A stretch of 64,000 nucleotides of DNA from Burkholderiales bacterium (lineage in GTDB: Bacteria; Pseudomonadota; Gammaproteobacteria; Burkholderiales; Ga0077523). Location: the NCBI GenBank assembly GCA_022843925.1, contig JALHMS010000017.1:53674-117673 (forward strand), given 5' to 3'. Under the pieces are notes generated by a model. The model was not told where the DNA came from, did no database searches, and saw only the letters and a list, made by a program, of their open reading frames with translations. Every line of letters starts with the position of its first letter. Position 1 is the first letter of the stretch. The translations under genes were made by a program, and so were the position numbers. Positions 1 to 64,000 of the stretch are shown here, in pieces.

Positions 1-2
1 CC

Positions 3-818
3 TTCAACGAACCGGGCGGACGCTACGACCTGAATCACGTGCAGACCACCGCGCGGCAGGACGGCGGGTTCTGGATCCTGAACGGTGCCAAGTCCGTGGT
101 GCTGCACGGCGCCGTCGCCGACCTCCTCATCGTGTCCGCCCGTACCAGCGGTGCACCCGGCGATCGCGAAGGCATCAGCCTCTTCTTCGTGAATCCCGGC
201 GAGGACGGCGTCGGCGGGCGCGAGTACCCCACCTACGACGGCATGCGCGCGGCCGAGATCACGCTCGACAACGTGCAGGTCAGCCACGACTCCCTGATCG
301 GTGTCGATGGCCACGCGCTGCCGGTCATCGAACTCACGGTGGACCGCGCGATCGCTGCGGTGTGCGCCGAAGCCGTCGGCGTGATGGAAGCGCTGAACGC
401 GGCGACGCTCGAATACCTCAAGACGCGCAAGCAGTTCGGCGTGCCGATCGGCCGCTTCCAGACGCTGCAGCATCGGATGGTCGACATGGTGATGCACTGC
501 GAGCAGGCGAAGTCGATGGCGCTGCTCGCCGCCGTGAAGGTCGACGATCCCGACGTCGTCGAGCGGCGCCGCGCGGTGTCCGCCGCGAAGGAACTCATCG
601 GGCGCAGCGGCCGCTTCGTGGGTCAGCAGGCCATCCAGCTGCATGGCGGCATGGGCATGACCGACGAACTCGCGGTCGGGCACTTCGTGAAGCGTCTCGC
701 CGCCATCGACACGCAGTACGGCGATGCCGACCATCATCTGGATCGCTTCGCGACCGCGGCTCAGACGCCTGCGGAACCCATCCTCGCCAAGCCGCGCTCG
801 CGCTGGAAGCAGCTCTGA
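3..818 (+). CDS. Acyl-CoA dehydrogenase (5'-truncated by window edge)
   Basis: Frame open from position 3; ACAD C-terminal motifs RKQFGVPIGRFQTLQHR and IQLHGGMGMTDE. Confidence 0.92.
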   Translation, partial: FNEPGGRYDLNHVQTTARQDGGFWILNGAKSVVLHGAVADLLIVSARTSGAPGDREGISLFFVNPGEDGVGGREYPTYDGMRAAEITLDNVQVSHDSLIGVDGHALPVIELTVDRAIAAVCAEAVGVMEALNAATLEYLKTRKQFGVPIGRFQTLQHRMVDMVMHCEQAKSMALLAAVKVDDPDVVERRRAVSAAKELIGRSGRFVGQQAIQLHGGMGMTDELAVGHFVKRLAAIDTQYGDADHHLDRFATAAQTPAEPILAKPRSRWKQL

Positions 819-859
819 TCCACGCGTCCGCCCGCAGAATCCGTAGCGAAGGAAACGAC

Positions 860-1726
860 ATGATCGACAAGGTGGGAGTGATCGGTGCCGGCCTCATGGG
901 CTCCGAGATTGCACTGGTGTGCGCGCTGGGCGGCAAGGACGTCATCCTGTCCGATACGACCCAGGAGGCGCTCGATCGCGCCGTCGCCAATCTCGCGAAG
1001 GTGGTCGAGAAAGGCGTCCGGCGAAGCTTCTACACCGAGGCGCAGGGGTCGGAGGCGCTGGCCCGCATCCGCACCTCGGTGGACCTCGCGGCGCATGCCG
1101 ACTGCGATCTCGTCACCGAGGCGGTGTTCGAGAACGAGGAGGTGAAGGCGAACGTGTTCCGCCAGCTCGACGCCATCTGCCGGCCCGACGCGTTCATCGC
1201 CAGCAACACGTCGACCATCTCGATCACGACCCTCGCGTCGTACGTCTCGCCCGCGCGCCGGGCCCGCTTCATCGGCACGCACTACTTCTCGCCGGTGTCG
1301 CGCATGCGCCTCGTGGAGGTCATCCCCGGTCTCGACACGGGCGACGGCACGGTGGGCGTGGTGATGGATTTCTGCCGCGACATCGGGAAGGCACCGATTC
1401 GCGTGAAGGACGTCGTGGGCTTCGTCGTGAACCGGATGCTCCACGTCTTCATGATCGAGGCGATCCGGCTGGTGGAGGAGGGCGTGTGCACGCCCGAGGA
1501 GATCGACGTCGCGTGCAAGCTGGGCCTCGGTCATCCCGTCGGGCCCTTCGAGTTGAACGACGCCGTGAGCAACAGCCTGTCGCTGCAGGCCCAGGAGATC
1601 CTGTTCGATGCCTACGGCGAGCGCTTCCGTCCGCGCCCGCTACTGAAGCAGATGGTGAAGGCCGGCTACAACGGCAAGAAGGCCGGGCGCGGCTGGTACC
1701 GCTACGACCCCAAGCCCGGTCAGTGA
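860..1726 (+). CDS. 3-hydroxyacyl-CoA (3-hydroxybutyryl-CoA) dehydrogenase
   Basis: ATG 860 after GAAGGA; Rossmann GAGLMG, ASNTS, HYFSPV, GFVVNR, GHPVGPF. Confidence 0.92.
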   Translation: MIDKVGVIGAGLMGSEIALVCALGGKDVILSDTTQEALDRAVANLAKVVEKGVRRSFYTEAQGSEALARIRTSVDLAAHADCDLVTEAVFENEEVKANVFRQLDAICRPDAFIASNTSTISITTLASYVSPARRARFIGTHYFSPVSRMRLVEVIPGLDTGDGTVGVVMDFCRDIGKAPIRVKDVVGFVVNRMLHVFMIEAIRLVEEGVCTPEEIDVACKLGLGHPVGPFELNDAVSNSLSLQAQEILFDAYGERFRPRPLLKQMVKAGYNGKKAGRGWYRYDPKPGQ

Positions 1727-1761
1727 GGCCGGTTGCCATTTCTTTCTCAGGATCACCCGCC

Positions 1762-2226
1762 ATGCCCAAGTACTACTTCGAGGACTTCATCGTCGGCGAC
1801 ACCGTCGAGATGGGTCGTCGCACGCTATCGCAGGACGAGATCATCGCCTTCGCGACGCAGTTCGATCCGCAGCCGTTCCACGTGGACCCGGCGGCGGCGG
1901 CCACCGGCCCGTTCGGAGGGCTCATCGCGAGCGGCTGGCACACGGTGTCGCTCGTGATGCGGATGATGTGCGACAACTATCTGCTCGACTCCGCAAGCCT
2001 CGGTTCGCCCGGGGTCGACAACGTGAAATGGCTGAAGCCCGTGCGGCCCGGCGACACGATCCGCGCGATGCGAACCATCCTCGAGGCGCGCACATCGAAA
2101 AGCAAGCCCGAGGTCGGGATCGTGAAGTCGCGGTGGGAGGTCTACAACCAGCACGACGAGCCGGTGATGACCATGGAGGGCTACGGCATGTTCGCGGTGC
2201 GGAATCCCGCGCCAGCCGCCGGCTGA
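1762..2226 (+). CDS. MaoC-family (R)-hydratase/dehydratase
   Basis: YFEDF...FDPQPFHVD...IASGWHT hot-dog hydratase motif. Confidence 0.9.
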   Translation: MPKYYFEDFIVGDTVEMGRRTLSQDEIIAFATQFDPQPFHVDPAAAATGPFGGLIASGWHTVSLVMRMMCDNYLLDSASLGSPGVDNVKWLKPVRPGDTIRAMRTILEARTSKSKPEVGIVKSRWEVYNQHDEPVMTMEGYGMFAVRNPAPAAG

Positions 2227-2270
2227 CAACCGTCCGACCCACCAGCAACGCACCCCCGGAAGACACTCGA

Positions 2271-3005
2271 TTGGCTGCCCGCTTCGGACCGAAGGTCCAT
2301 GTCGTGTTTCGCAAGGAAGACCTCGACGGATTGCGCATCGAGGGGAAGGTCGTCGTCGTCCTCGACATCCTCTTCGCCACCTCGACCATCGTCGCCGCGC
2401 TGGCCAACGGTGCGACGTCGGTGATCCCGACGCTCGACGAATGGGGCGCGCGGGCGCAGGCGGCCGAGCTGCCCGAGGACACTTTCGTGGCGTCCGGCGA
2501 GCTGTACGCCGAGACCATCCCCGGATTCGCCCCGCCGGCGCCGCTCGCGCTGGTCGAGTACGGCATCGCGGGGAAGACCGTCGTGTACTCCACGACCAAC
2601 GGCACGGTCGCCATCCAGAAGTCGATGGGCGCCGCCCACCTCTACGCCGGTGCCGTTCTGAACGGCGAGGCGCTCGTGGAACGGGTCTGCACGTCGCATC
2701 CCGGCGAGACGGTGATCATCGTCTGCTCGGGTTCGGCGGGCAACGCGAACCTGGAAGACATGATGGGCGCCGGTTTCTTCGTCGACCTCTTCGCGGCCCG
2801 CTATGCGGGCATGCACGATCTCTCCGATGCCGCGCTCGCTTGCCATCAGCTCTATCGCGGCGGGACCCTGCTCGACACGCTGATGCGTTCCCGCGTCGGA
2901 CGGATGATGCAGGAGCGCGATCTCGTCCATGAGGTCGAGTACGCCGCGCGGCCCTCGGTGCTCTCGGTGGTGCCGCGGCTGGATGGCACGCGGCTCGTCG
3001 CATGA
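2271..3005 (+). CDS. 2-phosphosulfolactate phosphatase (ComB)-like protein
   Basis: VVVVLDILFATSTI, STTNGT, CSG...LED motifs; TTG start approximate. Confidence 0.82.
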   Translation: MAARFGPKVHVVFRKEDLDGLRIEGKVVVVLDILFATSTIVAALANGATSVIPTLDEWGARAQAAELPEDTFVASGELYAETIPGFAPPAPLALVEYGIAGKTVVYSTTNGTVAIQKSMGAAHLYAGAVLNGEALVERVCTSHPGETVIIVCSGSAGNANLEDMMGAGFFVDLFAARYAGMHDLSDAALACHQLYRGGTLLDTLMRSRVGRMMQERDLVHEVEYAARPSVLSVVPRLDGTRLVA

Positions 3006-3391
3006 CGTTCGCCGCGCGCGTATCCGGTCTCGCGCTGCTGGCGGTGGCCATGTTCGCCGCCGGCTGCACCGCCGACGCGTATCGGCGGGAGCGCGAGAAG
3101 ATCGAGTTCGATATGGCCGAGATCGACGATCGCGGGCTCGAGGGGCCGCCGGGCGGCAGGCGGCGCGTGGCCTACGAGTTCTGCATCCCGTCGCGGCAGG
3201 ACTACATCACGCAGGTGCGGGTCATCGACCCGTCCCTGCAGCTTTTCCCGACGGTGCCCGGGCGCTCCGGCTGCACGACCGAGCAGATCCTCGCCATCGG
3301 GCACACCGCGGCGCCGCAATGGCGGGAGCGCATCGAACGCCTCGCCGCTCTGCGCTACGTGAAGCGCATCCTGCGCTCCGACTTCGAATGA
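3002..3391 (+). CDS. Hypothetical lipoprotein
   Basis: Lipobox FAAGC; 4-nt overlaps with both neighbours. Confidence 0.7.
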   Translation: MTFAARVSGLALLAVAMFAAGCTADAYRREREKIEFDMAEIDDRGLEGPPGGRRRVAYEFCIPSRQDYITQVRVIDPSLQLFPTVPGRSGCTTEQILAIGHTAAPQWRERIERLAALRYVKRILRSDFE

Positions 3392-3900
3392 CCGATCCTG
3401 CGAGTCGCCGCATGCGAAACGATGGAAGTCCGCGATCCCTCCGATGCCTGGCGATGGTATCGGCCGTGCTGCTCGTCGTCGGGTGCGCGGCGCCCCCAGG
3501 TCACGACCACGGCCCGGCTGCCGATCATGACCATGGCAACGCCGCCGGCGCCGCGAAGCCTGTCGATGGCACGGCGCTCACGGGCACCATCACCTACCGG
3601 CAGCGCATCGCGCTGATGCCCGATGCCATCGTGAAGGTCTGGCTGCAGGACGTCTCGCGGCCCGGTCTTCCGGTGCCGGAGATCCTCGACGAACAGGAGA
3701 TCCGCCGTCCGGGGCAGGTGCCCATCCCGTTCTCGCTGCGGTACGACCCGGCGACGATCGATCCGACGCATACGTACACGCTGCTCGTTCGCATCTACGA
3801 AGGTGACCGCACGCGGTTCACGAACGCCAAGCCGTTCCCGGTGATCACCCAAGGCGGGTGTGCCGACCGGTGCGAAGTCATCGTGGACATGATGCAGTGA
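3388..3900 (+). CDS. YbaY/YscW-family lipoprotein with His-rich linker
   Basis: Lipobox VVGC; GTITYRQRIAL...LQDVS...GQVPIPF; alternative start 3454. Confidence 0.8.
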   Translation: MTDPASRRMRNDGSPRSLRCLAMVSAVLLVVGCAAPPGHDHGPAADHDHGNAAGAAKPVDGTALTGTITYRQRIALMPDAIVKVWLQDVSRPGLPVPEILDEQEIRRPGQVPIPFSLRYDPATIDPTHTYTLLVRIYEGDRTRFTNAKPFPVITQGGCADRCEVIVDMMQ

Positions 3901-3920
3901 CGAGCGCGGAGGACGCCCCC

Positions 3921-4796
3921 ATGATCTGCGAACGCGACATCGACCTTCCGAACGGACAGCGGCTGCACGTGGCCGAGGCGGGCAGCGGGCCGCTGATGCT
4001 CTTCCTCCACGGATTCCCCGAGGCCTGGTTCATGTGGCGCGGGGCGCTGGAGAAGTTCGGTGACCGGTTCCATGCCGTCGCGCCCGACCAGCGAGGCTAC
4101 AACCTCTCGACGAAGCCCGAGGGCACCAAGCACTACCGTGCGAAGGCGCTCGTGCAGGATATCGTCCAGCTCATCGAGGCCCTCGGCCACGAGCGTTGCA
4201 TCCTCGTGGCCCACGACTGGGGCGGCGCCATCGCGTGGAACGTCGCCGCGTGGCATCCGGAGCGCGTCGAGAAGCTCGTGATCGTGAATGCGCCCCATGC
4301 CGTGACGTTCGGGCGCGAACTGGCCACGAGCGAGGCCCAGGTGGCCGCGAGTGCCTACATGACGCTCTTCCGGCAGGCCAAGGCAGAGCGCGTGATGTCG
4401 GAGGACGACTTCCGGCGTCTGCGCACCATGAGCTTCGATCAATGGGCCGCCAATGGCGGTCCCGGGGACGCTGCCACGCTCGCGGCCTACGTCGAGGCGT
4501 GGTCCCGCCCCGGGGCGCTGACCGGGATGCTCGAATGGTACCGCGCCTCGCCGCTGCATCCTCCGGAGCCCGATGCGCCGCTGCCGGTGCTCGATCCGGA
4601 GATCTTCCGTGTGAAGGTCCCGACGCTCGTGGTCTGGGGAGAGCGCGACCACGCGTTGCTGCCGGGGAACCTGGAGGGGCTGGGCGAAGTGGTGGATGAT
4701 CTGCGTGTGGTGCGCATCCCCGATGCCTCGCACTGGGTCATCCACGAGCGTCCGGCGCAGGTGATGGGGGCCATCGAGGAATTCGTGGGCCGTTGA
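3921..4796 (+). CDS. Alpha/beta hydrolase, epoxide-hydrolase-like
   Basis: LHGFPE, DQRGYN, AHDWGG, ASHWV motifs; GGAGG RBS. Confidence 0.9.
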   Translation: MICERDIDLPNGQRLHVAEAGSGPLMLFLHGFPEAWFMWRGALEKFGDRFHAVAPDQRGYNLSTKPEGTKHYRAKALVQDIVQLIEALGHERCILVAHDWGGAIAWNVAAWHPERVEKLVIVNAPHAVTFGRELATSEAQVAASAYMTLFRQAKAERVMSEDDFRRLRTMSFDQWAANGGPGDAATLAAYVEAWSRPGALTGMLEWYRASPLHPPEPDAPLPVLDPEIFRVKVPTLVVWGERDHALLPGNLEGLGEVVDDLRVVRIPDASHWVIHERPAQVMGAIEEFVGR

Positions 4797-4871
4797 CGGG
4801 TCCATGGGCCGGGCAGGGGTGCCCGGTGTGTTCATCCACGGACGAGGGGAGCGCGACGAGGGAGTGATGCG

Positions 4872-5186
4872 ATGACGATGGTGCGGATCCTGGCGGTGCT
4901 GGCGATCGCAGCGATGGCGGCAGGGAATGCGTCGGCCGAGGACTGCAGCCGGCCGAAGACGCCGGCCGAGCGGCTGATCTGCTCGAACGACCGGGTCAGC
5001 GATGCCCGTGAACACATGACCGTCGCCTTCTTCCTGGCCTACCGGCGCCTCGACACCGACGAGCGCCGGGCCGAGATGCGCAATCAGCAGCGGGCGTTCG
5101 AAGCGAAGGTGCGCGATGGCTGTATCGATGTGCCGTGCATCCTCGAGGCGTACGCGGAGCGGACGCTGGAGCTGGAGCAGAACTAG
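4872..5186 (+). CDS. Small secreted Cys-containing protein (LprI/DUF1311-like)
   Basis: Signal peptide; DC...ERLIC...RDGC...C..AY..R pattern; GGGAG RBS. Confidence 0.6.
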   Translation: MTMVRILAVLAIAAMAAGNASAEDCSRPKTPAERLICSNDRVSDAREHMTVAFFLAYRRLDTDERRAEMRNQQRAFEAKVRDGCIDVPCILEAYAERTLELEQN

Positions 5187-5234
5187 GGAGGTGCTGCGTC
5201 GCAACGCCTCCCTTGCGGACTGCCGTCGCAGCAG

Positions 5235-6341
5235 CTACCGCAGCGCCGGCTCCAGGTGGCGTCGGATGAACTCGTGGAAGTGCACCATGCCATCTTCCAT
5301 CGGCGACTGGTACGGCCCGATCTCGTTCTCCCCGCGCAGCCACAGCGCCTTGCGCCCCTCCTGCATCCGGACGCAGATCTCTTCATCCTCCACGGCGGTC
5401 TCGGCGTAGGCCGCCTGCTCCGCCTCGACGAACTCCGGCTCGAAGAGCGCGATGTCCTCGGGGTAGTAGAACTCCACGATGTTCGTGCAGGCCTCCGGCC
5501 CCTGCGGGAGGATGGTGGAGATCACGAGCACGTGCGGGTACCACTCCACCATGATGTTCGGGTAATAGGTGAGCCAGATGGCGCCCTGCGGAGGTGTCGT
5601 GCCGCCGTAGTACTTCAGGATCTGTTCGTGCCAGCGCCGGTAGACCGCCGATCCGGGCTTGCCGAGGTTCTGGAACACGCCGACGGTCTGGACGCTGTAC
5701 CAGTCGCCGAACTCCCACTGCAGCCCTTCGCAGTCGACGAACTGGCCGAGCCCGGGGTGGAAGGGAACCACGTGATAGTCCTCGAGGTAGACCTCGATGA
5801 ACGTCTTCCAGTTGACCGGGTATTGATCGATGCGGGTACTGTGATAGAGGTAACCCGAGAAATCGAAGTCGCGGCGCAGGGCGGCGCTGGCGAGATCGCG
5901 CGCGACGTTGCGCCGCCCCGAGAACAGGAGACCGTTCCAGTTCTGCAGCGGCGTCTTCGCGAGGTCGAGGCACGGATTGCCCGGGAAGTGCGGGGCTCCC
6001 AGCAGCCTGCCCGTGGTGTCGTACGTCCAGCGGTGGAGGGGGCAGATGATGTGCTCCGTCCGGCCGCGGCCCTTCAGCATGATGGCCTGGCGGTGGCGGC
6101 AGACATTGCTCAGCAGTTCGACGCCCTGGTCGTTGCGGAACAGCGTCCTGCCATGGCCCATCCATTCGAGCGTGTGGTAGTGGCCGGCTTCCGGCACCAT
6201 CAGTTCGTGCCCCACGTATCCGGGGCCGTGCTCGAAGAACAGTTTCATTTCCAGCTCGTGTATCCCCCGCTCGAAGTACCAGTCGACCGGTAGCTGTGTC
6301 GGCGTCGTGGTCAGGGCGGAAAGATTGGCCAGGTCGGTCAT
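5235..6341 (-). CDS. Rieske ring-hydroxylating oxygenase alpha subunit
   Basis: CRH...CPLHRW Rieske motif; NWK...EDYHVVPFHP mononuclear Fe motif. Confidence 0.9.
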   Translation of the reverse strand: MTDLANLSALTTTPTQLPVDWYFERGIHELEMKLFFEHGPGYVGHELMVPEAGHYHTLEWMGHGRTLFRNDQGVELLSNVCRHRQAIMLKGRGRTEHIICPLHRWTYDTTGRLLGAPHFPGNPCLDLAKTPLQNWNGLLFSGRRNVARDLASAALRRDFDFSGYLYHSTRIDQYPVNWKTFIEVYLEDYHVVPFHPGLGQFVDCEGLQWEFGDWYSVQTVGVFQNLGKPGSAVYRRWHEQILKYYGGTTPPQGAIWLTYYPNIMVEWYPHVLVISTILPQGPEACTNIVEFYYPEDIALFEPEFVEAEQAAYAETAVEDEEICVRMQEGRKALWLRGENEIGPYQSPMEDGMVHFHEFIRRHLEPALR

Positions 6342-6534
6342 GATGTGTGTGCCACCCCCATTCCGGGTTGAACTGCGAGAGCATCGAGGATGCTCGAGAG
6401 ACCTCCGCCCAGGAGCGATTCTTCGCCGACCGCAGCCATGGGCTCAGAGAAAGCACCGCCCGCGACGTCTTCTGAAGCAGGCCCGGAAACAACCGGAAAA
6501 ACGGCCCGGCATCTTTCGGGATGCGGGCTTGCCT

Positions 6535-6572
6535 AAAAACAAAAAGCCGCCCGCGACATGCGCGACAACGGC
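6535..6572 (-). terminator. Terminator-like hairpin plus U-tract ~200 nt upstream of the Rieske gene
   Basis: Minus strand GCCGTTGTCGCG-CATGT-CGCGGGCGGC followed by TTTTTGTTTTT. Confidence 0.5.
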
Positions 6573-6713
6573 CCGGGTCGCAACACAGGGAGCGCTGCAC
6601 GACGCTGGATCTCCGGCGTCGGAACCTTGTGCCTTGACAAGACTCGGATTTTCCCCCACCCCGAACCCCGGGGCAAGGACTTGTTGACGCTCTGCAGCAA
6701 GGGGAGAACGCCG

Positions 6714-6743
6714 TTGACCCTGCGTCTTCGCATGGGGTAGATT
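6714..6743 (+). promoter_or_regulatory. Putative sigma70 promoter for xseB operon
   Basis: TTGACC-18 nt-TAGATT, ~30 nt before xseB ATG. Confidence 0.5.
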
Positions 6744-6771
6744 CCGCCCCTTTCCGTGGCTCAGAGTGCCC

Positions 6772-7014
6772 ATGGCGAAAGCCCCCGAATCGAAGGTGCC
6801 TCCGAGCTTCGAAGCCGCCCTTGCCGAGCTCGAAGGCGTGGTTTCCGCAATGGAGGGCAGCCAGCTCACGCTGGAGGCATCGCTTGCGGCCTATCGTCGC
6901 GGGGCCGAGTTGCTGAAGTACTGTCAAGGCATGCTCGAAGACGCTCAGCAGCAGATCCGCATCCTGGAGGGGGAGACGCTTCGCGCCTTGCCCGCATCCG
7001 ATGACGACGAGTGA
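6772..7014 (+). CDS. xseB: Exodeoxyribonuclease VII small subunit
   Basis: SFEAALAELE...LEASLAAYRRG; canonical xseB-ispA-dxs order. Confidence 0.95.
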   Translation: MAKAPESKVPPSFEAALAELEGVVSAMEGSQLTLEASLAAYRRGAELLKYCQGMLEDAQQQIRILEGETLRALPASDDDE

Positions 7015-7924
7015 TACGGGCCCAGGCGATCGCGCGTCGGGCGATCTCGGCGGCTGGATGCAGGCGCGCCAGGATCGCATCGAGCAGGTTCTCGCCTCGA
7101 TGCTGCCCGATCCGGCCATTGCACCGACGCGGCTCCACGAAGCCATGCGCTACGCCGTGCTGGGAGGCGGCAAGCGCGTCCGTCCGCTGCTGGCCTACGC
7201 GGCCGGCGAGGCTGTCGGTGCGGATCCCGCACGGGTCGATCGCGTCGCCGCGGCTGTGGAACTCATCCACGCCTACTCGCTCGTCCACGATGACCTTCCT
7301 TGCATGGACGACGATGTGCTCCGACGGGGTCGACCGACGGTGCACGTCCGGTATGACGAAGCCACCGCCATGCTGGTCGGCGACAGCCTGCAGAGCCTCG
7401 CTTTCGAGGTGATCGCAGAGGGCACGATCGCCGATGATCCGCGCGTCGAGCGCAAGATGGTCGCCATGCTGGCCCGCGCATCCGGATCCCGCGGCATGGC
7501 GGGCGGGCAGGCCGTCGATCTCGACAGCCAGGGCAAGATCCTCTCGGTACCCGAACTCGAGTTCATGCACGGTCACAAGACCGGTGCCCTCATTCTCGTG
7601 GCCGTCCTGCTCGGTGCCCGGTGCGGCAATCCGTCCGACGCGGAGATCGCCGGTCTGGGCCGTTACGCGAAGTTCGTGGGGCTCGCCTTCCAGGTGGTGG
7701 ACGACATCCTCGATGCCACCGCTTCCACCGAGACACTCGGCAAGACGGCGGGCAAGGATGCGGACGCCGACAAGCCGACCTTCGTGAGCGCGATGGGCAT
7801 CTCGCGGGCGAAGGGCTTCGCGGACGAGCTTCTCGCGGATGCGCTCGCCTCCCTCGACATCGTGGCGGAGCGGGGCGAACGGCTCCGGGAGATCGCAAGG
7901 TACGTCGTGGCGCGCGACCGATGA
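7001..7924 (+). CDS. ispA: Farnesyl diphosphate synthase
   Basis: [29 protein letters not shown]. Confidence 0.95.
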
Positions 7925-9771
7925 CCGCTTACCCGCTGCTGGATACCATCGAAACGCCCGCGGATGTCCGCCGACTCGACCGCCGTCGGCTCGCGCAGCT
8001 GGCGACGGAGCTTCGTCAGTTCATCATCGAATCCGTCGCAGCGACGGGCGGCCACCTGTCGTCGAACCTCGGCACCGTGGAACTCACGGTGGCCCTGCAC
8101 CACGTGTTCGAGACGCCGGCCGATCGCATCGTCTGGGACGTCGGCCACCAGACCTACGCGCACAAGATCCTCACCGGGCGGCGTGTGGCCATGGCGACGC
8201 TGCGGCAACTCGGGGGCATCGCAGGCTTTCCGCGTCGGGAGGAAAGCCCGTACGACACCTTCGGGACCGCGCACTCCAGCACGTCGATCAGCGCTGCACT
8301 CGGGATGGCCATGGCGGCGCGACTCGCGGGTCGCCGGCAGCATTCCGTGGCGGTGATCGGCGACGGCGCGATGACCGCCGGGATGGCCTTCGAAGCGTTG
8401 AACAATGCCGGGGCCACCGACGCGAACGTCCTCGTCGTCCTGAACGACAACGACATGTCCATCAGCGAGAACGTGGGCGCGCTGAACAACTACCTCGCGA
8501 AGCTGCTCTCCGGCGGCTTGTACACCGCGGCGCGCAAGGCGGGCGAGCGCGTCCTGCGCGTCGTGCCGCCGGCCCTGGAGCTGGCGAGACGGGCCGAGGA
8601 ACATGTGAAGGGGATGGTCACCCCCGGTACGCTCTTCGAGGAGTTCGGGTTCAACTACATCGGCCCCATCGACGGTCACGACCTCGACGTGCTGGTGTCG
8701 ACGATGAAGAACATCCGGAGGCTCGATGGCCCGCAGTTCCTGCACGTCGTGACGCGCAAGGGCAAGGGCATGAAGGCGGCCGAGGATGATCCGATCCTCT
8801 ACCACGGCGTGTCGAAGTTCGATCCCGCCGTGGGCATCGTCGCCAAGCCTCCGGGGAAGCTCACCTACACGCAGGTCTTCGGCGACTGGCTCTGCGACAT
8901 GGCAGTGCGGGATCCGCGGTTGGTGGGCATCACGCCCGCCATGCGCGAAGGGTCCGGTCTTGTGCGCTTCTCGCAGGAACATCCGAAGCGCTACTTCGAC
9001 GTCGGCATCGCCGAACAGCACGCGGTGACCTTCGCTGCCGGCATGGCCTGCGAAGGCATGCGGCCGGTCGTGGCGATCTACTCGACGTTCCTCCAGCGCG
9101 GCTACGACCAGTTGATCCACGACGTCTGCCTGCAGAACCTGCCGGTGGTGTTCGCGCTCGATCGCGGCGGCCTCGTGGGCGCCGACGGCCCAACGCACCA
9201 TGGAGCCTTCGATCTCTCGTTCCTCCGATGCCTGCCCAACATGGCGGTGATGGCGCCGGCCGACGAGAACGAATGCCGGCAGATGCTGTTCACGGCCTTC
9301 TCCCTCGGAACGCCTGCGGCCGTCCGCTATCCGCGCGGCAGTGGTCCTGGAACCGTGCCTGCGAACGAGATGACCGCCCTGCCGCTCGGCAAGGCCGAGG
9401 TTCGGCGTCGCGGTTCGCGCGTCGCGATCCTGGCGTTCGGGTCGATGGTGCAGCCGGCGCTCGCCGCGGGCGACGCCCTCGACGCGACCGTCGTGAACAT
9501 GCGCTTCGTGAAGCCGATCGACGAGACGCTGATCGCCGAACTCGCCGCGACGCACGATCTCATCGTGACGGTCGAGGAGAACGTCACCGACGGTGGTGCC
9601 GGCAGCGCGGTGGCGGAGTCGCTGTCGCGCAGCCGCATCGCGCGGCCGACGCTGCATCTCGGACTGCCGGACGCGTTCGTCGAGCACGGCGACCACGCAT
9701 TGCTCCTCGCGCGCTGCGGCCTCGACGCCGACGGGATCACGCGCTCGGTGCAGGCGCGGCTTCATCGTTAG
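7921..9771 (+). CDS. dxs: 1-deoxy-D-xylulose-5-phosphate synthase
   Basis: [29 protein letters not shown]; ATG overlaps ispA stop. Confidence 0.97.
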
Positions 9772-9788
9772 GCGATTCGGCGCGCGTC

Positions 9789-9794
9789 TATAAT
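9789..9794 (+). promoter_or_regulatory. Possible -10 element for folE2
   Basis: Perfect TATAAT in a GC-rich intergenic region. Confidence 0.4.
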
Positions 9795-9935
9795 CGGACC
9801 GGATGTGTCGCATCGCGCTGCAACCCGCGACAGCGACATCCGGCGCGCGAATCCACCCCGGTACCGCGTGCCGACAACCTCCGGCCGATCGGGGACATGC
9901 CTCCGACGTCGCCGCCCACGAGAGGACCATTCCCG

Positions 9936-10739
9936 ATGAACAAGCCGGAACAGATCGTCATCCCCGACGTGCAGAGCAGCGCGGACACCAGGCGCATCGC
10001 CATCGATCGGGTGGGCATCAAATCGATCCGCCATCCGGTGCGGGTGCGCGATCGCAACGGCGGCGTGCAACACACCGTCGCCCACTTCAACATGTACGTG
10101 CACCTGCCCCACAACTTCAAGGGCACGCACATGTCGCGTTTCGTGGAGATCCTGAACGTCCATGAGGGAGAGATCTCCGTCGAATCGTTCGAGCCCATGC
10201 TCCGCCACATGGTCGAGCGCCTCGAGGCGCAGTCGGGTCATGTGGAGATGACCTTCCCGTACTTCGTGGACAAGGCGGCGCCCGTATCGGGTGTGAAGAG
10301 CCTGCTCGACTACGAGGTGACCTTCGTCGGTGACATCGTCGAGGGCGAGTACCGCTTCACGATGAAGGTCGTGGTGCCCGTGACGAGCCTGTGCCCGTGC
10401 TCCAAGAAGATCTCCGACTACGGTGCGCACAACCAGCGCTCCCACGTCACGATCACCGCGACGACCGGAGGCTTCGTGTGGATCGAGGATCTCGTGCGGA
10501 TCGCCGAGGACCAGGCGTCGTGCGAGCTGTACGGCCTCCTGAAGCGGCCCGACGAGAAGTACGTCACCGAGCGCGCCTACGACAATCCGAAGTTCGTGGA
10601 AGACATGGTGCGCGACGTCGCGACGGCGCTGAACAACGACGACCGGGTCCTGGCCTACGTGGTGGAATCCGAGAACTTCGAGTCCATCCACAACCACTCG
10701 GCCTATGCCCTCATCGAGCGCGACAAGCGCGTCGCCTGA
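9936..10739 (+). CDS. folE2: GTP cyclohydrolase IB
   Basis: [33 protein letters not shown]; GAGG RBS. Confidence 0.95.
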
Positions 10740-10776
10740 GGCCTCCGCCCCCGCTTCGCCGCCGGGGCAATCAACG

Positions 10777-11418
10777 TCAGTACCGCAGGGTCATCGTGAG
10801 CTGCGAACCCTGGTTCCGCAGATCAAGCCGGTTCAGGAAGCTCATGCCGAGGAGCGCGAAGGGCATGTCGTTGCTGGCGTGAACCAACGCATCGACGTTG
10901 TTCTGCACGATCCCACCCACCTTCACGGAGTCGAGCTTCACTCGGTACACGACCGCCGCCCCATTGGCGGTATTGCTGATGCCGCGCTCGCCGCGCGTGA
11001 AGTCGATACCGAGCCGCCGGGCGTCGCTGGTACCGAGCGACACCATCGTCGCCCCGGTGTCGACGAGGAAGCGGATCGGCATTCCGTTGATCGAACCCTC
11101 CGCCATGTAGTGGCCGCCATGGTCCGCATTGAGCACCACCGTGGGGCGCTTGCCGGTCTCGAAGTTGCCGCCGAAGGATTGCGAGCCCATGCCCAGCTGA
11201 CGGCGCTTGCCGTCGATCTCGAAGGTGGCGACCTCGGACGTGGCCGAGATCAGCTTGACCGTGCCGACGCTCTCGCCGTTGGCCAGCGTCTTCGGGCGTC
11301 CCCCGTCGATGATCACGATGGCCTTGCCGTTGAAGAGGCCGGCGACCTCGACCTGCACCGCGAAGGCCGACGCGAGAGGAACGAGACTTGCGAGCGCGAC
11401 TGCAATAGCCTTCGCCAT
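10777..11418 (-). CDS. Clan AA aspartic protease (TIGR02281-like), secreted
   Basis: FLVDTGAT catalytic motif, LLGMSFL; signal peptide from MAKAIAV. Confidence 0.88.
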   Translation of the reverse strand: MAKAIAVALASLVPLASAFAVQVEVAGLFNGKAIVIIDGGRPKTLANGESVGTVKLISATSEVATFEIDGKRRQLGMGSQSFGGNFETGKRPTVVLNADHGGHYMAEGSINGMPIRFLVDTGATMVSLGTSDARRLGIDFTRGERGISNTANGAAVVYRVKLDSVKVGGIVQNNVDALVHASNDMPFALLGMSFLNRLDLRNQGSQLTMTLRY

Positions 11419-11455
11419 CGAACCGCGTTTCCCCAGCCAACCCGACTTCGCCGCC

Positions 11456-12163
11456 ATGAAACCCGTCGCCATATTTCGCCACTCCCCCACGGAAGGTCCG
11501 GGCTACTTCGCCGAGCACCTCGATGCCCGAAATGTACCTTGGAAACTGATCGCAATCGACGCGGGGGATCCGATCCCAGGCTCGTCGACCGACTACGCCG
11601 GCCTCGTCTTCATGGGCGGGCCCATGAGCGTCAACGACGACCTCCCGTGGATCCCCCCGGTACTCGCACTCATCCGGGACGCCGCCGCTTCGAACGTGCC
11701 TGTGCTCGGCCACTGCCTGGGCGGCCAGTTGATGTCGAAAGCCCTCGGCGGCGTGGTGACCGGCAACCCGACCAAGGAGATCGGCTGGGGCGAGATCACC
11801 GTCGAGGACAACCCGGTCGCGCGGACGTGGTTCGGTGACCAGTTGAAGTCGTTCCTGTCGTTCCATTGGCACGGCGAGACCTTCTCGCTGCCGCCAGGAG
11901 CGACCCGGATCATGGCGAGCCGGTACTGCGGCAATCAGGGCTTCGCGATCGGCCCCCATCTCGGCATGCAGTGCCACGTGGAGATGACGGAGCGTCTGAT
12001 CGCCACCTGGTGCGAGCACGGAGTCGATGAAATCGTGGCGAGCGCCGGGCCGGCCGTGCAGCAGCCCGACGAAATGCAGCGTGAGGCCGAACGGCACGTG
12101 GCGGCCCTGCACGCGGTGGCGGGGCGGCTCTACGACCGCTGGATAGAGGGGTTGCGCCGCTGA
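11456..12163 (+). CDS. Type 1 glutamine amidotransferase
   Basis: MGGPMS, GHCLGGQL, QCHVE catalytic triad motifs. Confidence 0.9.
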   Translation: MKPVAIFRHSPTEGPGYFAEHLDARNVPWKLIAIDAGDPIPGSSTDYAGLVFMGGPMSVNDDLPWIPPVLALIRDAAASNVPVLGHCLGGQLMSKALGGVVTGNPTKEIGWGEITVEDNPVARTWFGDQLKSFLSFHWHGETFSLPPGATRIMASRYCGNQGFAIGPHLGMQCHVEMTERLIATWCEHGVDEIVASAGPAVQQPDEMQREAERHVAALHAVAGRLYDRWIEGLRR

Positions 12164-12615
12164 TGGCGGGCGATGGCGCGCGAGGGCGCCTGCTGGTTGC
12201 CGCGCAGTTCGCGCTGCTCGCGGTTTGGCTCGTGGCGGGGCCTCGCGTTTCGTCCCAAGCCATCGGGATCCTCCTGCAGCTCGGCGGTCTTGCCATTGCC
12301 GCGTGGGCCTTCGTCGTGATGACCGCGGCACAGCGTCGCCTCTTCCGCATCGCGCCCGATCCGACCGGACACTCGACGCTCGTCACCTGGGGGCCCTACC
12401 GCTGGATGCGGCATCCGATGTATTCGGCAATCCTCCTGGTGGTCGGGCCGGCCTGGATCGCGGTCCCGCCCGACTGGAGGGCGATCGGCTTCGCAGCGCT
12501 CGCGGTCGTGCTCGTGACCAAGCTGCGGCACGAAGAGCGTCTGCTGGCCGGGCACTTCGATGGCTACGCCGCGTACTGCAAGACATCGTCCCGCTTGATA
12601 CCCGGCCTGTACTGA
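12163..12615 (+). CDS. Isoprenylcysteine carboxyl methyltransferase/PEMT-family membrane protein
   Basis: GPYRWMRHPMY, EERLL...Y..Y...RLIP. Confidence 0.85.
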   Translation: MAGDGARGRLLVAAQFALLAVWLVAGPRVSSQAIGILLQLGGLAIAAWAFVVMTAAQRRLFRIAPDPTGHSTLVTWGPYRWMRHPMYSAILLVVGPAWIAVPPDWRAIGFAALAVVLVTKLRHEERLLAGHFDGYAAYCKTSSRLIPGLY

Positions 12616-12646
12616 CCCGGCAACCCGCCCGCGCGCGGGCATCGGA

Positions 12647-13132
12647 TCACTCGCGGAAGTTCTCGTACTGCAACGGGAAGTCGGTGATCGATGATTTCAC
12701 CAGCGCGATGGCTTCCTGCAGCGTGTCTCGCTTGGCACCCGAGACGCGCACGGCATCGCCCTGGATCGATGCCTGGACCTTCATCTTGCTGTCCTTCAGC
12801 AGGCGGACGATCTTCTTCGCGAGTTCCGTCTCGACGCCGGTGCGCACCGTGATGATCTGCTTCAGCTTGCCGCCGCTGATCTTCTCTGGCGTTTCGTACT
12901 TCAGGCTGCGCACGTCGACTGCGCGCTTCGCGAGCTTGGTCGTGAGGACGTCCCGCACCTGCGAGAGCTTGAAGTCGTCGTCCGCGAACGCGGTGATGAC
13001 GTTCTCGGCCAGCTCGACGCGGGCATCGGAGCCCTTGAAGTCGAACCGGTTGCCGACTTCCTTGTTCGTCTGGTCGACGGCGTTGCGGAGTTCCTGCGTG
13101 TCCACCTCGGACACGATGTCGAAAGAAGGCAT
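12647..13132 (-). CDS. yajQ: YajQ-family nucleotide/c-di-GMP-binding protein
   Basis: [11 protein letters not shown]...RFDFKG...QYENFRE; GGAGG RBS. Confidence 0.95.
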
Positions 13133-13163
13133 GGGCTTTCCTCCTTTGGGATGAAGCGGTGGA

Positions 13164-13745
13164 TCAGCGGCCCGCCGCCAGCGGGATGGTGAACGATTCC
13201 ACGGGGGCGCCGGTACCGTCGTCGAATTCGATGGCTGCCAGGATGCCGTGGCGGGCGACGGCCTCGGCGTCGAGATCGTCGCGACCATACACCGTCCAAA
13301 GCGCCCCGAGCGCGTAGTCACCGCCGCTGCCGTACGCGTAGAAGCGGGAGAACTCCTGCACCGTGCGCTGACCCGACACACCGAAGATGCCGTGCGGGTT
13401 GGCGATCAGCACATCCAGCCGCGTGGACTCGATGGCGTCCTCCTTGTCCTCCTCGGCCTGCAGGAAGTAGCGCTCCTTGAACTCGCCGTGCATCCGGTTC
13501 CAGGTGCGGAAGATGTCCCCCACGGAATCGAGGGCGGGCGGCGTGTCGAAGCTTCCGAAGTAGTCGTCGACGATGTGCTTGAACGTCGCATTCCCCGTCA
13601 CCGCGAGCAGGCTGTCACCCACCCGCAGGATCTTCGTGTGGTTCACCACGTACTCGGCGGACTCCTTGGCCGGACCCCACTTCGTGAGGGTGTCGCCGGC
13701 GATGGCGACCACCCCCTTCTTGCGCACGACGGCGATCGTGGTCAT
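13164..13745 (-). CDS. Ntn-hydrolase, Betaproteobacterial proteasome homolog (BPH)/HslV-like
   Basis: N-terminal M-T-T-I nucleophile, AGD, GSG..YALGAL, D..TG; context with argF/argG/ppnP. Confidence 0.8.
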
Positions 13746-14056
13746 CAGCCGAAGTGGCAGACGTAGTCGAGCGTCTCGAGGGTCTCGATCTCGAACGACG
13801 CGTTGCCCGGCACGCTGAACTGCTCGCCGGCGCCGAACGTCTTCCATTCCATGGCGCCGGGCAGCTTCACGCGGCAGCGGCCCCCGTTCAGTTCCATGAT
13901 CTCGGGGGCGCCGGTGTTGAAGGTGAGCGTGCTCGGGAAGATCACGCCGACGCTCTTCCGGGTGCCGTCGGCGAACACGACGTTGTGGCTCACGCACTTG
14001 CCGTCGAAGTAGATGTTGGCTTTCTTGACGACCGTGACGTTGTCGAACTTGTCCAT
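13745..14056 (-). CDS. ppnP: Pyrimidine/purine nucleoside phosphorylase (DUF1255)
   Basis: [14 protein letters not shown]...DYVCHF. Confidence 0.92.
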
Positions 14057-14064
14057 GATGTTTC

Positions 14065-15381
14065 CTAGCGGGAGGTGGTGCGCTTTGCTGCCGGCTTCTT
14101 GGCGGCAGCCGCCTTCGGCTTCGCGGCGGGCGCCGCCTTCTTCGCTGCGGAGGTCCGCGTCGGGCTGCGACGATTGGCGGCGATGCGCATCCGCAGGGCG
14201 TTCAGCTTGATGAAGCCGCCGGCGTCGGCCTGGTTGTAGGCGCCGCCGTCGTCGTCGAACGTGGAGATGCGCATGTCGAAGAGGGACTCCTTCGACGAGC
14301 GGCCCACGCACATGATCGTGCCCTTGTAGAGCTTCAGTCGGACGAGGCCGTTGACGCGTTCCTGCGAGGCGTCGATCAGCTGCTGGAGCAGCTCGCGCTC
14401 CGGGCTGTACCAGTAGCCGTTGTAGATCATGCGGGCGTACCGGGGCATGAGGTCATCCTTCAGCGACAGCACCTCGCGGTCCATCGTGATGGATTCGATC
14501 GCGCGGTGCGCCTTCAGCATGATCGTGCCGCCGGGGGTCTCGTAGCAGCCGCGGGACTTCATGCCGACGTAGCGGTTCTCGACCATGTCGAGGCGACCGA
14601 TGCCGTGGCGACCGCCGATCGTGTTGAGCGTCGCGAGCACGTTGGCCGGCGACAGGCGCTTGCCGTCGATGGAGACGATATCGCCCTTCTCGTAGCCCAG
14701 CTCGATGATCTGCGGCTTCGCGGGTGCCTTCTCGGGCGACACGGTCAGGCGCCACATGGAATCCTCGGGCGCGAAGTCCGGATCCTCGAGGATCCCGCCC
14801 TCGTACGAGATGTGCAGCAGGTTGGCGTCCATGGAGTAGGGCGCGCCGCCGCCCTTGCGCTTCTTGAAGTCGACCGGGATGCCATGCTTGTCGGCGTAGG
14901 CGAGCAGCTTGTCGCGCGAGAGGAGATCCCACTCGCGCCACGGCGCGATGACCTTCACGTTGGGCATCAGTGCATAGGCACCCAGCTCGAAGCGGACCTG
15001 GTCATTGCCCTTGCCCGTGGCGCCGTGCGAGATCGCGTCGGCCCCCACCTTGCGGGCGATCTGCACCATGTTCTTCGCGATCAGCGGCCGCGCGATCGAC
15101 GTGCCGAGCAGGTACTCTCCCTCGTACACGGTGTTGGCGCGGAACATGGGGAAGACGAAGTCGCGGACGAACTCCTCGCGGAGGTCCTCGATGAAGATGT
15201 TCTCCTTCTTGATGCCGAGCGCGATCGCCTTCTTGCGGGCGGGTTCCACCTCTTCGCCCTGGCCGATGTCGGCGGTGAACGTCACCACCTCGCACTGGTA
15301 GACGTCCTGGAGCCACTTCAGGATCACGGAGGTGTCCAGCCCGCCCGAATAGGCGAGCACGACTTTCTTGATGGCGCTCAT
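14065..15381 (-). CDS. argG: Argininosuccinate synthase with Lys/Ala-rich C-terminal tail
   Basis: [40 protein letters not shown]. Confidence 0.97.
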
Positions 15382-15486
15382 GTCGATGGGTCTCGATGGG
15401 AGTGAAAACGGTCGGGGGCGCGCGGCAGATCGACGGCGGCGGGGAATGCGTCCGCGTGCGGTCCGGATGCGTCCACCCCCGGGGAA

Positions 15487-15993
15487 TCAGGTCTTGTTGG
15501 GGTCGTTCTTCTCTTCGCGCTGGAAGTCGCCGTCGATCCACTGCCCGCGGAGCACCTTGCCCTCCGGGGTGCGATAGCTGCCGAATCCGTGGGGCTTGCC
15601 GTTCTTCCAGCCGCCCTTGTACACGCTGCCGTCCGGCGCGAAGTAGCTGCCTTCGCCCTCCTGGCGGCTGGCCTTCCATTCGCCTTCGTAGCGTCCGCCG
15701 TCCGTATGCGTCATCACTCCGACGCCTTCGGCGTAGCCGCGGGCCATCTCGCCTTCGTACTTCTCGTCGGCGATGCCGGACTGGTACCACTGCAGGACGC
15801 CCTTGCCTTCGGTGAAGCCGTCACGGCAGGCGCCGGTCCAGGTGACCGTCTCCTCGGCGCGCGGCGCCGGGTTCACGACGCGGCAGCCGTTCTGGTCGGT
15901 GATGGTCTTCTCGTCGTCGTCCGCCGCATGGGCGGTGAATGCGGTCAGCGCGATGGCCAACGTGGCGAGGGTGCGTGTGAGGGTCGTATTCAT
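15487..15993 (-). CDS. Secreted MORN-repeat protein
   Basis: Signal peptide; repeated YEGE...GxG MORN units. Confidence 0.85.
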   Translation of the reverse strand: MNTTLTRTLATLAIALTAFTAHAADDDEKTITDQNGCRVVNPAPRAEETVTWTGACRDGFTEGKGVLQWYQSGIADEKYEGEMARGYAEGVGVMTHTDGGRYEGEWKASRQEGEGSYFAPDGSVYKGGWKNGKPHGFGSYRTPEGKVLRGQWIDGDFQREEKNDPNKT

Positions 15994-16125
15994 GCCGTAT
16001 CTCCGGGAATCATGGAATGGGCCTCCCTGGGGCCCGCGGCTGGTCTTGCGCCAGTCATGCGGATGAAGCTGCACTGCAGATTGTGAAACGGACTCTGGGT
16101 CATGGGCTGCCAGGTGGCGCGTGTC

Positions 16126-17049
16126 TCAGCTGTCGATCCTTCCGAGCAGAAGGTACTCGAGCAGCGCCTTCTGCGTGTGCATGCGGTTGCCGGCCTCGTC
16201 CCAGACGACGCTGTGGGGGCCGTCGATCACTTCGGCGGTGACCTCCTCGCCGCGGTGCGCAGGCAGGCAGTGCATGAACAGTGCGCCGGGTTTCGCGACG
16301 CGCATCATGTCGGCGTCGACCTGCCAGTCGTGGAAGTCGCGGCAGCGTTCCTCGTTCTCGGCCTCGAATCCCATGCTCGTCCAGACGTCGGTGGTCACCA
16401 GGTCGGCATTGCGGGCGGCATCCATCGGATCGCCGAAGTGCTCGTAGTGATCGGTCCCGTAGAGGCCGGCGCGCTCGGGTTCGACCTCGTAGCCCGGCGG
16501 TGTGGAGACGTGGACGTTGAAGTCCAGCAGTTCCGCGGCCTGCAACCACGTGTTGCAGACGTTGTTCGAGTCGCCGATCCAGGCGACGGTCTTCCCGCGG
16601 ATGTCGCCGCGGTGCTCGATGAACGTGTAGATGTCGGCCATGATCTGGCAGGGGTGGTACTCGTTCGTGAGCCCGTTGATCACGGGAACGCGCGAATGGC
16701 GCGCGAAGCGTTCGATGATCTCCTGCTCGAACGTGCGGATCATCACCGCGTCGCACATGCGGGACATCACTTGCGCGGCGTCCTCGACGGGCTCGCCGCG
16801 GCCCAACTGGGTGTCGCGTGTGTTCAGGTAGATCGCGCTGCCGCCCAGTTGCTGCATGCCGGCCTCGAAGGAGAGGCGGGTCCGGGTGGAAGCCTTCTCG
16901 AAGATCATCACCAACGTGCGGTCGGTGAGCGGCCAGTAGCGCTCGTAGCGCTGATAGCGATCCTTGATGATCCGGGTCCGCGTGAAGACGTGATCGAATT
17001 CCTCGCGGGTCAGATCCTTGAATTGGAGAAAATGCTTCGGGGTCGACAT
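16126..17049 (-). CDS. argF: Ornithine carbamoyltransferase
   Basis: STRTR, HPCQ, SMG, HCLP; start may be 17076 or 17058. Confidence 0.96.
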   Translation of the reverse strand: MSTPKHFLQFKDLTREEFDHVFTRTRIIKDRYQRYERYWPLTDRTLVMIFEKASTRTRLSFEAGMQQLGGSAIYLNTRDTQLGRGEPVEDAAQVMSRMCDAVMIRTFEQEIIERFARHSRVPVINGLTNEYHPCQIMADIYTFIEHRGDIRGKTVAWIGDSNNVCNTWLQAAELLDFNVHVSTPPGYEVEPERAGLYGTDHYEHFGDPMDAARNADLVTTDVWTSMGFEAENEERCRDFHDWQVDADMMRVAKPGALFMHCLPAHRGEEVTAEVIDGPHSVVWDEAGNRMHTQKALLEYLLLGRIDS

Positions 17050-17339
17050 GGGTGGCATCGCCCCGTGGCCTGGCATCAGCCGGCCACGGCAGCGGGTTCC
17101 TGGCTGCGCACGAACGTGCGGGTGATGGCGGAGGGGCGCGGGAAGACCGGCTGCGCCCCGGCGTGGAGTCTGTGGAGGAGCGGCGTCCGGATGCCTCCGC
17201 CGGCGCAGTCCGACGCCATCGTGGCGTGGTGCTGCTGCTTCGTCGGGAGGCTGTGCATCGGGGACGGTGCTGGCAGTGATGGCATTACTGGCAGTGGTCT
17301 CAGTGGTCTCGACAGGCGGCGCCCCGGGATGGGCACGGG

Positions 17340-17371
17340 GAAAAAAATACGGCGGCTCGTGTGCCGCCGTG
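17340..17371 (-). terminator. Intrinsic terminator after decarboxylase gene
   Basis: Minus strand ACGGCGGC-ACACGA-GCCGCCGT followed by ATTTTTTT. Confidence 0.7.
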
Positions 17372-17443
17372 TCCGGGATGATTCCACACGGTATTTTGCC
17401 CGTTCCTTCCATCGAAGCAAGGGGAAGATGGGCTCGGGCGTGC

Positions 17444-19414
17444 TCATGGGGCCAGGGGTTGGAGCGCCGCTTCCTCCGCACGGGTGACCACGCGCAGGCA
17501 GGCGCGGTGTCCGACGGTGACCAGTCCGTGGATCTCCTCCCGCCGCGGCGACCGCAGCAGGCCCGCGAGATAGGCGAGGAGGTCCGCCGTGATGACCTGC
17601 CCTGGAACCACCACCGGGATGCCCGGAGGGTAGGGCACGACGGCATCGGCGGCGACGCGTCCCACGAGCGCGGCGTCGGGTCGGTCCTCGTCGTCGAGCA
17701 GCGGCAGCCGCTCGCCCTCTGTGTAGAACGCGTCGCGGGGCAGCAGGCGAAGCCCGCCGAAGCGCGGCAACTCCGGCAGCCGGCGCGGAGCGAGCGGTGG
17801 CCGGCGCTCCCGCGCGATCCGCATGAAGGCATCGTAGAGGCGCGAGACCTTGCTGCGCGTGGTGCCGATGGTCAACAGCAGCGACACCGTCCGGAAGGTC
17901 GATTTCTCGACCTGGATGCCGAAGCGATCGAAGAGCTCGCGCTGCAGTTCGTCGGACGTATGGCCGCAGGCGGCGATGTCGACGGTGATCTTCGTGGGGT
18001 CGAGCCGGATGCCGTCGTCCGCCAGTGCCGGCGAGATGAGATCCTCGAGCGCGAGTGCGCGGAACACGCCCGTCGCATTCAGCTGCTGGCGGAGTTCGGC
18101 GGCCAGGGCCAGGGTGCGCGACAGCAGGCGGAACCCCTCGAGTGACGCCTGCTTCCGGGCCACGTCGAGGCTCGCGATCATCGCGTACTGCGGGCTCGTC
18201 GACGTGTGCATCATGAAGTTCTCGCGGAACCCGTGCTCGTCGAAATCGGGGTCGTTGACGTGGATCATCGAGGCCTGGGAGAACGCGGAGAGCACCTTGT
18301 GCGTGCTCTGCGTCGCGTAGTCGGCACCGGCCTCGAGCGCCGTCGGACGGAACGCGGGATGGAACCGTGCGAAGCCGTACCAGGCCTCGTCGATGATCAC
18401 CTTGATGCCCTTCGCGTGGGCGGCCGCGATGATCGGCGGCAGGTCGTAGCGCAGCCCGTCGTAGGTGCACGACGTGAGGATCAGCGCCGTGGCATCGGGG
18501 TGCGCCTCGATGGCGTCGAGAAGCGTCGCTTTCGGGACGGGTCCGTAGAGCCCGTAGAGGGGATTGACCGAAGCGTCGAGGTAGACCGGTCGCGCGCCCG
18601 ACAGCACGACCCCGTGGTGGACGGACTTGTGGCAGTTGCGGTCGAGCAGCAGCTTGTCGCCCGGCGACAGCAGGGTCTGGAAGATGATCTTGTTGCCGGT
18701 GGACGTGCCGTTCGTCGAGAAGTACGTGCGCCGGGCGCCGAACGCCCGCGCCGCGAGCTTCTGGGCGTCGGCGATCACGCCGCGGGGTTCGAGCAGCGAG
18801 TCGAGCATCGGGACCGAGACCGACAGGTCGGCGTCGAAGGCGTGTTCCCCCATGAACTCGTGGAAGTCCGCCACCCAGGGGCTGTCGCGCAGGCTGTCGC
18901 CGGAGGAGTGTCCCGGCGTGTGCCAGGCATCCTTGGCCATCAGCACGTAGCTGCGGAGCGCATCGAAGAACGGGGTCCGGGCGCGCTCTGCCAGCGCGGC
19001 CTGGATGATGCGGAACATGCCTCTCGGATCGTGTTCCTCCCGGTAGAAGTAGCCGTCCACGGTTTCCGTGAAGAGGCTGTCCACCACTTCGTCCTCCTGC
19101 GCCCGGTCGATCAGGATGAATACGTCCACCTCGGGCCGCAGCGCATTGATGCGCCGGACCAGTTCCACGGCGGAGAGGGAGGTGTCGGCGCCGGCGTCGT
19201 CGAGGTCGTAGAGGCGATCGTCGACCAGCGCGGCCTGGATGTCGCCGTCCGTCTCGATGGCGGCGATGGCCTCGGAGGCGCTGGCGACCCCGATGGCCGC
19301 GAGGCCGTACGGATTGTCGAGGCTGCGGGCTGCCGCGTTCAGGCCCCGGACGACGGAAGCGAGCGCTTTCGGCGCGTCGTTGACCACCAGGATTCGACTC
19401 GTCGGCTTGGGCAT
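17444..19414 (-). CDS. PLP-dependent Orn/Lys/Arg decarboxylase (AAT fold) with N-terminal wing/receiver-like domain
   Basis: WHTPGH, NGTS, DRNCHKSVHH, DEAW, QSTHK (PLP Lys), PYPPGIP. Confidence 0.9.
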   Translation of the reverse strand: MPKPTSRILVVNDAPKALASVVRGLNAAARSLDNPYGLAAIGVASASEAIAAIETDGDIQAALVDDRLYDLDDAGADTSLSAVELVRRINALRPEVDVFILIDRAQEDEVVDSLFTETVDGYFYREEHDPRGMFRIIQAALAERARTPFFDALRSYVLMAKDAWHTPGHSSGDSLRDSPWVADFHEFMGEHAFDADLSVSVPMLDSLLEPRGVIADAQKLAARAFGARRTYFSTNGTSTGNKIIFQTLLSPGDKLLLDRNCHKSVHHGVVLSGARPVYLDASVNPLYGLYGPVPKATLLDAIEAHPDATALILTSCTYDGLRYDLPPIIAAAHAKGIKVIIDEAWYGFARFHPAFRPTALEAGADYATQSTHKVLSAFSQASMIHVNDPDFDEHGFRENFMMHTSTSPQYAMIASLDVARKQASLEGFRLLSRTLALAAELRQQLNATGVFRALALEDLISPALADDGIRLDPTKITVDIAACGHTSDELQRELFDRFGIQVEKSTFRTVSLLLTIGTTRSKVSRLYDAFMRIARERRPPLAPRRLPELPRFGGLRLLPRDAFYTEGERLPLLDDEDRPDAALVGRVAADAVVPYPPGIPVVVPGQVITADLLAYLAGLLRSPRREEIHGLVTVGHRACLRVVTRAEEAALQPLAP

Positions 19415-19506
19415 CTGCACTCCGCAGCGCTTGGCGTGGCTTCGTTGTTCTCGGCGCTCCAGGGGGCGGGGATGGGCGAAGGCCGACGATTCCATGCGCA
19501 CAAATG

Positions 19507-19539
19507 AAAAACGCCGCCATGCTGGGCATCGGCGGCGTT
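19507..19539 (-). terminator. Intrinsic terminator after rpsT
   Basis: Minus strand AACGCCGCC...GGCGGCGTT followed by T-run. Confidence 0.7.
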
Positions 19540-19589
19540 GCTTTCGAAGGGTGCCCCACTTCGTGAGGCTCCCCGTCGCGGTTCTGGTG

Positions 19590-19853
19590 TTACACCATCG
19601 CCTTCACGGCGCCTGAGAGGCGGCTCTTCACACGGGAGGCGGTGTTCGCGTGGAACACACCCTTGCGGGAGATGGCATCGATGGTGGACTGCGCTTCCTG
19701 GAAGATCGTCTTCGCGGCGGCCTTGTCGCCTGCCAGGATGGCCTTGCGCACTTTCTTCACCGCAGTGCGCACTTCGGAGCGCAGGGCAGTGTTCTGTTGG
19801 CGCCGCGTCTCGGACTGGCGTGCGCGCTTGCGGGCTTGTGCCGAATTGGCCAT
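19590..19853 (-). CDS. rpsT: 30S ribosomal protein S20
   Basis: [13 protein letters not shown]...N.ASR.KSRL. Confidence 0.97.
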
Positions 19854-20054
19854 GAACTTCGATTCCTCGGGAGATTTTCGTGAAAGTGAGCGATACTAGC
19901 CGCCTTTTCCCGGTGGCGCAAGGCACGCCCGAGTGATCGGCGCGCATCTGCCGAAGTCCCGAATCGGGGCAGGGCACGTGCCTGCCGACGGGGCTTCCCG
20001 AGGATCCTCCCGCGGCTCTCCGCACCCGCCCGCCCCGCATCCGTTCCTGCCCCG

Positions 20055-21590
20055 ATGAATCTCCTCAAGGCGCTGGCGACCGTCAGCAGCATGACCCTGT
20101 TGTCCCGCATCCTGGGGTTTGTCCGGGATGCCGCCATCGCCAGGGTGTTCGGGGCGGGGATTGCCACCGACGCCTTCTTCGTCGCCTTCAAGCTTCCCAA
20201 CCTGCTGCGGCGCATCTTCGCCGAGGGCGCATTCTCGCAGGCCTTCGTGCCGGTGCTGGCCGAGTATCGGAGCCGGCGCGGCGACGATGCCACCCGGGAC
20301 TTCGTCGACCACGTCGCGACCCTGCTCGCCCTGGTCCTGCTGGTGGTGACGATCGTGGGCGTTCTCGCGGCACCCGTCATCGTGTATCTCAGTGCGCCGG
20401 GATTCTCCGCCAGCCCGGCGAAGTTCGACACCACCGTCGCCCTGCTGCGCATCACCTTCCCGTACATCCTGTTCATCTCGCTGTCGTCGCTGGCCGGGGC
20501 CATTCTCAACACCTGGAGCCGCTTCTCCATCCCGGCCTTCACCCCCACGCTCCTGAACCTGTCGTTCATCGGCTTCGCGCTGTTCCTGGTGCCGTACTTC
20601 GATCCGCCGGTGATGGCGCTCGCCTGGGCCGTCCTGCTGGGCGGCGTGTTCCAGCTCGTCTTCCAGCTGCCTTTCCTCCGCCGCATCGGCATGCTGCCGC
20701 GGCCGCGGCTGGCCCTGCGGGACGAGGGCGTCTGGCGGGTACTCAAGCTCATGGGCCCGGCCATCTTCGGCGTGTCGATCGGGCAGATCTCGCTCCTCAT
20801 CAACGGGATCTTCGCGTCCTTCCTCGTCACAGGCTCCGTGTCGTGGCTCTACTACGCCGACCGGCTGATGGAGTTCCCCACCGGGATCCTGGGCGTCGCG
20901 CTCGGGACGATTCTTCTGCCCAGCCTTGCCAAGACCTTCGCGCGGGACGGCGCCGAGGAGTATTCGAAGCTGCTCGACTGGGGTCTGCGACTCACGCTGC
21001 TTCTCGCCGTGCCGGCAGCGGTCGCCATGGCGGTGCTTGCCGTGCCCCTCGTCGCGACCTTGTTCCAGCACGGCGCGTTCGGCGCCCACGATGTCGAGAT
21101 GACGCGCCGCGCGCTCATGGCCTACAGCATCGGACTCGTCGGCCTCATCCTGGTGAAGGTTCTCGCGCCCGGGTTCTACGCCCGGCAGAACATCCGGACG
21201 CCGGTGAAGATCGGACTCGTCACGCTCGCCGCCACACAACTGCTCAACCTCGTGTTCGTCGCGCTGCTGGGTCACGCGGGCCTGGCGCTGGCCATCGGAC
21301 TAGGGGCCTGCATCAATGCGGGGCTGCTGTATGTATCCCTTCGCCGGGCCGGCATCTACCTGCCGGGGGAAGGCTGGACAGGCTTCCTCGGAAGGCTCGG
21401 CATCGCCGTCGTCGCGATGGGCATCGTGATCGCCATCGCTGCGGGCGGCCCGGAGGCCTGGGTCACCGGTGGCGCGATGGCCCGTGTACTCAAGCTCACG
21501 GGCATCGTCGTGCTCGGCGCCGTGGTCTACTTCGGCGCCCTCTACCTCATGGGCTTCCGTCCGCGCGATTTCCAGAAGCGGATCGCCTGA
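20055..21590 (+). CDS. murJ: Lipid II flippase MurJ
   Basis: [23 protein letters not shown]; divergent from rpsT. Confidence 0.96.
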
Positions 21591-21749
21591 GGGTCGTGCG
21601 GTTGCATCCCGGGCTTATCGACAACGCGACTTAGCTTCTTCGAAAGTCGTCGTTAGGGAGATAAGACCCACGTCCTAGAATCCGTCGGGCGTACGGGAGA
21701 GCGAACTCGTACGTCCGGCACCCGACGACGGGCCCGGAACCTCTCGGGG

Positions 21750-22532
21750 GTGGGTGTGCAGATCGCATATACGGTATCCGGCCTCGCCGTCGGCTTCATC
21801 GTCGGGCTGACCGGTGTGGGTGGCGGGTCGCTGATGACGCCGCTGCTCGTGCTCGTGTTCGGGATCAATCCCGCCACCGCCGTGGGTACCGACCTGTTGT
21901 ACGCCTCGATCACGAAGAGCGCCGGTGCGATCGTGCATTCCCGGAAGGGGCATGTCGACTGGAAGCTGGTCGGTGCTCTCGCGAGCGGCAGTGTGCCCGC
22001 CGCGCTCGTCACGGTCGCGATCCTCCACATGATCGGCGTCGAGGGGCGGGTCTCTTCCGGTCTCATCACCGGCTCGCTGGGCGTGGCGGTGATCCTCACG
22101 GCGATCGCGCTCCTCTTCAAGGAGCGTCTGGTGAAATTGGCCCGGACGGGTGAGGGCGCCAGACGCTGGCGCGAACGGCACGCCTACCGGGTCACCGCGC
22201 TCACCGGGGCGATCATCGGTGTGCTGGTCACGCTCAGTTCGGTGGGGGCGGGAGCGCTGGGCGTCACGGCGCTCTTCTGGCTCTTCCCCGCGATGGCGAC
22301 GGTTCGCATCGTCGGCAGCGACATCGCCCACGCGGTGCCGCTGACGGCGGTGGCAGGGCTCGGGCATTTCGCCATGGGCACGGTCGACCTGTCCCTCCTC
22401 GGGGCCCTGCTCCTCGGATCGCTGCCCGGCATCTACATCGGCAGCCACCTGAGCAGCCGTGTACCGGAGCAGTGGCTGCGGCCGGCGCTGGCATCGCTCC
22501 TCATTCTCGTGGGCGGCAAGCTCGTCCTGTAG
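21750..22532 (+). CDS. TauE/SafE-family sulfite/sulfate permease
   Basis: GLTGVGGGSLMTP, AVGTDL, GSDIAHAVP; heads cys operon. Confidence 0.9.
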   Translation: MGVQIAYTVSGLAVGFIVGLTGVGGGSLMTPLLVLVFGINPATAVGTDLLYASITKSAGAIVHSRKGHVDWKLVGALASGSVPAALVTVAILHMIGVEGRVSSGLITGSLGVAVILTAIALLFKERLVKLARTGEGARRWRERHAYRVTALTGAIIGVLVTLSSVGAGALGVTALFWLFPAMATVRIVGSDIAHAVPLTAVAGLGHFAMGTVDLSLLGALLLGSLPGIYIGSHLSSRVPEQWLRPALASLLILVGGKLVL

Positions 22533-22617
22533 ACGGCTCTTCCACACCACCTCTTCACACGCCGTCGTGGCGCACGCCGCGGCCGGGAACATATTCGACA
22601 TCAGGGAACTGCCAGGC

Positions 22618-24327
22618 ATGTACGTATACGATCAGGTGGACCGAACCATCGTCGCGGAGCGCGTCGCGCAATACCGCGATCAGCTGCGCCGCTTTCAGGC
22701 AGGGACGTTGTCGGAAGACGAGTTCCGCCCGCTGCGGCTGCAGAACGGGCTCTACATCCAGAAGCACGCGCCGATGCTCCGCGTCGCGATCCCCTACGGA
22801 CTGCTGTCATCCACCCAGCTGCGGAAGCTCGCGACCATCGCGCGGAAGTACGACCGCGGCTATGCGCACTTCACGACGCGCCAGAACATCCAGTACAACT
22901 GGCCCCGTCTCGAGGACACCGGTGACATCCTCGCGGACCTCGCCTCGGTCGAGATGCATGCCATCCAGACGAGCGGCAACTGCGTGCGAAACATCACCTC
23001 CGACGAGTTCGCCGGCATCGCGCCCGACGAGATCCTCGATCCGCGGCCCATGGCCGAGATTCTTCGTCAGTGGTCCACGTTCCACCCCGAATTCGCCTTC
23101 CTGCCGCGGAAATTCAAGATCGCCGTGAGCGCCGCCGCCGAGGACCGTGCCGCGACGGCCTTCCACGACATCGGCCTCCACCTCGAGAAGGACGATTCGG
23201 GCGGGATCCGTGTCCGCGTCCTCGTGGGTGGCGGCATGGGGCGCACTCCCATCGTCGGCGTCGTCATCCGCGAGGATCTGCCCTGGGAGCACACGCTCAC
23301 CTACGTCGAGGCGATCCTCCGGGTCTACAACCGCCACGGTCGCCGCGACAACATGTACAAGGCGCGGATCAAGATCCTCGTGAAGGCGCTCGGGCCCGAC
23401 GAGTTCGCGCGGCAGGTGGAGGAGGAGTGGGTGCATCTGAAGGACGGCGCCGGGCTGCTGACCCGCGAGGAGTACGACCGTGTCGCGGCGTACTTCGTGG
23501 CACCGGCCTACGCGACGCTGCCGTCGGTGGACGCTGCCCAGGAGTCCCGCCTCGCGGACGACGCGCCGTTCCGCCGCTGGGTCGGCCGTGCCGTGCGTCC
23601 CCATCGCGTGCCGGGCTATCGCGCCGTGGTGCTGTCGCTCAAACCCACCGGAGTGCCGCCCGGTGACGTGACCGCCGACCAGATGGACCGCATCGCCGAC
23701 TGGGCCGAGCGCTTCGGCTTCGGCGAGCTGCGCGTGTCGCACGAGCAGAACGTGATCCTGCCCGACGTGCGCCTCTCCGATCTCCACGTGCTCTGGCAGG
23801 AGGCCCGCGCCCACGGCCTCGCCACGGCGAACCAGGGGTTGCTGACGGACATCATCTGCTGCCCGGGCGGCGACTTCTGCTCGCTCGCCAACGCGAAGTC
23901 GATTCCCATCGCCGAGGCCGTGCAGCGCCGCTTCGACGATCTCGACTACCTGCACGACATCGGTGAGATCAACCTCAACATCTCGGGTTGCATGAACTCC
24001 TGCGGCCATCATCACGCCGGCCACATCGGCATCCTCGGCGTCGACAAGGACGGGGCCGAGTGGTACCAGGTGTCGATCGGCGGCGCCGACGGTTCCTCCG
24101 CCGGCCGCGGCCGCAGTGCCATCGGCAAGGTGATCGGCCCGTCCTTCGCCGCGGACGCCATGCCCGAGGTCATCGCGCGCCTCATCGAGACCTATCTCGC
24201 ACTGCGCACCGACGGCGAGCGCTTCATCGATGTCGTCGAGCGCACCGGCATCGCTCCATTCAAGACCCGCGTCTATGCCACCCCGGTGGCTTCGTCACAA
24301 CCCGCCGAGGAGGCCGCCGATGCCTGA
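22618..24327 (+). CDS. cysI: Assimilatory sulfite reductase hemoprotein
   Basis: RLQNGLY, TTRQNIQ, CCPGGDFC...SGCMNSC siroheme/4Fe-4S ligands. Confidence 0.92.
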   Translation: MYVYDQVDRTIVAERVAQYRDQLRRFQAGTLSEDEFRPLRLQNGLYIQKHAPMLRVAIPYGLLSSTQLRKLATIARKYDRGYAHFTTRQNIQYNWPRLEDTGDILADLASVEMHAIQTSGNCVRNITSDEFAGIAPDEILDPRPMAEILRQWSTFHPEFAFLPRKFKIAVSAAAEDRAATAFHDIGLHLEKDDSGGIRVRVLVGGGMGRTPIVGVVIREDLPWEHTLTYVEAILRVYNRHGRRDNMYKARIKILVKALGPDEFARQVEEEWVHLKDGAGLLTREEYDRVAAYFVAPAYATLPSVDAAQESRLADDAPFRRWVGRAVRPHRVPGYRAVVLSLKPTGVPPGDVTADQMDRIADWAERFGFGELRVSHEQNVILPDVRLSDLHVLWQEARAHGLATANQGLLTDIICCPGGDFCSLANAKSIPIAEAVQRRFDDLDYLHDIGEINLNISGCMNSCGHHHAGHIGILGVDKDGAEWYQVSIGGADGSSAGRGRSAIGKVIGPSFAADAMPEVIARLIETYLALRTDGERFIDVVERTGIAPFKTRVYATPVASSQPAEEAADA

Positions 24328-24841
24328 AATCATCCTGCGAGACCGGGTGGTCGCCGACCCCTGGCAGGTCCTTCGTCCCGAGGCGGGAGCGGCTCCTGAA
24401 CTGCCTGCCGGCCCCGTTCTCGTCCCGCTCGCGACCTGGCTCGATCAGGCCGATGCGCTCGTCGGCCGCGGCGATGCCGGCGTCTGGATCGCCTCCCACG
24501 AGGATCCCGCAACGCTGCGTGCGTGGCTCGATCGCCTGCCTCTCGTCGCCGTCGACTTCCCGAAGTTCACCGATGGCCGTGGGTACTCCATCGGACATCT
24601 GCTGCGCACCCGATACGGATATCGCGGCGAACTGCGGGCCATCGGCGACGTCCTGCCGGATCAGCTCGACTACCTGCGTCGCGTGGGCTTCGATGCCTAC
24701 GCCGTCCGGGCCGACAAGGACATCCGCGATGCGCTCCGGCTGCTCACGACGTTCTCGGAGCCGTACCAGAATTCGTGGGAACCGCCGCTGCCTGCCTTCC
24801 GCCGGGTCGCGCGCGGGCAGGTGACGGAGCTGCCGCGATGA
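24320..24841 (+). CDS. DUF934 sulfite-reductase-associated protein
   Basis: FPKFTDGRGYS, GELRAIGDVL, R.GFD. Confidence 0.9.
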   Translation: MPEIILRDRVVADPWQVLRPEAGAAPELPAGPVLVPLATWLDQADALVGRGDAGVWIASHEDPATLRAWLDRLPLVAVDFPKFTDGRGYSIGHLLRTRYGYRGELRAIGDVLPDQLDYLRRVGFDAYAVRADKDIRDALRLLTTFSEPYQNSWEPPLPAFRRVARGQVTELPR

Positions 24842-25560
24842 CGGCCGCGACCACCATCGTTGTGCGCCGTGCCGAAGTGCTGGCGCGACTCGACGCGATC
24901 GTCCGCGAGTTCCCGCGCGTCTCACTGGCGTCGAGCCTCGGCGCCGAGGACATGGTCCTCACCGACATCATCCTGCGCGAGCGCCTGCCGGTGCGGATCT
25001 TCACGCTCGACACGGGTCGCCTCCATGCCGACACCGTCGGACTGATCGGTCGCGTGAAGGCCCACTATGGCCACGACATCGAGGTGTTCCGACCGGTGGC
25101 GGAGAGCGTCGACGCCTACGTGCGCGAGCACGGCGCCAACGCCTTCTACGAGAGCGTCGATCTGCGCAAGCGCTGCTGTGCCATCCGCAAGGTGGAACCC
25201 CTCGCGCGCGCGCTTTCCGGACAGCAGGCGTGGGTGACGGGTCTGCGGCGCGCGCAGGCCGTGACACGCACGGACCTCCCTTGGCGCGAGCACGACGCCG
25301 TGCACGGCATCGAGAAGTTCAACCCGCTCGCCGACTGGTCGGAGGACGATGTCTGGACTTGCCTTCGCAGTGCGGGCGTCCCCTACAATCCGCTGCACGA
25401 TCGGGGCTACCCGTCTATCGGCTGCGACCCCTGCACGCGGGCGATCCGTCCGGGCGAGGACGTCCGTGCCGGTCGCTGGTGGTGGGAGAGCAGCGACAGC
25501 AAGGAATGCGGCCTGCACGTGGCGACCGCATCCGCTTCGGAGGTTGCCCTTGAACGCTGA
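24838..25560 (+). CDS. cysH: APS reductase (Fe-S type CysH)
   Basis: LDTG, CC..RK, SIGCDPC, ECGLH; four Fe-S cysteines point to APS rather than PAPS. Confidence 0.92.
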   Translation: MTAATTIVVRRAEVLARLDAIVREFPRVSLASSLGAEDMVLTDIILRERLPVRIFTLDTGRLHADTVGLIGRVKAHYGHDIEVFRPVAESVDAYVREHGANAFYESVDLRKRCCAIRKVEPLARALSGQQAWVTGLRRAQAVTRTDLPWREHDAVHGIEKFNPLADWSEDDVWTCLRSAGVPYNPLHDRGYPSIGCDPCTRAIRPGEDVRAGRWWWESSDSKECGLHVATASASEVALER

Positions 25561-26473
25561 TCTCAACCTTGCGTCGCCCCGTCTCGGGCACCTCGACTGG
25601 CTCGAGTCGGAGGCCATCCACATCCTCCGCGAAGTGGCGGCTGAATGTCGGAAACCCGCGCTCCTGTTCTCGGGCGGCAAGGATTCCATCGTGCTGCTGC
25701 GCCTTGCCGAGAAGGCCTTCCGGCCGGGCCGCTTCCCGTTCCCGCTGGTGCACATCGATACCGGCCACAACTTCCCGGAAGTCATCGCCTTCCGCGACAA
25801 GCGCGTGGCCGAGCTGGGCGAGCATCTGATCGTCGGCCATCTCGACGACGCCATCCGGGCCGGCCGCATCCGACTGCGCACGCCGGACGAGAGTCGCAAC
25901 CGGCATCAGTCGGTGACGCTGCTGGAGACCATCGCCGAGCACGGGTTCGATGCCTGCATCGGTGGTGCGCGCCGCGACGAAGAGAAGGCGCGTGCGAAGG
26001 AGCGCGTGTTCTCGTTCCGCGACGAGTTCGGGCAATGGGATCCGAAGAATCAGCGGCCCGAACTGTGGAGCCTGTACAACACCCGCGTGCATCCCGGCGA
26101 GAACATGCGCGTGTTCCCGATCAGCAACTGGACCGAGCTGGATGTGTGGCAGTACATCGCGCGCGAAGGTCTCGAAGTCCCGCACATCTACTACGCCCAC
26201 GAGCGCGAGGTCGTGCGGCGCCCCGGGGGGCTGCTGCCCGTGTCGGATCTCGTGCAGCCGCGGGCCGGCGAAACGGTCGAGCGCGTGACCGTCCGCTTCC
26301 GCACCGTGGGCGACATGACCTGCACGTGCCCCGTGGAGTCGCCGGCGCGCAACGCGCACGAGATCATCGACGAGACGGCCGTGACGCGCATCACCGAGCG
26401 CGGCGCGACCCGCATGGACGACCAGACCTCCGACGCGTCCATGGAACTGAGAAAGAAGGAGGGCTACTTCTGA
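25550..26473 (+). CDS. cysD: Sulfate adenylyltransferase subunit 2
   Basis: FSGGKDS, GGARRDEEKARAKER, KKEGYF; TTG start after GGAGG. Confidence 0.95.
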   Translation: MNADLNLASPRLGHLDWLESEAIHILREVAAECRKPALLFSGGKDSIVLLRLAEKAFRPGRFPFPLVHIDTGHNFPEVIAFRDKRVAELGEHLIVGHLDDAIRAGRIRLRTPDESRNRHQSVTLLETIAEHGFDACIGGARRDEEKARAKERVFSFRDEFGQWDPKNQRPELWSLYNTRVHPGENMRVFPISNWTELDVWQYIAREGLEVPHIYYAHEREVVRRPGGLLPVSDLVQPRAGETVERVTVRFRTVGDMTCTCPVESPARNAHEIIDETAVTRITERGATRMDDQTSDASMELRKKEGYF

Positions 26474-27744
26474 TGTCCGCCATCGAAAGAATTCCGCCCG
26501 TCGACACGGGCGTGCTCCGCTTTTCCACCGCGGGCAGCGTCGACGACGGCAAGAGCACGCTCATCGGGCGCCTGCTCTACGACACCAAGGCCATCTTCGA
26601 GGACCAGCTCGCATCCATCGAACGCACGTCGAAGGGGCGCGGCCAGTCCGCGGTCGATCTGTCGCTCCTGACCGACGGCCTGATGGCCGAGCGGGAGCAG
26701 GGCATCACGATCGACGTCGCGTACCGCTACTTCTCCACGCCGTCGCGCAAGTTCATCATCGCCGACACGCCGGGGCACGAGCAGTACACGCGCAACATGG
26801 TGACGGGCGCGTCCACCGCCGATCTCGCGATCGTCCTCGTCGATGCGCGGAAAGGGCTCCTGCCGCAGTCGCGGCGCCATGCGTACATCGCGAGCCTGCT
26901 GCGGATCCCGCACGTGGTGCTGGCCGTGAACAAGATGGATCTCGTCCACCACGACGAGCGCGTGTTCCGCGAGATCGTCGCCGCCTTCAACGACTTCGCG
27001 AAGGGTCTCGGCATCGGGCGCATCGACGCGATCCCGCTTTCGGCGCTGAACGGCGACATGGTGGTCGACCGTGGCGATCGCCTGCCGTGGTATCAGGGGC
27101 CGACGCTGCTGGACCTGCTCGAGTCGGCGGATGTGGGTCGCGGTGCCGAGGCCGGACCGCTGTTCTTTCCCGTGCAGTGGGTCGCGCGGCCGGGCGACAG
27201 CGGCGTCGAAGGTGCCCGCGGGTACGCCGGCCGCATCGAGGCCGGGCACGTCGCGCCCGGAGATGCCGTGACGGTGCTGCCGTCGGGGCGGACGTCGAAG
27301 GTGCGCTCGGTGCGCACGCTCGACGGCGAACTCGACCGCGCCCACGCCGGGCAGTCCGTCACGCTCGTGCTCGACGACCAGATCGACGTGTCGCGCGGGG
27401 ATGTCATCGCGACCACCGGGCACGCGCTCACGGTTTCCCGCGAGTTCGAGGCGACGCTCTGCTGGTTCGCCGACGAGCCGTTCGAGCGTCAGCGGCGGTA
27501 TCTCGTGAAACACGGCACGCAGACGGTGCGGGCGATGTTCGATCGTCCGCGGTTCCGCATCGACGTGAACTCGCTCGGCGTGGAAGAGACCGACACGCTG
27601 CGCCTCAACGACATCGGCAGCATCGGCGTCCGCACCGCCCAGCCGCTCGCGTTCGCGCCCTATCGCGAGAACGCCGCCGCCGGCAGCTTCATCGTGATCG
27701 ACGAGGCCACCAATGCCACCGTCGCCGCCGGGTTGGTCGCCTGA
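26473..27744 (+). CDS. cysN: Sulfate adenylyltransferase subunit 1 (no APS kinase domain)
   Basis: GSVDDGKST, EQGITID, DTPGHEQY, NKMD. Confidence 0.95.
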   Translation: MSAIERIPPVDTGVLRFSTAGSVDDGKSTLIGRLLYDTKAIFEDQLASIERTSKGRGQSAVDLSLLTDGLMAEREQGITIDVAYRYFSTPSRKFIIADTPGHEQYTRNMVTGASTADLAIVLVDARKGLLPQSRRHAYIASLLRIPHVVLAVNKMDLVHHDERVFREIVAAFNDFAKGLGIGRIDAIPLSALNGDMVVDRGDRLPWYQGPTLLDLLESADVGRGAEAGPLFFPVQWVARPGDSGVEGARGYAGRIEAGHVAPGDAVTVLPSGRTSKVRSVRTLDGELDRAHAGQSVTLVLDDQIDVSRGDVIATTGHALTVSREFEATLCWFADEPFERQRRYLVKHGTQTVRAMFDRPRFRIDVNSLGVEETDTLRLNDIGSIGVRTAQPLAFAPYRENAAAGSFIVIDEATNATVAAGLVA

Positions 27745-27747
27745 TCC

Positions 27748-28539
27748 ATGACGACTTCCAATGCTTCCCGCCGGATCGTCGGCAAGGTCTGGCTCGTGGG
27801 TGCCGGCCCCGGCGCGCCCGATCTGCTCACGCTGCGGGCGGCCGATCTTCTGGCCCGCGCGGACATCGTCTTCCATGACGCGCTCGTGCATCCCGGCACG
27901 CTTGCGCTGGCCCGGCGCGCGAAGCTCGTCCCGGTCGGCAAGCGCGCCGGCCACGTCTCCACGGACCAGCGGTTCATCAACTCGCACCTCGTCGAGGCCG
28001 CGACCCATCACGAAGTGATCGTCCGCCTGAAGGGGGGCGATCCGATGCTCTTCGGTCGTGCCCAGGAGGAGATCGACGGTCTGGTCGCCGCGGGCGTGCC
28101 GTTCGAGGTGGTCCCGGGAATCACCGCGGCACTCGCGGCCTCGGCCGACCTCGGAGTCTCGCTGACCCGGCGCGGCATGAGTCGCAGCGTGACGTTCGCG
28201 ACGCCGCGCATCGGGCCAGGCGAGGCGTCCTCGGACTGGGCAGTGGCGGCCGGCCGGGCGGACACGACGGTTCTCTACATGGCGGCCGGCACGCGGGTCG
28301 AGACCGTTCGCGCGCTCCACGCCGCAGGGCGGGCGCTTTCCACGCCGGTCGTGGTGGTCGAGAACGCATCGTTGCCGGATACGCGACGCATCGTCGCGAC
28401 CTTGGGTGACCTTGCGACGCTTCCGCTGGACGAGTCCTCCGGACCCGTCCTGGTCCTCGTCGGTGAGGTCTACGGCGAACTGCTGGCGGCAGCGGATGCC
28501 GCGGTGGGCGTGGGCGCCGTCCGCGCCGGCGTGCGATGA
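27748..28539 (+). CDS. cobA: Uroporphyrinogen-III C-methyltransferase
   Basis: LVGAGPG..DLLT, RLKGGDP, VVPGIT. Confidence 0.92.
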   Translation: MTTSNASRRIVGKVWLVGAGPGAPDLLTLRAADLLARADIVFHDALVHPGTLALARRAKLVPVGKRAGHVSTDQRFINSHLVEAATHHEVIVRLKGGDPMLFGRAQEEIDGLVAAGVPFEVVPGITAALAASADLGVSLTRRGMSRSVTFATPRIGPGEASSDWAVAAGRADTTVLYMAAGTRVETVRALHAAGRALSTPVVVVENASLPDTRRIVATLGDLATLPLDESSGPVLVLVGEVYGELLAAADAAVGVGAVRAGVR

Positions 28540-28934
28540 GTGCATCGGCCGCTGCGACGCCCCGCACAGGCATCGTCCTCTTCGCGCACGGCGCCCGGGA
28601 CCCCGGATGGGCGGGGCCGCTGCGCGCCATCGCGGATCGCATCCGCGAGGCAAGCCCGGGTCTGCGGGTCGAGTTGGCGTTCCTGGAGTTCATGGCGCCG
28701 TCGCTTGCCGACGCCGTCGCGGCGATGACCACGGACGGGTTCGACCGGATCACGCTCGTGCCGCTCTTCCTGGCCCAGGGCGGCCATCTCAAGAAGGATC
28801 TCCCGGTGCTGCTGGCGGACATCCGTGCGCGGCATCCCGGTGTCGACATCCGCGTTACGCCCGCCATCGGTGATGCGCCGGAACTGGTGTCGGCCATTGC
28901 CGAGTGGGCGCTCCGTCAGCACGGTGGTGCCTGA
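28536..28934 (+). CDS. CbiX/SirB-family sirohydrochlorin chelatase
   Basis: FAHGARDP, AFLE, PLFL..GGH...D. Confidence 0.88.
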   Translation: MSASAAATPRTGIVLFAHGARDPGWAGPLRAIADRIREASPGLRVELAFLEFMAPSLADAVAAMTTDGFDRITLVPLFLAQGGHLKKDLPVLLADIRARHPGVDIRVTPAIGDAPELVSAIAEWALRQHGGA

Positions 28935-28961
28935 TGCCGGGTGCCCGGTTCCGCCGGCCCG

Positions 28962-30912
<1,951 letters not shown>

Positions 30913-30913
<1 letters not shown>

Positions 30914-32127
30914 CAGAACGCTCGCATCGGGCGGCTGCCGCCGCCGCCGGGCGGGGCGCCTTCCGCGAGCCGCGCCTGCACGGCCACGCGATCGCCGACT
31001 TTCAGTTCACCGGAGGTGATCTCGACCGTCCGGTTGTCTGCCAGGCCAGTCGTCACCGCGATGGGAACGAGTTCCTCGCCGCGGGCGACGAAGACGCGCG
31101 CGCCGGGGCCGCGGCTGCCGCCGCCGGCCTTAGCCTTGTCGTCGGGTTTGCCGGCGGGCTTCGCACCGGCGGTCTGCGGCTTGCCGCCCGGTGCGGATTC
31201 CTTCGGTCGGAACCGGAGCGCGGCTGCCGGCACGAGCAGGGTGTCGTCGCGCTGATCGACCTGCACCGCGATGTAGGCCGTCATGCCGGGCATCAGCACG
31301 AGATCCCGGTTGTCTACGCCCACGACGACGTTATAGGTGACGACATTCTGCTGGATGATCGGGCTCAGGCGGATCTGCCGCACCGTGCCTTCGAAGTTCC
31401 GGCCGGGAAAGGCGTCGACGGTGAACTTGACGGTCTGGTCGGTCCGCACGCGACCGATGTCCGCCTCGGCGACGTTGGTGTCGATCTGCATGTTTGCGAG
31501 GTCCTGCGCGATCTGGAAGAGCGTCGGCGTCTGGAAGCTGGCCGCGACGGTCTGCCCCAGGTCGACCGAGCGGGCGACCACGGTGCCTGAGACCGGCGAC
31601 CGGATCACGCTGAAGTCGAGATTGGCCTTGTCGCGGGCGAGCTGGCCGCGGGCCGAGCGCAACTGGGCCTCGGCGGACTTCCGGGTCTGGATCGCCTGGT
31701 CGAGATCCTGCTGCGGCACGTAGTCCTGGCGCAGCAGCTCCCGGATCCGCGCCTCGTTCACCCGGGCGAACTCGAGTGCGGCCGTGGCGTTGGCGACGTT
31801 GCCACTGCTTTGCTCGACGGCAGCGCGGAAGAGGGTCGGATCCAGTTCGAGCAGGATCTGACCTTCCTCGACCTTCGAGTTGAAATCGGCATACATGCGC
31901 TGGACCGTCCCGGAAACCTGCGTGCCGACGTTCACGAGGGCCACGGGGTTCAGGGTGCCGTTGGCAGTGACCGTCTGGGTGATCGGCCCGCGCGAGACCT
32001 CTTCGAACTGATAGCGCTCGTCGAGCGTCTTCACCTGCGATGTCTGCCAGGTGCGCCAGCCGTAGAGGGCGGCCGCGCCGAGCGCGGCCACCACGGCGAG
32101 CTGGACGGCGACCCGTGTCCATTTCAT
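30913..32127 (-). CDS. MacA-like periplasmic adaptor subunit
   Basis: N-terminal TM; VGTQVSG, SPVSG...GQTVAAS, EADIG. Confidence 0.9.
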
Positions 32128-33545
32128 GGTTTCGTTTCCCCGGGATTCGGTCCGCGCGCGTGGCGGACATCGGTGAACAGCGACATGTCGAGCGTCCCGA
32201 CCGCCCTCGCGAGCGTGATCTTGGCCACGTTCCAGCGATAGCGGGCCTGGATGCGTTGCAGGTTGGCCGAAGCCAGCGCGCTCTGCGCGTTCATCAGGTC
32301 GGCCAAGGTGCCGGCGCCTGCACGGTAGCGGCCCAGCGCGAGTTCGTAGGATTCGTTGGCGCTGGCGACGAGATCGGCGGCCGCACCCAGGGATTCCCCC
32401 TGCGTGCGCACCGTCTGGTAGGCCTGCCAGACCTCGAGGCCGACGTCGTTGCGCAGCCGATCGCGATCGGCTTGCCGTTGTTCGACGCGTTCCTGGGCGG
32501 CGCGGATCCGGTAGCTGAGCTGGTAGCCGGTGAAGATCGGGACCGTGAGCGAGAGTCCGACCACACCGGTCCGTGTTTCGAGGCCCGGGTTCACCGAGGT
32601 GCCGGAAAGATTCCCCGTGGCCGAGACGGAGGGCTGGCTCGCCGACTCCTGCACGCGGACGGAGGCTTCGGCGGACCGCACCTGCGCATCCGCCGCGAGG
32701 ATGTCCGGGCGCCGCAGGAGCGCGGCGTCGATGAGCCGATCGACGGCAGCCTCGGCAAGGCGCCGGACTTCGAGGTCTGCCGGCGGCGCGATCTTCAACA
32801 GGCGGCTGGCGGGGAGCCCCATGCGGTTCGCGAGAACGCCGCGGGCCGCGGCGGCGTCGCCTTCTGCCTGGGTCTGGGTGAGGCGGGCCTGCGACATCGC
32901 GGTCTGTGCCTGCAGGACATCCGCCCGGGTGGCAGCGCCGGCGGCCTGCCGGCCCCGGGCGGCGTCGAGACTCTGCTGGCTCGCGCGCGTGGCGGCGATG
33001 GCGGCGGCCACGGCTTCCTCGGCCGCGAACAGTCCGAAATAGGCATCGGTCGTGGACTGCAGGACGGTCTGCAGGGTCGCATCGTGGGTCCAGTCGGCTG
33101 CCAGGAGCGCGTCGCGGGCCTGGTCGAGTGTCGCCTCGCGGCCGCCGGCATCGAGCAGCAGGTAGTTGAAGGACAGGGTGCCGGTGGCCAGGTCCCGATT
33201 GCCCGGTGCGATCGTGTTGCGCGCATTGGCCCGCTGGACGCCGAGGGTGCCCGTCACGTTCGGAAGGTAGGCACTCCGGGCGACGCCGACTTCGGCGGCG
33301 GCGGCGCGGGCGGCGGCCCACGTCTGGCGGGTCTGCGGGTTGGCGCACAGCGCGCGATCAAGGGCATCGACCAGGGCGATGGCGTCGGGCATCCGACCCG
33401 GATTGCAGTAGGGCGCGGTCATCGTCCCACCCCACGCCAGCGCGGGAGCGCCCGGATGACCCGACGCCGTGTCGAAAGGGTCTCCAGGCGCCGCCATTGC
33501 GAGCGCACCGCCGAAGAGTAAGGCGATGCCGACCGTTGCGCGCAT
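32124..33545 (-). CDS. TolC-family outer membrane factor
   Basis: Signal peptide, OEP repeats (YLP, RY.AG); operonic overlap; start approximate. Confidence 0.88.
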   Translation of the reverse strand: MRATVGIALLFGGALAMAAPGDPFDTASGHPGAPALAWGGTMTAPYCNPGRMPDAIALVDALDRALCANPQTRQTWAAARAAAAEVGVARSAYLPNVTGTLGVQRANARNTIAPGNRDLATGTLSFNYLLLDAGGREATLDQARDALLAADWTHDATLQTVLQSTTDAYFGLFAAEEAVAAAIAATRASQQSLDAARGRQAAGAATRADVLQAQTAMSQARLTQTQAEGDAAAARGVLANRMGLPASRLLKIAPPADLEVRRLAEAAVDRLIDAALLRRPDILAADAQVRSAEASVRVQESASQPSVSATGNLSGTSVNPGLETRTGVVGLSLTVPIFTGYQLSYRIRAAQERVEQRQADRDRLRNDVGLEVWQAYQTVRTQGESLGAAADLVASANESYELALGRYRAGAGTLADLMNAQSALASANLQRIQARYRWNVAKITLARAVGTLDMSLFTDVRHARGPNPGETKP

Positions 33546-33838
33546 GGCCGTGGTGACGGCGGGGCGGGCGGGTACTCGGGGGGCTCGATGCATGGCGTCG
33601 ATTGAACCACGGTTGGCTTGCATCAGCCTGTCTCGGGGGGGAAGTTGTGTCGCGAAGTCCGGGTGCCGCGGAGGCCGAAGCCCGGATCAGGGACTCCCTT
33701 CGCTTCGCCAGGTTCCAACCGTCGTGCCATCCAGGCCATGGCGGGGGGCTCACTGCTCAAGTGGGCCCACCGCCGGCCGTTAGGCGGGAGGTCCCGTCGG
33801 GCGGATTCAAGAGTCTGCTCCGGAAGACACGGAAACCC

Positions 33839-34891
33839 ATGTCTCTTCTCATCTCTGCCGTAGCCGACATGACCGGCCAGCGCGATCGCGACCTCCTGGA
33901 GGTCACGGTCGCCGAGGTGCTTTTCGGTCTGCTCGACGTGCAGCGCATCGCGCTCTGGAAGGTGATCCCCCACAACCAGGGTGCGCGCGTGCGGCTGATG
34001 GCAGGGCTCGAAAGCGGACAGGTCGTCGCCATGTCCGACCCCGCGGTCGAGCCCGAGATGTTGCCCGGCATCGACCATTACGACGGATTCTCCGCCTGCT
34101 TCGAATCCCAGCTGCCGTTGCGGTTGCCCGTGCCCGGCACCGCAGCGCGGCGGCATGTCTATCCGGTCACGTCGGAGCGCGAGGCGGTGGGGCTGCTGGA
34201 GATAGAGTCGACCACGGACTTGAGCGATTCGCAGGACCTCGTGGTGGCGGGCCTGCTGCGGATCTACCGCAACCACCTCTCGCTTCTCGACTACAGCGAA
34301 CACGACACGCTGACCGGTCTGCTCAATCGCCGCACCTTCGACGACATCTTCGTCCGGCGCGTCTCCCGGCAGGGCATGGCGATCTATGCTGACCGCGAGG
34401 TGGAGTTCATCGGCCATCGCCGGGTGTCCCTGCCAGGCGAAGCCCCGTGGCTGCTCGTGGTCGACATCGACTATTTCAAGCGGATCAACGACCGGTTCGG
34501 GCATCTGTTCGGGGACGAGGTGCTTCTCCTGATGGCGAGGTTCATGCGCTCCGTGTTCCGATCCCACGATGTCCTGTTCCGGTTCGGCGGCGAGGAGTTC
34601 GTCGTGCTCCTGGCACCGACGGATGCGCTCGGCGCGGAGGCGGCCGCGGAACGCTTTCGGGCGTCGGTCGAGCACTTCCCCTTTCCGCAGGTCGGACGCG
34701 TCACGGTGAGCGTCGGATACACGCGGGTGTCGCCGGACGACTCGCCGTTCGATGCCTTCGGGCGCGGGGACGAGGCCCTCTACTACGCGAAGCAGCACGG
34801 GCGCAATCGCGTGGTCTGCCACGAGGCGCTGGTCACGAGCGGCGAGGTCGAACTCAAGGCGAAGGTCGATAACGAGGTGGAGCTGTTCTGA
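33839..34891 (+). CDS. Diguanylate cyclase (GAF-like N-terminus + GGDEF)
   Basis: DTLTGLLNRR, DIDYFK.IND, RSHD I-site, GGEEF. Confidence 0.92.
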   Translation: MSLLISAVADMTGQRDRDLLEVTVAEVLFGLLDVQRIALWKVIPHNQGARVRLMAGLESGQVVAMSDPAVEPEMLPGIDHYDGFSACFESQLPLRLPVPGTAARRHVYPVTSEREAVGLLEIESTTDLSDSQDLVVAGLLRIYRNHLSLLDYSEHDTLTGLLNRRTFDDIFVRRVSRQGMAIYADREVEFIGHRRVSLPGEAPWLLVVDIDYFKRINDRFGHLFGDEVLLLMARFMRSVFRSHDVLFRFGGEEFVVLLAPTDALGAEAAAERFRASVEHFPFPQVGRVTVSVGYTRVSPDDSPFDAFGRGDEALYYAKQHGRNRVVCHEALVTSGEVELKAKVDNEVELF

Positions 34892-34953
34892 CGGCGATCG
34901 CCGGGTTGTCCGGCGCGCTGTTCCTCGCGGTGCCGCCCCGCGCGGTCCCGGCT

Positions 34954-35829
34954 TCACGATCCCGGGGCGCGCAGCCGGTCGTGGACGATGGCCCCGACGA
35001 CGACGAACGCGCCGACCCATTGCCAGTGGCCGAGGTGCTCCCCGAGCGTCAGGCTGGCGATTCCCGCCACCGCCACAGGCTCCAGATTGAGCATCACCGC
35101 GGCCGACGCGGCGCCCACCGATGGCAGCAGCAGGAAGAGCATCACGACGCCCGCCGCGTAGAAGACCGCGAGCCCGGCGAGCCCCAGCGACGCGGACCCG
35201 CCCGTCGGAAGCGACAGGACGCCCGCAGCGAGTGCCGACCCGCCGAAGAGGGTCGCCGCCGTACTCATCATCAGGAAGGTTCGGAGCGGAGCGGCCACCC
35301 CCGGCGCGAGTCGCGGCGTCATGACGAGAATGCCGGTGAATGCCAGCGAGGCGCCGGCGGCTGCCGCAAGACCCGTCGGATCCACGCGGTCGGGATTCAC
35401 GCCCAGCACCAGCGCGAGCCCGCAGAAAGCGGCTGCGAGGGAGGCGGTACGGGCGCGGGTCAGACGATGCTCGCCCACTGCCGCCGAGGCGATCGCCGTG
35501 AAAAAAGGGTACGTGTAGAAGACGAGGATCGCGAGCGTCACCGGCAGCCGCTTGACCGCGACCTGGATGAGCAGGGTCTGGACGACGACGCCGAGACCGA
35601 GCAGGAGGATCCCGCGGAAGGCCGGACGCGATACTCGTAGCGGCACGCGTCTCCATCGCAGCAGGCACAGCAGGATCGCGCTCGCGCACAGCGCGCGGAA
35701 CGTCGCGGCGGTCATGATGCCCACCCCGTGCCCGAACGCGTATCGCGCGCACACGTGCCCGGTGCCGAGGCTGAGCGCTGCGCCCAGCAACCCGATGGGC
35801 GCCCACCAGCGGACCAAGGGTTTCGTCAC
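34954..35829 (-). CDS. EamA/DMT transporter
   Basis: About 10 hydrophobic segments; YTYP, NLEPV, LGE. Confidence 0.85.
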   Translation of the reverse strand: MTKPLVRWWAPIGLLGAALSLGTGHVCARYAFGHGVGIMTAATFRALCASAILLCLLRWRRVPLRVSRPAFRGILLLGLGVVVQTLLIQVAVKRLPVTLAILVFYTYPFFTAIASAAVGEHRLTRARTASLAAAFCGLALVLGVNPDRVDPTGLAAAAGASLAFTGILVMTPRLAPGVAAPLRTFLMMSTAATLFGGSALAAGVLSLPTGGSASLGLAGLAVFYAAGVVMLFLLLPSVGAASAAVMLNLEPVAVAGIASLTLGEHLGHWQWVGAFVVVGAIVHDRLRAPGS

Positions 35830-35847
35830 GGCGATGCCGGCGGATGC

Positions 35848-36036
35848 TCAGGAGCCCTTGCCGGGGCGCTGCCTGTCGTACTCCTCGTAGGGCCGGCTGG
35901 GCTGCGTGGCGCGCTCGGTGGGCGTCCTGAGGGCGTCGTTGCTCTGGCGGGCGCCCTCGTAGATGCCGCCCGGACCCGTACAGCCGCCGAGTGCTGCGGT
36001 CACCAGCGTGCCGAACACCCACGGAAAGCGGGCCAT
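35848..36036 (-). CDS. Small hypothetical lipoprotein
   Basis: Lipobox LGGC; ATG overlaps upstream stop; 62 aa. Confidence 0.6.
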   Translation of the reverse strand: MARFPWVFGTLVTAALGGCTGPGGIYEGARQSNDALRTPTERATQPSRPYEEYDRQRPGKGS

Positions 36037-36851
36037 CAGGAGCGGGCCCGGAAGGCGTCGATGAACGGTCGGACCGCCTCCCTGCGGGTCTCCATCGCTG
36101 CCTTGATCTGCAGCCCGACGGCATCGATGTGCCGGATGATCGCGCCCTGGAGAGGGATCGCGATGAGCTTGGAGTAGCGGGGGCCGACGCAATACCGGCT
36201 CTCGGGGCTGCAGGCGACGAACTGGAACGCCTCCCGGTACTTCGTCGAGAACTCCAACTCGTTGTCCTTCTCGGGAATGCGTGCCTGCGCCGCCTTCTGC
36301 AGGGCCTTCAACTCGCCCTCCGCGCCCTTCAGGTCGTATTTGAAGCGGCCCGAGTACGTGTAATTGAAGAGCGTCATCTCACCCATGAACCAGTCCATCA
36401 TCGCGAGTTGAGCCTTGCCGGATTCGCTCGCGAAGTGGTTGGCGATGGTGTCGGAGTCCTCGCCGGCGAACGTGGTGGAGACGTATTCCGTCCGGATGTC
36501 CTTGACCCAGGTTTCCTGGGCCAGCATGGCCATCGGTGCGTCGACCGTCTCCTGCAGCAGCATCGCCTCGGCGTCCGCCCATTCGGGGACACCCTCCTTC
36601 CAGCCGGCGCCGGCGCCTGCCTCCCTGCCCCACGCGGCAAGCAGTTCGCGGGCGAGGGTGAGGGAAAGCTGCTTCGTGATCAGTCGTGCGGCCCCGATGA
36701 TCAGGGCTTCGTCGTGCGATTTCGCGACCCGTTCCGCGGCGGACCGCCGGTCGGCTTCCTCCTCCGCCTTGGTCTCGGCGGCCATGCCGAAGCCCGGCAT
36801 CAGCACCGCCGCGACGACGGCGCCCGCGAGCTTGCGCATCCACATCTGCAT
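36036..36851 (-). CDS. Secreted hypothetical protein
   Basis: GGGAG RBS, signal peptide, typical codon usage; no family recognised. Confidence 0.7.
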   Translation of the reverse strand: MQMWMRKLAGAVVAAVLMPGFGMAAETKAEEEADRRSAAERVAKSHDEALIIGAARLITKQLSLTLARELLAAWGREAGAGAGWKEGVPEWADAEAMLLQETVDAPMAMLAQETWVKDIRTEYVSTTFAGEDSDTIANHFASESGKAQLAMMDWFMGEMTLFNYTYSGRFKYDLKGAEGELKALQKAAQARIPEKDNELEFSTKYREAFQFVACSPESRYCVGPRYSKLIAIPLQGAIIRHIDAVGLQIKAAMETRREAVRPFIDAFRARS

Positions 36852-36915
36852 CGAATCACTCCCTTCTTCGTCGATCGCTTCGTCGACCGAATCCTCGGTC
36901 GAGTATAGCCCCGCG

Positions 36916-37695
36916 CTATTGCAGTGCGGCAGAGCCCGGCGGCATCGGGACGCCATCGGGACCGCTCGGGGCGCGTTCCGCGACGAATGCACGCGCCTGT
37001 CCTTCGTACGTCTCGCGGAGATGCGGCTGGCGGGCGATCAGCGCTTCCTTCGCCTCGAGCGCACGGTCGGCGTCGGTGCCGGACGGCAGCAGGAGGTTCG
37101 CCACGCAGTAGTGCGCCAGGGCCAACCCGCCGTGGCGCTCACCGGCCAGGCCGTTCATGTGGATGTCGGCCAGGACGAGGTGCGCCAGCCCGTCGAGCTT
37201 GTCGGCGGCGAACTCCAGCAGGCCGAGCGCCTTCTGCAGATCGGACTCCGGAACCTCCCGGGAAAGATGCATGAGGGCCAGGTGCGTCGCTGCGACCTCG
37301 TGACCCTGGTGCGCCGCCCGTTCGTACCACGCGGCGGCTTCGACGGGATCCGCCGGGCCACCGAGACCTGCCTGGAGCATCCTGGCGAACTGCATCTGAG
37401 CCTCCGATACGCCCTGGCGGGCCGCCGCCTCGTACCACCGCCGCGCCGCCAGGTGGTTGCGCGGTCCGGCCTCTGCGCGGTCGTGCATATGGCCGAGGGC
37501 AAACTGCGCCCAGGCATGCCCCGCATCGGCTGCACGCGAGTACCAGTCGCGCGCCTTCGAGAGATCGAGCGGCGCACCCGGCTTCTCGGGGAGATCGTGC
37601 AGGAGGCCGAGGTCGAACATCGCCTGGGTATCGCCGGCGTCGGCGCGCGCGGTCAGGATGGCGATACGCTCGTCGACCGTGGTGTCGTCGTTCAT
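36916..37695 (-). CDS. Sel1-repeat protein
   Basis: Repeated A..LG....G...A..WY..AA..G units. Confidence 0.88.
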   Translation of the reverse strand: MNDDTTVDERIAILTARADAGDTQAMFDLGLLHDLPEKPGAPLDLSKARDWYSRAADAGHAWAQFALGHMHDRAEAGPRNHLAARRWYEAAARQGVSEAQMQFARMLQAGLGGPADPVEAAAWYERAAHQGHEVAATHLALMHLSREVPESDLQKALGLLEFAADKLDGLAHLVLADIHMNGLAGERHGGLALAHYCVANLLLPSGTDADRALEAKEALIARQPHLRETYEGQARAFVAERAPSGPDGVPMPPGSAALQ

Positions 37696-37718
37696 GGGGT
37701 CCTGTCGCAGGGCGGATG

Positions 37719-37750
37719 AAAAACGGAAGGGGCAGCCCGCGGGCCGCCCC
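37719..37750 (-). terminator. Possible terminator after lpoB
   Basis: Minus strand GGGGCGGCCC-GC-GGGCTGCCCC then TTCCGTTTTT. Confidence 0.45.
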
Positions 37751-37768
37751 TGGTTCGCGAGATCGTGC

Positions 37769-38365
37769 TCAGCGCTCGGTCGTCTTGCGGATGTCCTTGG
37801 TCTCGCTCCATTCCTCGATGCCGGTCTGGATGTTCGTGAGACTCATGAAGAGCTGGTAGTAGACGTCCTTCACGTTCTTCGTCTCCTTCACGATGGAGGT
37901 GATCTCACCGGTGACCCGGTAACCCGCCCCGACCATCCTGCCCTGCTGCACCGACTTGTCCTGGTCGTACTGCTCGCCCTGCTGGCGGTTCAATTCGTCG
38001 AGTTGCTTCTGCATCTCCGCCTGGTCCACGGCAAACCGCACGCGCCCGCTCTTCTGGAGGGAGGAGCGCATGCGGTTCGTGATGGCCCGCGTGTCGATGT
38101 ATTCGCTCGTCTTGTTCTTCACTTCCTGCGTGGTGACGATGGGGAGGTTCCCGCTGGCGATCACCGGGGCCTGGAGCATCGACTGCGTCATCTGCTCGGC
38201 GAGCATCTGCAGGTCGGTGGAACCGAACTGGTTGGTCACCGTCTCGACGGATCCGGCGTCGCCGTAGCGGGTTTTCGGCCCCCCGCACCCGGCGAGGGCG
38301 ACAGCGGCGGCCAGCGAGAGCAGGCTCGCGATGCGGGCGATATGGAAGGATGAGGTCCGCGTCAT
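37769..38365 (-). CDS. lpoB: LpoB-family PBP activator lipoprotein
   Basis: Lipobox LAGC; FGSTDLQ, VKNKTSEYIDT; follows ycfL-like gene. Confidence 0.85.
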   Translation of the reverse strand: MTRTSSFHIARIASLLSLAAAVALAGCGGPKTRYGDAGSVETVTNQFGSTDLQMLAEQMTQSMLQAPVIASGNLPIVTTQEVKNKTSEYIDTRAITNRMRSSLQKSGRVRFAVDQAEMQKQLDELNRQQGEQYDQDKSVQQGRMVGAGYRVTGEITSIVKETKNVKDVYYQLFMSLTNIQTGIEEWSETKDIRKTTER

Positions 38366-38399
38366 GGGTTTCTTCTCCTGAGTCCGAGGGGGCGGAGGG

Positions 38400-38837
38400 T
38401 CACTCCTGACCCATCACGATGAACTTGAAGTCGCGTGCCTTGGGATTGGGGGCGATGGCCGTGACGGTCTGGCGCGAGTTGCCGTACATCAGCAACGGTT
38501 TCCAGGTTTCCTCGTCGGCAGCGCGCATCCCTTCGGCGTCCGACCAGCGGAACTTGTACATGAGGCGCTCGACATCGCTCTCGTCGTTGAACACGACGAC
38601 GTCGACCTTGAGGAGATCCCCGGTCGTGGTGCACCGGATCTCTTCGAGTTCGACGTCCGGATTCTGTCCGCCTTCCTTCGCCACCTTCGCCCGGACCAGA
38701 TCACCCATGGTCGAGATCTTCGTGTCGCCGATCGGGCATCCGAAGGCGAAACCCGGCTTCTCGAAGCCTTTCTTCGTCCCGCAGCCGGTCGCGCAGAGCG
38801 CGGCAAGGGTTACGGCGACGACGGTGGATGCTTTCAT
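38400..38837 (-). CDS. YcfL/DUF1425-family lipoprotein
   Basis: Lipobox ATGC; YKFRW.D.EG...W...APNP.A. Confidence 0.8.
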   Translation of the reverse strand: MKASTVVAVTLAALCATGCGTKKGFEKPGFAFGCPIGDTKISTMGDLVRAKVAKEGGQNPDVELEEIRCTTTGDLLKVDVVVFNDESDVERLMYKFRWSDAEGMRAADEETWKPLLMYGNSRQTVTAIAPNPKARDFKFIVMGQE

Positions 38838-40402
38838 TGCAGTGTCCTCCAGGAACGGGGGGAAGAAGGCAGGTCGATGACCCGTACGTGAGCATACATG
38901 CCGGCGTTGCCCGGTTCTCCGGCGCTTTCGGACGATGGAAGTTCCGGTGTCGGGTTGCCGCCGGGCATCCCCGGGGGGGCGACGAACGCGTGTCCGCGCA
39001 GCAGGCGGATCGAGACCAGCGCGTGGCTGCCGGTGAGGTTGACGTCGAAGCGTGTGGAGCCGCTGTCCGAACGGACGCTCACGGGATGGGACCCCCGCGG
39101 CAGGCGAGCCCGCGCGATCGTGACTTGCGAGGGGAGGGTCCGCCAGCCGCGTTCGTCCGCCTGCTCCACGACAGCCCCGCCGATCTGGAGCGCAAGCAAC
39201 GCGATGACGGCGCCGAGCCCGTCGTCCCGGTTGCGTTGCTGAGCCATCTGCCTCTGGATCTGGTACTGCGCCACGGCCTTCGTGGCAGAGCGCACGAAGG
39301 CACGCAGCATGATGCCGGGCATGTCGTCCTGAAGCGCCCGTCTGGCCATGGCGTCGAGGTCGAGGATGTGGGCCGTCGGAAGGCGGTCGACGCCGCCGAT
39401 CTGGATGTCCGGCGCCTGATAGCCCATCGGGGCCGCGGGCAGCACGGGGAAGGAGACCTGCACGAAGGTGAACGCGCCGTAGGCGGGGATCGGGATCGGA
39501 AGGCTGAAGCTGCGGGACTGCCGGCCTGGAATGGCGCCGGTCTCGATGACGAAGAGCGTGTCGCACACCGTGTCGTCGGGTGCGCCGGTGCGCGCATCGA
39601 GCCCGGCGAGGGCCTCGTCCAGCGCCGACTCCCCCGGACGCAGTTCGATGGCCGTGCGGTATCCGGGGGCGGCGAGGCCGGGCTCGCCCAGCGCCTCGTA
39701 GACGAAGCCGGCGAGGTAATGGGACAGGGCATTCTGATAACCGTTGCGCAGCGCGTTCGCCTCGGGCGTCGCGATGGATTCCACGGGGTATCCGTTGATC
39801 TCGCGAAAGCTCACCTGGGCGGACTTCCCGGCTGCTTCCTCTCGAAGTCTCTGGTATTCGCGAGCGCGGACTTCGGCGATGAGCGCCTCGCGCTCGTGCG
39901 TACGCTTGATCTCGATGCGCGCCTTGTCCCAGTCGCCTAGGGCCAGATGGTCCATCGCCATGCGCGTGGTGATCAGCACCTTCTCGTAGTCGAAGCCTTC
40001 GTAGGTGCGGACGCGATCGTTCAACAGGAAGCTGCCGGTCTGTCCGACAGCCCGGGTCGGGTCGAGCTTGACAGCCGCTTCCCACGCAAGGACTTCGGCG
40101 TCGGCCTTCCTGAACGACTCGAAACTGCCGGCGAAGTCGTTCGCGAGTCGCTTGAGTTCGCCCAGTTCCATGTGGAAGAGCAGGTCCTTGTCGCCCGACG
40201 CATTGTTCTTTTCGAGAACGGAAATGGCGCCGGATACGTCACCGCCCGCGGTGCGTTCGATGACCTGGTCCATCTCGGATCGGTAGCTTCGCAGGGCGCC
40301 GCAGCCACCGAGCAGCGCTGCGCAGAGCAGCCCGGCAACGACCCGGGTGGCCGAGGCACGCAGCGCTACATTCGAATCGGAAGGCTCGGGGACAGGAGTC
40401 AT
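38834..40402 (-). CDS. COG3014-family lipoprotein
   Basis: Lipobox LGGC; YEG.DYEK, NGYQNA, QADERGWRTLP; start approximate. Confidence 0.8.
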   Translation of the reverse strand: MTPVPEPSDSNVALRASATRVVAGLLCAALLGGCGALRSYRSEMDQVIERTAGGDVSGAISVLEKNNASGDKDLLFHMELGELKRLANDFAGSFESFRKADAEVLAWEAAVKLDPTRAVGQTGSFLLNDRVRTYEGFDYEKVLITTRMAMDHLALGDWDKARIEIKRTHEREALIAEVRAREYQRLREEAAGKSAQVSFREINGYPVESIATPEANALRNGYQNALSHYLAGFVYEALGEPGLAAPGYRTAIELRPGESALDEALAGLDARTGAPDDTVCDTLFVIETGAIPGRQSRSFSLPIPIPAYGAFTFVQVSFPVLPAAPMGYQAPDIQIGGVDRLPTAHILDLDAMARRALQDDMPGIMLRAFVRSATKAVAQYQIQRQMAQQRNRDDGLGAVIALLALQIGGAVVEQADERGWRTLPSQVTIARARLPRGSHPVSVRSDSGSTRFDVNLTGSHALVSIRLLRGHAFVAPPGMPGGNPTPELPSSESAGEPGNAGMYAHVRVIDLPSSPRSWRTLQ

Positions 40403-40523
40403 GCAGTGGCGGTGCCCAGGCGGGCCCGCGGGTCGGTGCGAAGCTGATCCATTCTGCACGCGCGCGGGTGCGCGCGCCAATCGGGCCTAGATGGCGGACG
40501 TGGCGGCGCGCCGCATCGTGCGC

Positions 40524-40556
40524 AAAGAAAAACGCCCCGCCTGCGAGGCGGGGCGT
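40524..40556 (-). terminator. Intrinsic terminator of PEP-CTERM gene 1
   Basis: Minus strand ACGCCCCGCCT-CGC-AGGCGGGGCGT followed by TTTTCTTT. Confidence 0.8.
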
Positions 40557-40612
40557 CTGGGAGCGCGCGGGGGACTGTCGTGAAGAGCGTCTGATCACCC
40601 GGCGTGCCGGAG

Positions 40613-41305
40613 TCAGCTCCCGATCCGTCGCGTCCGGCGGCGGGCAGTGCCCAGTCCCACCAGTCCGAGCCCGATGCCCACCATGGCCCACGTGCCCGGT
40701 TCGGGGATCGGCAGGGCCGTTCCGGTCATCTCCACGCGAAGGCCGGTGGGATTCACCACGGCGGTGCCGTTGAACACGACGAAGTCGATGGTGTTGATGC
40801 CCGATACGAAGTAGTCGTCGAGCGTGAAGCTGGCGTAACCGAGACGGAAGGACTCGAACAGCGTGGTGTTGCCCGTTCCGTTCCCGTTCACCAGGATGTC
40901 CAGGCCGTTGTTGTCGGACATCCAGCGACCGACGATGACGGCCGTCGCCGGGTCGAAGCCCGTGAGGTCCACCGTCGTACGGTAGGTGTACTGACCCGTC
41001 GCGTTGTTGTTGGCGGCGTCGGGTCGCGGGCTGATCCACTTCGAAACGGCAGTGTTGGGGGCCCAGGCACCAATGGGAAAGCCGTTGTTGGTCACGAACG
41101 CTTCGGGACCGTTGAACACGACGTCCGGGCTATCGATCAGCGTGTAGTGCGGATCGACCGCCCCGCCGGGCAGAGGATTGCCCGAAGCATCGACGCCGGT
41201 ATTGAACACGGCGAGGTTCGAAACCGTGATGGCCTGTGACGGACCGGCGAAGGAGAGCGTCGCGGCAACGGCAAGGGCGGCGGTGAGGAACTTGGTGTGC
41301 ATCAT
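40613..41305 (-). CDS. PEP-CTERM surface protein 1
   Basis: Signal peptide; C-terminal IPEPGTWAMVGIGLGLVG + RRRTRR. Confidence 0.92.
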   Translation of the reverse strand: MMHTKFLTAALAVAATLSFAGPSQAITVSNLAVFNTGVDASGNPLPGGAVDPHYTLIDSPDVVFNGPEAFVTNNGFPIGAWAPNTAVSKWISPRPDAANNNATGQYTYRTTVDLTGFDPATAVIVGRWMSDNNGLDILVNGNGTGNTTLFESFRLGYASFTLDDYFVSGINTIDFVVFNGTAVVNPTGLRVEMTGTALPIPEPGTWAMVGIGLGLVGLGTARRRTRRIGS

Positions 41306-41372
41306 CGTGGACTCCGAGGTATTCCGTGGCTGACGTGTCGGAAATCTTTCATTCCGAGAGCTTGTGCCGACT

Positions 41373-41388
41373 AGCGGATTCCGTGCCA
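41373..41388 (-). promoter_or_regulatory. Sigma54 promoter of PEP-CTERM gene 1
   Basis: Minus strand TGGCACGGAATCCGCT (GG-N10-GC). Confidence 0.65.
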
Positions 41389-41450
41389 ATCTTAAAATCT
41401 ATTGTTAAGTCAGAATTTTCGGCGTCTCGACAGTCTGGAGGGCCAGTCCC

Positions 41451-41467
41451 TGTAAGACCTGTCGACA
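41451..41467. promoter_or_regulatory. Candidate enhancer-binding-protein site (TGT-N11-ACA)
   Basis: TGTAAGACCTGTCGACA ~65 nt upstream of the -24 element. Confidence 0.5.
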
Positions 41468-41505
41468 GTCCTGACGGACGACGGCGGCGGAATCGCCCGC
41501 CGACG

Positions 41506-44500
41506 TCAGTCCGGCGATCCATCGTCGACCGGCTGTGCGCGGGCTTCGACCAGCGCAAACAGCGCGGGGAGAACGACGAGAGTGAGGAGGGTGGACGTGA
41601 TCAGACCGCCGATCACCACGATGGCGAGGGGGCGCTGGACTTCGGATCCCGGCCCCGTGGCGAAGAGGAAGGGGATGAGGCCAAGCATCGCGACGGTCGC
41701 CGTCATCAGTACGGGGCGCAGCCGGGCGCCGGTGCCTTCGATGATCGCCTCGTTCACCGTCCGCCCCTCGGACCGGAGGGACGTGATGTAGGCCACGAGG
41801 ACGATGCCGTTCAGCACCGCGATGCCCCACAGCGCGATGAAGCCCACCGACGCGGGCACGGAGAGGTACTCCCCGGTCAGGAAGAGCGCAATCACGCCGC
41901 CGATGGACGCGAAGGGCAGCACCGTGATGATGAGGGCTGCGTAGCGCAGCGAACGGAACAGCAGGAACAGCAGGAAGAAGATCGCGGCAATGGTGGCTGG
42001 GACGATGAGCATCAGGTGCGACATCGCCTTTTCCATGTTCTGGAACTGACCTCCCCATTCGAGCGCATAGCCCGGTGGCAACGGCAGCCGTGCTGCGATC
42101 TCCTCCTGCAGTTCCGCCACGAAACCACCGAGATCACGCCCCGCCACGTTCATCCCCACCACGATCCGCCGCTTCCCGCCTTCCCGCGATATCTGCGCCG
42201 GGCCCTCGATCACCTGGATGTGTGCCAGGTCCCGCAGATGCACCCGGGTGCCGCGCGACGAGATGAGAAGCATGTCCTCGATGGCCGTTGCATCGTCGCG
42301 AAACTCTGCGGGCAATCGCACCGAGGCCGGGAATCGCCACTCCCCCTCGAAGACGTCCGTCGCGGTCTTCCCACCCACCGCAATCTCCACGAAGTCGCGG
42401 ATGTCCGTCACATTGAAGCCGTGCCGGGCGATGGCCTGGCGGTTCACCTCGATCTGCAGGTACTGCTGACCGGACACCTTCTCGATCCGGAAATCCTGCG
42501 CCCCGCGCACCCGCGCGGCGATCGCTGCGATCTGCTCTGCCAGCAGGCGCAGTTCCTCCATGTCGGGGCCGAACACTTTCACGGCGACGTCCGAACGCAC
42601 GCCCGTCACCATCTCGTCGACGCGGTCGGAGATGGGCTGGGCCATCACGATCTGCACGCCGGGGAGGTCCGCAAGTCGTTCGCGCATTCGCTGGGCGATG
42701 TCGTCCTGGGTCCAGCCTTCCGGCCACTCGCTGCGCGGCGTCAGCGTGACGATGGGGTCTGCCTCGTTGGGGCCGGCCGGGTCCGCGGGTGACTCGCCGC
42801 GACCGATCCGCGACACCGCCATCTTGACGCCGGGGATCTCCATCATCCGGCGCATGGCCTCCTGTTCCATGCGCACCGATTCATCGAGCGAGATGCTTGG
42901 CGCGCGCATGATGTTCGGAGAGACCGATCCCTCCTTCATCTCCGGGATGAACGAGGTGCCGAGGAACGGGAACAGGGCGAGCGTGCCGACGAACAGCGCG
43001 ACCGAGATGGCGACGGTCTTCCGGCTGTTGCCGAGCACCCACGTGAGCAGTGGACGGTAGCCGAGCTTCACCAGGGCGATGACCCGGGTGTCGTGGTCTG
43101 CGCCGCCCTTCAGGAGATAGCGGGCGACAGCGTGAGCGACAGCAGCAGCGATATCGCGAGCGCGATCGCGATCGTGAAGGCGAGCGGCGCGAACATCTTG
43201 CCCTCCATGCCCTCCAGCGTCATGAGAGGCAGGAAAACGAGAATGATGATGCTCACGCCGAACAGCACCGGTGTTGCGACCTCCATGGTCGACCGCAGGA
43301 TCGTGGCCGAGCGGCTGCCGATCGAGCTTTCCGCGCGCCCGAGATGGCTGAAAGCGTTCTCGACCACGACCACGGAGCCGTCCACCATCAGCCCGATCGC
43401 GATGGCGAGCCCGCCGAGCGACATCAGGTTGGCGGAGAGTCCCACGCGGTTCATCACGATGAAGGTCACCAGCGGTGTCAGCACGAGTGTGGCCACCACG
43501 ATGAGCGACGACCGCACGTCCCCGAGGAACAGGAACAGGACGATCACGACGAGGATGATCCCCTCGATCAGGACCTTCACCACCGTGCCCAGCGCGGCAT
43601 CGACGAGTTCCGATCGATCGTAGTACGGCACGATGCGCAGGCCGTCGGGTATCGCGCCGCTCGCGTTCAGCGCGGCGACCCGCATCTTCACCCGCGCCAC
43701 CACCGCCTTCGCGTTCTCGCCGGCGAGCATCATCACGATGCCGCCGACGCTCTCCGTGACCCCGTTCTTCACCATCGCGCCGAATCGTGGCTGATGCCAG
43801 ATGCGGACCTCCGCGACGTCGCGGATCAGCACCGGGGTCGTCGAGATCTCCTTCAACACGATGGCGCCCACGTCTCCGACGGATCGCACGAGGCCCAGTC
43901 CGCGGATCAGGTACTGGTCCGCATGGTGCGCGAGCACGCCACCGCCGAAGTTCGTGTTGTTCCGCCGGAGCGCCTCGTAGACGTTGCCTGGGGTGATGCT
44001 GAAGTGGCTGAGCCGGTCGGGATCCAGCACGACCTGGTACTGCTTCACATAGCCGCCGGTCGAATTGATCTCGGCGACGCCAGCGATCGATCGCAGATAC
44101 GGGCGCACCACCCAGTCCTGCAGGGTGCGCCGTTGCGTGAGTTCCTGCCTGGTGAGGGCGCGCTTGCCGTCGTCGGGATGCTCCAGGGTGTACTGGTAGA
44201 CCTCACCAAGAACCGACGAGACCGGCCCCAGCTGCGGCGTCACGCCCTCGGGCAGACGGTCGCGTACCTCGATGAGGCGCTCCGTGACCATCTGGCGGGC
44301 GAGGTACAGATCGGACTGCTCGGTGAAGACGAGCGTGATCAGCGAGAGCGACGGGCGATTCAGCGACCGCATCTCCACCAGCCCGGGCAGGCCCGTCATC
44401 GCGATCTCGACCGGCACGGTGACGGCACGTTCGATCTCCTGTGGCGACCGACCCAGCGCCTCGGTGGCGATCTGCACCTGGACGTTGGTGACGTCCGGGA

Positions 44501-44615
44501 ACGCATCCACCGACAGCTGGCGTACGGCCGCGAGGCCGGCGACGAACAGGATGCAGGCGACCACCACCACGACGACGCGCTGCCGCAGTGCCCCACGAAT
44601 GACAGCCTCGATCAA
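41506..44615 (-). pseudogene. CusA/CzcA-family heavy-metal RND permease, frameshifted near 43121 (or assembly error)
   Basis: N-half 43110-44615 (DAFPDVT, MVDGSVVVVEN) and C-half 41506-43071 (RLRPVLMT, GSEVQRPLA) in different frames; junction reads CCC GC TAT CTC CTG AAG. Confidence 0.85.
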
Positions 44616-44693
44616 GCGCCTCTCCGACGTGATGGACTGCGAGTCCGGAGGATACCCCCCCGGGCAGGCCGCGTCGGATCGGCGTCATGGCAC

Positions 44694-45635
44694 TCAGTGG
44701 ATCACGACCCCCCAGGGCATCTCGCCTACCGCGACATCCTTCACCTTCCTGTTCGTCGCGGTGTCGATCACCGAGACGGAATTGGACCGGCCGTTCGCGA
44801 CATACAACTTGGCGCCGTCGGGAGTGATCGCCATGTTCCAGGGGCGCTTGCCCACCGGGATGGTCGCCAGCACGACGTTCGATGTCGTGTCGATGACGGA
44901 CACGGTGGCGTCCTTGCCGTTGGAGACGTACACGCGCTTGCCGTCGGGGTGCATCGTCACGCCGTTCGAGTAGTTCCCCGTCGCGATCTTGGCGACGACG
45001 GTCCGCGCGGCCCAGTCGATGGCGTAGGTCGTGTTGGCGAGTTCGCACGCCACATACAGCCGGCTGCCGTCCGGTGTGAACGCCATGCCGCGCGGTCGGC
45101 TGCCCACCTGCACCTGGGCCACCTGCTTCCGGGTGTTCACGTCCACGATGTCGATCTGATCGGCCTCTTCCGCGCTTGCCACCATCCAGCGGCTGTCCGG
45201 CGAGAAGATCGCGTGCTCCGGGTTTTTTCCCTTCACCTTGATCGAGAAGGTGCGCTTGCCGGTGGCGGTGTCCACGAACGCCACCGAGTTGCTGACCTCC
45301 ACGGCGGCGACGACATAGCGGCCGTCCGGGGAGATCGCGACGCCTTCGGGCGACTCGCCGAGGTCGATGAGTTCGACGACCTTGCCGGCGTCGAGGTCGA
45401 CCACGGCGAGTGCGTTCTTGGGTTGGTCGCTCACGTAGATCCGGCGGCCATCGGGACTCACCGCCAGGCCCCGCGGCTTGTCTCCGGCCGGCACCGTCCG
45501 CAAGACGGTGTCGGTCTCGGTGTCGATGATGCTGAGGGTGCCCGACTTCTCGTTCGGGACGTAGGCGAAGGGCGCGGCCACGACATGGGCCGCGAGGAAC
45601 AGTGCGCCGGCGAGCGTGCCTGCGAGGGTCTTCAT
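44694..45635 (-). CDS. Periplasmic YVTN beta-propeller (resembles PQQ-catabolism-associated family)
   Basis: Signal peptide; AYVPNEKSGTLSIID and repeated G..P.G.A.SPDG..YV.N blades. Confidence 0.88.
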   Translation of the reverse strand: MKTLAGTLAGALFLAAHVVAAPFAYVPNEKSGTLSIIDTETDTVLRTVPAGDKPRGLAVSPDGRRIYVSDQPKNALAVVDLDAGKVVELIDLGESPEGVAISPDGRYVVAAVEVSNSVAFVDTATGKRTFSIKVKGKNPEHAIFSPDSRWMVASAEEADQIDIVDVNTRKQVAQVQVGSRPRGMAFTPDGSRLYVACELANTTYAIDWAARTVVAKIATGNYSNGVTMHPDGKRVYVSNGKDATVSVIDTTSNVVLATIPVGKRPWNMAITPDGAKLYVANGRSNSVSVIDTATNRKVKDVAVGEMPWGVVIH

Positions 45636-45807
45636 GATCACGCGCAAGATCTCCCTGTGACGGGTGGGACTGGTTGGGATTGCAACACCGCGGGATTCGC
45701 GGACCTGCCGACGGGGCAACGCGTCGAGGCCGTCCCGGACGACGTCGTCCGTCGCGAGGGCGCCGAGTATCGCATGGGTCCCGCAGCGGGCCGGTCGCGC
45801 CGTGACG

Positions 45808-45821
45808 GGGAAAAACTCCCG
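45808..45821 (-). promoter_or_regulatory. Candidate response-regulator site, copy 1
   Basis: Minus strand CGGGAGTTTTTCCC in divergent propeller/kinase intergenic region. Confidence 0.5.
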
Positions 45822-45908
45822 GCCGGGTCGAGGGGAAACCGTCCTTGTGACCCCCCTGGCCTTTCGGTATAAAACCTGATGCCGTGGCGCTCGCGCCGCG
45901 TTCGACGG

Positions 45909-47267
45909 ATGCACGAAGTGGACGGAGCGAAATTGGAGACGACGATCGACGGGTGGTCCGGCCGGCGGATCGCCAGCGGAGCAGGGGCGTGGCGGGACCT
46001 CGTCTTGGTCTTTTCGGTCACGGTCATCACGTTTCTGCTCGCCGGACTCCTCGAGCTGTCCGAGGGCATCGGTGGCTGGCTCACCCCTTTCGAGCGATAC
46101 CAGCTCGACGAACTCCCCGCCGCGATCCTCGTGCTGGTGGCGGGCCTCGGGTGGTTCTCGTGGCGGCGCTCACGTCACGCCGCGAGCGAGATGGAACTGC
46201 GCTTGCAGGCGCAGCAGGAGCTGAACGAGCAGCAGGCCCACTATCGGGAGCTCTTTCACGAAGACCTCTCCGGGAACGTCCTGGCAACGATCGACGGTGT
46301 GATCGGGCTCGCGAACCCGGAGCTCGCGCGGATTCTGGGCTTCACCGATCCGAACGATGTCGTCGGGCGGTGCATCGGCGACTTCTATGCGGATCCCGAC
46401 CTCTGGCGTCGCCACCGCGACGCCCTGGCGCGCGGCGAGAGCATCGCTTCGTCCGGACTCCGGCTGCGGCGGGGGGATGCCGCCGAGGTTTCCGCCATCG
46501 CGCGTCTCTCGAGCCGGCGACGGTCGGGCGGTGGCGTCGAGATGCACGGGTTCTTCGCCGACGTCACGGACCTGGAGCTCGTCCGGACGGCGCTCGCGAA
46601 GGCGCTCGACGAGAACCGGCAGCTCGCGCAGCGCGGCATCGACATGCTCGAGGCCGAGCGCAAGCACATCGCCCGTGAACTGCACGACGAGATGGGCCAG
46701 TGGCTGAATGCGCTCAAGATCGATGCGGTGTCCATCCGGGACCGCCCGGACATGCCGGTCGAGGTCAAGACCACAGCCCAGGCCATCGTCGAGCTGACTA
46801 ATCATGTGTACGACGTCGCGCGCGAGCTCATGCGCCGCCTGCGCCCCGTGGCCCTCGACGAGCTGGGGGTCGTCTCGGCAGTGCAGTACTCCGTCGATCA
46901 GTGGCAGCGTCGCCACGCCGGTGTCGCATGCCGGTTTGAGGCGGACGAGTTCCCCGAGCACCTCGGCGAGGCTCTGAACATGACCTTGTACCGGATGGTT
47001 CAGGAGTGCCTGACGAACGTCACGAAGCATGCGGGAGCCTCCGAAGTCGTCATCCGTCTGAGGCACGATCCGGCCGTCGGAGAGGTGGCGGTGGAAGTGG
47101 CGGACAACGGCAGTGGATTCGACAGTCGGGAGCCCAAGGGCGGGCTCGGACTGGTGGGGCTGCGCGAGCGCATCGATGCGCTCGGTGGCCGTTTCTGGGT
47201 GGAGGGCGGTCCCGGTCACGGCACGCGCGTATGTGCGCGGGTGCCTGTGACCGACGCGGGAGCATGA
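45909..47267 (+). CDS. Membrane PAS sensor histidine kinase (HisKA_3 type)
   Basis: Two TMs, PAS, IARELHDEMGQ, QECLTNVTKHA, DNGSG, GLGLVGLRER; start approximate. Confidence 0.92.
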   Translation: MHEVDGAKLETTIDGWSGRRIASGAGAWRDLVLVFSVTVITFLLAGLLELSEGIGGWLTPFERYQLDELPAAILVLVAGLGWFSWRRSRHAASEMELRLQAQQELNEQQAHYRELFHEDLSGNVLATIDGVIGLANPELARILGFTDPNDVVGRCIGDFYADPDLWRRHRDALARGESIASSGLRLRRGDAAEVSAIARLSSRRRSGGGVEMHGFFADVTDLELVRTALAKALDENRQLAQRGIDMLEAERKHIARELHDEMGQWLNALKIDAVSIRDRPDMPVEVKTTAQAIVELTNHVYDVARELMRRLRPVALDELGVVSAVQYSVDQWQRRHAGVACRFEADEFPEHLGEALNMTLYRMVQECLTNVTKHAGASEVVIRLRHDPAVGEVAVEVADNGSGFDSREPKGGLGLVGLRERIDALGGRFWVEGGPGHGTRVCARVPVTDAGA

Positions 47268-47947
47268 GCATGGCCAACAAGACGAAAGTGCTGCTGGTGG
47301 ACGATCACGCGGTGGTGCGTGAGGGGTACCGACGCCTGCTGGAAGGCACGCCGGACATCGCGGTGGTCGCGGAGGCGCGCAACGGCGAGGAGGCCTACCG
47401 GTTCTTCTGCGATCACGCGCCGGATGTCGTGGTGATGGACATCACGCTCCCCGGCATCGGCGGAATCGAGGTGGCGCGCCGGATCCTCACTCGCGAGCCG
47501 ACGGCGAGGATTCTGATGTTCAGCATGCACGAGGACGTCGTGTTCTCGTCCCGCGCGTTGCAGACCGGCGCGCGTGGCTACGTCACCAAGGCGAGCGCTC
47601 CGGAAGTCCTGGTGGAGGCCGTGAGGCTCGTCGCAGCGGGCAAGCTCTTCATCAGCCACGACATGGCGCAGGAACTGGCGGTCCAGATGCTCCCGGGCCA
47701 CGAGAATCCGCTGCAAGGGCTGTCGCCGCGGGAGTTCGAGGTGTTCCGACTCCTCGTGGCCGGTCACGCGATCGGGGAGATCGCCAAGATCCTCTCGCTC
47801 TCGTACAAGACCGTCGCGAATCACCAGTGGAACATCCGCCAGAAGCTGGACGTCTCCAACACCGCCCAGGTGGTACGCATGGCCATGACGCACGGCCTGC
47901 TCTCGCCGGACCATCCCGCCGCGGAGACGGTCGCGAACGGCGGGTAG
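47264..47947 (+). CDS. NarL/LuxR-family response regulator 1
   Basis: LVDDHAVVREGYRRLLE, MDI, LSPREFEV...KTVAN; overlaps kinase stop. Confidence 0.94.
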   Translation: MSMANKTKVLLVDDHAVVREGYRRLLEGTPDIAVVAEARNGEEAYRFFCDHAPDVVVMDITLPGIGGIEVARRILTREPTARILMFSMHEDVVFSSRALQTGARGYVTKASAPEVLVEAVRLVAAGKLFISHDMAQELAVQMLPGHENPLQGLSPREFEVFRLLVAGHAIGEIAKILSLSYKTVANHQWNIRQKLDVSNTAQVVRMAMTHGLLSPDHPAAETVANGG

Positions 47948-48343
47948 TCGAGTAGCCGTCCGGACTTGGGATGGTCCGGCTGCATGGTCGGGTGTGCGAT
48001 CAATGTTTCGCGGCATTCTCAACACGTAGTCCCGATACGCTCGCCGAGATCGTCAAGCCCTGTCCTGGCGCTCCTGCAGTTTCGCTATGGACCGCTCGAG
48101 TCCGACAGGCTGTTGGTCAGGTCTCCGGTCCTGCGGTGTGCTCCGCATGATGCGGGCTTGAGGTGGGCGACGAGGATCTCGAGCCCCTAGCCCGCGTTTG
48201 GTGTGCCAGTTGCCCACGGCAAGTTCCGCCGTTGGGACCGGGTGGTATGGGGCTTGGTCTTCCCAATCGCCCATCGCATCCCGGATCTGTGCGCTCGACG
48301 CCGATTTCTCCGCGCCTTCCTGCTGAGGTACTCCTGGGGCATA

Positions 48344-48358
48344 CGGGAATATTTCCCT
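48344..48358 (+). promoter_or_regulatory. Candidate response-regulator site, copy 2
   Basis: CGGGAATATTTCCCT upstream of TonB receptor, followed by -10-like TAGCCT at 48382. Confidence 0.5.
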
Positions 48359-48539
48359 AACGTCGGGCGATGCCCGGCCACTAGCCTCCATGGGCGGATG
48401 ATCCGCGCATGAACGCGCGGGCACACGTGCCATCCGGTCGATGCAATTGGGGCAGCGAGACCTCGCCGACGACTCCTCCATGGGTCGCGACGATGCCCGG
48501 GACCGGGCGACTGAAAACAACAACGACATCGGCGCGTAG

Positions 48540-51269
48540 ATGGACCGGGATTCGAATGAGGAGACTCGCCCTCGGGGGATGGGGCGGGTGGCGGTTGAGC
48601 GACAACGGTGGTGGTCATGCATGACGGCGTACATCGCCGTCGGCGCATTCGCGGGTCCGACCGGCGTAATCGTGGCGCCCGTGGCAGCACAGACGCCGCC
48701 GCCCGCAGGTGGCAGCAGTGGCACCGGCCTGGTGGCACCGACGGTGCGGGTGACCGCGCCCCGCATCGTCACTCCGTTGCCTGGGATCGTGATCGAACGG
48801 GAACAGATGACCACCAACGTGCAGAGCGCTACTGCCAAGGATCTCGAGGACTCCCGATCCGTCAGCCTGACCGACTACATGAACACCAACATGCAGTCGG
48901 TGACGGTCAATGACTATCAGGGAAATCCGTTCCAGCAGGATCTCAGCTTCCGCGGCTTCTCGGCGTCGCCCCTGATCGGCACGCCTCAGGGCCTCTCCGT
49001 CTACGTGGACGGTGTCCGCGTCAACGAGCCGTTCGGAGAGGTGGTGAACTGGGACCTCATTCCCATGAACGCCATCCAGCGCATGGACCTGTTGCCAGGT
49101 TCGGACCCCTTGTTCGGCCTGAACACCCTGGGTGGCGCTCTCTCGATCGCGACCAAGTCCGGATTCTCCTCGCCGAGGGTCGAGGGAAGTGTCCTGACGG
49201 GGAGTTGGGGGCGCCGGCAGGTGAAGGCAACGGCCGGGGGTAACAACGGGACACTGGGGGGTTTCGTCGCCCTCAACTTCTTCGACGAGGATGGCTGGCG
49301 GAGGAACTCGCCGTCTTCGGTGCGGCAGGCCTACGGGCGCCTGGATCTCCAGGGGGCGATCGGCAAGGCGACGCTGTCCGGGATGCATGCCAGCAACTCT
49401 CTGGTGGGAAACGGCTTGGTCCCGTTCGAGCAGTTCAGGCAGGACCCCACCGCGATCTTCACGTCCCCTGACGAAACCGACAATCGGATGAACCACGTCA
49501 ACGGGACTGTCGAGCTCAACCTCACGGACAGGGTCACCCTCTCGGCGCAGACCTACTACCGGAAGGTGAACCAGAAGTCCATCAACGGCGACATCTGGGA
49601 AGACTTCCGGGCCGCGGCCGCGCGCCTCCGGATCGAATGCAACAACGGCCTCCCCAACGCGACCGCCGATGGTGCAGTCGGTGTGGACCTCCCGGGATGT
49701 GCCAACGTGCAGCCCAATGGCGTCTTCAATATCGGCCGGGCGAATCAGGTGGCCAACGGCATCTCGTGGCAGTTGAGTTCGCTGTCCGAGACCAACCAGC
49801 TGGTGGTCGGTGCCGCGCTGGACATGAACAGCGTGGATTTCCGTCAGGCCCAACAGCTCGGGTTCACCACGGACAACCGCGACATCGTGCTTCGGCCGGA
49901 AGCCTACGACGAACTGTTTCTGATTCCGCTGATTTCCGAGATCCAGCGGAACAATCTTTCTGGTGGCATGCAAAGCGGCAGTCTCTTCGTGAAGGACATC
50001 TGGTCGGTCCGGCCGAATCTGCATCTCAATGCCGGTGTGCGCTACACCAGATCCAGGGTCACCAGTTCGCTGATCTCCGACCGCCCGATTCCGCTCTATC
50101 AGTTCGACGAGCGGTTGTTTCTTCGACAGTTACCTCGCTGCGGTGCGGAGCGGGGTGACCCCTTCGCCCGCTTCTTCTGCAGCACCGGGAACTACCTCTA
50201 CGAAAGCGTGAACCCCTCGTTCGGTGCCTCCTGGCTCCCCAGCGAGGATCTCAACCTGTACGCGAACTGGAGCAAGGGCTCTCGCGTCCCCAGCACGATC
50301 GAACTCGGGTGCGCCCGGGACCGCGAGGCCGAGCGGCTCGCGGGCGGCGGTGCGACGAACCGGGGCAAATCGCCGGGGTGTTCGGTGCCGACGGCACTGT
50401 CGAGCGATCCGTTTCTCCCCCAGGTGTTCTCGTATACGACCGAGGTGGGTATCCGCGGGTCGATCACACCGCAGATCACCTGGAACGCGGCGCTTTACCA
50501 GACGAATCTGGCGAACGACATCATCTTCGTTTCCCTGGGCTCCCGGAATCGCGGGGTGTTCGACACCTTCGGAAAGACACGGCGGCGTGGCCTCGAACTC
50601 GGCATGGAGGGCGGTGTCGGCCAGCACTTCTTCCGGGCCTCGTATTCCCGGATCGATGCGACCTTCGAAAGCGAAGCGGAGGTCGTCAACCCTTCGAACA
50701 GCAGTTCGGACAAGACGTTGGGCCAAGTCAACACGTTCAGGATCCAACCTGGTGACCGGATTCCGGGAATTCCGCGGGATTCCCTTCGGCTCAACTGGCG
50801 ATACGACTGGACCGACCGCTTCAACTTCGGTCTGTCGATGATTGCCCATGCGTGGTCCTACGTGCGCGGTAACGAGAACAACGAGCACCAGCCCGTGGGC
50901 ACCGACTCGTCCGGCTCGCCAACCGTCGGGACCCTTGACCCGACGATCACGGTCGAGCCGGGGCGGCGATACGTCGGAGAGGGGAAGATTCCCGGCTACG
51001 CCATATTCCACCTGATGGCGAACTACGAGGCGACCAAGCAACTGAGCTTCGGTTTGCGCGTCGACAACGTCTTCGATCGTCGGTATGTCACGGCCGGCGG
51101 CCTAGCATTGAATTCCTTCACGCCGTCCGTTTGGGGCGCCCGCGACGCGGGAGGCTTCAACTACAACTCCAACGACTGGACCCACTCCACGTTCGTCGGG
51201 CCCGGTGCCCCGCGGGCGATGTGGGTGTCCATGACTTACGTATTCGACACCCCTGGGGGGCGGCAGTGA
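48540..51269 (+). CDS. TonB-dependent receptor
   Basis: TVRVTA TonB-box-like, plug RGF...VYVDGVRVN...LGGAL, C-terminal VDNVFD...GAPR; start may be 48579. Confidence 0.93.
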   Translation: MDRDSNEETRPRGMGRVAVERQRWWSCMTAYIAVGAFAGPTGVIVAPVAAQTPPPAGGSSGTGLVAPTVRVTAPRIVTPLPGIVIEREQMTTNVQSATAKDLEDSRSVSLTDYMNTNMQSVTVNDYQGNPFQQDLSFRGFSASPLIGTPQGLSVYVDGVRVNEPFGEVVNWDLIPMNAIQRMDLLPGSDPLFGLNTLGGALSIATKSGFSSPRVEGSVLTGSWGRRQVKATAGGNNGTLGGFVALNFFDEDGWRRNSPSSVRQAYGRLDLQGAIGKATLSGMHASNSLVGNGLVPFEQFRQDPTAIFTSPDETDNRMNHVNGTVELNLTDRVTLSAQTYYRKVNQKSINGDIWEDFRAAAARLRIECNNGLPNATADGAVGVDLPGCANVQPNGVFNIGRANQVANGISWQLSSLSETNQLVVGAALDMNSVDFRQAQQLGFTTDNRDIVLRPEAYDELFLIPLISEIQRNNLSGGMQSGSLFVKDIWSVRPNLHLNAGVRYTRSRVTSSLISDRPIPLYQFDERLFLRQLPRCGAERGDPFARFFCSTGNYLYESVNPSFGASWLPSEDLNLYANWSKGSRVPSTIELGCARDREAERLAGGGATNRGKSPGCSVPTALSSDPFLPQVFSYTTEVGIRGSITPQITWNAALYQTNLANDIIFVSLGSRNRGVFDTFGKTRRRGLELGMEGGVGQHFFRASYSRIDATFESEAEVVNPSNSSSDKTLGQVNTFRIQPGDRIPGIPRDSLRLNWRYDWTDRFNFGLSMIAHAWSYVRGNENNEHQPVGTDSSGSPTVGTLDPTITVEPGRRYVGEGKIPGYAIFHLMANYEATKQLSFGLRVDNVFDRRYVTAGGLALNSFTPSVWGARDAGGFNYNSNDWTHSTFVGPGAPRAMWVSMTYVFDTPGGRQ

Positions 51270-51346
51270 CGCTGCGCCACGGGGCTGTTCCGCTGTTGTA
51301 TCGCCCGATGCCACCGCATGCGGGTTTCTTTTCGATGGAGGCCTAA

Positions 51347-52195
51347 ATGAAGTTGAAACAACTCGTTGTAGCAGTCTCGATGTCTCTCGCGGCGGCGTCA
51401 GCCGTTGCCGGGGACTTCACACCATTGCCCACCGACGGTTCCCTGGTCATCGGGAGAACCAATCCGAACAGCGACAGGTTGTTCCTCGATGCGACGTCGA
51501 TCACCTTCCTCACGACCGATATCCCGTCGACGATCGCATACAACGCCATTGCTACCGCTGGTACATTGCCCCGTGCGATCACGGGTTCGGGAGTGCTGAC
51601 GCTCCTGGACCACATGGTGACGCTGGACATCGCGATTCCCGAGAGCCAGGGATCGAGCAGCACCGTGCAGATCGGTCATCTCTACGATTTCGTGTTCCGC
51701 GATTCTCGTGACGACGCCCTCGTGTTCGGCACGCGAGTGCGTCTGGGTGTCGCGCCCAATCAGATCGACGATGCGGAGCTGAACTTCCTCTACCGCTATG
51801 GGTTCCAGGACGGTTCGACCACCTACTCGACGGCTGCAGCCTGGCTCTTCACGAGCGACTTCGACCTTCGGATGTACAACGCGGGGATGACAAGCTCCAC
51901 CAGCCTGCTGGGTGCCACCCCCTACGATCCGAACACGGTGCGCATGCAGTCGGACGTCAATCTGTCCGAGGGGAACCCCTTCAGCGGGCTCTTCCTGGTC
52001 AAGACCGATGCCACCGCCTACACGATCGGCAACGCGATCGGTGTGTTCCAGGCTGGCGAGGAAGGGCAACCGCAGGTCGGGGCGAACTTCATGGGTTTCG
52101 TACCTGCGCCGATCCCGGAGCCTTCCACCTACGCGATGTTGCTCGGTGGGCTTGGGCTGCTCGGCGTGATGGCGAAGCGTCGTCGCGCGGTCTGA
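51347..52195 (+). CDS. PEP-CTERM surface protein 2
   Basis: GGAGG RBS; signal peptide; IPEPSTYAMLLGGLGLLG + KRRR. Confidence 0.92.
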   Translation: MKLKQLVVAVSMSLAAASAVAGDFTPLPTDGSLVIGRTNPNSDRLFLDATSITFLTTDIPSTIAYNAIATAGTLPRAITGSGVLTLLDHMVTLDIAIPESQGSSSTVQIGHLYDFVFRDSRDDALVFGTRVRLGVAPNQIDDAELNFLYRYGFQDGSTTYSTAAAWLFTSDFDLRMYNAGMTSSTSLLGATPYDPNTVRMQSDVNLSEGNPFSGLFLVKTDATAYTIGNAIGVFQAGEEGQPQVGANFMGFVPAPIPEPSTYAMLLGGLGLLGVMAKRRRAV

Positions 52196-52221
52196 TGTTC
52201 AGTTTGTGAGACCGCAGGGAT

Positions 52222-52271
52222 GCGGCCCGGAACGGTACCTTGGTGGTGCCGTTCCGGGCCGCTCAGCTTTT
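52222..52271 (+). terminator. Hairpin/terminator after PEP-CTERM gene 2
   Basis: GCGGCCCGGAACGGTACC-TTGGT-GGTGCCGTTCCGGGCCGC then TCAGCTTTT. Confidence 0.65.
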
Positions 52272-52350
52272 GCGGGTCATCACCTCGAAATATCCCCGGC
52301 CGTGTGCCCCTTCGAAGCGTACGTGCCGACTGCCAGCAAGCGAGCCCTGA

Positions 52351-53031
52351 ATGGCTGAACCTTCCCGTACCACGGTGTTGCTCGTGGACGACCATGCCGT
52401 CGTCCGAGAGGGCTATCGGCGTCTGTTGGAGCGCACGCAGGACCTCCAGGTGATCGCCGAGGCCAGCACCGGCGAGGAGGCCTATCGCCTGTTCTCGGAG
52501 TGCAGACCGCGCGTCGTCGTCATGGACATCAGTCTTCCGGGTATCGGCGGGATCGAAGCCGCGCGGCGCATCCTTGCCCGCGAGCCCGAAGCCCGGGTCC
52601 TGATGTTCAGCATGCACGAGGACGTCGTGTTCTCTTCGCGTGCGTTGCAGGCCGGTGCCCGCGGCTATGTCACCAAGTCGAGCGCCCCGGAAGTCCTGGT
52701 CGATGCGGTCCGCCTGGTGGCCGAGGGCAAGCTCTACATCAGTCACAAGATGGCGCAGGAACTGGCCGTCCAGATGATGCCCGGCGGCCAGCATCCGCTG
52801 AATGCCCTTTCGGCGCGTGAGTTCGAGGTCTTCCGCCTGCTCGTCGCGGGGCACGCGGTGGCTGAGATCGCGAAGATCCTGTCGCTCTCGTACAAGACCG
52901 TGGCGAACTACCAGTCGAGCATCCGCCAGAAGCTCGACGTGGCGACCGCCGCCCAGGTGGTCCGCATGGCCCTGTCGCACGGATTCCTGACCGGAGACAT
53001 TCCCGGTTCTGAGAGCGGCCAAACCCAGTGA
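52351..53031 (+). CDS. NarL/LuxR-family response regulator 2 (orphan paralog of 47264-47947)
   Basis: Same motifs as regulator 1 with long identical stretches. Confidence 0.94.
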   Translation: MAEPSRTTVLLVDDHAVVREGYRRLLERTQDLQVIAEASTGEEAYRLFSECRPRVVVMDISLPGIGGIEAARRILAREPEARVLMFSMHEDVVFSSRALQAGARGYVTKSSAPEVLVDAVRLVAEGKLYISHKMAQELAVQMMPGGQHPLNALSAREFEVFRLLVAGHAVAEIAKILSLSYKTVANYQSSIRQKLDVATAAQVVRMALSHGFLTGDIPGSESGQTQ

Positions 53032-53047
53032 TGCAGCTCGGGAGGAT

Positions 53048-53062
53048 CGGGAGTTTTTCCTG
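53048..53062 (+). promoter_or_regulatory. Candidate response-regulator site, copy 3
   Basis: CGGGAGTTTTTCCTG; 13 nt identical to copy 1. Confidence 0.5.
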
Positions 53063-53119
53063 CCCATGACCGAGTCGATGGCACCTGTGGCGGGGATGCC
53101 CGGCCCACTACATTACGTT

Positions 53120-53245
53120 CCGTAGCTTGCTTCACCGCGAAGACCCGGGGCGCCGAGTGACCGGCAGGCCTGATGCAGTACCTCCGGGTGTTCGTCACTC
53201 CTCTCTCTACCAGGGCCGGATCCGGAAAGATCCGGCCCTTTTTTT
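53120..53245 (+). ncRNA. Candidate small regulatory RNA
   Basis: -10-like TACATT at 53109; stem 53138-53150/53182-53194; CU-rich single-stranded tract; strong terminator; no credible ORF. Confidence 0.45.
53212..53245 (+). terminator. Strong intrinsic terminator
   Basis: AGGGCCGGATC-CGGAAA-GATCCGGCCCT followed by TTTTTT. Confidence 0.88.
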
Positions 53246-53274
53246 CGCGGGTGGCGATCCACGTGGTCGGTCAC

Positions 53275-53814
53275 TCACTCCTGCAGCACCGACGCGTCCG
53301 CGCCCAGAGCGCTCAGCCGCGCCCGGTAGACCGCCAGCAACTCGCGGATCTCGCCCTGCTCGCCGGCCGGGAACAGGCCGATGTGGTCGATCACCGGCCG
53401 CAACGTTGCCGTCCCTTCAGGCCACCGGTTGAGCGCCGCGAGCGAGCGCGCCAGCTCGACGCGTCGGCGACTGACGGCGATCGGATCCGTGATCCGGGCA
53501 TCCGCCGCGAGGTCGAGCGATTCGGTCAGTGCCTTGGCGGCCTCCCCGAAGCGTGCCCCCCGGCGGTAGAAGACGCCGAGCTGGTAGAGCGCCTCCGACT
53601 GCTCGGCCTTGCCCATCGAAGTGCGGGCGCGATGCAGCGCCGAAAGATAGTAGGCCTCGGCATTGGTGCCGCTGCCGTCGGCCTCGGCCTGGACCGCCGC
53701 TTTCCGGTACTGCTCGAAGATCGCGTTGTCGGAGCTGCAACCCGCCACGAGCGTGGCGACGAGCATCCGGCAGGCCTGCTGCAGCAGGGCATGACGTGGC
53801 GGAACGACATTCAT
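53275..53814 (-). CDS. TPR-like lipoprotein
   Basis: Lipobox VAGC; helical ALYQLG..Y...F.EA...L pattern. Confidence 0.7.
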   Translation of the reverse strand: MNVVPPRHALLQQACRMLVATLVAGCSSDNAIFEQYRKAAVQAEADGSGTNAEAYYLSALHRARTSMGKAEQSEALYQLGVFYRRGARFGEAAKALTESLDLAADARITDPIAVSRRRVELARSLAALNRWPEGTATLRPVIDHIGLFPAGEQGEIRELLAVYRARLSALGADASVLQE

Positions 53815-53949
53815 GCGTGAACCTCGTGGATGGGGCGCCGCGATCCGGCACCGATCGACCGTGGCGAGTGTACCGACGCACACCAGATGCCGCGATGTCC
53901 TGCGACCGGGCGGGATAGAATCGACCGAGATACCCACCCGGACCCTGCC

Positions 53950-54486
53950 GTGAAGCTGGAACGCATCCGCATCGAGTTCGACATGGAGCAGGACCGTCTG
54001 CTCATGTTCATCCTGATCCACGGCGCCGCCGAGGTGCGGCTCTGGCTCACGCGGCGTTGCGTGAAGCGCTTCTGGATCGCCATGCAGAAGATGGCGGAAT
54101 GGAAGCCCGAGATCCAGCGTCAGCCCACCCCCGAAGCCCGGACGGCCGTTCTGCAGTTCGAGCACGAGAAGGCCCTGCGCGAGGTGAAGTTCTCACGCCA
54201 GGAAACCGAACCGCCCGAAGTGGCACCACGGGCCCAGCCGCTGGGACCCGAACCGCTGCTCGTCACCCGGATCCAGGCCCGCCGCGAGCCCGACGGCCGC
54301 ACGCTGATCGCGCTCCTTCCGGCCGACGGGCAGGGCGCGCACCTCACCCTCAGTGAAAGCCTGTTGCATGGGCTCATGAAGCTTCTGCAGCAGGCGGTGG
54401 CGAAGGCCGAATGGGATCTCGTGCTGGAGCTGCCGCAGGTCGATCTCTCCTTTGCCGGCACGGGGGGCGCACGAACACTCAACTAG
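53950..54486 (+). CDS. Hypothetical protein
   Basis: GTG start; EQDRLL...LWLTRR...AEWDL; typical codon usage; no function assignable. Confidence 0.7.
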   Translation: MKLERIRIEFDMEQDRLLMFILIHGAAEVRLWLTRRCVKRFWIAMQKMAEWKPEIQRQPTPEARTAVLQFEHEKALREVKFSRQETEPPEVAPRAQPLGPEPLLVTRIQARREPDGRTLIALLPADGQGAHLTLSESLLHGLMKLLQQAVAKAEWDLVLELPQVDLSFAGTGGARTLN

Positions 54487-54592
54487 ACCGCATCCCGGTG
54501 CCGTGTCCCCCACGGTCCGTACGTTTCGATAATGGGTGGAGGCCAGGGCGATGAGCCGCCGCCACTCCGATGGATACCCAGGAGGAAAATCC

Positions 54593-55003
54593 ATGAAGTT
54601 TGCGGAAGCCAGCCTGAACACGCCGTGGCGCGTGCTGATCGCCACCCTCGCGGTTCTCTGTACCGTGTTCTTCTCGGGGGCGCTCCGGGCGGACGATGCT
54701 GCGGGGGATCTCGCCGTGCCGGTGGACGATCCCGCCGCGGTGGCATTGGGCAAGGAGAAGTACAGCGCGAAGTGCGGAGGCTTCTGCCATGGCAGTGGTG
54801 GCAAGGGCGCACGTGCACCCTGCATCGTCTGCGGACGCTACAAGCGCGGCGGAACGAACGCCGAACTGGTGAAGAACATCGCCGACGGCATCCCGGGGAC
54901 GCCGATGGGCGCCTTCGGAGAGGTCTATTCGCGCGACGAGATCATCGCGCTGGTGGCCTACCTGCGGTCCGAGCAGAAGCGGCGGGAGGCGGAACAGCAG
55001 TAG
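54593..55003 (+). CDS. Periplasmic class I cytochrome c with atypical CX3CH motif
   Basis: GGAGG RBS, signal peptide, G...Y...CGGFCHG.GG.G, distal I.DG..GTPMGAF, I.ALVAYLRS. Confidence 0.8.
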   Translation: MKFAEASLNTPWRVLIATLAVLCTVFFSGALRADDAAGDLAVPVDDPAAVALGKEKYSAKCGGFCHGSGGKGARAPCIVCGRYKRGGTNAELVKNIADGIPGTPMGAFGEVYSRDEIIALVAYLRSEQKRREAEQQ

Positions 55004-55035
55004 CGGTCTCGCGTACGTGACGTCGATCGCTGGTG

Positions 55036-56166
55036 TTCGTGGGTCGAGCACTAGCTCGACGCTGCGATGGCTTGGGAGCAGAGGCGAATCCAGGAACGCA
55101 GGCGTCGAGCGAAGCTCGACCCACGGGGGTGGTTCTCAGCGTCGAGGCATCCAGTCGCGAGGGCTCTTCGTGGGTCGAGCACTGCTCGACGCGGCGATGG
55201 CTTGGGAGCAGAGGCGAATCCAGGAACGCAGGCGTCGAGCGAAGCTCGACCCACGGGGGTGGTTCTCAGCGTCGAGGCATCCAGTCGCGAGGGCTCTTCG
55301 TGGGTCGAGCACTGCTCGACGCGGCGATGGCTTGGGCACTTCGGCGAATCCAGGAACGCGGGCGTCGGGCGAAGCCCGACCCACGGAGGGTGTTCTCAGC
55401 CCCGAGGCATCCAGTGGCGAGCGCCCTTCGTGGGTCGAGCAACAGCTCGACGCGGCGATGGCTTGGGCACAGCAGCGAATCCAGGAACGCGGGCGTCGAG
55501 CGGAGCTTGAGCCACGGGGGGTGTTCTCAGCCCCGAGGCATCCAGTGGCAAGGGCCCTTCGTGGGTCGAGCACTGCTCGACGCTGCGATGGTTTGGGCAC
55601 AGCAGCGAATCCAGGAACGCAGGCGTCGGGCGGAGCCCGACCCACGGGGGTTGTTCTCAGCCCCGAGGCATCCAGTGGCAAGGGCCCTTCGTGGGTCGAG
55701 CATCGCTCGACGCTGCGATGGCTTGGGCACAGCAGCGAATCCAGGAACGCAGGCGTCGGGCGGAGCCCGACCCCCGGGGGGTGTTCTCAGCCCCGAGGCA
55801 TCCAGTGGCAAGGGCCCTTCGTGGGTCGAGCATCGCTCGACGCTGCGATGGCTTGGGCACAGCAGCGAATCCAGGAACGCGGGCGTCGGGCGGAGCCCGA
55901 CCCACGGAGGGTGTTCTCAGCCCCGAGGCATCCAGTGGCGAGCGCCCTTCGTGGGTCGAGCAACAGCTCGACGCGGCGATGGCTTGGGCACAGCAGCGAA
56001 TCCAGGAACGCGGGCGTCGAGCGGAGCTCGACCCACGGGGGTGATTGTCAGCATCGAGGCATCCAGTCGCGAGGCCCCTTCGTGGGTCGAGCATCGCTCG
56101 ACGCTGCGATGGCTGGGGCGTAGCAGTGAATTCAGGAACGCGGGCGTCGAGCGGAGCTCGACCCAC
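55036..56166. repeat. Tandem array of inverted REP pairs (BIME/REPIN-like), 8 full 130-131 bp units + 1 partial
   Basis: Units start at 55036, 55167, 55297, 55427, 55558, 55688, 55818, 55948, 56079; each GTGGGTCGAGC-N3/4-GCTCGACGC ... GCGTCGRGC-N3-GCYCGACCCAC. Confidence 0.9.
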
Positions 56167-56179
56167 ATCGCCGACGAAA

Positions 56180-57412
56180 TCACATCCGCTCGTCGATCCA
56201 CTCCACCCAGTGCCTCACCGGCTGCTTCATGCCGGTCTGGATGTGCGTGAGGCACCCGATATTCGCCGTCGCGACGCCCTCGGGCCCACCGGAGGTCAGC
56301 GCCTGCACCTTGTTCGCGAGCAGTTGCTGCGACAACTCGGGTTGCAGCAGCGAATACGTGCCCGCGGAGCCGCAGCATAGGTGTCCATCCGGCACCGGCG
56401 TGAGGTCGTACCCCGCAGCGGTCAGCAGTGCTTCAGCCTTGCCGCGGATCTGCTGCCCGTGCTGGAGCGAGCAGGGCGAATGGAATGCGAGTTTGCGCCG
56501 CGGCTTGCCCGCCACCGCCTTTTCGAGCATTGCGACGAGCTTGTCGCTCTCTGCAGCAAGCACCTCGGTGAGGTCGCGCGTGGCCTTCGAGATGCGCTCG
56601 GCGCGTGGGGCGTACGTCGCGTCGTGCGCGAGATGGTGGCCGTACTCCTTCACCGTCGAGCCGCACCCGCTCGCCGTCATCACGATCGTCTCGGCGCCGC
56701 CGTCCAGCAGCGGCAGCCACGCGTCGATGTTCCGGCGCATGTGGTCGCGGCCGTCGTCCTGGTAGTTCATGTGGAAGGCGACCGCCCCGCAGCAACCGGC
56801 CTGGGGCGCCTTCACGAGCGAGATGCCGATCCGGTCGAGCACGCGGGCCGTGGCCGCATTGATGTTCGGCGAGAGGGACGGCTGCACGCAGCCTTCGAGC
56901 ACCACCATCCGACGGGCGTTCGTCGGGGCGGGCCAGGCATCGGCGCGCTGCGCTGCCGGGATCTTCTTCCGCAGCGCCTCGGGTAGCAGGCCACCGAAGG
57001 CCCGGCCCGCCGCGAGTGCCGGCGAGAAAAGGCTCGGGGACGACAGCACCGTGGACATCGCCTTGCGCTTCACGCCTTCCATCGCCGGGCGACCGACCTG
57101 GTCGTCGACGACCTTGCGGCCGATGTCCACCAGCTTCCCGTACTCGACGCCCGACGGGCACGTGGTCTCGCACGACCGACAGGTCAGGCAGCGGTCGAGA
57201 TGCAGTTGCGTGGACTCCGTGGCGGGCGAGCCTTCGAGCACCTGCTTGATGAGGTAGATGCGGCCGCGCGGGCCGTCGAGTTCGTCGCCCAGCAACTGAT
57301 ACGTGGGGCAGGTGGCGGTGCAGAAGCCGCAGTGCACGCAGCGGCGCAGGATGGCCTCGGCCTCCTGGCCCTCGGGCGTGTCCTTGATGAAATCGGCGAG
57401 GTGGGTTTCCAT
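56180..57412 (-). CDS. glcF: Glycolate oxidase Fe-S subunit
   Basis: CVHCGFCTATCP, CLTCRSCETTCP, two CCG domains. Confidence 0.95.
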   Translation of the reverse strand: METHLADFIKDTPEGQEAEAILRRCVHCGFCTATCPTYQLLGDELDGPRGRIYLIKQVLEGSPATESTQLHLDRCLTCRSCETTCPSGVEYGKLVDIGRKVVDDQVGRPAMEGVKRKAMSTVLSSPSLFSPALAAGRAFGGLLPEALRKKIPAAQRADAWPAPTNARRMVVLEGCVQPSLSPNINAATARVLDRIGISLVKAPQAGCCGAVAFHMNYQDDGRDHMRRNIDAWLPLLDGGAETIVMTASGCGSTVKEYGHHLAHDATYAPRAERISKATRDLTEVLAAESDKLVAMLEKAVAGKPRRKLAFHSPCSLQHGQQIRGKAEALLTAAGYDLTPVPDGHLCCGSAGTYSLLQPELSQQLLANKVQALTSGGPEGVATANIGCLTHIQTGMKQPVRHWVEWIDERM

Positions 57413-57473
57413 GATGTCCAGGCAGGGGACGCGCAGCGAGGGGCGCGCCCCGGTGTCGTTGGGGGAGGGGCGG

Positions 57474-58517
57474 TCAGAACGCCGGGTGCATGCGGCCGGG
57501 ACCGAAGACCCCGGCCGGGTCGAGCGCCTGCTTCAGCCGCTGATGCAGCGCGAGGACGCCGGGGGCAAGCTTCTGGATGCCCGCACTGCGGTCGCCACCG
57601 CGGTAGAGCGTCGCGTGGCCGCCGGCTGCCTGGGCCGCGGCATGGACCCGCTCTGCCGGAAGCGTCGCCGCCACCCAGCGCAGACTGCCGTTCCATTCGA
57701 TGGCCTGCAGGCCGAGCCCGAGCACCGGCGCAGTCGAGCGGATCGACAGCCGCCATAGCGTTGCGGGTTCCGCGAAGAACGGATGCGTCTGGTCCCGCAC
57801 TGCAGTCCAGAAGGCCGCGTCGTCGGCCATCACCTCGCCACCCATGCGTGTCTTCGCAGCGCTGACGGCGGCGCCCGCACCGGAGAGCCGCACCGCCAGC
57901 TTCCCGTCCACATGGAACGCGGCCGACAGCGGCAGCGGTTGCCCCGCCCAGCGGTTCAGCGCTTCGATCGCTGCGGACTCGTCCATGGCGAACGCGAGGG
58001 TCGTCTCGACCTCGGGCTTCGGCAGCACCTTCAGCGAAACCTCGGTGACGAGCGCGAGCGTTCCGAACGAACCGGCGACGAAGCGCGAGAGGTCGTACCC
58101 CGCAACGTTCTTCATCACCTGCCCGCCGAACGAGAGATCGCGGCCCGCGCTGTCGAGCACGCGCACGCCCAGCACATAGTCGCGGGCGGATCCGGTCGCC
58201 GCGCGGCGCGGTCCGGAGAAGCCCGATGCGACCACGCCGCCGATCGTGGACCCGGCCCCGAGCCGCGGCGGTTCGAACGCGAGCATCTGGCCGCCTTCGG
58301 CCAGCGCGGACTCGACCTCCGCGAGCGGTGTCCCGCTACGCACGGTCATCACGAGTTCCGAGGGCTCGTAGTCGACGATGCCGCGATGCCCGCGCGTGTC
58401 GAGGATGTCGCCATGGAGGCTCACGCCGTAGAAATCCTTCGTGCCGCCACCGCGGATGCGCAGCGGTCGTCCGGCCGAGGTGGCGGCGCGGATGGTGTCT
58501 CTGAACTGTTCGATCAT
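57474..58517 (-). CDS. glcE: Glycolate oxidase FAD subunit
   Basis: GGGTK, YEPSELV, FGGQVMKNVAGYD. Confidence 0.95.
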   Translation of the reverse strand: MIEQFRDTIRAATSAGRPLRIRGGGTKDFYGVSLHGDILDTRGHRGIVDYEPSELVMTVRSGTPLAEVESALAEGGQMLAFEPPRLGAGSTIGGVVASGFSGPRRAATGSARDYVLGVRVLDSAGRDLSFGGQVMKNVAGYDLSRFVAGSFGTLALVTEVSLKVLPKPEVETTLAFAMDESAAIEALNRWAGQPLPLSAAFHVDGKLAVRLSGAGAAVSAAKTRMGGEVMADDAAFWTAVRDQTHPFFAEPATLWRLSIRSTAPVLGLGLQAIEWNGSLRWVAATLPAERVHAAAQAAGGHATLYRGGDRSAGIQKLAPGVLALHQRLKQALDPAGVFGPGRMHPAF

Positions 58518-58552
58518 GAAGTGCCGAGGATGCGTGCGGTGTCGGGGCGGGC

Positions 58553-60043
58553 TCAGAAGCGCGGCAGATCGGGGAACGCTTCCTTCCCGCGGGCCACGTG
58601 CATCTGACCGTACTCGGCGCAGCGGTGCAGCGTGGGCACGGCCTTGCCGGGGTTCAGCAGCCCGTGCGTGTCGAAGGCGGCCTTCACCGAGTGGAAGGTC
58701 TCCAGTGCGTCGGGCGTGAACTGGTCGCACATCTCGCCGATCTTCTCGACGCCCACGCCGTGCTCGCCGGTGATGGTGCCGCCCGCCTCGATGCACAGCT
58801 TCAGGATGCGCGATCCGAACTTCGCGGCGTGCTCGGCCTGGCCGGGCACGTTGGCGTCGAACATGATGAGCGGGTGCAGGTTGCCGTCACCGGCGTGGAA
58901 CACGTTGGGGCAGCCGAGTCCGAACTCCTCGGAGAGCTGCGCGATGCCCTTCAGCACCTCGGCAAGCTTCCGCTTCGGGATCGTCCCGTCCATGCAGTAG
59001 TAGTCGGGCATGAGGCGGCCCACCGCGGGGAACGCCGCCTTGCGGCCGGACCAGAATCGCAGGCGTTCGGCTTCGTCCTTCGACAGGCGGATCTGCGTCG
59101 CGCCGCTCGCGCGCATGACGGCTTCCATGCGCTCGATCTCCGCGGCGACCTCTTCCGGCGTGCCGTCGGATTCGCACAGCAGGATCGCTTCGGCATCGAG
59201 CGGATAGCCCGCGTGCACGAACTGCTCGACCGCGCGGGTCGCGAGCTTGTCCATCATCTCGAGACCGGCCGGGATGATCCCGGCGCCGATGATGTTTGCC
59301 ACGGCGTTGCCAGCCTTTTCGAGGGAGTCAAACGCCGCGAGGACCACGCGCGCCAGTTGCGGCTTCGGCAGCAGCTTGACGGTGATCTCGGTGACGACAC
59401 CGAGCAGACCCTCGGAGCCCGTCATCAGCGCCATCAGGTCGTAGCCTGCGGCGTCGAGGCCTTCGCCGCCGAGTTCCAGGATCTCGCCGTCGATCGTCAC
59501 GACGCGCAGCTTCAGGATGTTGTGCACCGTGAGGCCGTACTTCAGGCAGTGCACGCCGCCGGAGTTCTCGGCGATGTTGCCGCCGATGGAACACGCGATC
59601 TGGCTCGAAGGATCCGGCGCGTAGTACAGCCCCAGGGGTGCCGCGGCCTCCGAGATCGCGAGGTTGCGCACGCCGGGCTGCACGCGTGCGGTCCGCGCCA
59701 GCGGGTCGATGTGCAGGATGCGCTTCATCTTCGAGAGGCCGAGCGTCACACCGAGCGGATTCGGCAGTGCCCCGCCCGACAAACCGGTGCCGGCACCGCG
59801 CGCCACCACCGGAACCCGCATCTCGTGGCATACCTTCAGCACTGCGGCGACCTGCGCCTCGTCCTCGGGCAGCGCCACGGCGAGCGGCACTTCGCGGAAG
59901 GCCGAGAGCCCGTCGCACTCGTACGGCTTGGTCTCCTCCGGGAGCGCGAGCAGCGACGGGGACGGCAGCACGGCGCGCAGACGCGAGATGAGCGCGTGGC
60001 TGTCCACGGCGGGAATGGCGGAGATGGCTTCTGGCTTGCCCAT
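58553..60043 (-). CDS. glcD: Glycolate oxidase subunit
   Basis: RGAGTGLSGG, APDPSSQ, HAGDGNLHP, GEHGVG. Confidence 0.95.
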   Translation of the reverse strand: MGKPEAISAIPAVDSHALISRLRAVLPSPSLLALPEETKPYECDGLSAFREVPLAVALPEDEAQVAAVLKVCHEMRVPVVARGAGTGLSGGALPNPLGVTLGLSKMKRILHIDPLARTARVQPGVRNLAISEAAAPLGLYYAPDPSSQIACSIGGNIAENSGGVHCLKYGLTVHNILKLRVVTIDGEILELGGEGLDAAGYDLMALMTGSEGLLGVVTEITVKLLPKPQLARVVLAAFDSLEKAGNAVANIIGAGIIPAGLEMMDKLATRAVEQFVHAGYPLDAEAILLCESDGTPEEVAAEIERMEAVMRASGATQIRLSKDEAERLRFWSGRKAAFPAVGRLMPDYYCMDGTIPKRKLAEVLKGIAQLSEEFGLGCPNVFHAGDGNLHPLIMFDANVPGQAEHAAKFGSRILKLCIEAGGTITGEHGVGVEKIGEMCDQFTPDALETFHSVKAAFDTHGLLNPGKAVPTLHRCAEYGQMHVARGKEAFPDLPRF

Positions 60044-60045
60044 GG

Positions 60046-61314
60046 TCAGCCCTCGATGAGAATGGCGCGGAAATCGTTGACGTTCGTGAGGGTGGGGCCG
60101 GTCACCACCGTGTCGCCGGTCGCCTCGAAGAAGCCGTGGCCGTCGTTGTTGGCGAGGCAGGCCTTGGCGTGGACACCGTTGGCGGCCGCGCGTGCGATCG
60201 TCGTGGGATCGAGCAGCGCGCCGGCGGTCTCCTCGGCACCGTCGATGCCGTCCGTGTCGCCGGCCATCGCGTGGACCCGCGGCACGCCGTCGAGGGCCAC
60301 GGCCAGGGCCAGCAGGAATTCCACGTTGCGTCCGCCGCGACCCTTCCCGCGGATCGTGACGGTCGTCTCGCCGCCGGACAGCAGCACGCAGGGCGCCTTC
60401 ACCGGCTGCCCGTGACGAAGCACCTGCCGCGCGATGCCGGCATGCACCATCGCGACCTCGCGGGATTCGCCCTCGATGGCATCGCCCAGGATGAGCGGCG
60501 TGACGCCGTTCGCCCGGGCGACGGCCGCGGCGGCTTCGAGCGCCATCTGCGGCGCGGCGATCATGTGGGTCTCGCAGTGCGACAGGCGCGGATCGCCGGG
60601 CTTCGGCGTCTCGTCGGGCGCAGCCCGCAGGTGCGCCATCACGGCGGCGGGCTCGGTGATGCCGTACTTGTCGAGCACCGCCAGCGCGTCGGCGTAGGTC
60701 GTGGCGTCCGGCACCGTCGGGCCCGAGGCGATCACGGCAGGGTCGTCGCCCGGGACATCCGAGATCGTGAGCGTCACGACCTTCGCCGGTGCCGCCGCGG
60801 CCGCGAGCCGCCCGCCTTTGATCGCGGAGAGATGCTTCCGGACGCAGTTCATCTCGGTGATGTTGGCGCCGCATTCGAGCAGGCGGCGGTTGATCGCCTG
60901 CTTGTCGTGGAGGGTGAGGCCCTCGCCGGGGAGCGCCAGCAGCGCCGAACCGCCACCGGAGATCAGGCACAGGACGAGGTCGTCAGGGGTGAGCCCCTTC
61001 ACCATGTTCAGGATCCGTTCCGCAGCCTCGCGCCCCGCGAGGTCGGGCACCGGATGCGCGGCCTCGACGATCTCGATGCTGCGGGTCGGCACGCGATGGC
61101 CGTATCGCGTCACGACGAGACCTTCGAGCGGACCGCCCGTCCAGTGGTCCTCGACAGCCTTGGCCATGGCGGCCGACGCCTTGCCGGCACCCACGACGAT
61201 CGTCCTGCCTCTGGGCGGCTTGGGAAGGAATGGCGGGACGCAGCGGTCAGGCAGCGCGGAGGCGACGGCGGCATCGAACATCTGCCGGAGGAGTTGTCGG
61301 GGAGGGAGGGCCAT
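60046..61314 (-). CDS. ttuD: Glycerate 2-kinase (TtuD/MOFRL family)
   Basis: GAGKA, LISGGGSAL, IKGGRL, GGETTV, TGPTLTNVND. Confidence 0.9.
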   Translation of the reverse strand: MALPPRQLLRQMFDAAVASALPDRCVPPFLPKPPRGRTIVVGAGKASAAMAKAVEDHWTGGPLEGLVVTRYGHRVPTRSIEIVEAAHPVPDLAGREAAERILNMVKGLTPDDLVLCLISGGGSALLALPGEGLTLHDKQAINRRLLECGANITEMNCVRKHLSAIKGGRLAAAAAPAKVVTLTISDVPGDDPAVIASGPTVPDATTYADALAVLDKYGITEPAAVMAHLRAAPDETPKPGDPRLSHCETHMIAAPQMALEAAAAVARANGVTPLILGDAIEGESREVAMVHAGIARQVLRHGQPVKAPCVLLSGGETTVTIRGKGRGGRNVEFLLALAVALDGVPRVHAMAGDTDGIDGAEETAGALLDPTTIARAAANGVHAKACLANNDGHGFFEATGDTVVTGPTLTNVNDFRAILIEG

Positions 61315-61355
61315 GGCGGGCGGGGCGTCCGGAGGCGATCGGAGGAGAGTGGAGT

Positions 61356-62273
61356 TTACTTGTCCGCAGAGGTCGCCGGCACCGTCGGACGCGCATCGGC
61401 CAGCACGGACAGCAGGATCCCCGCCAGCAGCACCCCGAACCCGACCAACTGACCGGTGCCCACGGTCTCGTCGAACAGCAGCCACGCGAGAAGGGCGGAG
61501 CCCAGCGGTTCACCCAGGATCGCCACCGCGACCACCGGCGCCGGCAGATGGCGCACCGCATAGTTGAAGGCCGTGTGCCCGACGAGCTGCGGGCCAAGCG
61601 CCAGTGCGGTCACGAATCCGAGCGCGGCGACCGAAAGGACGAGGTTCTCGCCGGCCGCGACTGCCATCGCGAGCAGCGCGACCGCCGCGACGGCGTAGAC
61701 GGTCCAGACATAGGCGAGGAGGGAGAGCCGGTCGCGCAGACGCCGTCCGAGCAGCAGGTAGATCGACGCGGCCAGCGCCCCGGCGAGCGCGAGCGCGTTG
61801 CCCACCAGCGGGGCTGGCGCGGCGCCCGAGGCCGGGCCCTGCGCGCCGAACACGAGCGCGCTGCCGGCCATGGCGAGCGCGATTCCGCCGATCATCACGT
61901 TGCCGGGCCGTTCGCGCAGCACGAGCCACGAGAGGAGGCCGACCCACACCGGGTTCGTCGTCACGAGCACCGCGCTGCTCGCCACGGACGTGTACGCGAG
62001 CGAACTGATCCACGTGGCGAAGTGCAGCGCGAGGACGACCCCGCAGGCGACGATCAGCGTGCGGTCGATGCCGGACAGCTGCGGGAGGTCGTTCCGCACC
62101 CAGCCCCAGGCGAACGGGGCGAGGACGACCGAGGCGATCGCAAGCCGCAGCGCCGCGATGGCGAGCGGCCCGGCGCCGTCCTGCATCGCGTATCGGATGA
62201 GGATGGAGGCCGATGCCACCACCAGCACGCCGATCGCGAGCACGGCGTGCGGCAGCCACGTACGACCGGCCAC
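61356..62273 (-). CDS. EamA/DMT transporter
   Basis: ALHFATWISSL.YTSVASS, GHT.FN, LGEP; GTG start approximate. Confidence 0.87.
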   Translation of the reverse strand: MAGRTWLPHAVLAIGVLVVASASILIRYAMQDGAGPLAIAALRLAIASVVLAPFAWGWVRNDLPQLSGIDRTLIVACGVVLALHFATWISSLAYTSVASSAVLVTTNPVWVGLLSWLVLRERPGNVMIGGIALAMAGSALVFGAQGPASGAAPAPLVGNALALAGALAASIYLLLGRRLRDRLSLLAYVWTVYAVAAVALLAMAVAAGENLVLSVAALGFVTALALGPQLVGHTAFNYAVRHLPAPVVAVAILGEPLGSALLAWLLFDETVGTGQLVGFGVLLAGILLSVLADARPTVPATSADK

Positions 62274-62296
62274 GGGAGCGTCCTGCCGCGAGGCTG

Positions 62297-63073
62297 TCAG
62301 CGCCAGCGCGCCATCCAGCCCAGCCCATCCTCCGTCTTCCCGGCAGGCCGGTATTCGCAGCCAATCCAGCCCTGGTAGCCGATGCGGTCGATGTGCCCGA
62401 ACAGGAAGTCGTAGTTGATCTCGCCCGTGCCCGGCTCGTGGCGCCCGGGGGTGTCTGCGAGTTGCATGTGGCCGATCTTGGCGAGGTACTTCGAGATCGT
62501 GGGGGCGAGGTCGCCCTCCATGATCTGCATGTGGTAGATGTCGTACTGGAACTTGATGTTCGGCGCGCCGGCGTAGTGGAGGATGTCGATCGCCTGGTCC
62601 GACGTGTTCAGGTAGAAGCCGGGGATGTCGCGGGTATTGATCGCCTCGATCAACACGTCGATGCCGAGCTTCGCGGTCTCGGCTGCAGCGAATCGCAGGC
62701 TCGCGAGATAGGCCTCGCGCATCGTCTCCTCGTTCAGCCCGCGCGGCTTCAGGCCGGCCATCACGTGCAACTGCTTCACGCCGAGCACCTTGGCGTACTC
62801 CAGGGCCTTGCCGACACCGTCCTGGAATTCGCCGAATCGAGCGGGATCGCAGGCCGTGCCGCGATCGCCTGCCGCGAAGTCTCCGGGCGGCATGTTGAAG
62901 AGCACCATCGCGAGCTTGTGCTTCTCCAGCTGTTCGCCGATCTGTGCCGGCGTGAAGTCGTAGGGGAACAGGAACTCGACGCCCTCGAACCCCGCCAGGG
63001 CCGCCGCGCCGAAGCGCTCGAGGAACGGCACCTCGTTGAACATCATGGACAGGTTGGCGTTGAACTTGGGCAT
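62297..63073 (-). CDS. hyi: Hydroxypyruvate isomerase
   Basis: MPKFNANLSMMF, IEAIN, DIYHMQ, GRHEPGTGEINY, GCEY. Confidence 0.92.
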   Translation of the reverse strand: MPKFNANLSMMFNEVPFLERFGAAALAGFEGVEFLFPYDFTPAQIGEQLEKHKLAMVLFNMPPGDFAAGDRGTACDPARFGEFQDGVGKALEYAKVLGVKQLHVMAGLKPRGLNEETMREAYLASLRFAAAETAKLGIDVLIEAINTRDIPGFYLNTSDQAIDILHYAGAPNIKFQYDIYHMQIMEGDLAPTISKYLAKIGHMQLADTPGRHEPGTGEINYDFLFGHIDRIGYQGWIGCEYRPAGKTEDGLGWMARWR

Positions 63074-63201
63074 GGCGGATCTCCGGCCTCTCGAGGAAGG
63101 GCGCGATTATCCGGCATTGCGCGGCGCACCGCCTGCGATGGCGGGCGATGCGGCCGATCGTGTACCCTCGACGCTCCCCCGAACCACGGCAAGAGATCCC
63201 C

Positions 63202-64000
63202 ATGCGCTTCACCGGCACCGACAGCTACGTCGCCACCGAGGACCTGATGATGGCGGTGAATGCCGCCATCACCCTGCAACGGCCGTTGCTCATCAAGGGC
63301 GAGCCCGGCACCGGCAAGACGATGCTCGCGCAGGAAGTGGCGACCGCCCTCGGACGGCCGCTCCACCAGTGGCACGTGAAGTCCACGGGCAAGGCGCAGC
63401 AGGGCCTCTACGAGTACGACGCCGTCTCGCGCCTGCGCGACTCCCAGCTGGGCGACAACCGGGTCGAGGACATCGCGAACTACATCAAGCGCGGTCCGGT
63501 GTGGGAGGCCTTCGAGTCGGAGTCACCGGCCGTGCTGCTGATCGACGAGATCGACAAGGCCGACATCGAGTTCCCGAACGACCTGCTGCGCGAGTTGGAC
63601 CGCATGGAGTTCTTCGTCTACGAGACGCAGAAGCTCGTGCGGGCGCGTCATCGCCCGCTCATCATCATCACGTCGAACAACGAGAAGGAGCTGCCCGACG
63701 CCTTCCTGCGCCGCTGCTTCTTCCACTACATCAAGTTCCCCGACCGCGACACCATGGAGCGCATCGTCGCGGTCCACCATCCGGCCATCAAGCAGGACAT
63801 GCTGCGCAACGCGCTCACGGCCTTCTTCGAGATCCGCGACGTCCCCGGCCTCAAGAAGAAGCCCTCGACCTCGGAGCTGCTCGACTGGATCAAGCTGCTC
63901 GTCGCCGAGGACATCCCGCCCGAGGCGCTGCACACCCAGGACTCCGGGAAGATCGTCCCGCCGCTGCACGGCGCGCTCATCAAGAACGAGCAGGACGTGC
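63202..64000 (+). CDS. MoxR/CoxD-type AAA+ ATPase (3'-truncated; absent from ORF track)
   Basis: ATG 63202 MRFTGTDSYVAT; GEPGTGKT Walker A, LLIDEIDK Walker B, TSNNEKELPDAFLRRC. Confidence 0.92.
   Translation, partial: MRFTGTDSYVATEDLMMAVNAAITLQRPLLIKGEPGTGKTMLAQEVATALGRPLHQWHVKSTGKAQQGLYEYDAVSRLRDSQLGDNRVEDIANYIKRGPVWEAFESESPAVLLIDEIDKADIEFPNDLLRELDRMEFFVYETQKLVRARHRPLIIITSNNEKELPDAFLRRCFFHYIKFPDRDTMERIVAVHHPAIKQDMLRNALTAFFEIRDVPGLKKKPSTSELLDWIKLLVAEDIPPEALHTQDSGKIVPPLHGALIKNEQDV

Follow-up and report, generated by a model that had tools for sequence, protein, structure and literature searches.

In SusC/SusD and TbpA/TbpB, a TonB-dependent barrel is paired with a dedicated surface protein that is encoded next to it. 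The DosR box is a palindromic operator with GGGA half-sites. In Anabaena sp. PCC 7120, the PEP-CTERM exoprotein ZepA has been described as serving zinc supply, with receptor genes and other PEP-CTERM genes near zepA (PMC10957091, in the parts of that account used here). The PedA1A2BC and LutBAH lanthanide uptake systems include the YVTN propellers PedA2 and LutB (PMC6839425, PMC9291206), and a lanthanum-induced receptor of the M. flagellatus lanthanide response has a sigma-54 regulator encoded downstream of it; section 4 of the main text of that study names a single induced receptor (PMC9988556).

Here we analyze a locus within a 64,000-nt stretch of DNA (the window), for which a preliminary description had proposed an autoregulated module for sensing and outer-membrane transport. 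That outline is borne out, in that one putative operator is common to the module genes and conserved across the genus. With a probability of roughly 0.55 for the model in full, we propose a two-component-controlled TonB-dependent outer-membrane transport system in which the receptor has a PEP-CTERM protein, PEP2, as its partner. Coordinates are given in window numbering, with the strand in parentheses.

Gene content and conservation of the locus

All genes of the previously described cluster are present, as judged by profile matches and sequence reading, and the order propeller, kinase-RR1, receptor-PEP2-RR2 is kept in 10/10 relatives' loci. The propeller gene (44694-45635, -) is transcribed divergently from the kinase gene and encodes a seven-bladed YVTN beta-propeller with a signal peptide (TIGR02276 repeats, 243 bits); from the start and signal peptide read in the sequence, the mature protein would begin APFAYVPNEK. 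It is the sole match in the genome of the type of TIGR03866, the PQQ-dependent catabolism-associated beta-propeller, and its score of 227.7-228.2 bits lies below the cut-off of 287.3. Members of that family are described as encoded in ABC transport operons next to genes for PQQ-dependent dehydrogenases; when 37.5-58.8 kb was scanned for protein families, neither an ABC transporter nor a PQQ dehydrogenase was found near the module.

The sensor kinase (45909-47267, alternative start 45879, +) has two membrane helices separated by a loop of about 17 residues, followed by PAS, HisKA_3, and HATPase domains (Pfam, NCBIfam), and no periplasmic sensor domain is seen on reading its sequence. RR1 (47270-47947, +) is a NarL/FixJ-type response regulator with Response_reg and GerE domains, and its NarL-type paralog RR2 (52351-53031, +) is the final gene of the receptor operon. 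A HisKA_3 kinase together with receiver and GerE regulators is the composition of a NarL/FixJ pair, and at NCBIfam cut-offs neither regulator matches a named equivalog (UvrY/GacA, MctR, NarL, or ErdR). RR1 and RR2 are 77% identical, both carry VLLVDDHAVVREGYRRLLE, and their DNA-reading helices are nearly the same. Among relatives, RR1 is 82-99% identical, RR2 occurs in all 9 loci that reach that far, and receptor orthologs at 55-77% identity are found in 15 genomes of the genus.

What is conserved is a smaller unit than the one first proposed. An RND pump had been counted as part of the module, but this gene and that of the PEP-CTERM protein PEP1 (40613-41389, -; PF07589, 27.2 bits versus a cut-off of 20.7) occur in 1/10 relatives' loci, and they are a lineage-specific insertion; PEP1, which travels with it, resembles PEP2 only in its sorting signal. 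The CusA/CzcA-type permease gene, which follows the propeller gene downstream, lies in two different frames (41506-43071 and 43110-44615, -), whose products match halves of TIGR00914 at 533 and 551 bits, so that an intact permease of that family (about 1050 residues, at least 701 bits) is rejected. The break, near 43072-43112, is due to the loss of 10 bp by comparison with the nearest relative, G014, in which the gene reads through. No membrane-fusion or outer-membrane factor gene adjoins it in family scans of the neighborhood.

At the other end, beyond a TPR lipoprotein gene (53275-53814, -) and a gene for a 167-residue protein (53983-54486, +), both of which follow the candidate small RNA described below, lies a small cytochrome c (54593-55003, +; PF13442). 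Its CX3CH heme motif, CGGFCH, which takes the place of CXXCH, was noted before and is real: C[GS]GFCH recurs in five distinct sequences, from the window and four relatives, not counting a sixth locus (L033) that represents the same genome region as L023. The gene adjoins the module in only 4/10 loci, and no palindrome was found upstream of it, either by pattern search in the window or in the relatives' loci. The cytochrome is thus a neighbor of the module, and its membership in the regulon is not supported. Contig C12 carries a paralog with a canonical CSYCH motif in the vicinity of a PQQ dehydrogenase. The window protein is not a cytochrome cL/MoxG (TIGR03872, 22.2 bits versus a cut-off of 147.8) and matches only the general PF13442 family.

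A shared palindrome and the proposed regulon

The three intergenic regions that were said to share a motif do so, each containing one 13-bp palindrome of the form GGGAR-N3-YTCCC. The pattern GGGRNWWTTTCC, which was composed after the sites had been seen, matches 3 times in the window, always within these regions (45809-45820, 48345-48356, and 53049-53060), compared with 0.03 expected from shuffles, and 0/100 shuffles reach 3. Palindrome 1 (GGGAAAAACTCCC; 45808-45820, matched on -) lies in the divergent region between propeller and kinase; reading toward the kinase, 22 nt separate it from CCTTGTGA and a further 17 nt separate that element from TATAAA, and the position of the palindrome is kept in 9/10 relatives' loci, with none in L024. 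Palindrome 2 (GGGAATATTTCCC, then TAAC; 48345-48357, matched on +) is upstream of the receptor, with a -10-like TAGCCT 24 nt downstream. From this spacing, which like the palindrome itself is fixed in 10/10 relatives' loci, we infer a receptor promoter site centered near -43. Palindrome 3 (GGGAGTTTTTCCT; 53049-53061, matched on +) follows RR2 and is succeeded by 22 nt, CCTGTGGC, 17 nt, and TACATT; of ten relatives' loci, 5 have a clear counterpart and 2 a degenerate one, 1 has none, and 2 could not be assessed.

Genome-wide (5.57 Mb), the same pattern matches 7 times, and 4 of these sites precede functionally linked genes, namely the three in the window and one at C24:50775. The latter is about 90 nt upstream of tonB-exbB-exbD, is kept in 8/11 loci of the genus, and has a second conserved element of 19 nt next to it. 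The looser pattern GGGARNNNYTCCC is not enriched over the genome (23 seen, about 50 expected from base composition). On a third contig, a palindrome (GGGAATATCTCCC) stands about 100 nt upstream of the only PEP2 paralog in the genome, and this promoter (motif, 22 nt, CCTGTSG, 14 nt, TATATT) has the layout of the kinase and small RNA promoters. The regulon therefore probably extends outside the window, to tonB-exbB-exbD and the PEP2 paralog.

Outside the genus, the palindrome upstream of the receptor is found in 23/46 assessable loci, including 13/13 from Methyloversatilis, but in 0/23 from Methylophilaceae, though the receptor-PEP2 pair is kept there. A kinase or regulator near the pair is also missing from most loci. 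Thus, the regulation proposed here would cover only part of the family.

Downstream of palindrome 3 lies a candidate small RNA of about 125 nt (53120-53246, +), whose ends are provisional and whose intrinsic terminator (53212-53246) was found by a terminator scan. It would begin with a 5' hairpin, continue with a CU-rich stretch that stays unpaired (CACUCCUCUCUCUA), and end in the terminator. The layout of promoter plus terminator is the same in 8 genomes, and the folding z-score of the candidate is about -2 in 5 homologs; divergence within its body precludes a consensus fold, just 5 terminator pairs being recovered. No Rfam 15 family matches 53000-53300, even at E up to 1. Of the earlier claim that an RNA adjusts targets of the system, a conserved unit resembling a small RNA stands as a prediction, but no target among the regulon mRNAs stands out in target prediction.

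The receptor and its PEP-CTERM neighbor

The TonB-dependent receptor (48579-51269, alternative start 48540, +) has 896 residues, an ordinary plug followed by a barrel, and no N-terminal signaling domain. The plug motif GNPFQQD..FRGF.ASP..GTPQG is invariant in an alignment of 20 sequences. PEP2, encoded directly downstream (51347-52195, +), is a predicted beta-sandwich protein with a sorting signal of the PEP-CTERM type (PF07589/TIGR02595; PF07589, 36.1 bits, cut-off 20.7), in which a PEP motif is followed by a hydrophobic helix and a basic tail, and the genome encodes an XrtB exosortase (381 bits, cut-off 275). Its model has a pLDDT of 85.5 and no fold match in the PDB. The search for relatives of PEP2 returned 226 proteins. 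Across 65 PEP2 loci, of which 5 have too little sequence to be informative, a receptor adjoins PEP2 in 58/60: in 51 it immediately precedes PEP2 in the same orientation, in 7 it is adjacent and divergent, and from 2 it is missing.

We modeled the receptor (residues 190-896) together with PEP2 (residues 23-256). The three runs scored 0.83, 0.83, and 0.84, and the best of 3 controls 0.00; the mark used was attained by 58/80 solved complexes and 2/110 mismatched pairs, a calibration that applies only roughly to this pair because the plug was omitted and custom alignments were used. At least 75% of contacts are common to the runs, with a partner pLDDT of at least 89. On the receptor, the contacts fall in segments 344-369, 446-448, 502-531, 713-718, and 780-793, two of which coincide with insertions missing from a shorter receptor paralog. 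In the barrel model, where long loops and short turns alternate, these segments map to the long loops, and their assignment to the outer side is approximate because that model is mediocre (pLDDT 64.1). On PEP2, the contacts include the conserved SEGNP and AGEEGQ blocks. PEP2 is thus predicted to be an extracellular partner that sits on the outer loops of the receptor.

The preliminary description had listed the PEP-CTERM protein without seeing in it a predicted partner of the receptor.

How might these parts work together? In the model that we favor, the kinase, anchored in the membrane and with its PAS domain in the cytoplasm, would phosphorylate RR1, and RR1 and its twin RR2 would bind the 13-bp palindrome and activate the promoters beside it. 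These would be the promoters of the receptor-PEP2-RR2 operon (with its site near -43), of the propeller gene and the kinase-RR1 operon, which diverge from each other, of tonB-exbB-exbD and the PEP2 paralog on their two contigs, and of a short CU-rich RNA (sites near -66). Since RR2 and the kinase operon would themselves be targets, the circuit would reinforce itself. PEP2 would be exported, processed by the exosortase, and end up on the cell surface, where, seated on the long extracellular loops, it could either pass cargo on to the receptor or help to capture it. TonB-ExbBD would then power entry of the cargo to the periplasm, a possible site of action of the propeller.

Candidate cargoes and comparison with known systems

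As a first guess, the cargo would be a hard metal cation or its chelate, with a lanthanide as the leading single candidate. A lanthanide is a possible substrate; that the whole module acquires lanthanides, through capture by PEP2 at the surface, a LutH-like receptor, and a LutB/PedA2-like propeller, and so feeds PQQ alcohol dehydrogenases, is a tentative reading that we would not expect to hold. A genus is named for 42 PEP2 loci, and in every case it is a methylotroph one (Methyloversatilis 15, Methylophilus 14, Methylobacillus 7, Methylophilaceae 3, Methylotenera 2, Methylomonas 1), the remaining 23 of the 65 being MAGs outside this count, and the invariant residues of PEP2 (6 Asp, 4 Glu, and 2 Asn among them, but no His, Cys, or Met) would suit hard cations. 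In the genome there are 9 PQQ-dehydrogenase-like genes, of which 6 exceed the family cut-off, together with pqqB/C/E. The receptor and the M. flagellatus receptor that precedes a sigma-54 regulator are members of one subfamily (34% identity, 443 bits, a plug signature in common). A second receptor directly adjoins the propeller in G007, G018, and G019, and the G007 copy is 45% identical to the lanthanum-type receptor. YVTN propellers, moreover, are components of PedA1A2BC and LutBAH (PMC6839425, PMC9291206). The family links drawn in the preliminary description have some foundation for the YVTN propeller, the receptor plug, and the PQQ genes, but the cut-offs of TIGR03866 and PqqU were missed.

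Other observations argue against a lanthanide role. The best M. flagellatus match of the window receptor is the PEP2-linked gene (739.7 bits), which is a different gene from the lanthanum-type receptor, and other receptors, the G000 C4 receptor and G007 TBDR2, are nearer to the lanthanum type (44-45% identity); the window receptor is thus a paralog, not an ortholog. The first of these two (44% identity, 613 bits) lies on another contig of the genome beside pqqB/C/E, in the company of its own PAS kinase and NarL regulator, a PqqU-like receptor, and ABC transporter genes. The kinase-regulator pair there is paralogous to that of the module (51% identical). The module itself has no ABC transporter or binding protein, its propeller is under the family cut-off, and its kinase lacks a periplasmic sensor domain. 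None of the 9 PQQ-dehydrogenase-like genes is on the contig of the module (C17), the palindrome is absent from the pqq locus, and its occurrence before the PQQ dehydrogenase conserved in the genus is limited to G000 and G014 among 14 loci. Fae and Mch are absent from the genome, at 99% completeness. Also, the one induced receptor given in the main text of the M. flagellatus study is not the PEP2-linked one (PMC9988556). A more specific version is doubtful in turn: PEP2 could be a protein "lanthanophore", a surface protein processed by the exosortase, whose conserved Asp/Glu blocks capture a lanthanide and which loads it into a LutH-like receptor paralog with extra loops evolved for holding PEP2, the whole being switched on in this genus by the PAS kinase and twin regulators and tuned by the CU-rich RNA. 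If so, it would constitute a second, protein-based lanthanide route in Methylophilaceae, Methyloversatilis, and relatives.

The barrel could also work outward or be structural, giving PEP2 and related PEP-CTERM paralogs a way across the outer membrane or an anchor in it during surface building by exosortase and exopolysaccharide systems, with no import of a nutrient. We consider this unlikely. A receptor-PEP2-PEP2' array lies directly upstream of XrtB, EpsL, EpsD, EpsE, and EpsF in 8/65 loci, but these are confined to one genus and one other genome (all 7 Methylobacillus loci and 1 from Methylophilaceae). At least two PEP2-like genes are present in 46/65 loci, an XrtB gene is at hand, and the predicted contact with the barrel suits docking or anchoring as well as import. 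A TonB-dependent transporter is reportedly necessary for protease secretion in Myxococcus, but there is no evidence of export in this receptor family; the receptor has an ordinary plug, gene order gives an uptake receptor as its nearest characterized relative, and co-regulation with tonB-exbBD would suit import at least equally. How PEP-CTERM proteins cross the outer membrane is described as unknown in the part of the ZepA account used here (PMC10957091), which leaves room for such a passage.

Uptake of another scarce nutrient (zinc as for ZepA, iron or heme, cobalt or cobalamin, calcium, or a carbohydrate or other organic compound), with the methylotroph link reflecting shared Betaproteobacteria ancestry, is improbable. 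ZepA offers a precedent, as a PEP-CTERM exoprotein supplying zinc with receptors nearby (PMC10957091, in part), but PEP2 lacks the conserved His or Cys expected for zinc. In NCBIfam, the receptor matches just general families of siderophore type, and its scores stay under their cut-offs. The 19-nt tonB element could be a metal-regulator box, yet it agrees with the E. coli Fur consensus at 11/19 positions, and no Fur- or Zur-like box was found upstream of the receptor, where the best Fur matches of the region reach at most 13/19 and all lie within coding sequence; the clearest Fur-like boxes of the genome adjoin other receptors on C4. The proposed control by a two-component system rather than Fur or Zur also speaks against it. 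PQQ is an unlikely substrate, the receptor scoring 81.2 bits against the PqqU model (NF041535, cut-off 1200) and the best PqqU match of the genome (C4:181310-183295, 578.6 bits) lying beside the pqq genes.

Returning to the transport system proposed here, its palindrome shares GGGA half-sites with the DosR box. Like MxcQE and PedS2/PedR2, which are found near quinoprotein loci (partly PMC9988556), it combines a HisKA_3 kinase with a NarL-type regulator; unlike them, it has two regulators per kinase, the kinase has no periplasmic domain, and the operator occurs neither at the pqq locus nor, as a conserved site, in the promoter of the conserved PQQ dehydrogenase. With LutH/LanA, LutB/PedA2, and Mfla_1253, as far as the sources used describe them, it has in common a receptor of the same subfamily and a YVTN propeller in one putative regulon, in genomes rich in PQQ dehydrogenases. 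It differs from these lanthanide uptake parts in having no ABC transporter or binding protein, a propeller below the TIGR03866 cut-off, and a receptor with long extra loops and a PEP-CTERM partner, the closer homolog being at the pqq locus. As in SusC/SusD and TbpA/TbpB, a protein encoded next door is predicted to cover the extracellular face of the barrel, but SusD- and TbpB-type partners are lipoproteins, whereas PEP2 has an exosortase sorting signal and a fold unmatched in the PDB. ZepA is similar in that it works outside the cell in metal supply and has been proposed to pass its cargo to an outer-membrane receptor, and it is under Zur control with zinc binding predicted through histidines (in the part of PMC10957091 used here). 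PEP2, by comparison, has no conserved His, would be under two-component control, and is almost always encoded directly 3' of one particular receptor; the system may thereby show what one PEP-CTERM protein does.

Gene content and conserved core of the module

Gene order was established by family scans combined with a codon-position GC filter, in a window whose G+C content is about 67%. On the reverse strand lie genes for a PEP-CTERM protein (PEP1, 40613-41389), an RND protein of the CusA/CzcA type in two frames (41506-43071 and 43110-44615), and a YVTN beta-propeller with a signal peptide and the mature end APFAYVPNEK (44694-45635). The forward strand then carries a PAS-HisKA_3-HATPase kinase (45909, or 45879, to 47267), the NarL-type regulator RR1 (47270-47947), a TonB-dependent receptor (48579, or 48540, to 51269), a second PEP-CTERM protein (PEP2, 51347-52195), a twin NarL-type regulator (RR2, 52351-53031), and a short terminated unit at about 53120-53246, a candidate sRNA. 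Beyond these are a TPR lipoprotein gene (53275-53814, reverse strand), a gene for a 167-aa protein of unassigned family (53983-54486, forward strand) and a cytochrome c gene with a CX3CH haem motif (54593-55003, forward strand). The preliminary description had named the propeller, RND, kinase, regulator, receptor, PEP-CTERM, sRNA and cytochrome parts of this cluster and one motif shared by three intergenic regions, and both observations were borne out. The protein motifs it had listed are also present: VLLVDDHAVVREGYRRLLE in both RR1 and RR2, GNPFQQD..FRGF.ASP..GTPQG in the receptor plug, and CGGFCH in the cytochrome.

The flanking genes are not part of the module on either side. LpoB, DUF1425 and TPR genes lie to the left, and a repeat array and glycolate-oxidase-like genes to the right. 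In the array (55036-56166), directly 3' of the cytochrome gene, a 130-nt unit containing inverted repeats recurs in tandem about 8.5 times. This unit has 439 blastn matches across many contigs of the genome and makes up the apparent ORFs at 55017-56250.

When the window's proteins were compared by tblastn with ten loci from other species of the genus, the propeller and the kinase-RR1-receptor-PEP2 block were found in all ten, and RR2 in all nine that extend to its position. Of these relatives, only G014 has the RND gene and PEP1; in all the others, the propeller adjoins the TPR gene. The RND frame is open throughout in G014, and relative to it the window's copy lacks 10 bp between short direct repeats and falls out of frame (43072-43112), making it either a pseudogene or the product of an assembly error. 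In three relatives (G007, G018 and G019) a second receptor adjoins the propeller. The 167-aa gene and the cytochrome follow the module in four of the ten loci, and no palindrome lies upstream of either. Thus, the module composition first proposed holds for the core genes, but not for the RND gene and PEP1, found elsewhere in G014 only, or for the cytochrome. The 167-aa protein has good coding statistics, is 70-98% identical in those four loci, where it directly precedes the cytochrome, and matches nothing in Pfam or NCBIfam.

The unusual haem motif, C[GS]GFCH, is present in five distinct cytochrome sequences, from the window and four relatives, which also have a second conserved C-x-x-C-G, lacking His, after the haem motif. 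A paralog with 38% identity on contig C12 of the same genome has a canonical CSYCH, indicating that one residue was inserted in the lineage of the window's cytochrome. This paralog lies 1.2 kb downstream of a PQQ dehydrogenase gene conserved in the genus. The association of this cytochrome family with PQQ enzymes suggested earlier is fair, although it does not extend to a tie between the window's copy and the regulon. The dehydrogenase, in the region C12 99058-102496 (locus L141), is 88-98% identical in 13 relatives' loci and has a conserved promoter of the TTGACA-17-CTTAAC type.

A PEP-CTERM protein as predicted receptor partner

PEP-CTERM proteins are common in environmental bacteria, and to our knowledge very few have a known role. 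The main new point of this analysis is that PEP2 is predicted to serve a TonB-dependent receptor as its dedicated partner, within a well-defined regulon. A large protein collection contains 226 relatives of PEP2, and a protein atlas search with PEP2 returned only PEP-CTERM clusters; the sole similarity of PEP2 to PEP1 is the sorting signal. A scan of one genome per species gave 65 PEP2 loci, 42 of them in named genera, all of which we take to be methylotroph genera, and 23 in Beta- or Gammaproteobacteria MAGs. An ortholog of the receptor, 42-76% identical, stands immediately before PEP2 on the same strand in 51 of the 65 and is adjacent but divergent in 7; it is absent in 2, and five further loci are too short to judge. 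PF25183, a generic barrel model that matches some receptor homologs, does not match the window's receptor.

The surroundings of the pair vary. A second PEP2-like gene is present in 46 of the 65 loci, and a nearby kinase or regulator mainly in the window's genus (regulator above 45% identity in 15 loci). In Methylobacillus, the pair and a second PEP2-like gene stand just before the XrtB exosortase and an Eps cluster; in the window's genome, XrtB is located elsewhere, away from the module. In Methyloversatilis universalis the pair is surrounded by unrelated housekeeping genes.

Structure prediction gave a confident beta-sandwich for PEP2 (pLDDT 85.5, pTM 0.81), for which a Foldseek search of the PDB found no match at E-values up to 0.001 (best E-value 0.016, TM-scores of at most 0.25). 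Asp, Glu and Asn are frequent among the invariant residues of PEP2, and His, Cys and Met are absent from them. We then modelled PEP2 (residues 23-256) with the receptor barrel (residues 190-896), the plug being omitted for size. The complex scored 0.83, 0.83 and 0.84, and no control exceeded 0.00; of 80 solved complexes 58 reach this mark, as do 2 of 110 mismatched pairs, counts that calibrate only roughly since our own alignments were used. The runs had at least 75% of contacts in common, and partner pLDDT was at least 89. In the predicted interface, PEP2 segments 171-178, 184-192, 201-211 and 237-243 meet receptor loops 344-369, 502-531 and 780-793. These receptor segments lie in long loops that alternate with turns of 2-4 residues, so that in the barrel model (pLDDT 64.1) the contact-bearing loops would form the outer face. 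Segments 502-531 and 780-793 coincide with insertions missing from an 800-aa paralog. The complex model supports binding between receptor and PEP2, short of proof.

A PEP-CTERM family whose members are almost always found beside one receptor, on which they are predicted to dock, offers a concrete, testable function. Culturable model methylotrophs, Methylobacillus flagellatus and Methyloversatilis universalis among them, carry the pair, which makes knockouts and binding tests practical. Searches of the literature on PEP-CTERM proteins, TonB receptors and lanthanides, on XrtB and TonB, and on Methyloversatilis TonB receptors returned no published description of the pair; a preprint on cyanochelin deals with another iron cluster. 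Among published systems, the closest precedent is ZepA (PMC10957091).

The palindrome, its promoters and the candidate sRNA

The 13-bp palindrome GGGAR-N3-YTCCC, the proposed operator of RR1 and RR2, occurs in the divergent region between propeller and kinase (45808-45820), before the receptor (48345-48357) and after RR2 (53049-53061). The search pattern GGGRNWWTTTCC, composed only after the sites had been seen, matches three times in the window (0.03 expected) and seven times in the whole genome; a looser pattern gave 23 sites genome-wide, which is no enrichment, and crude gene calls put most of them inside coding sequence. Across the ten loci from other species of the genus, the palindrome stands before the receptor in every one and in the divergent region in nine; after RR2 it is clear in five, degenerate in two, absent in one and not assessable in two. 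Over the wider set of pair loci, it precedes the receptor in 23 of 46 that could be assessed, including 13 of 13 in Methyloversatilis, where two copies lie 27 bp apart, and 0 of 23 in Methylophilaceae.

Two promoter layouts recur. The receptor palindrome is followed in all ten loci by TAAC-like bases and a CTAnnCT box 23-24 nt on. The kinase, sRNA and PEP2-paralog promoters have in common the palindrome, 22 nt, a CCTGTSG-like -35, 14-17 nt and TAnnnT, which would place the site near -66, versus about -43 at the receptor, relative to inferred transcription starts.

Sites outside the window extend the regulon. A fourth perfect site (C24:50775) lies about 90 nt before tonB-exbB-exbD, and of 11 loci in the genus, 8 have a site before the orthologous tonB; in G008, G009 and G015 none was found. 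Another, GGGAATATCTCCC, is about 100 nt before the start codon of the genome's only PEP2 paralog (contig C3, 34% identity). A palindrome before the PQQ dehydrogenase (C12:99071) was rejected as a regulon site: it is present in only the window's genome and G014 of 14 loci, and sits in the spacer of a TTGACA-17-TACTTT promoter. In several genomes, the palindrome of the tonB promoter is directly followed by a conserved 19-nt element, CAAATGAGAAYGSTTTGCA (L110 1790-1815; about 50790-50815 on C24); as a Fur box it was rejected, with 11 of 19 positions matching the E. coli Fur consensus. Near-palindromes GGGAATAAGTCCC and GGGAGTTAGTCC stand in tandem on C12 (58669-60620, L112) just before a glucose/sorbosone dehydrogenase-family gene (PF07995), which has genes for a possible cytochrome and a phosphodiesterase after it.

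The candidate sRNA has a recurring layout after RR2 in eight genomes (G000, which is the window's own, G014, G022, G016, G012, G005 and the records behind loci L036 and L049): palindrome, -10 box, UCCGU-like 5' start, a body that varies and spans about 100-130 nt, a CU-rich stretch without pairing and a strong terminator. The eight homologs have no reading frame in common, and the layout is missing in two lineages. They were located by position rather than by BLAST, which among 25 genus genomes matched only G014 over most of the length; Rfam has no family matching the region. Single folds gave z-scores near -2, and the consensus of the eight retained only five terminator pairs, with no covariation for the body, which is too diverged for a consensus fold. 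Nor did a target emerge: a 12-mer complement scan gave 19 sites and nothing coherent, and when duplex energies for 14 curated start regions were ranked among those for 3157 crude gene starts, the best percentile, for the propeller, was 7.6, with none standing out. In the G007 lineage a PEP2-like gene lies directly after RR2, behind the palindrome, in place of the sRNA, and the unit may instead be the terminated leader that remained after a downstream PEP2-like gene moved away. With a clean operator, two promoter geometries and a candidate sRNA, the regulon offers material on near-identical regulators that share one kinase.

Relation to PQQ and lanthanide systems

The preliminary description had proposed an autoregulated module that captures a scarce cofactor at the surface, imports it and employs an sRNA. 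This appears right in kind, with the cargo unproven, although several parts were wrong. The propeller, the genome's only TIGR03866-like gene, scores below the cut-off of that family, and the receptor is not PqqU. The genome contains pqqB, pqqC and pqqE and nine PQQ-dehydrogenase-like genes, six of them over the cut-off and none on the window's contig; the genome lacks Fae and Mch.

Contig C4 (168-200 kb, loci L139 and L140) carries pqqB/C/E together with genes for a 796-aa receptor, a 651-aa TonB-family protein, a prolyl aminopeptidase and an ABC transporter. The same locus has a PqqU-like receptor (578 bits) and another PAS-HisKA_3 kinase, paired with a NarL regulator that shares 51% identity with RR1; the best Fur-like boxes in the genome lie close to this locus, in which no palindrome is found. 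By its gene content, the genome already has a locus resembling a PQQ and lanthanide uptake site, and the window's module is a paralogous system whose accessories differ.

According to a published account (PMC9988556), lanthanum induces an M. flagellatus receptor, Mfla_1253, whose gene precedes one for a sigma-54 regulator. An M. flagellatus genome, of another strain, has one receptor homolog in this arrangement, which by gene order is probably the ortholog of Mfla_1253. With the window's receptor this homolog shares 34% identity, against 45% with the second receptor of G007 and 44% with the 796-aa receptor on C4. The window's receptor is a paralog of this type of receptor, which has been tied to the lanthanide response. 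Since methylotrophs, in the same account, have no conserved set of lanthanide-handling proteins (PMC9988556), the receptor-PEP2 pair is a reasonable candidate for a missing part.
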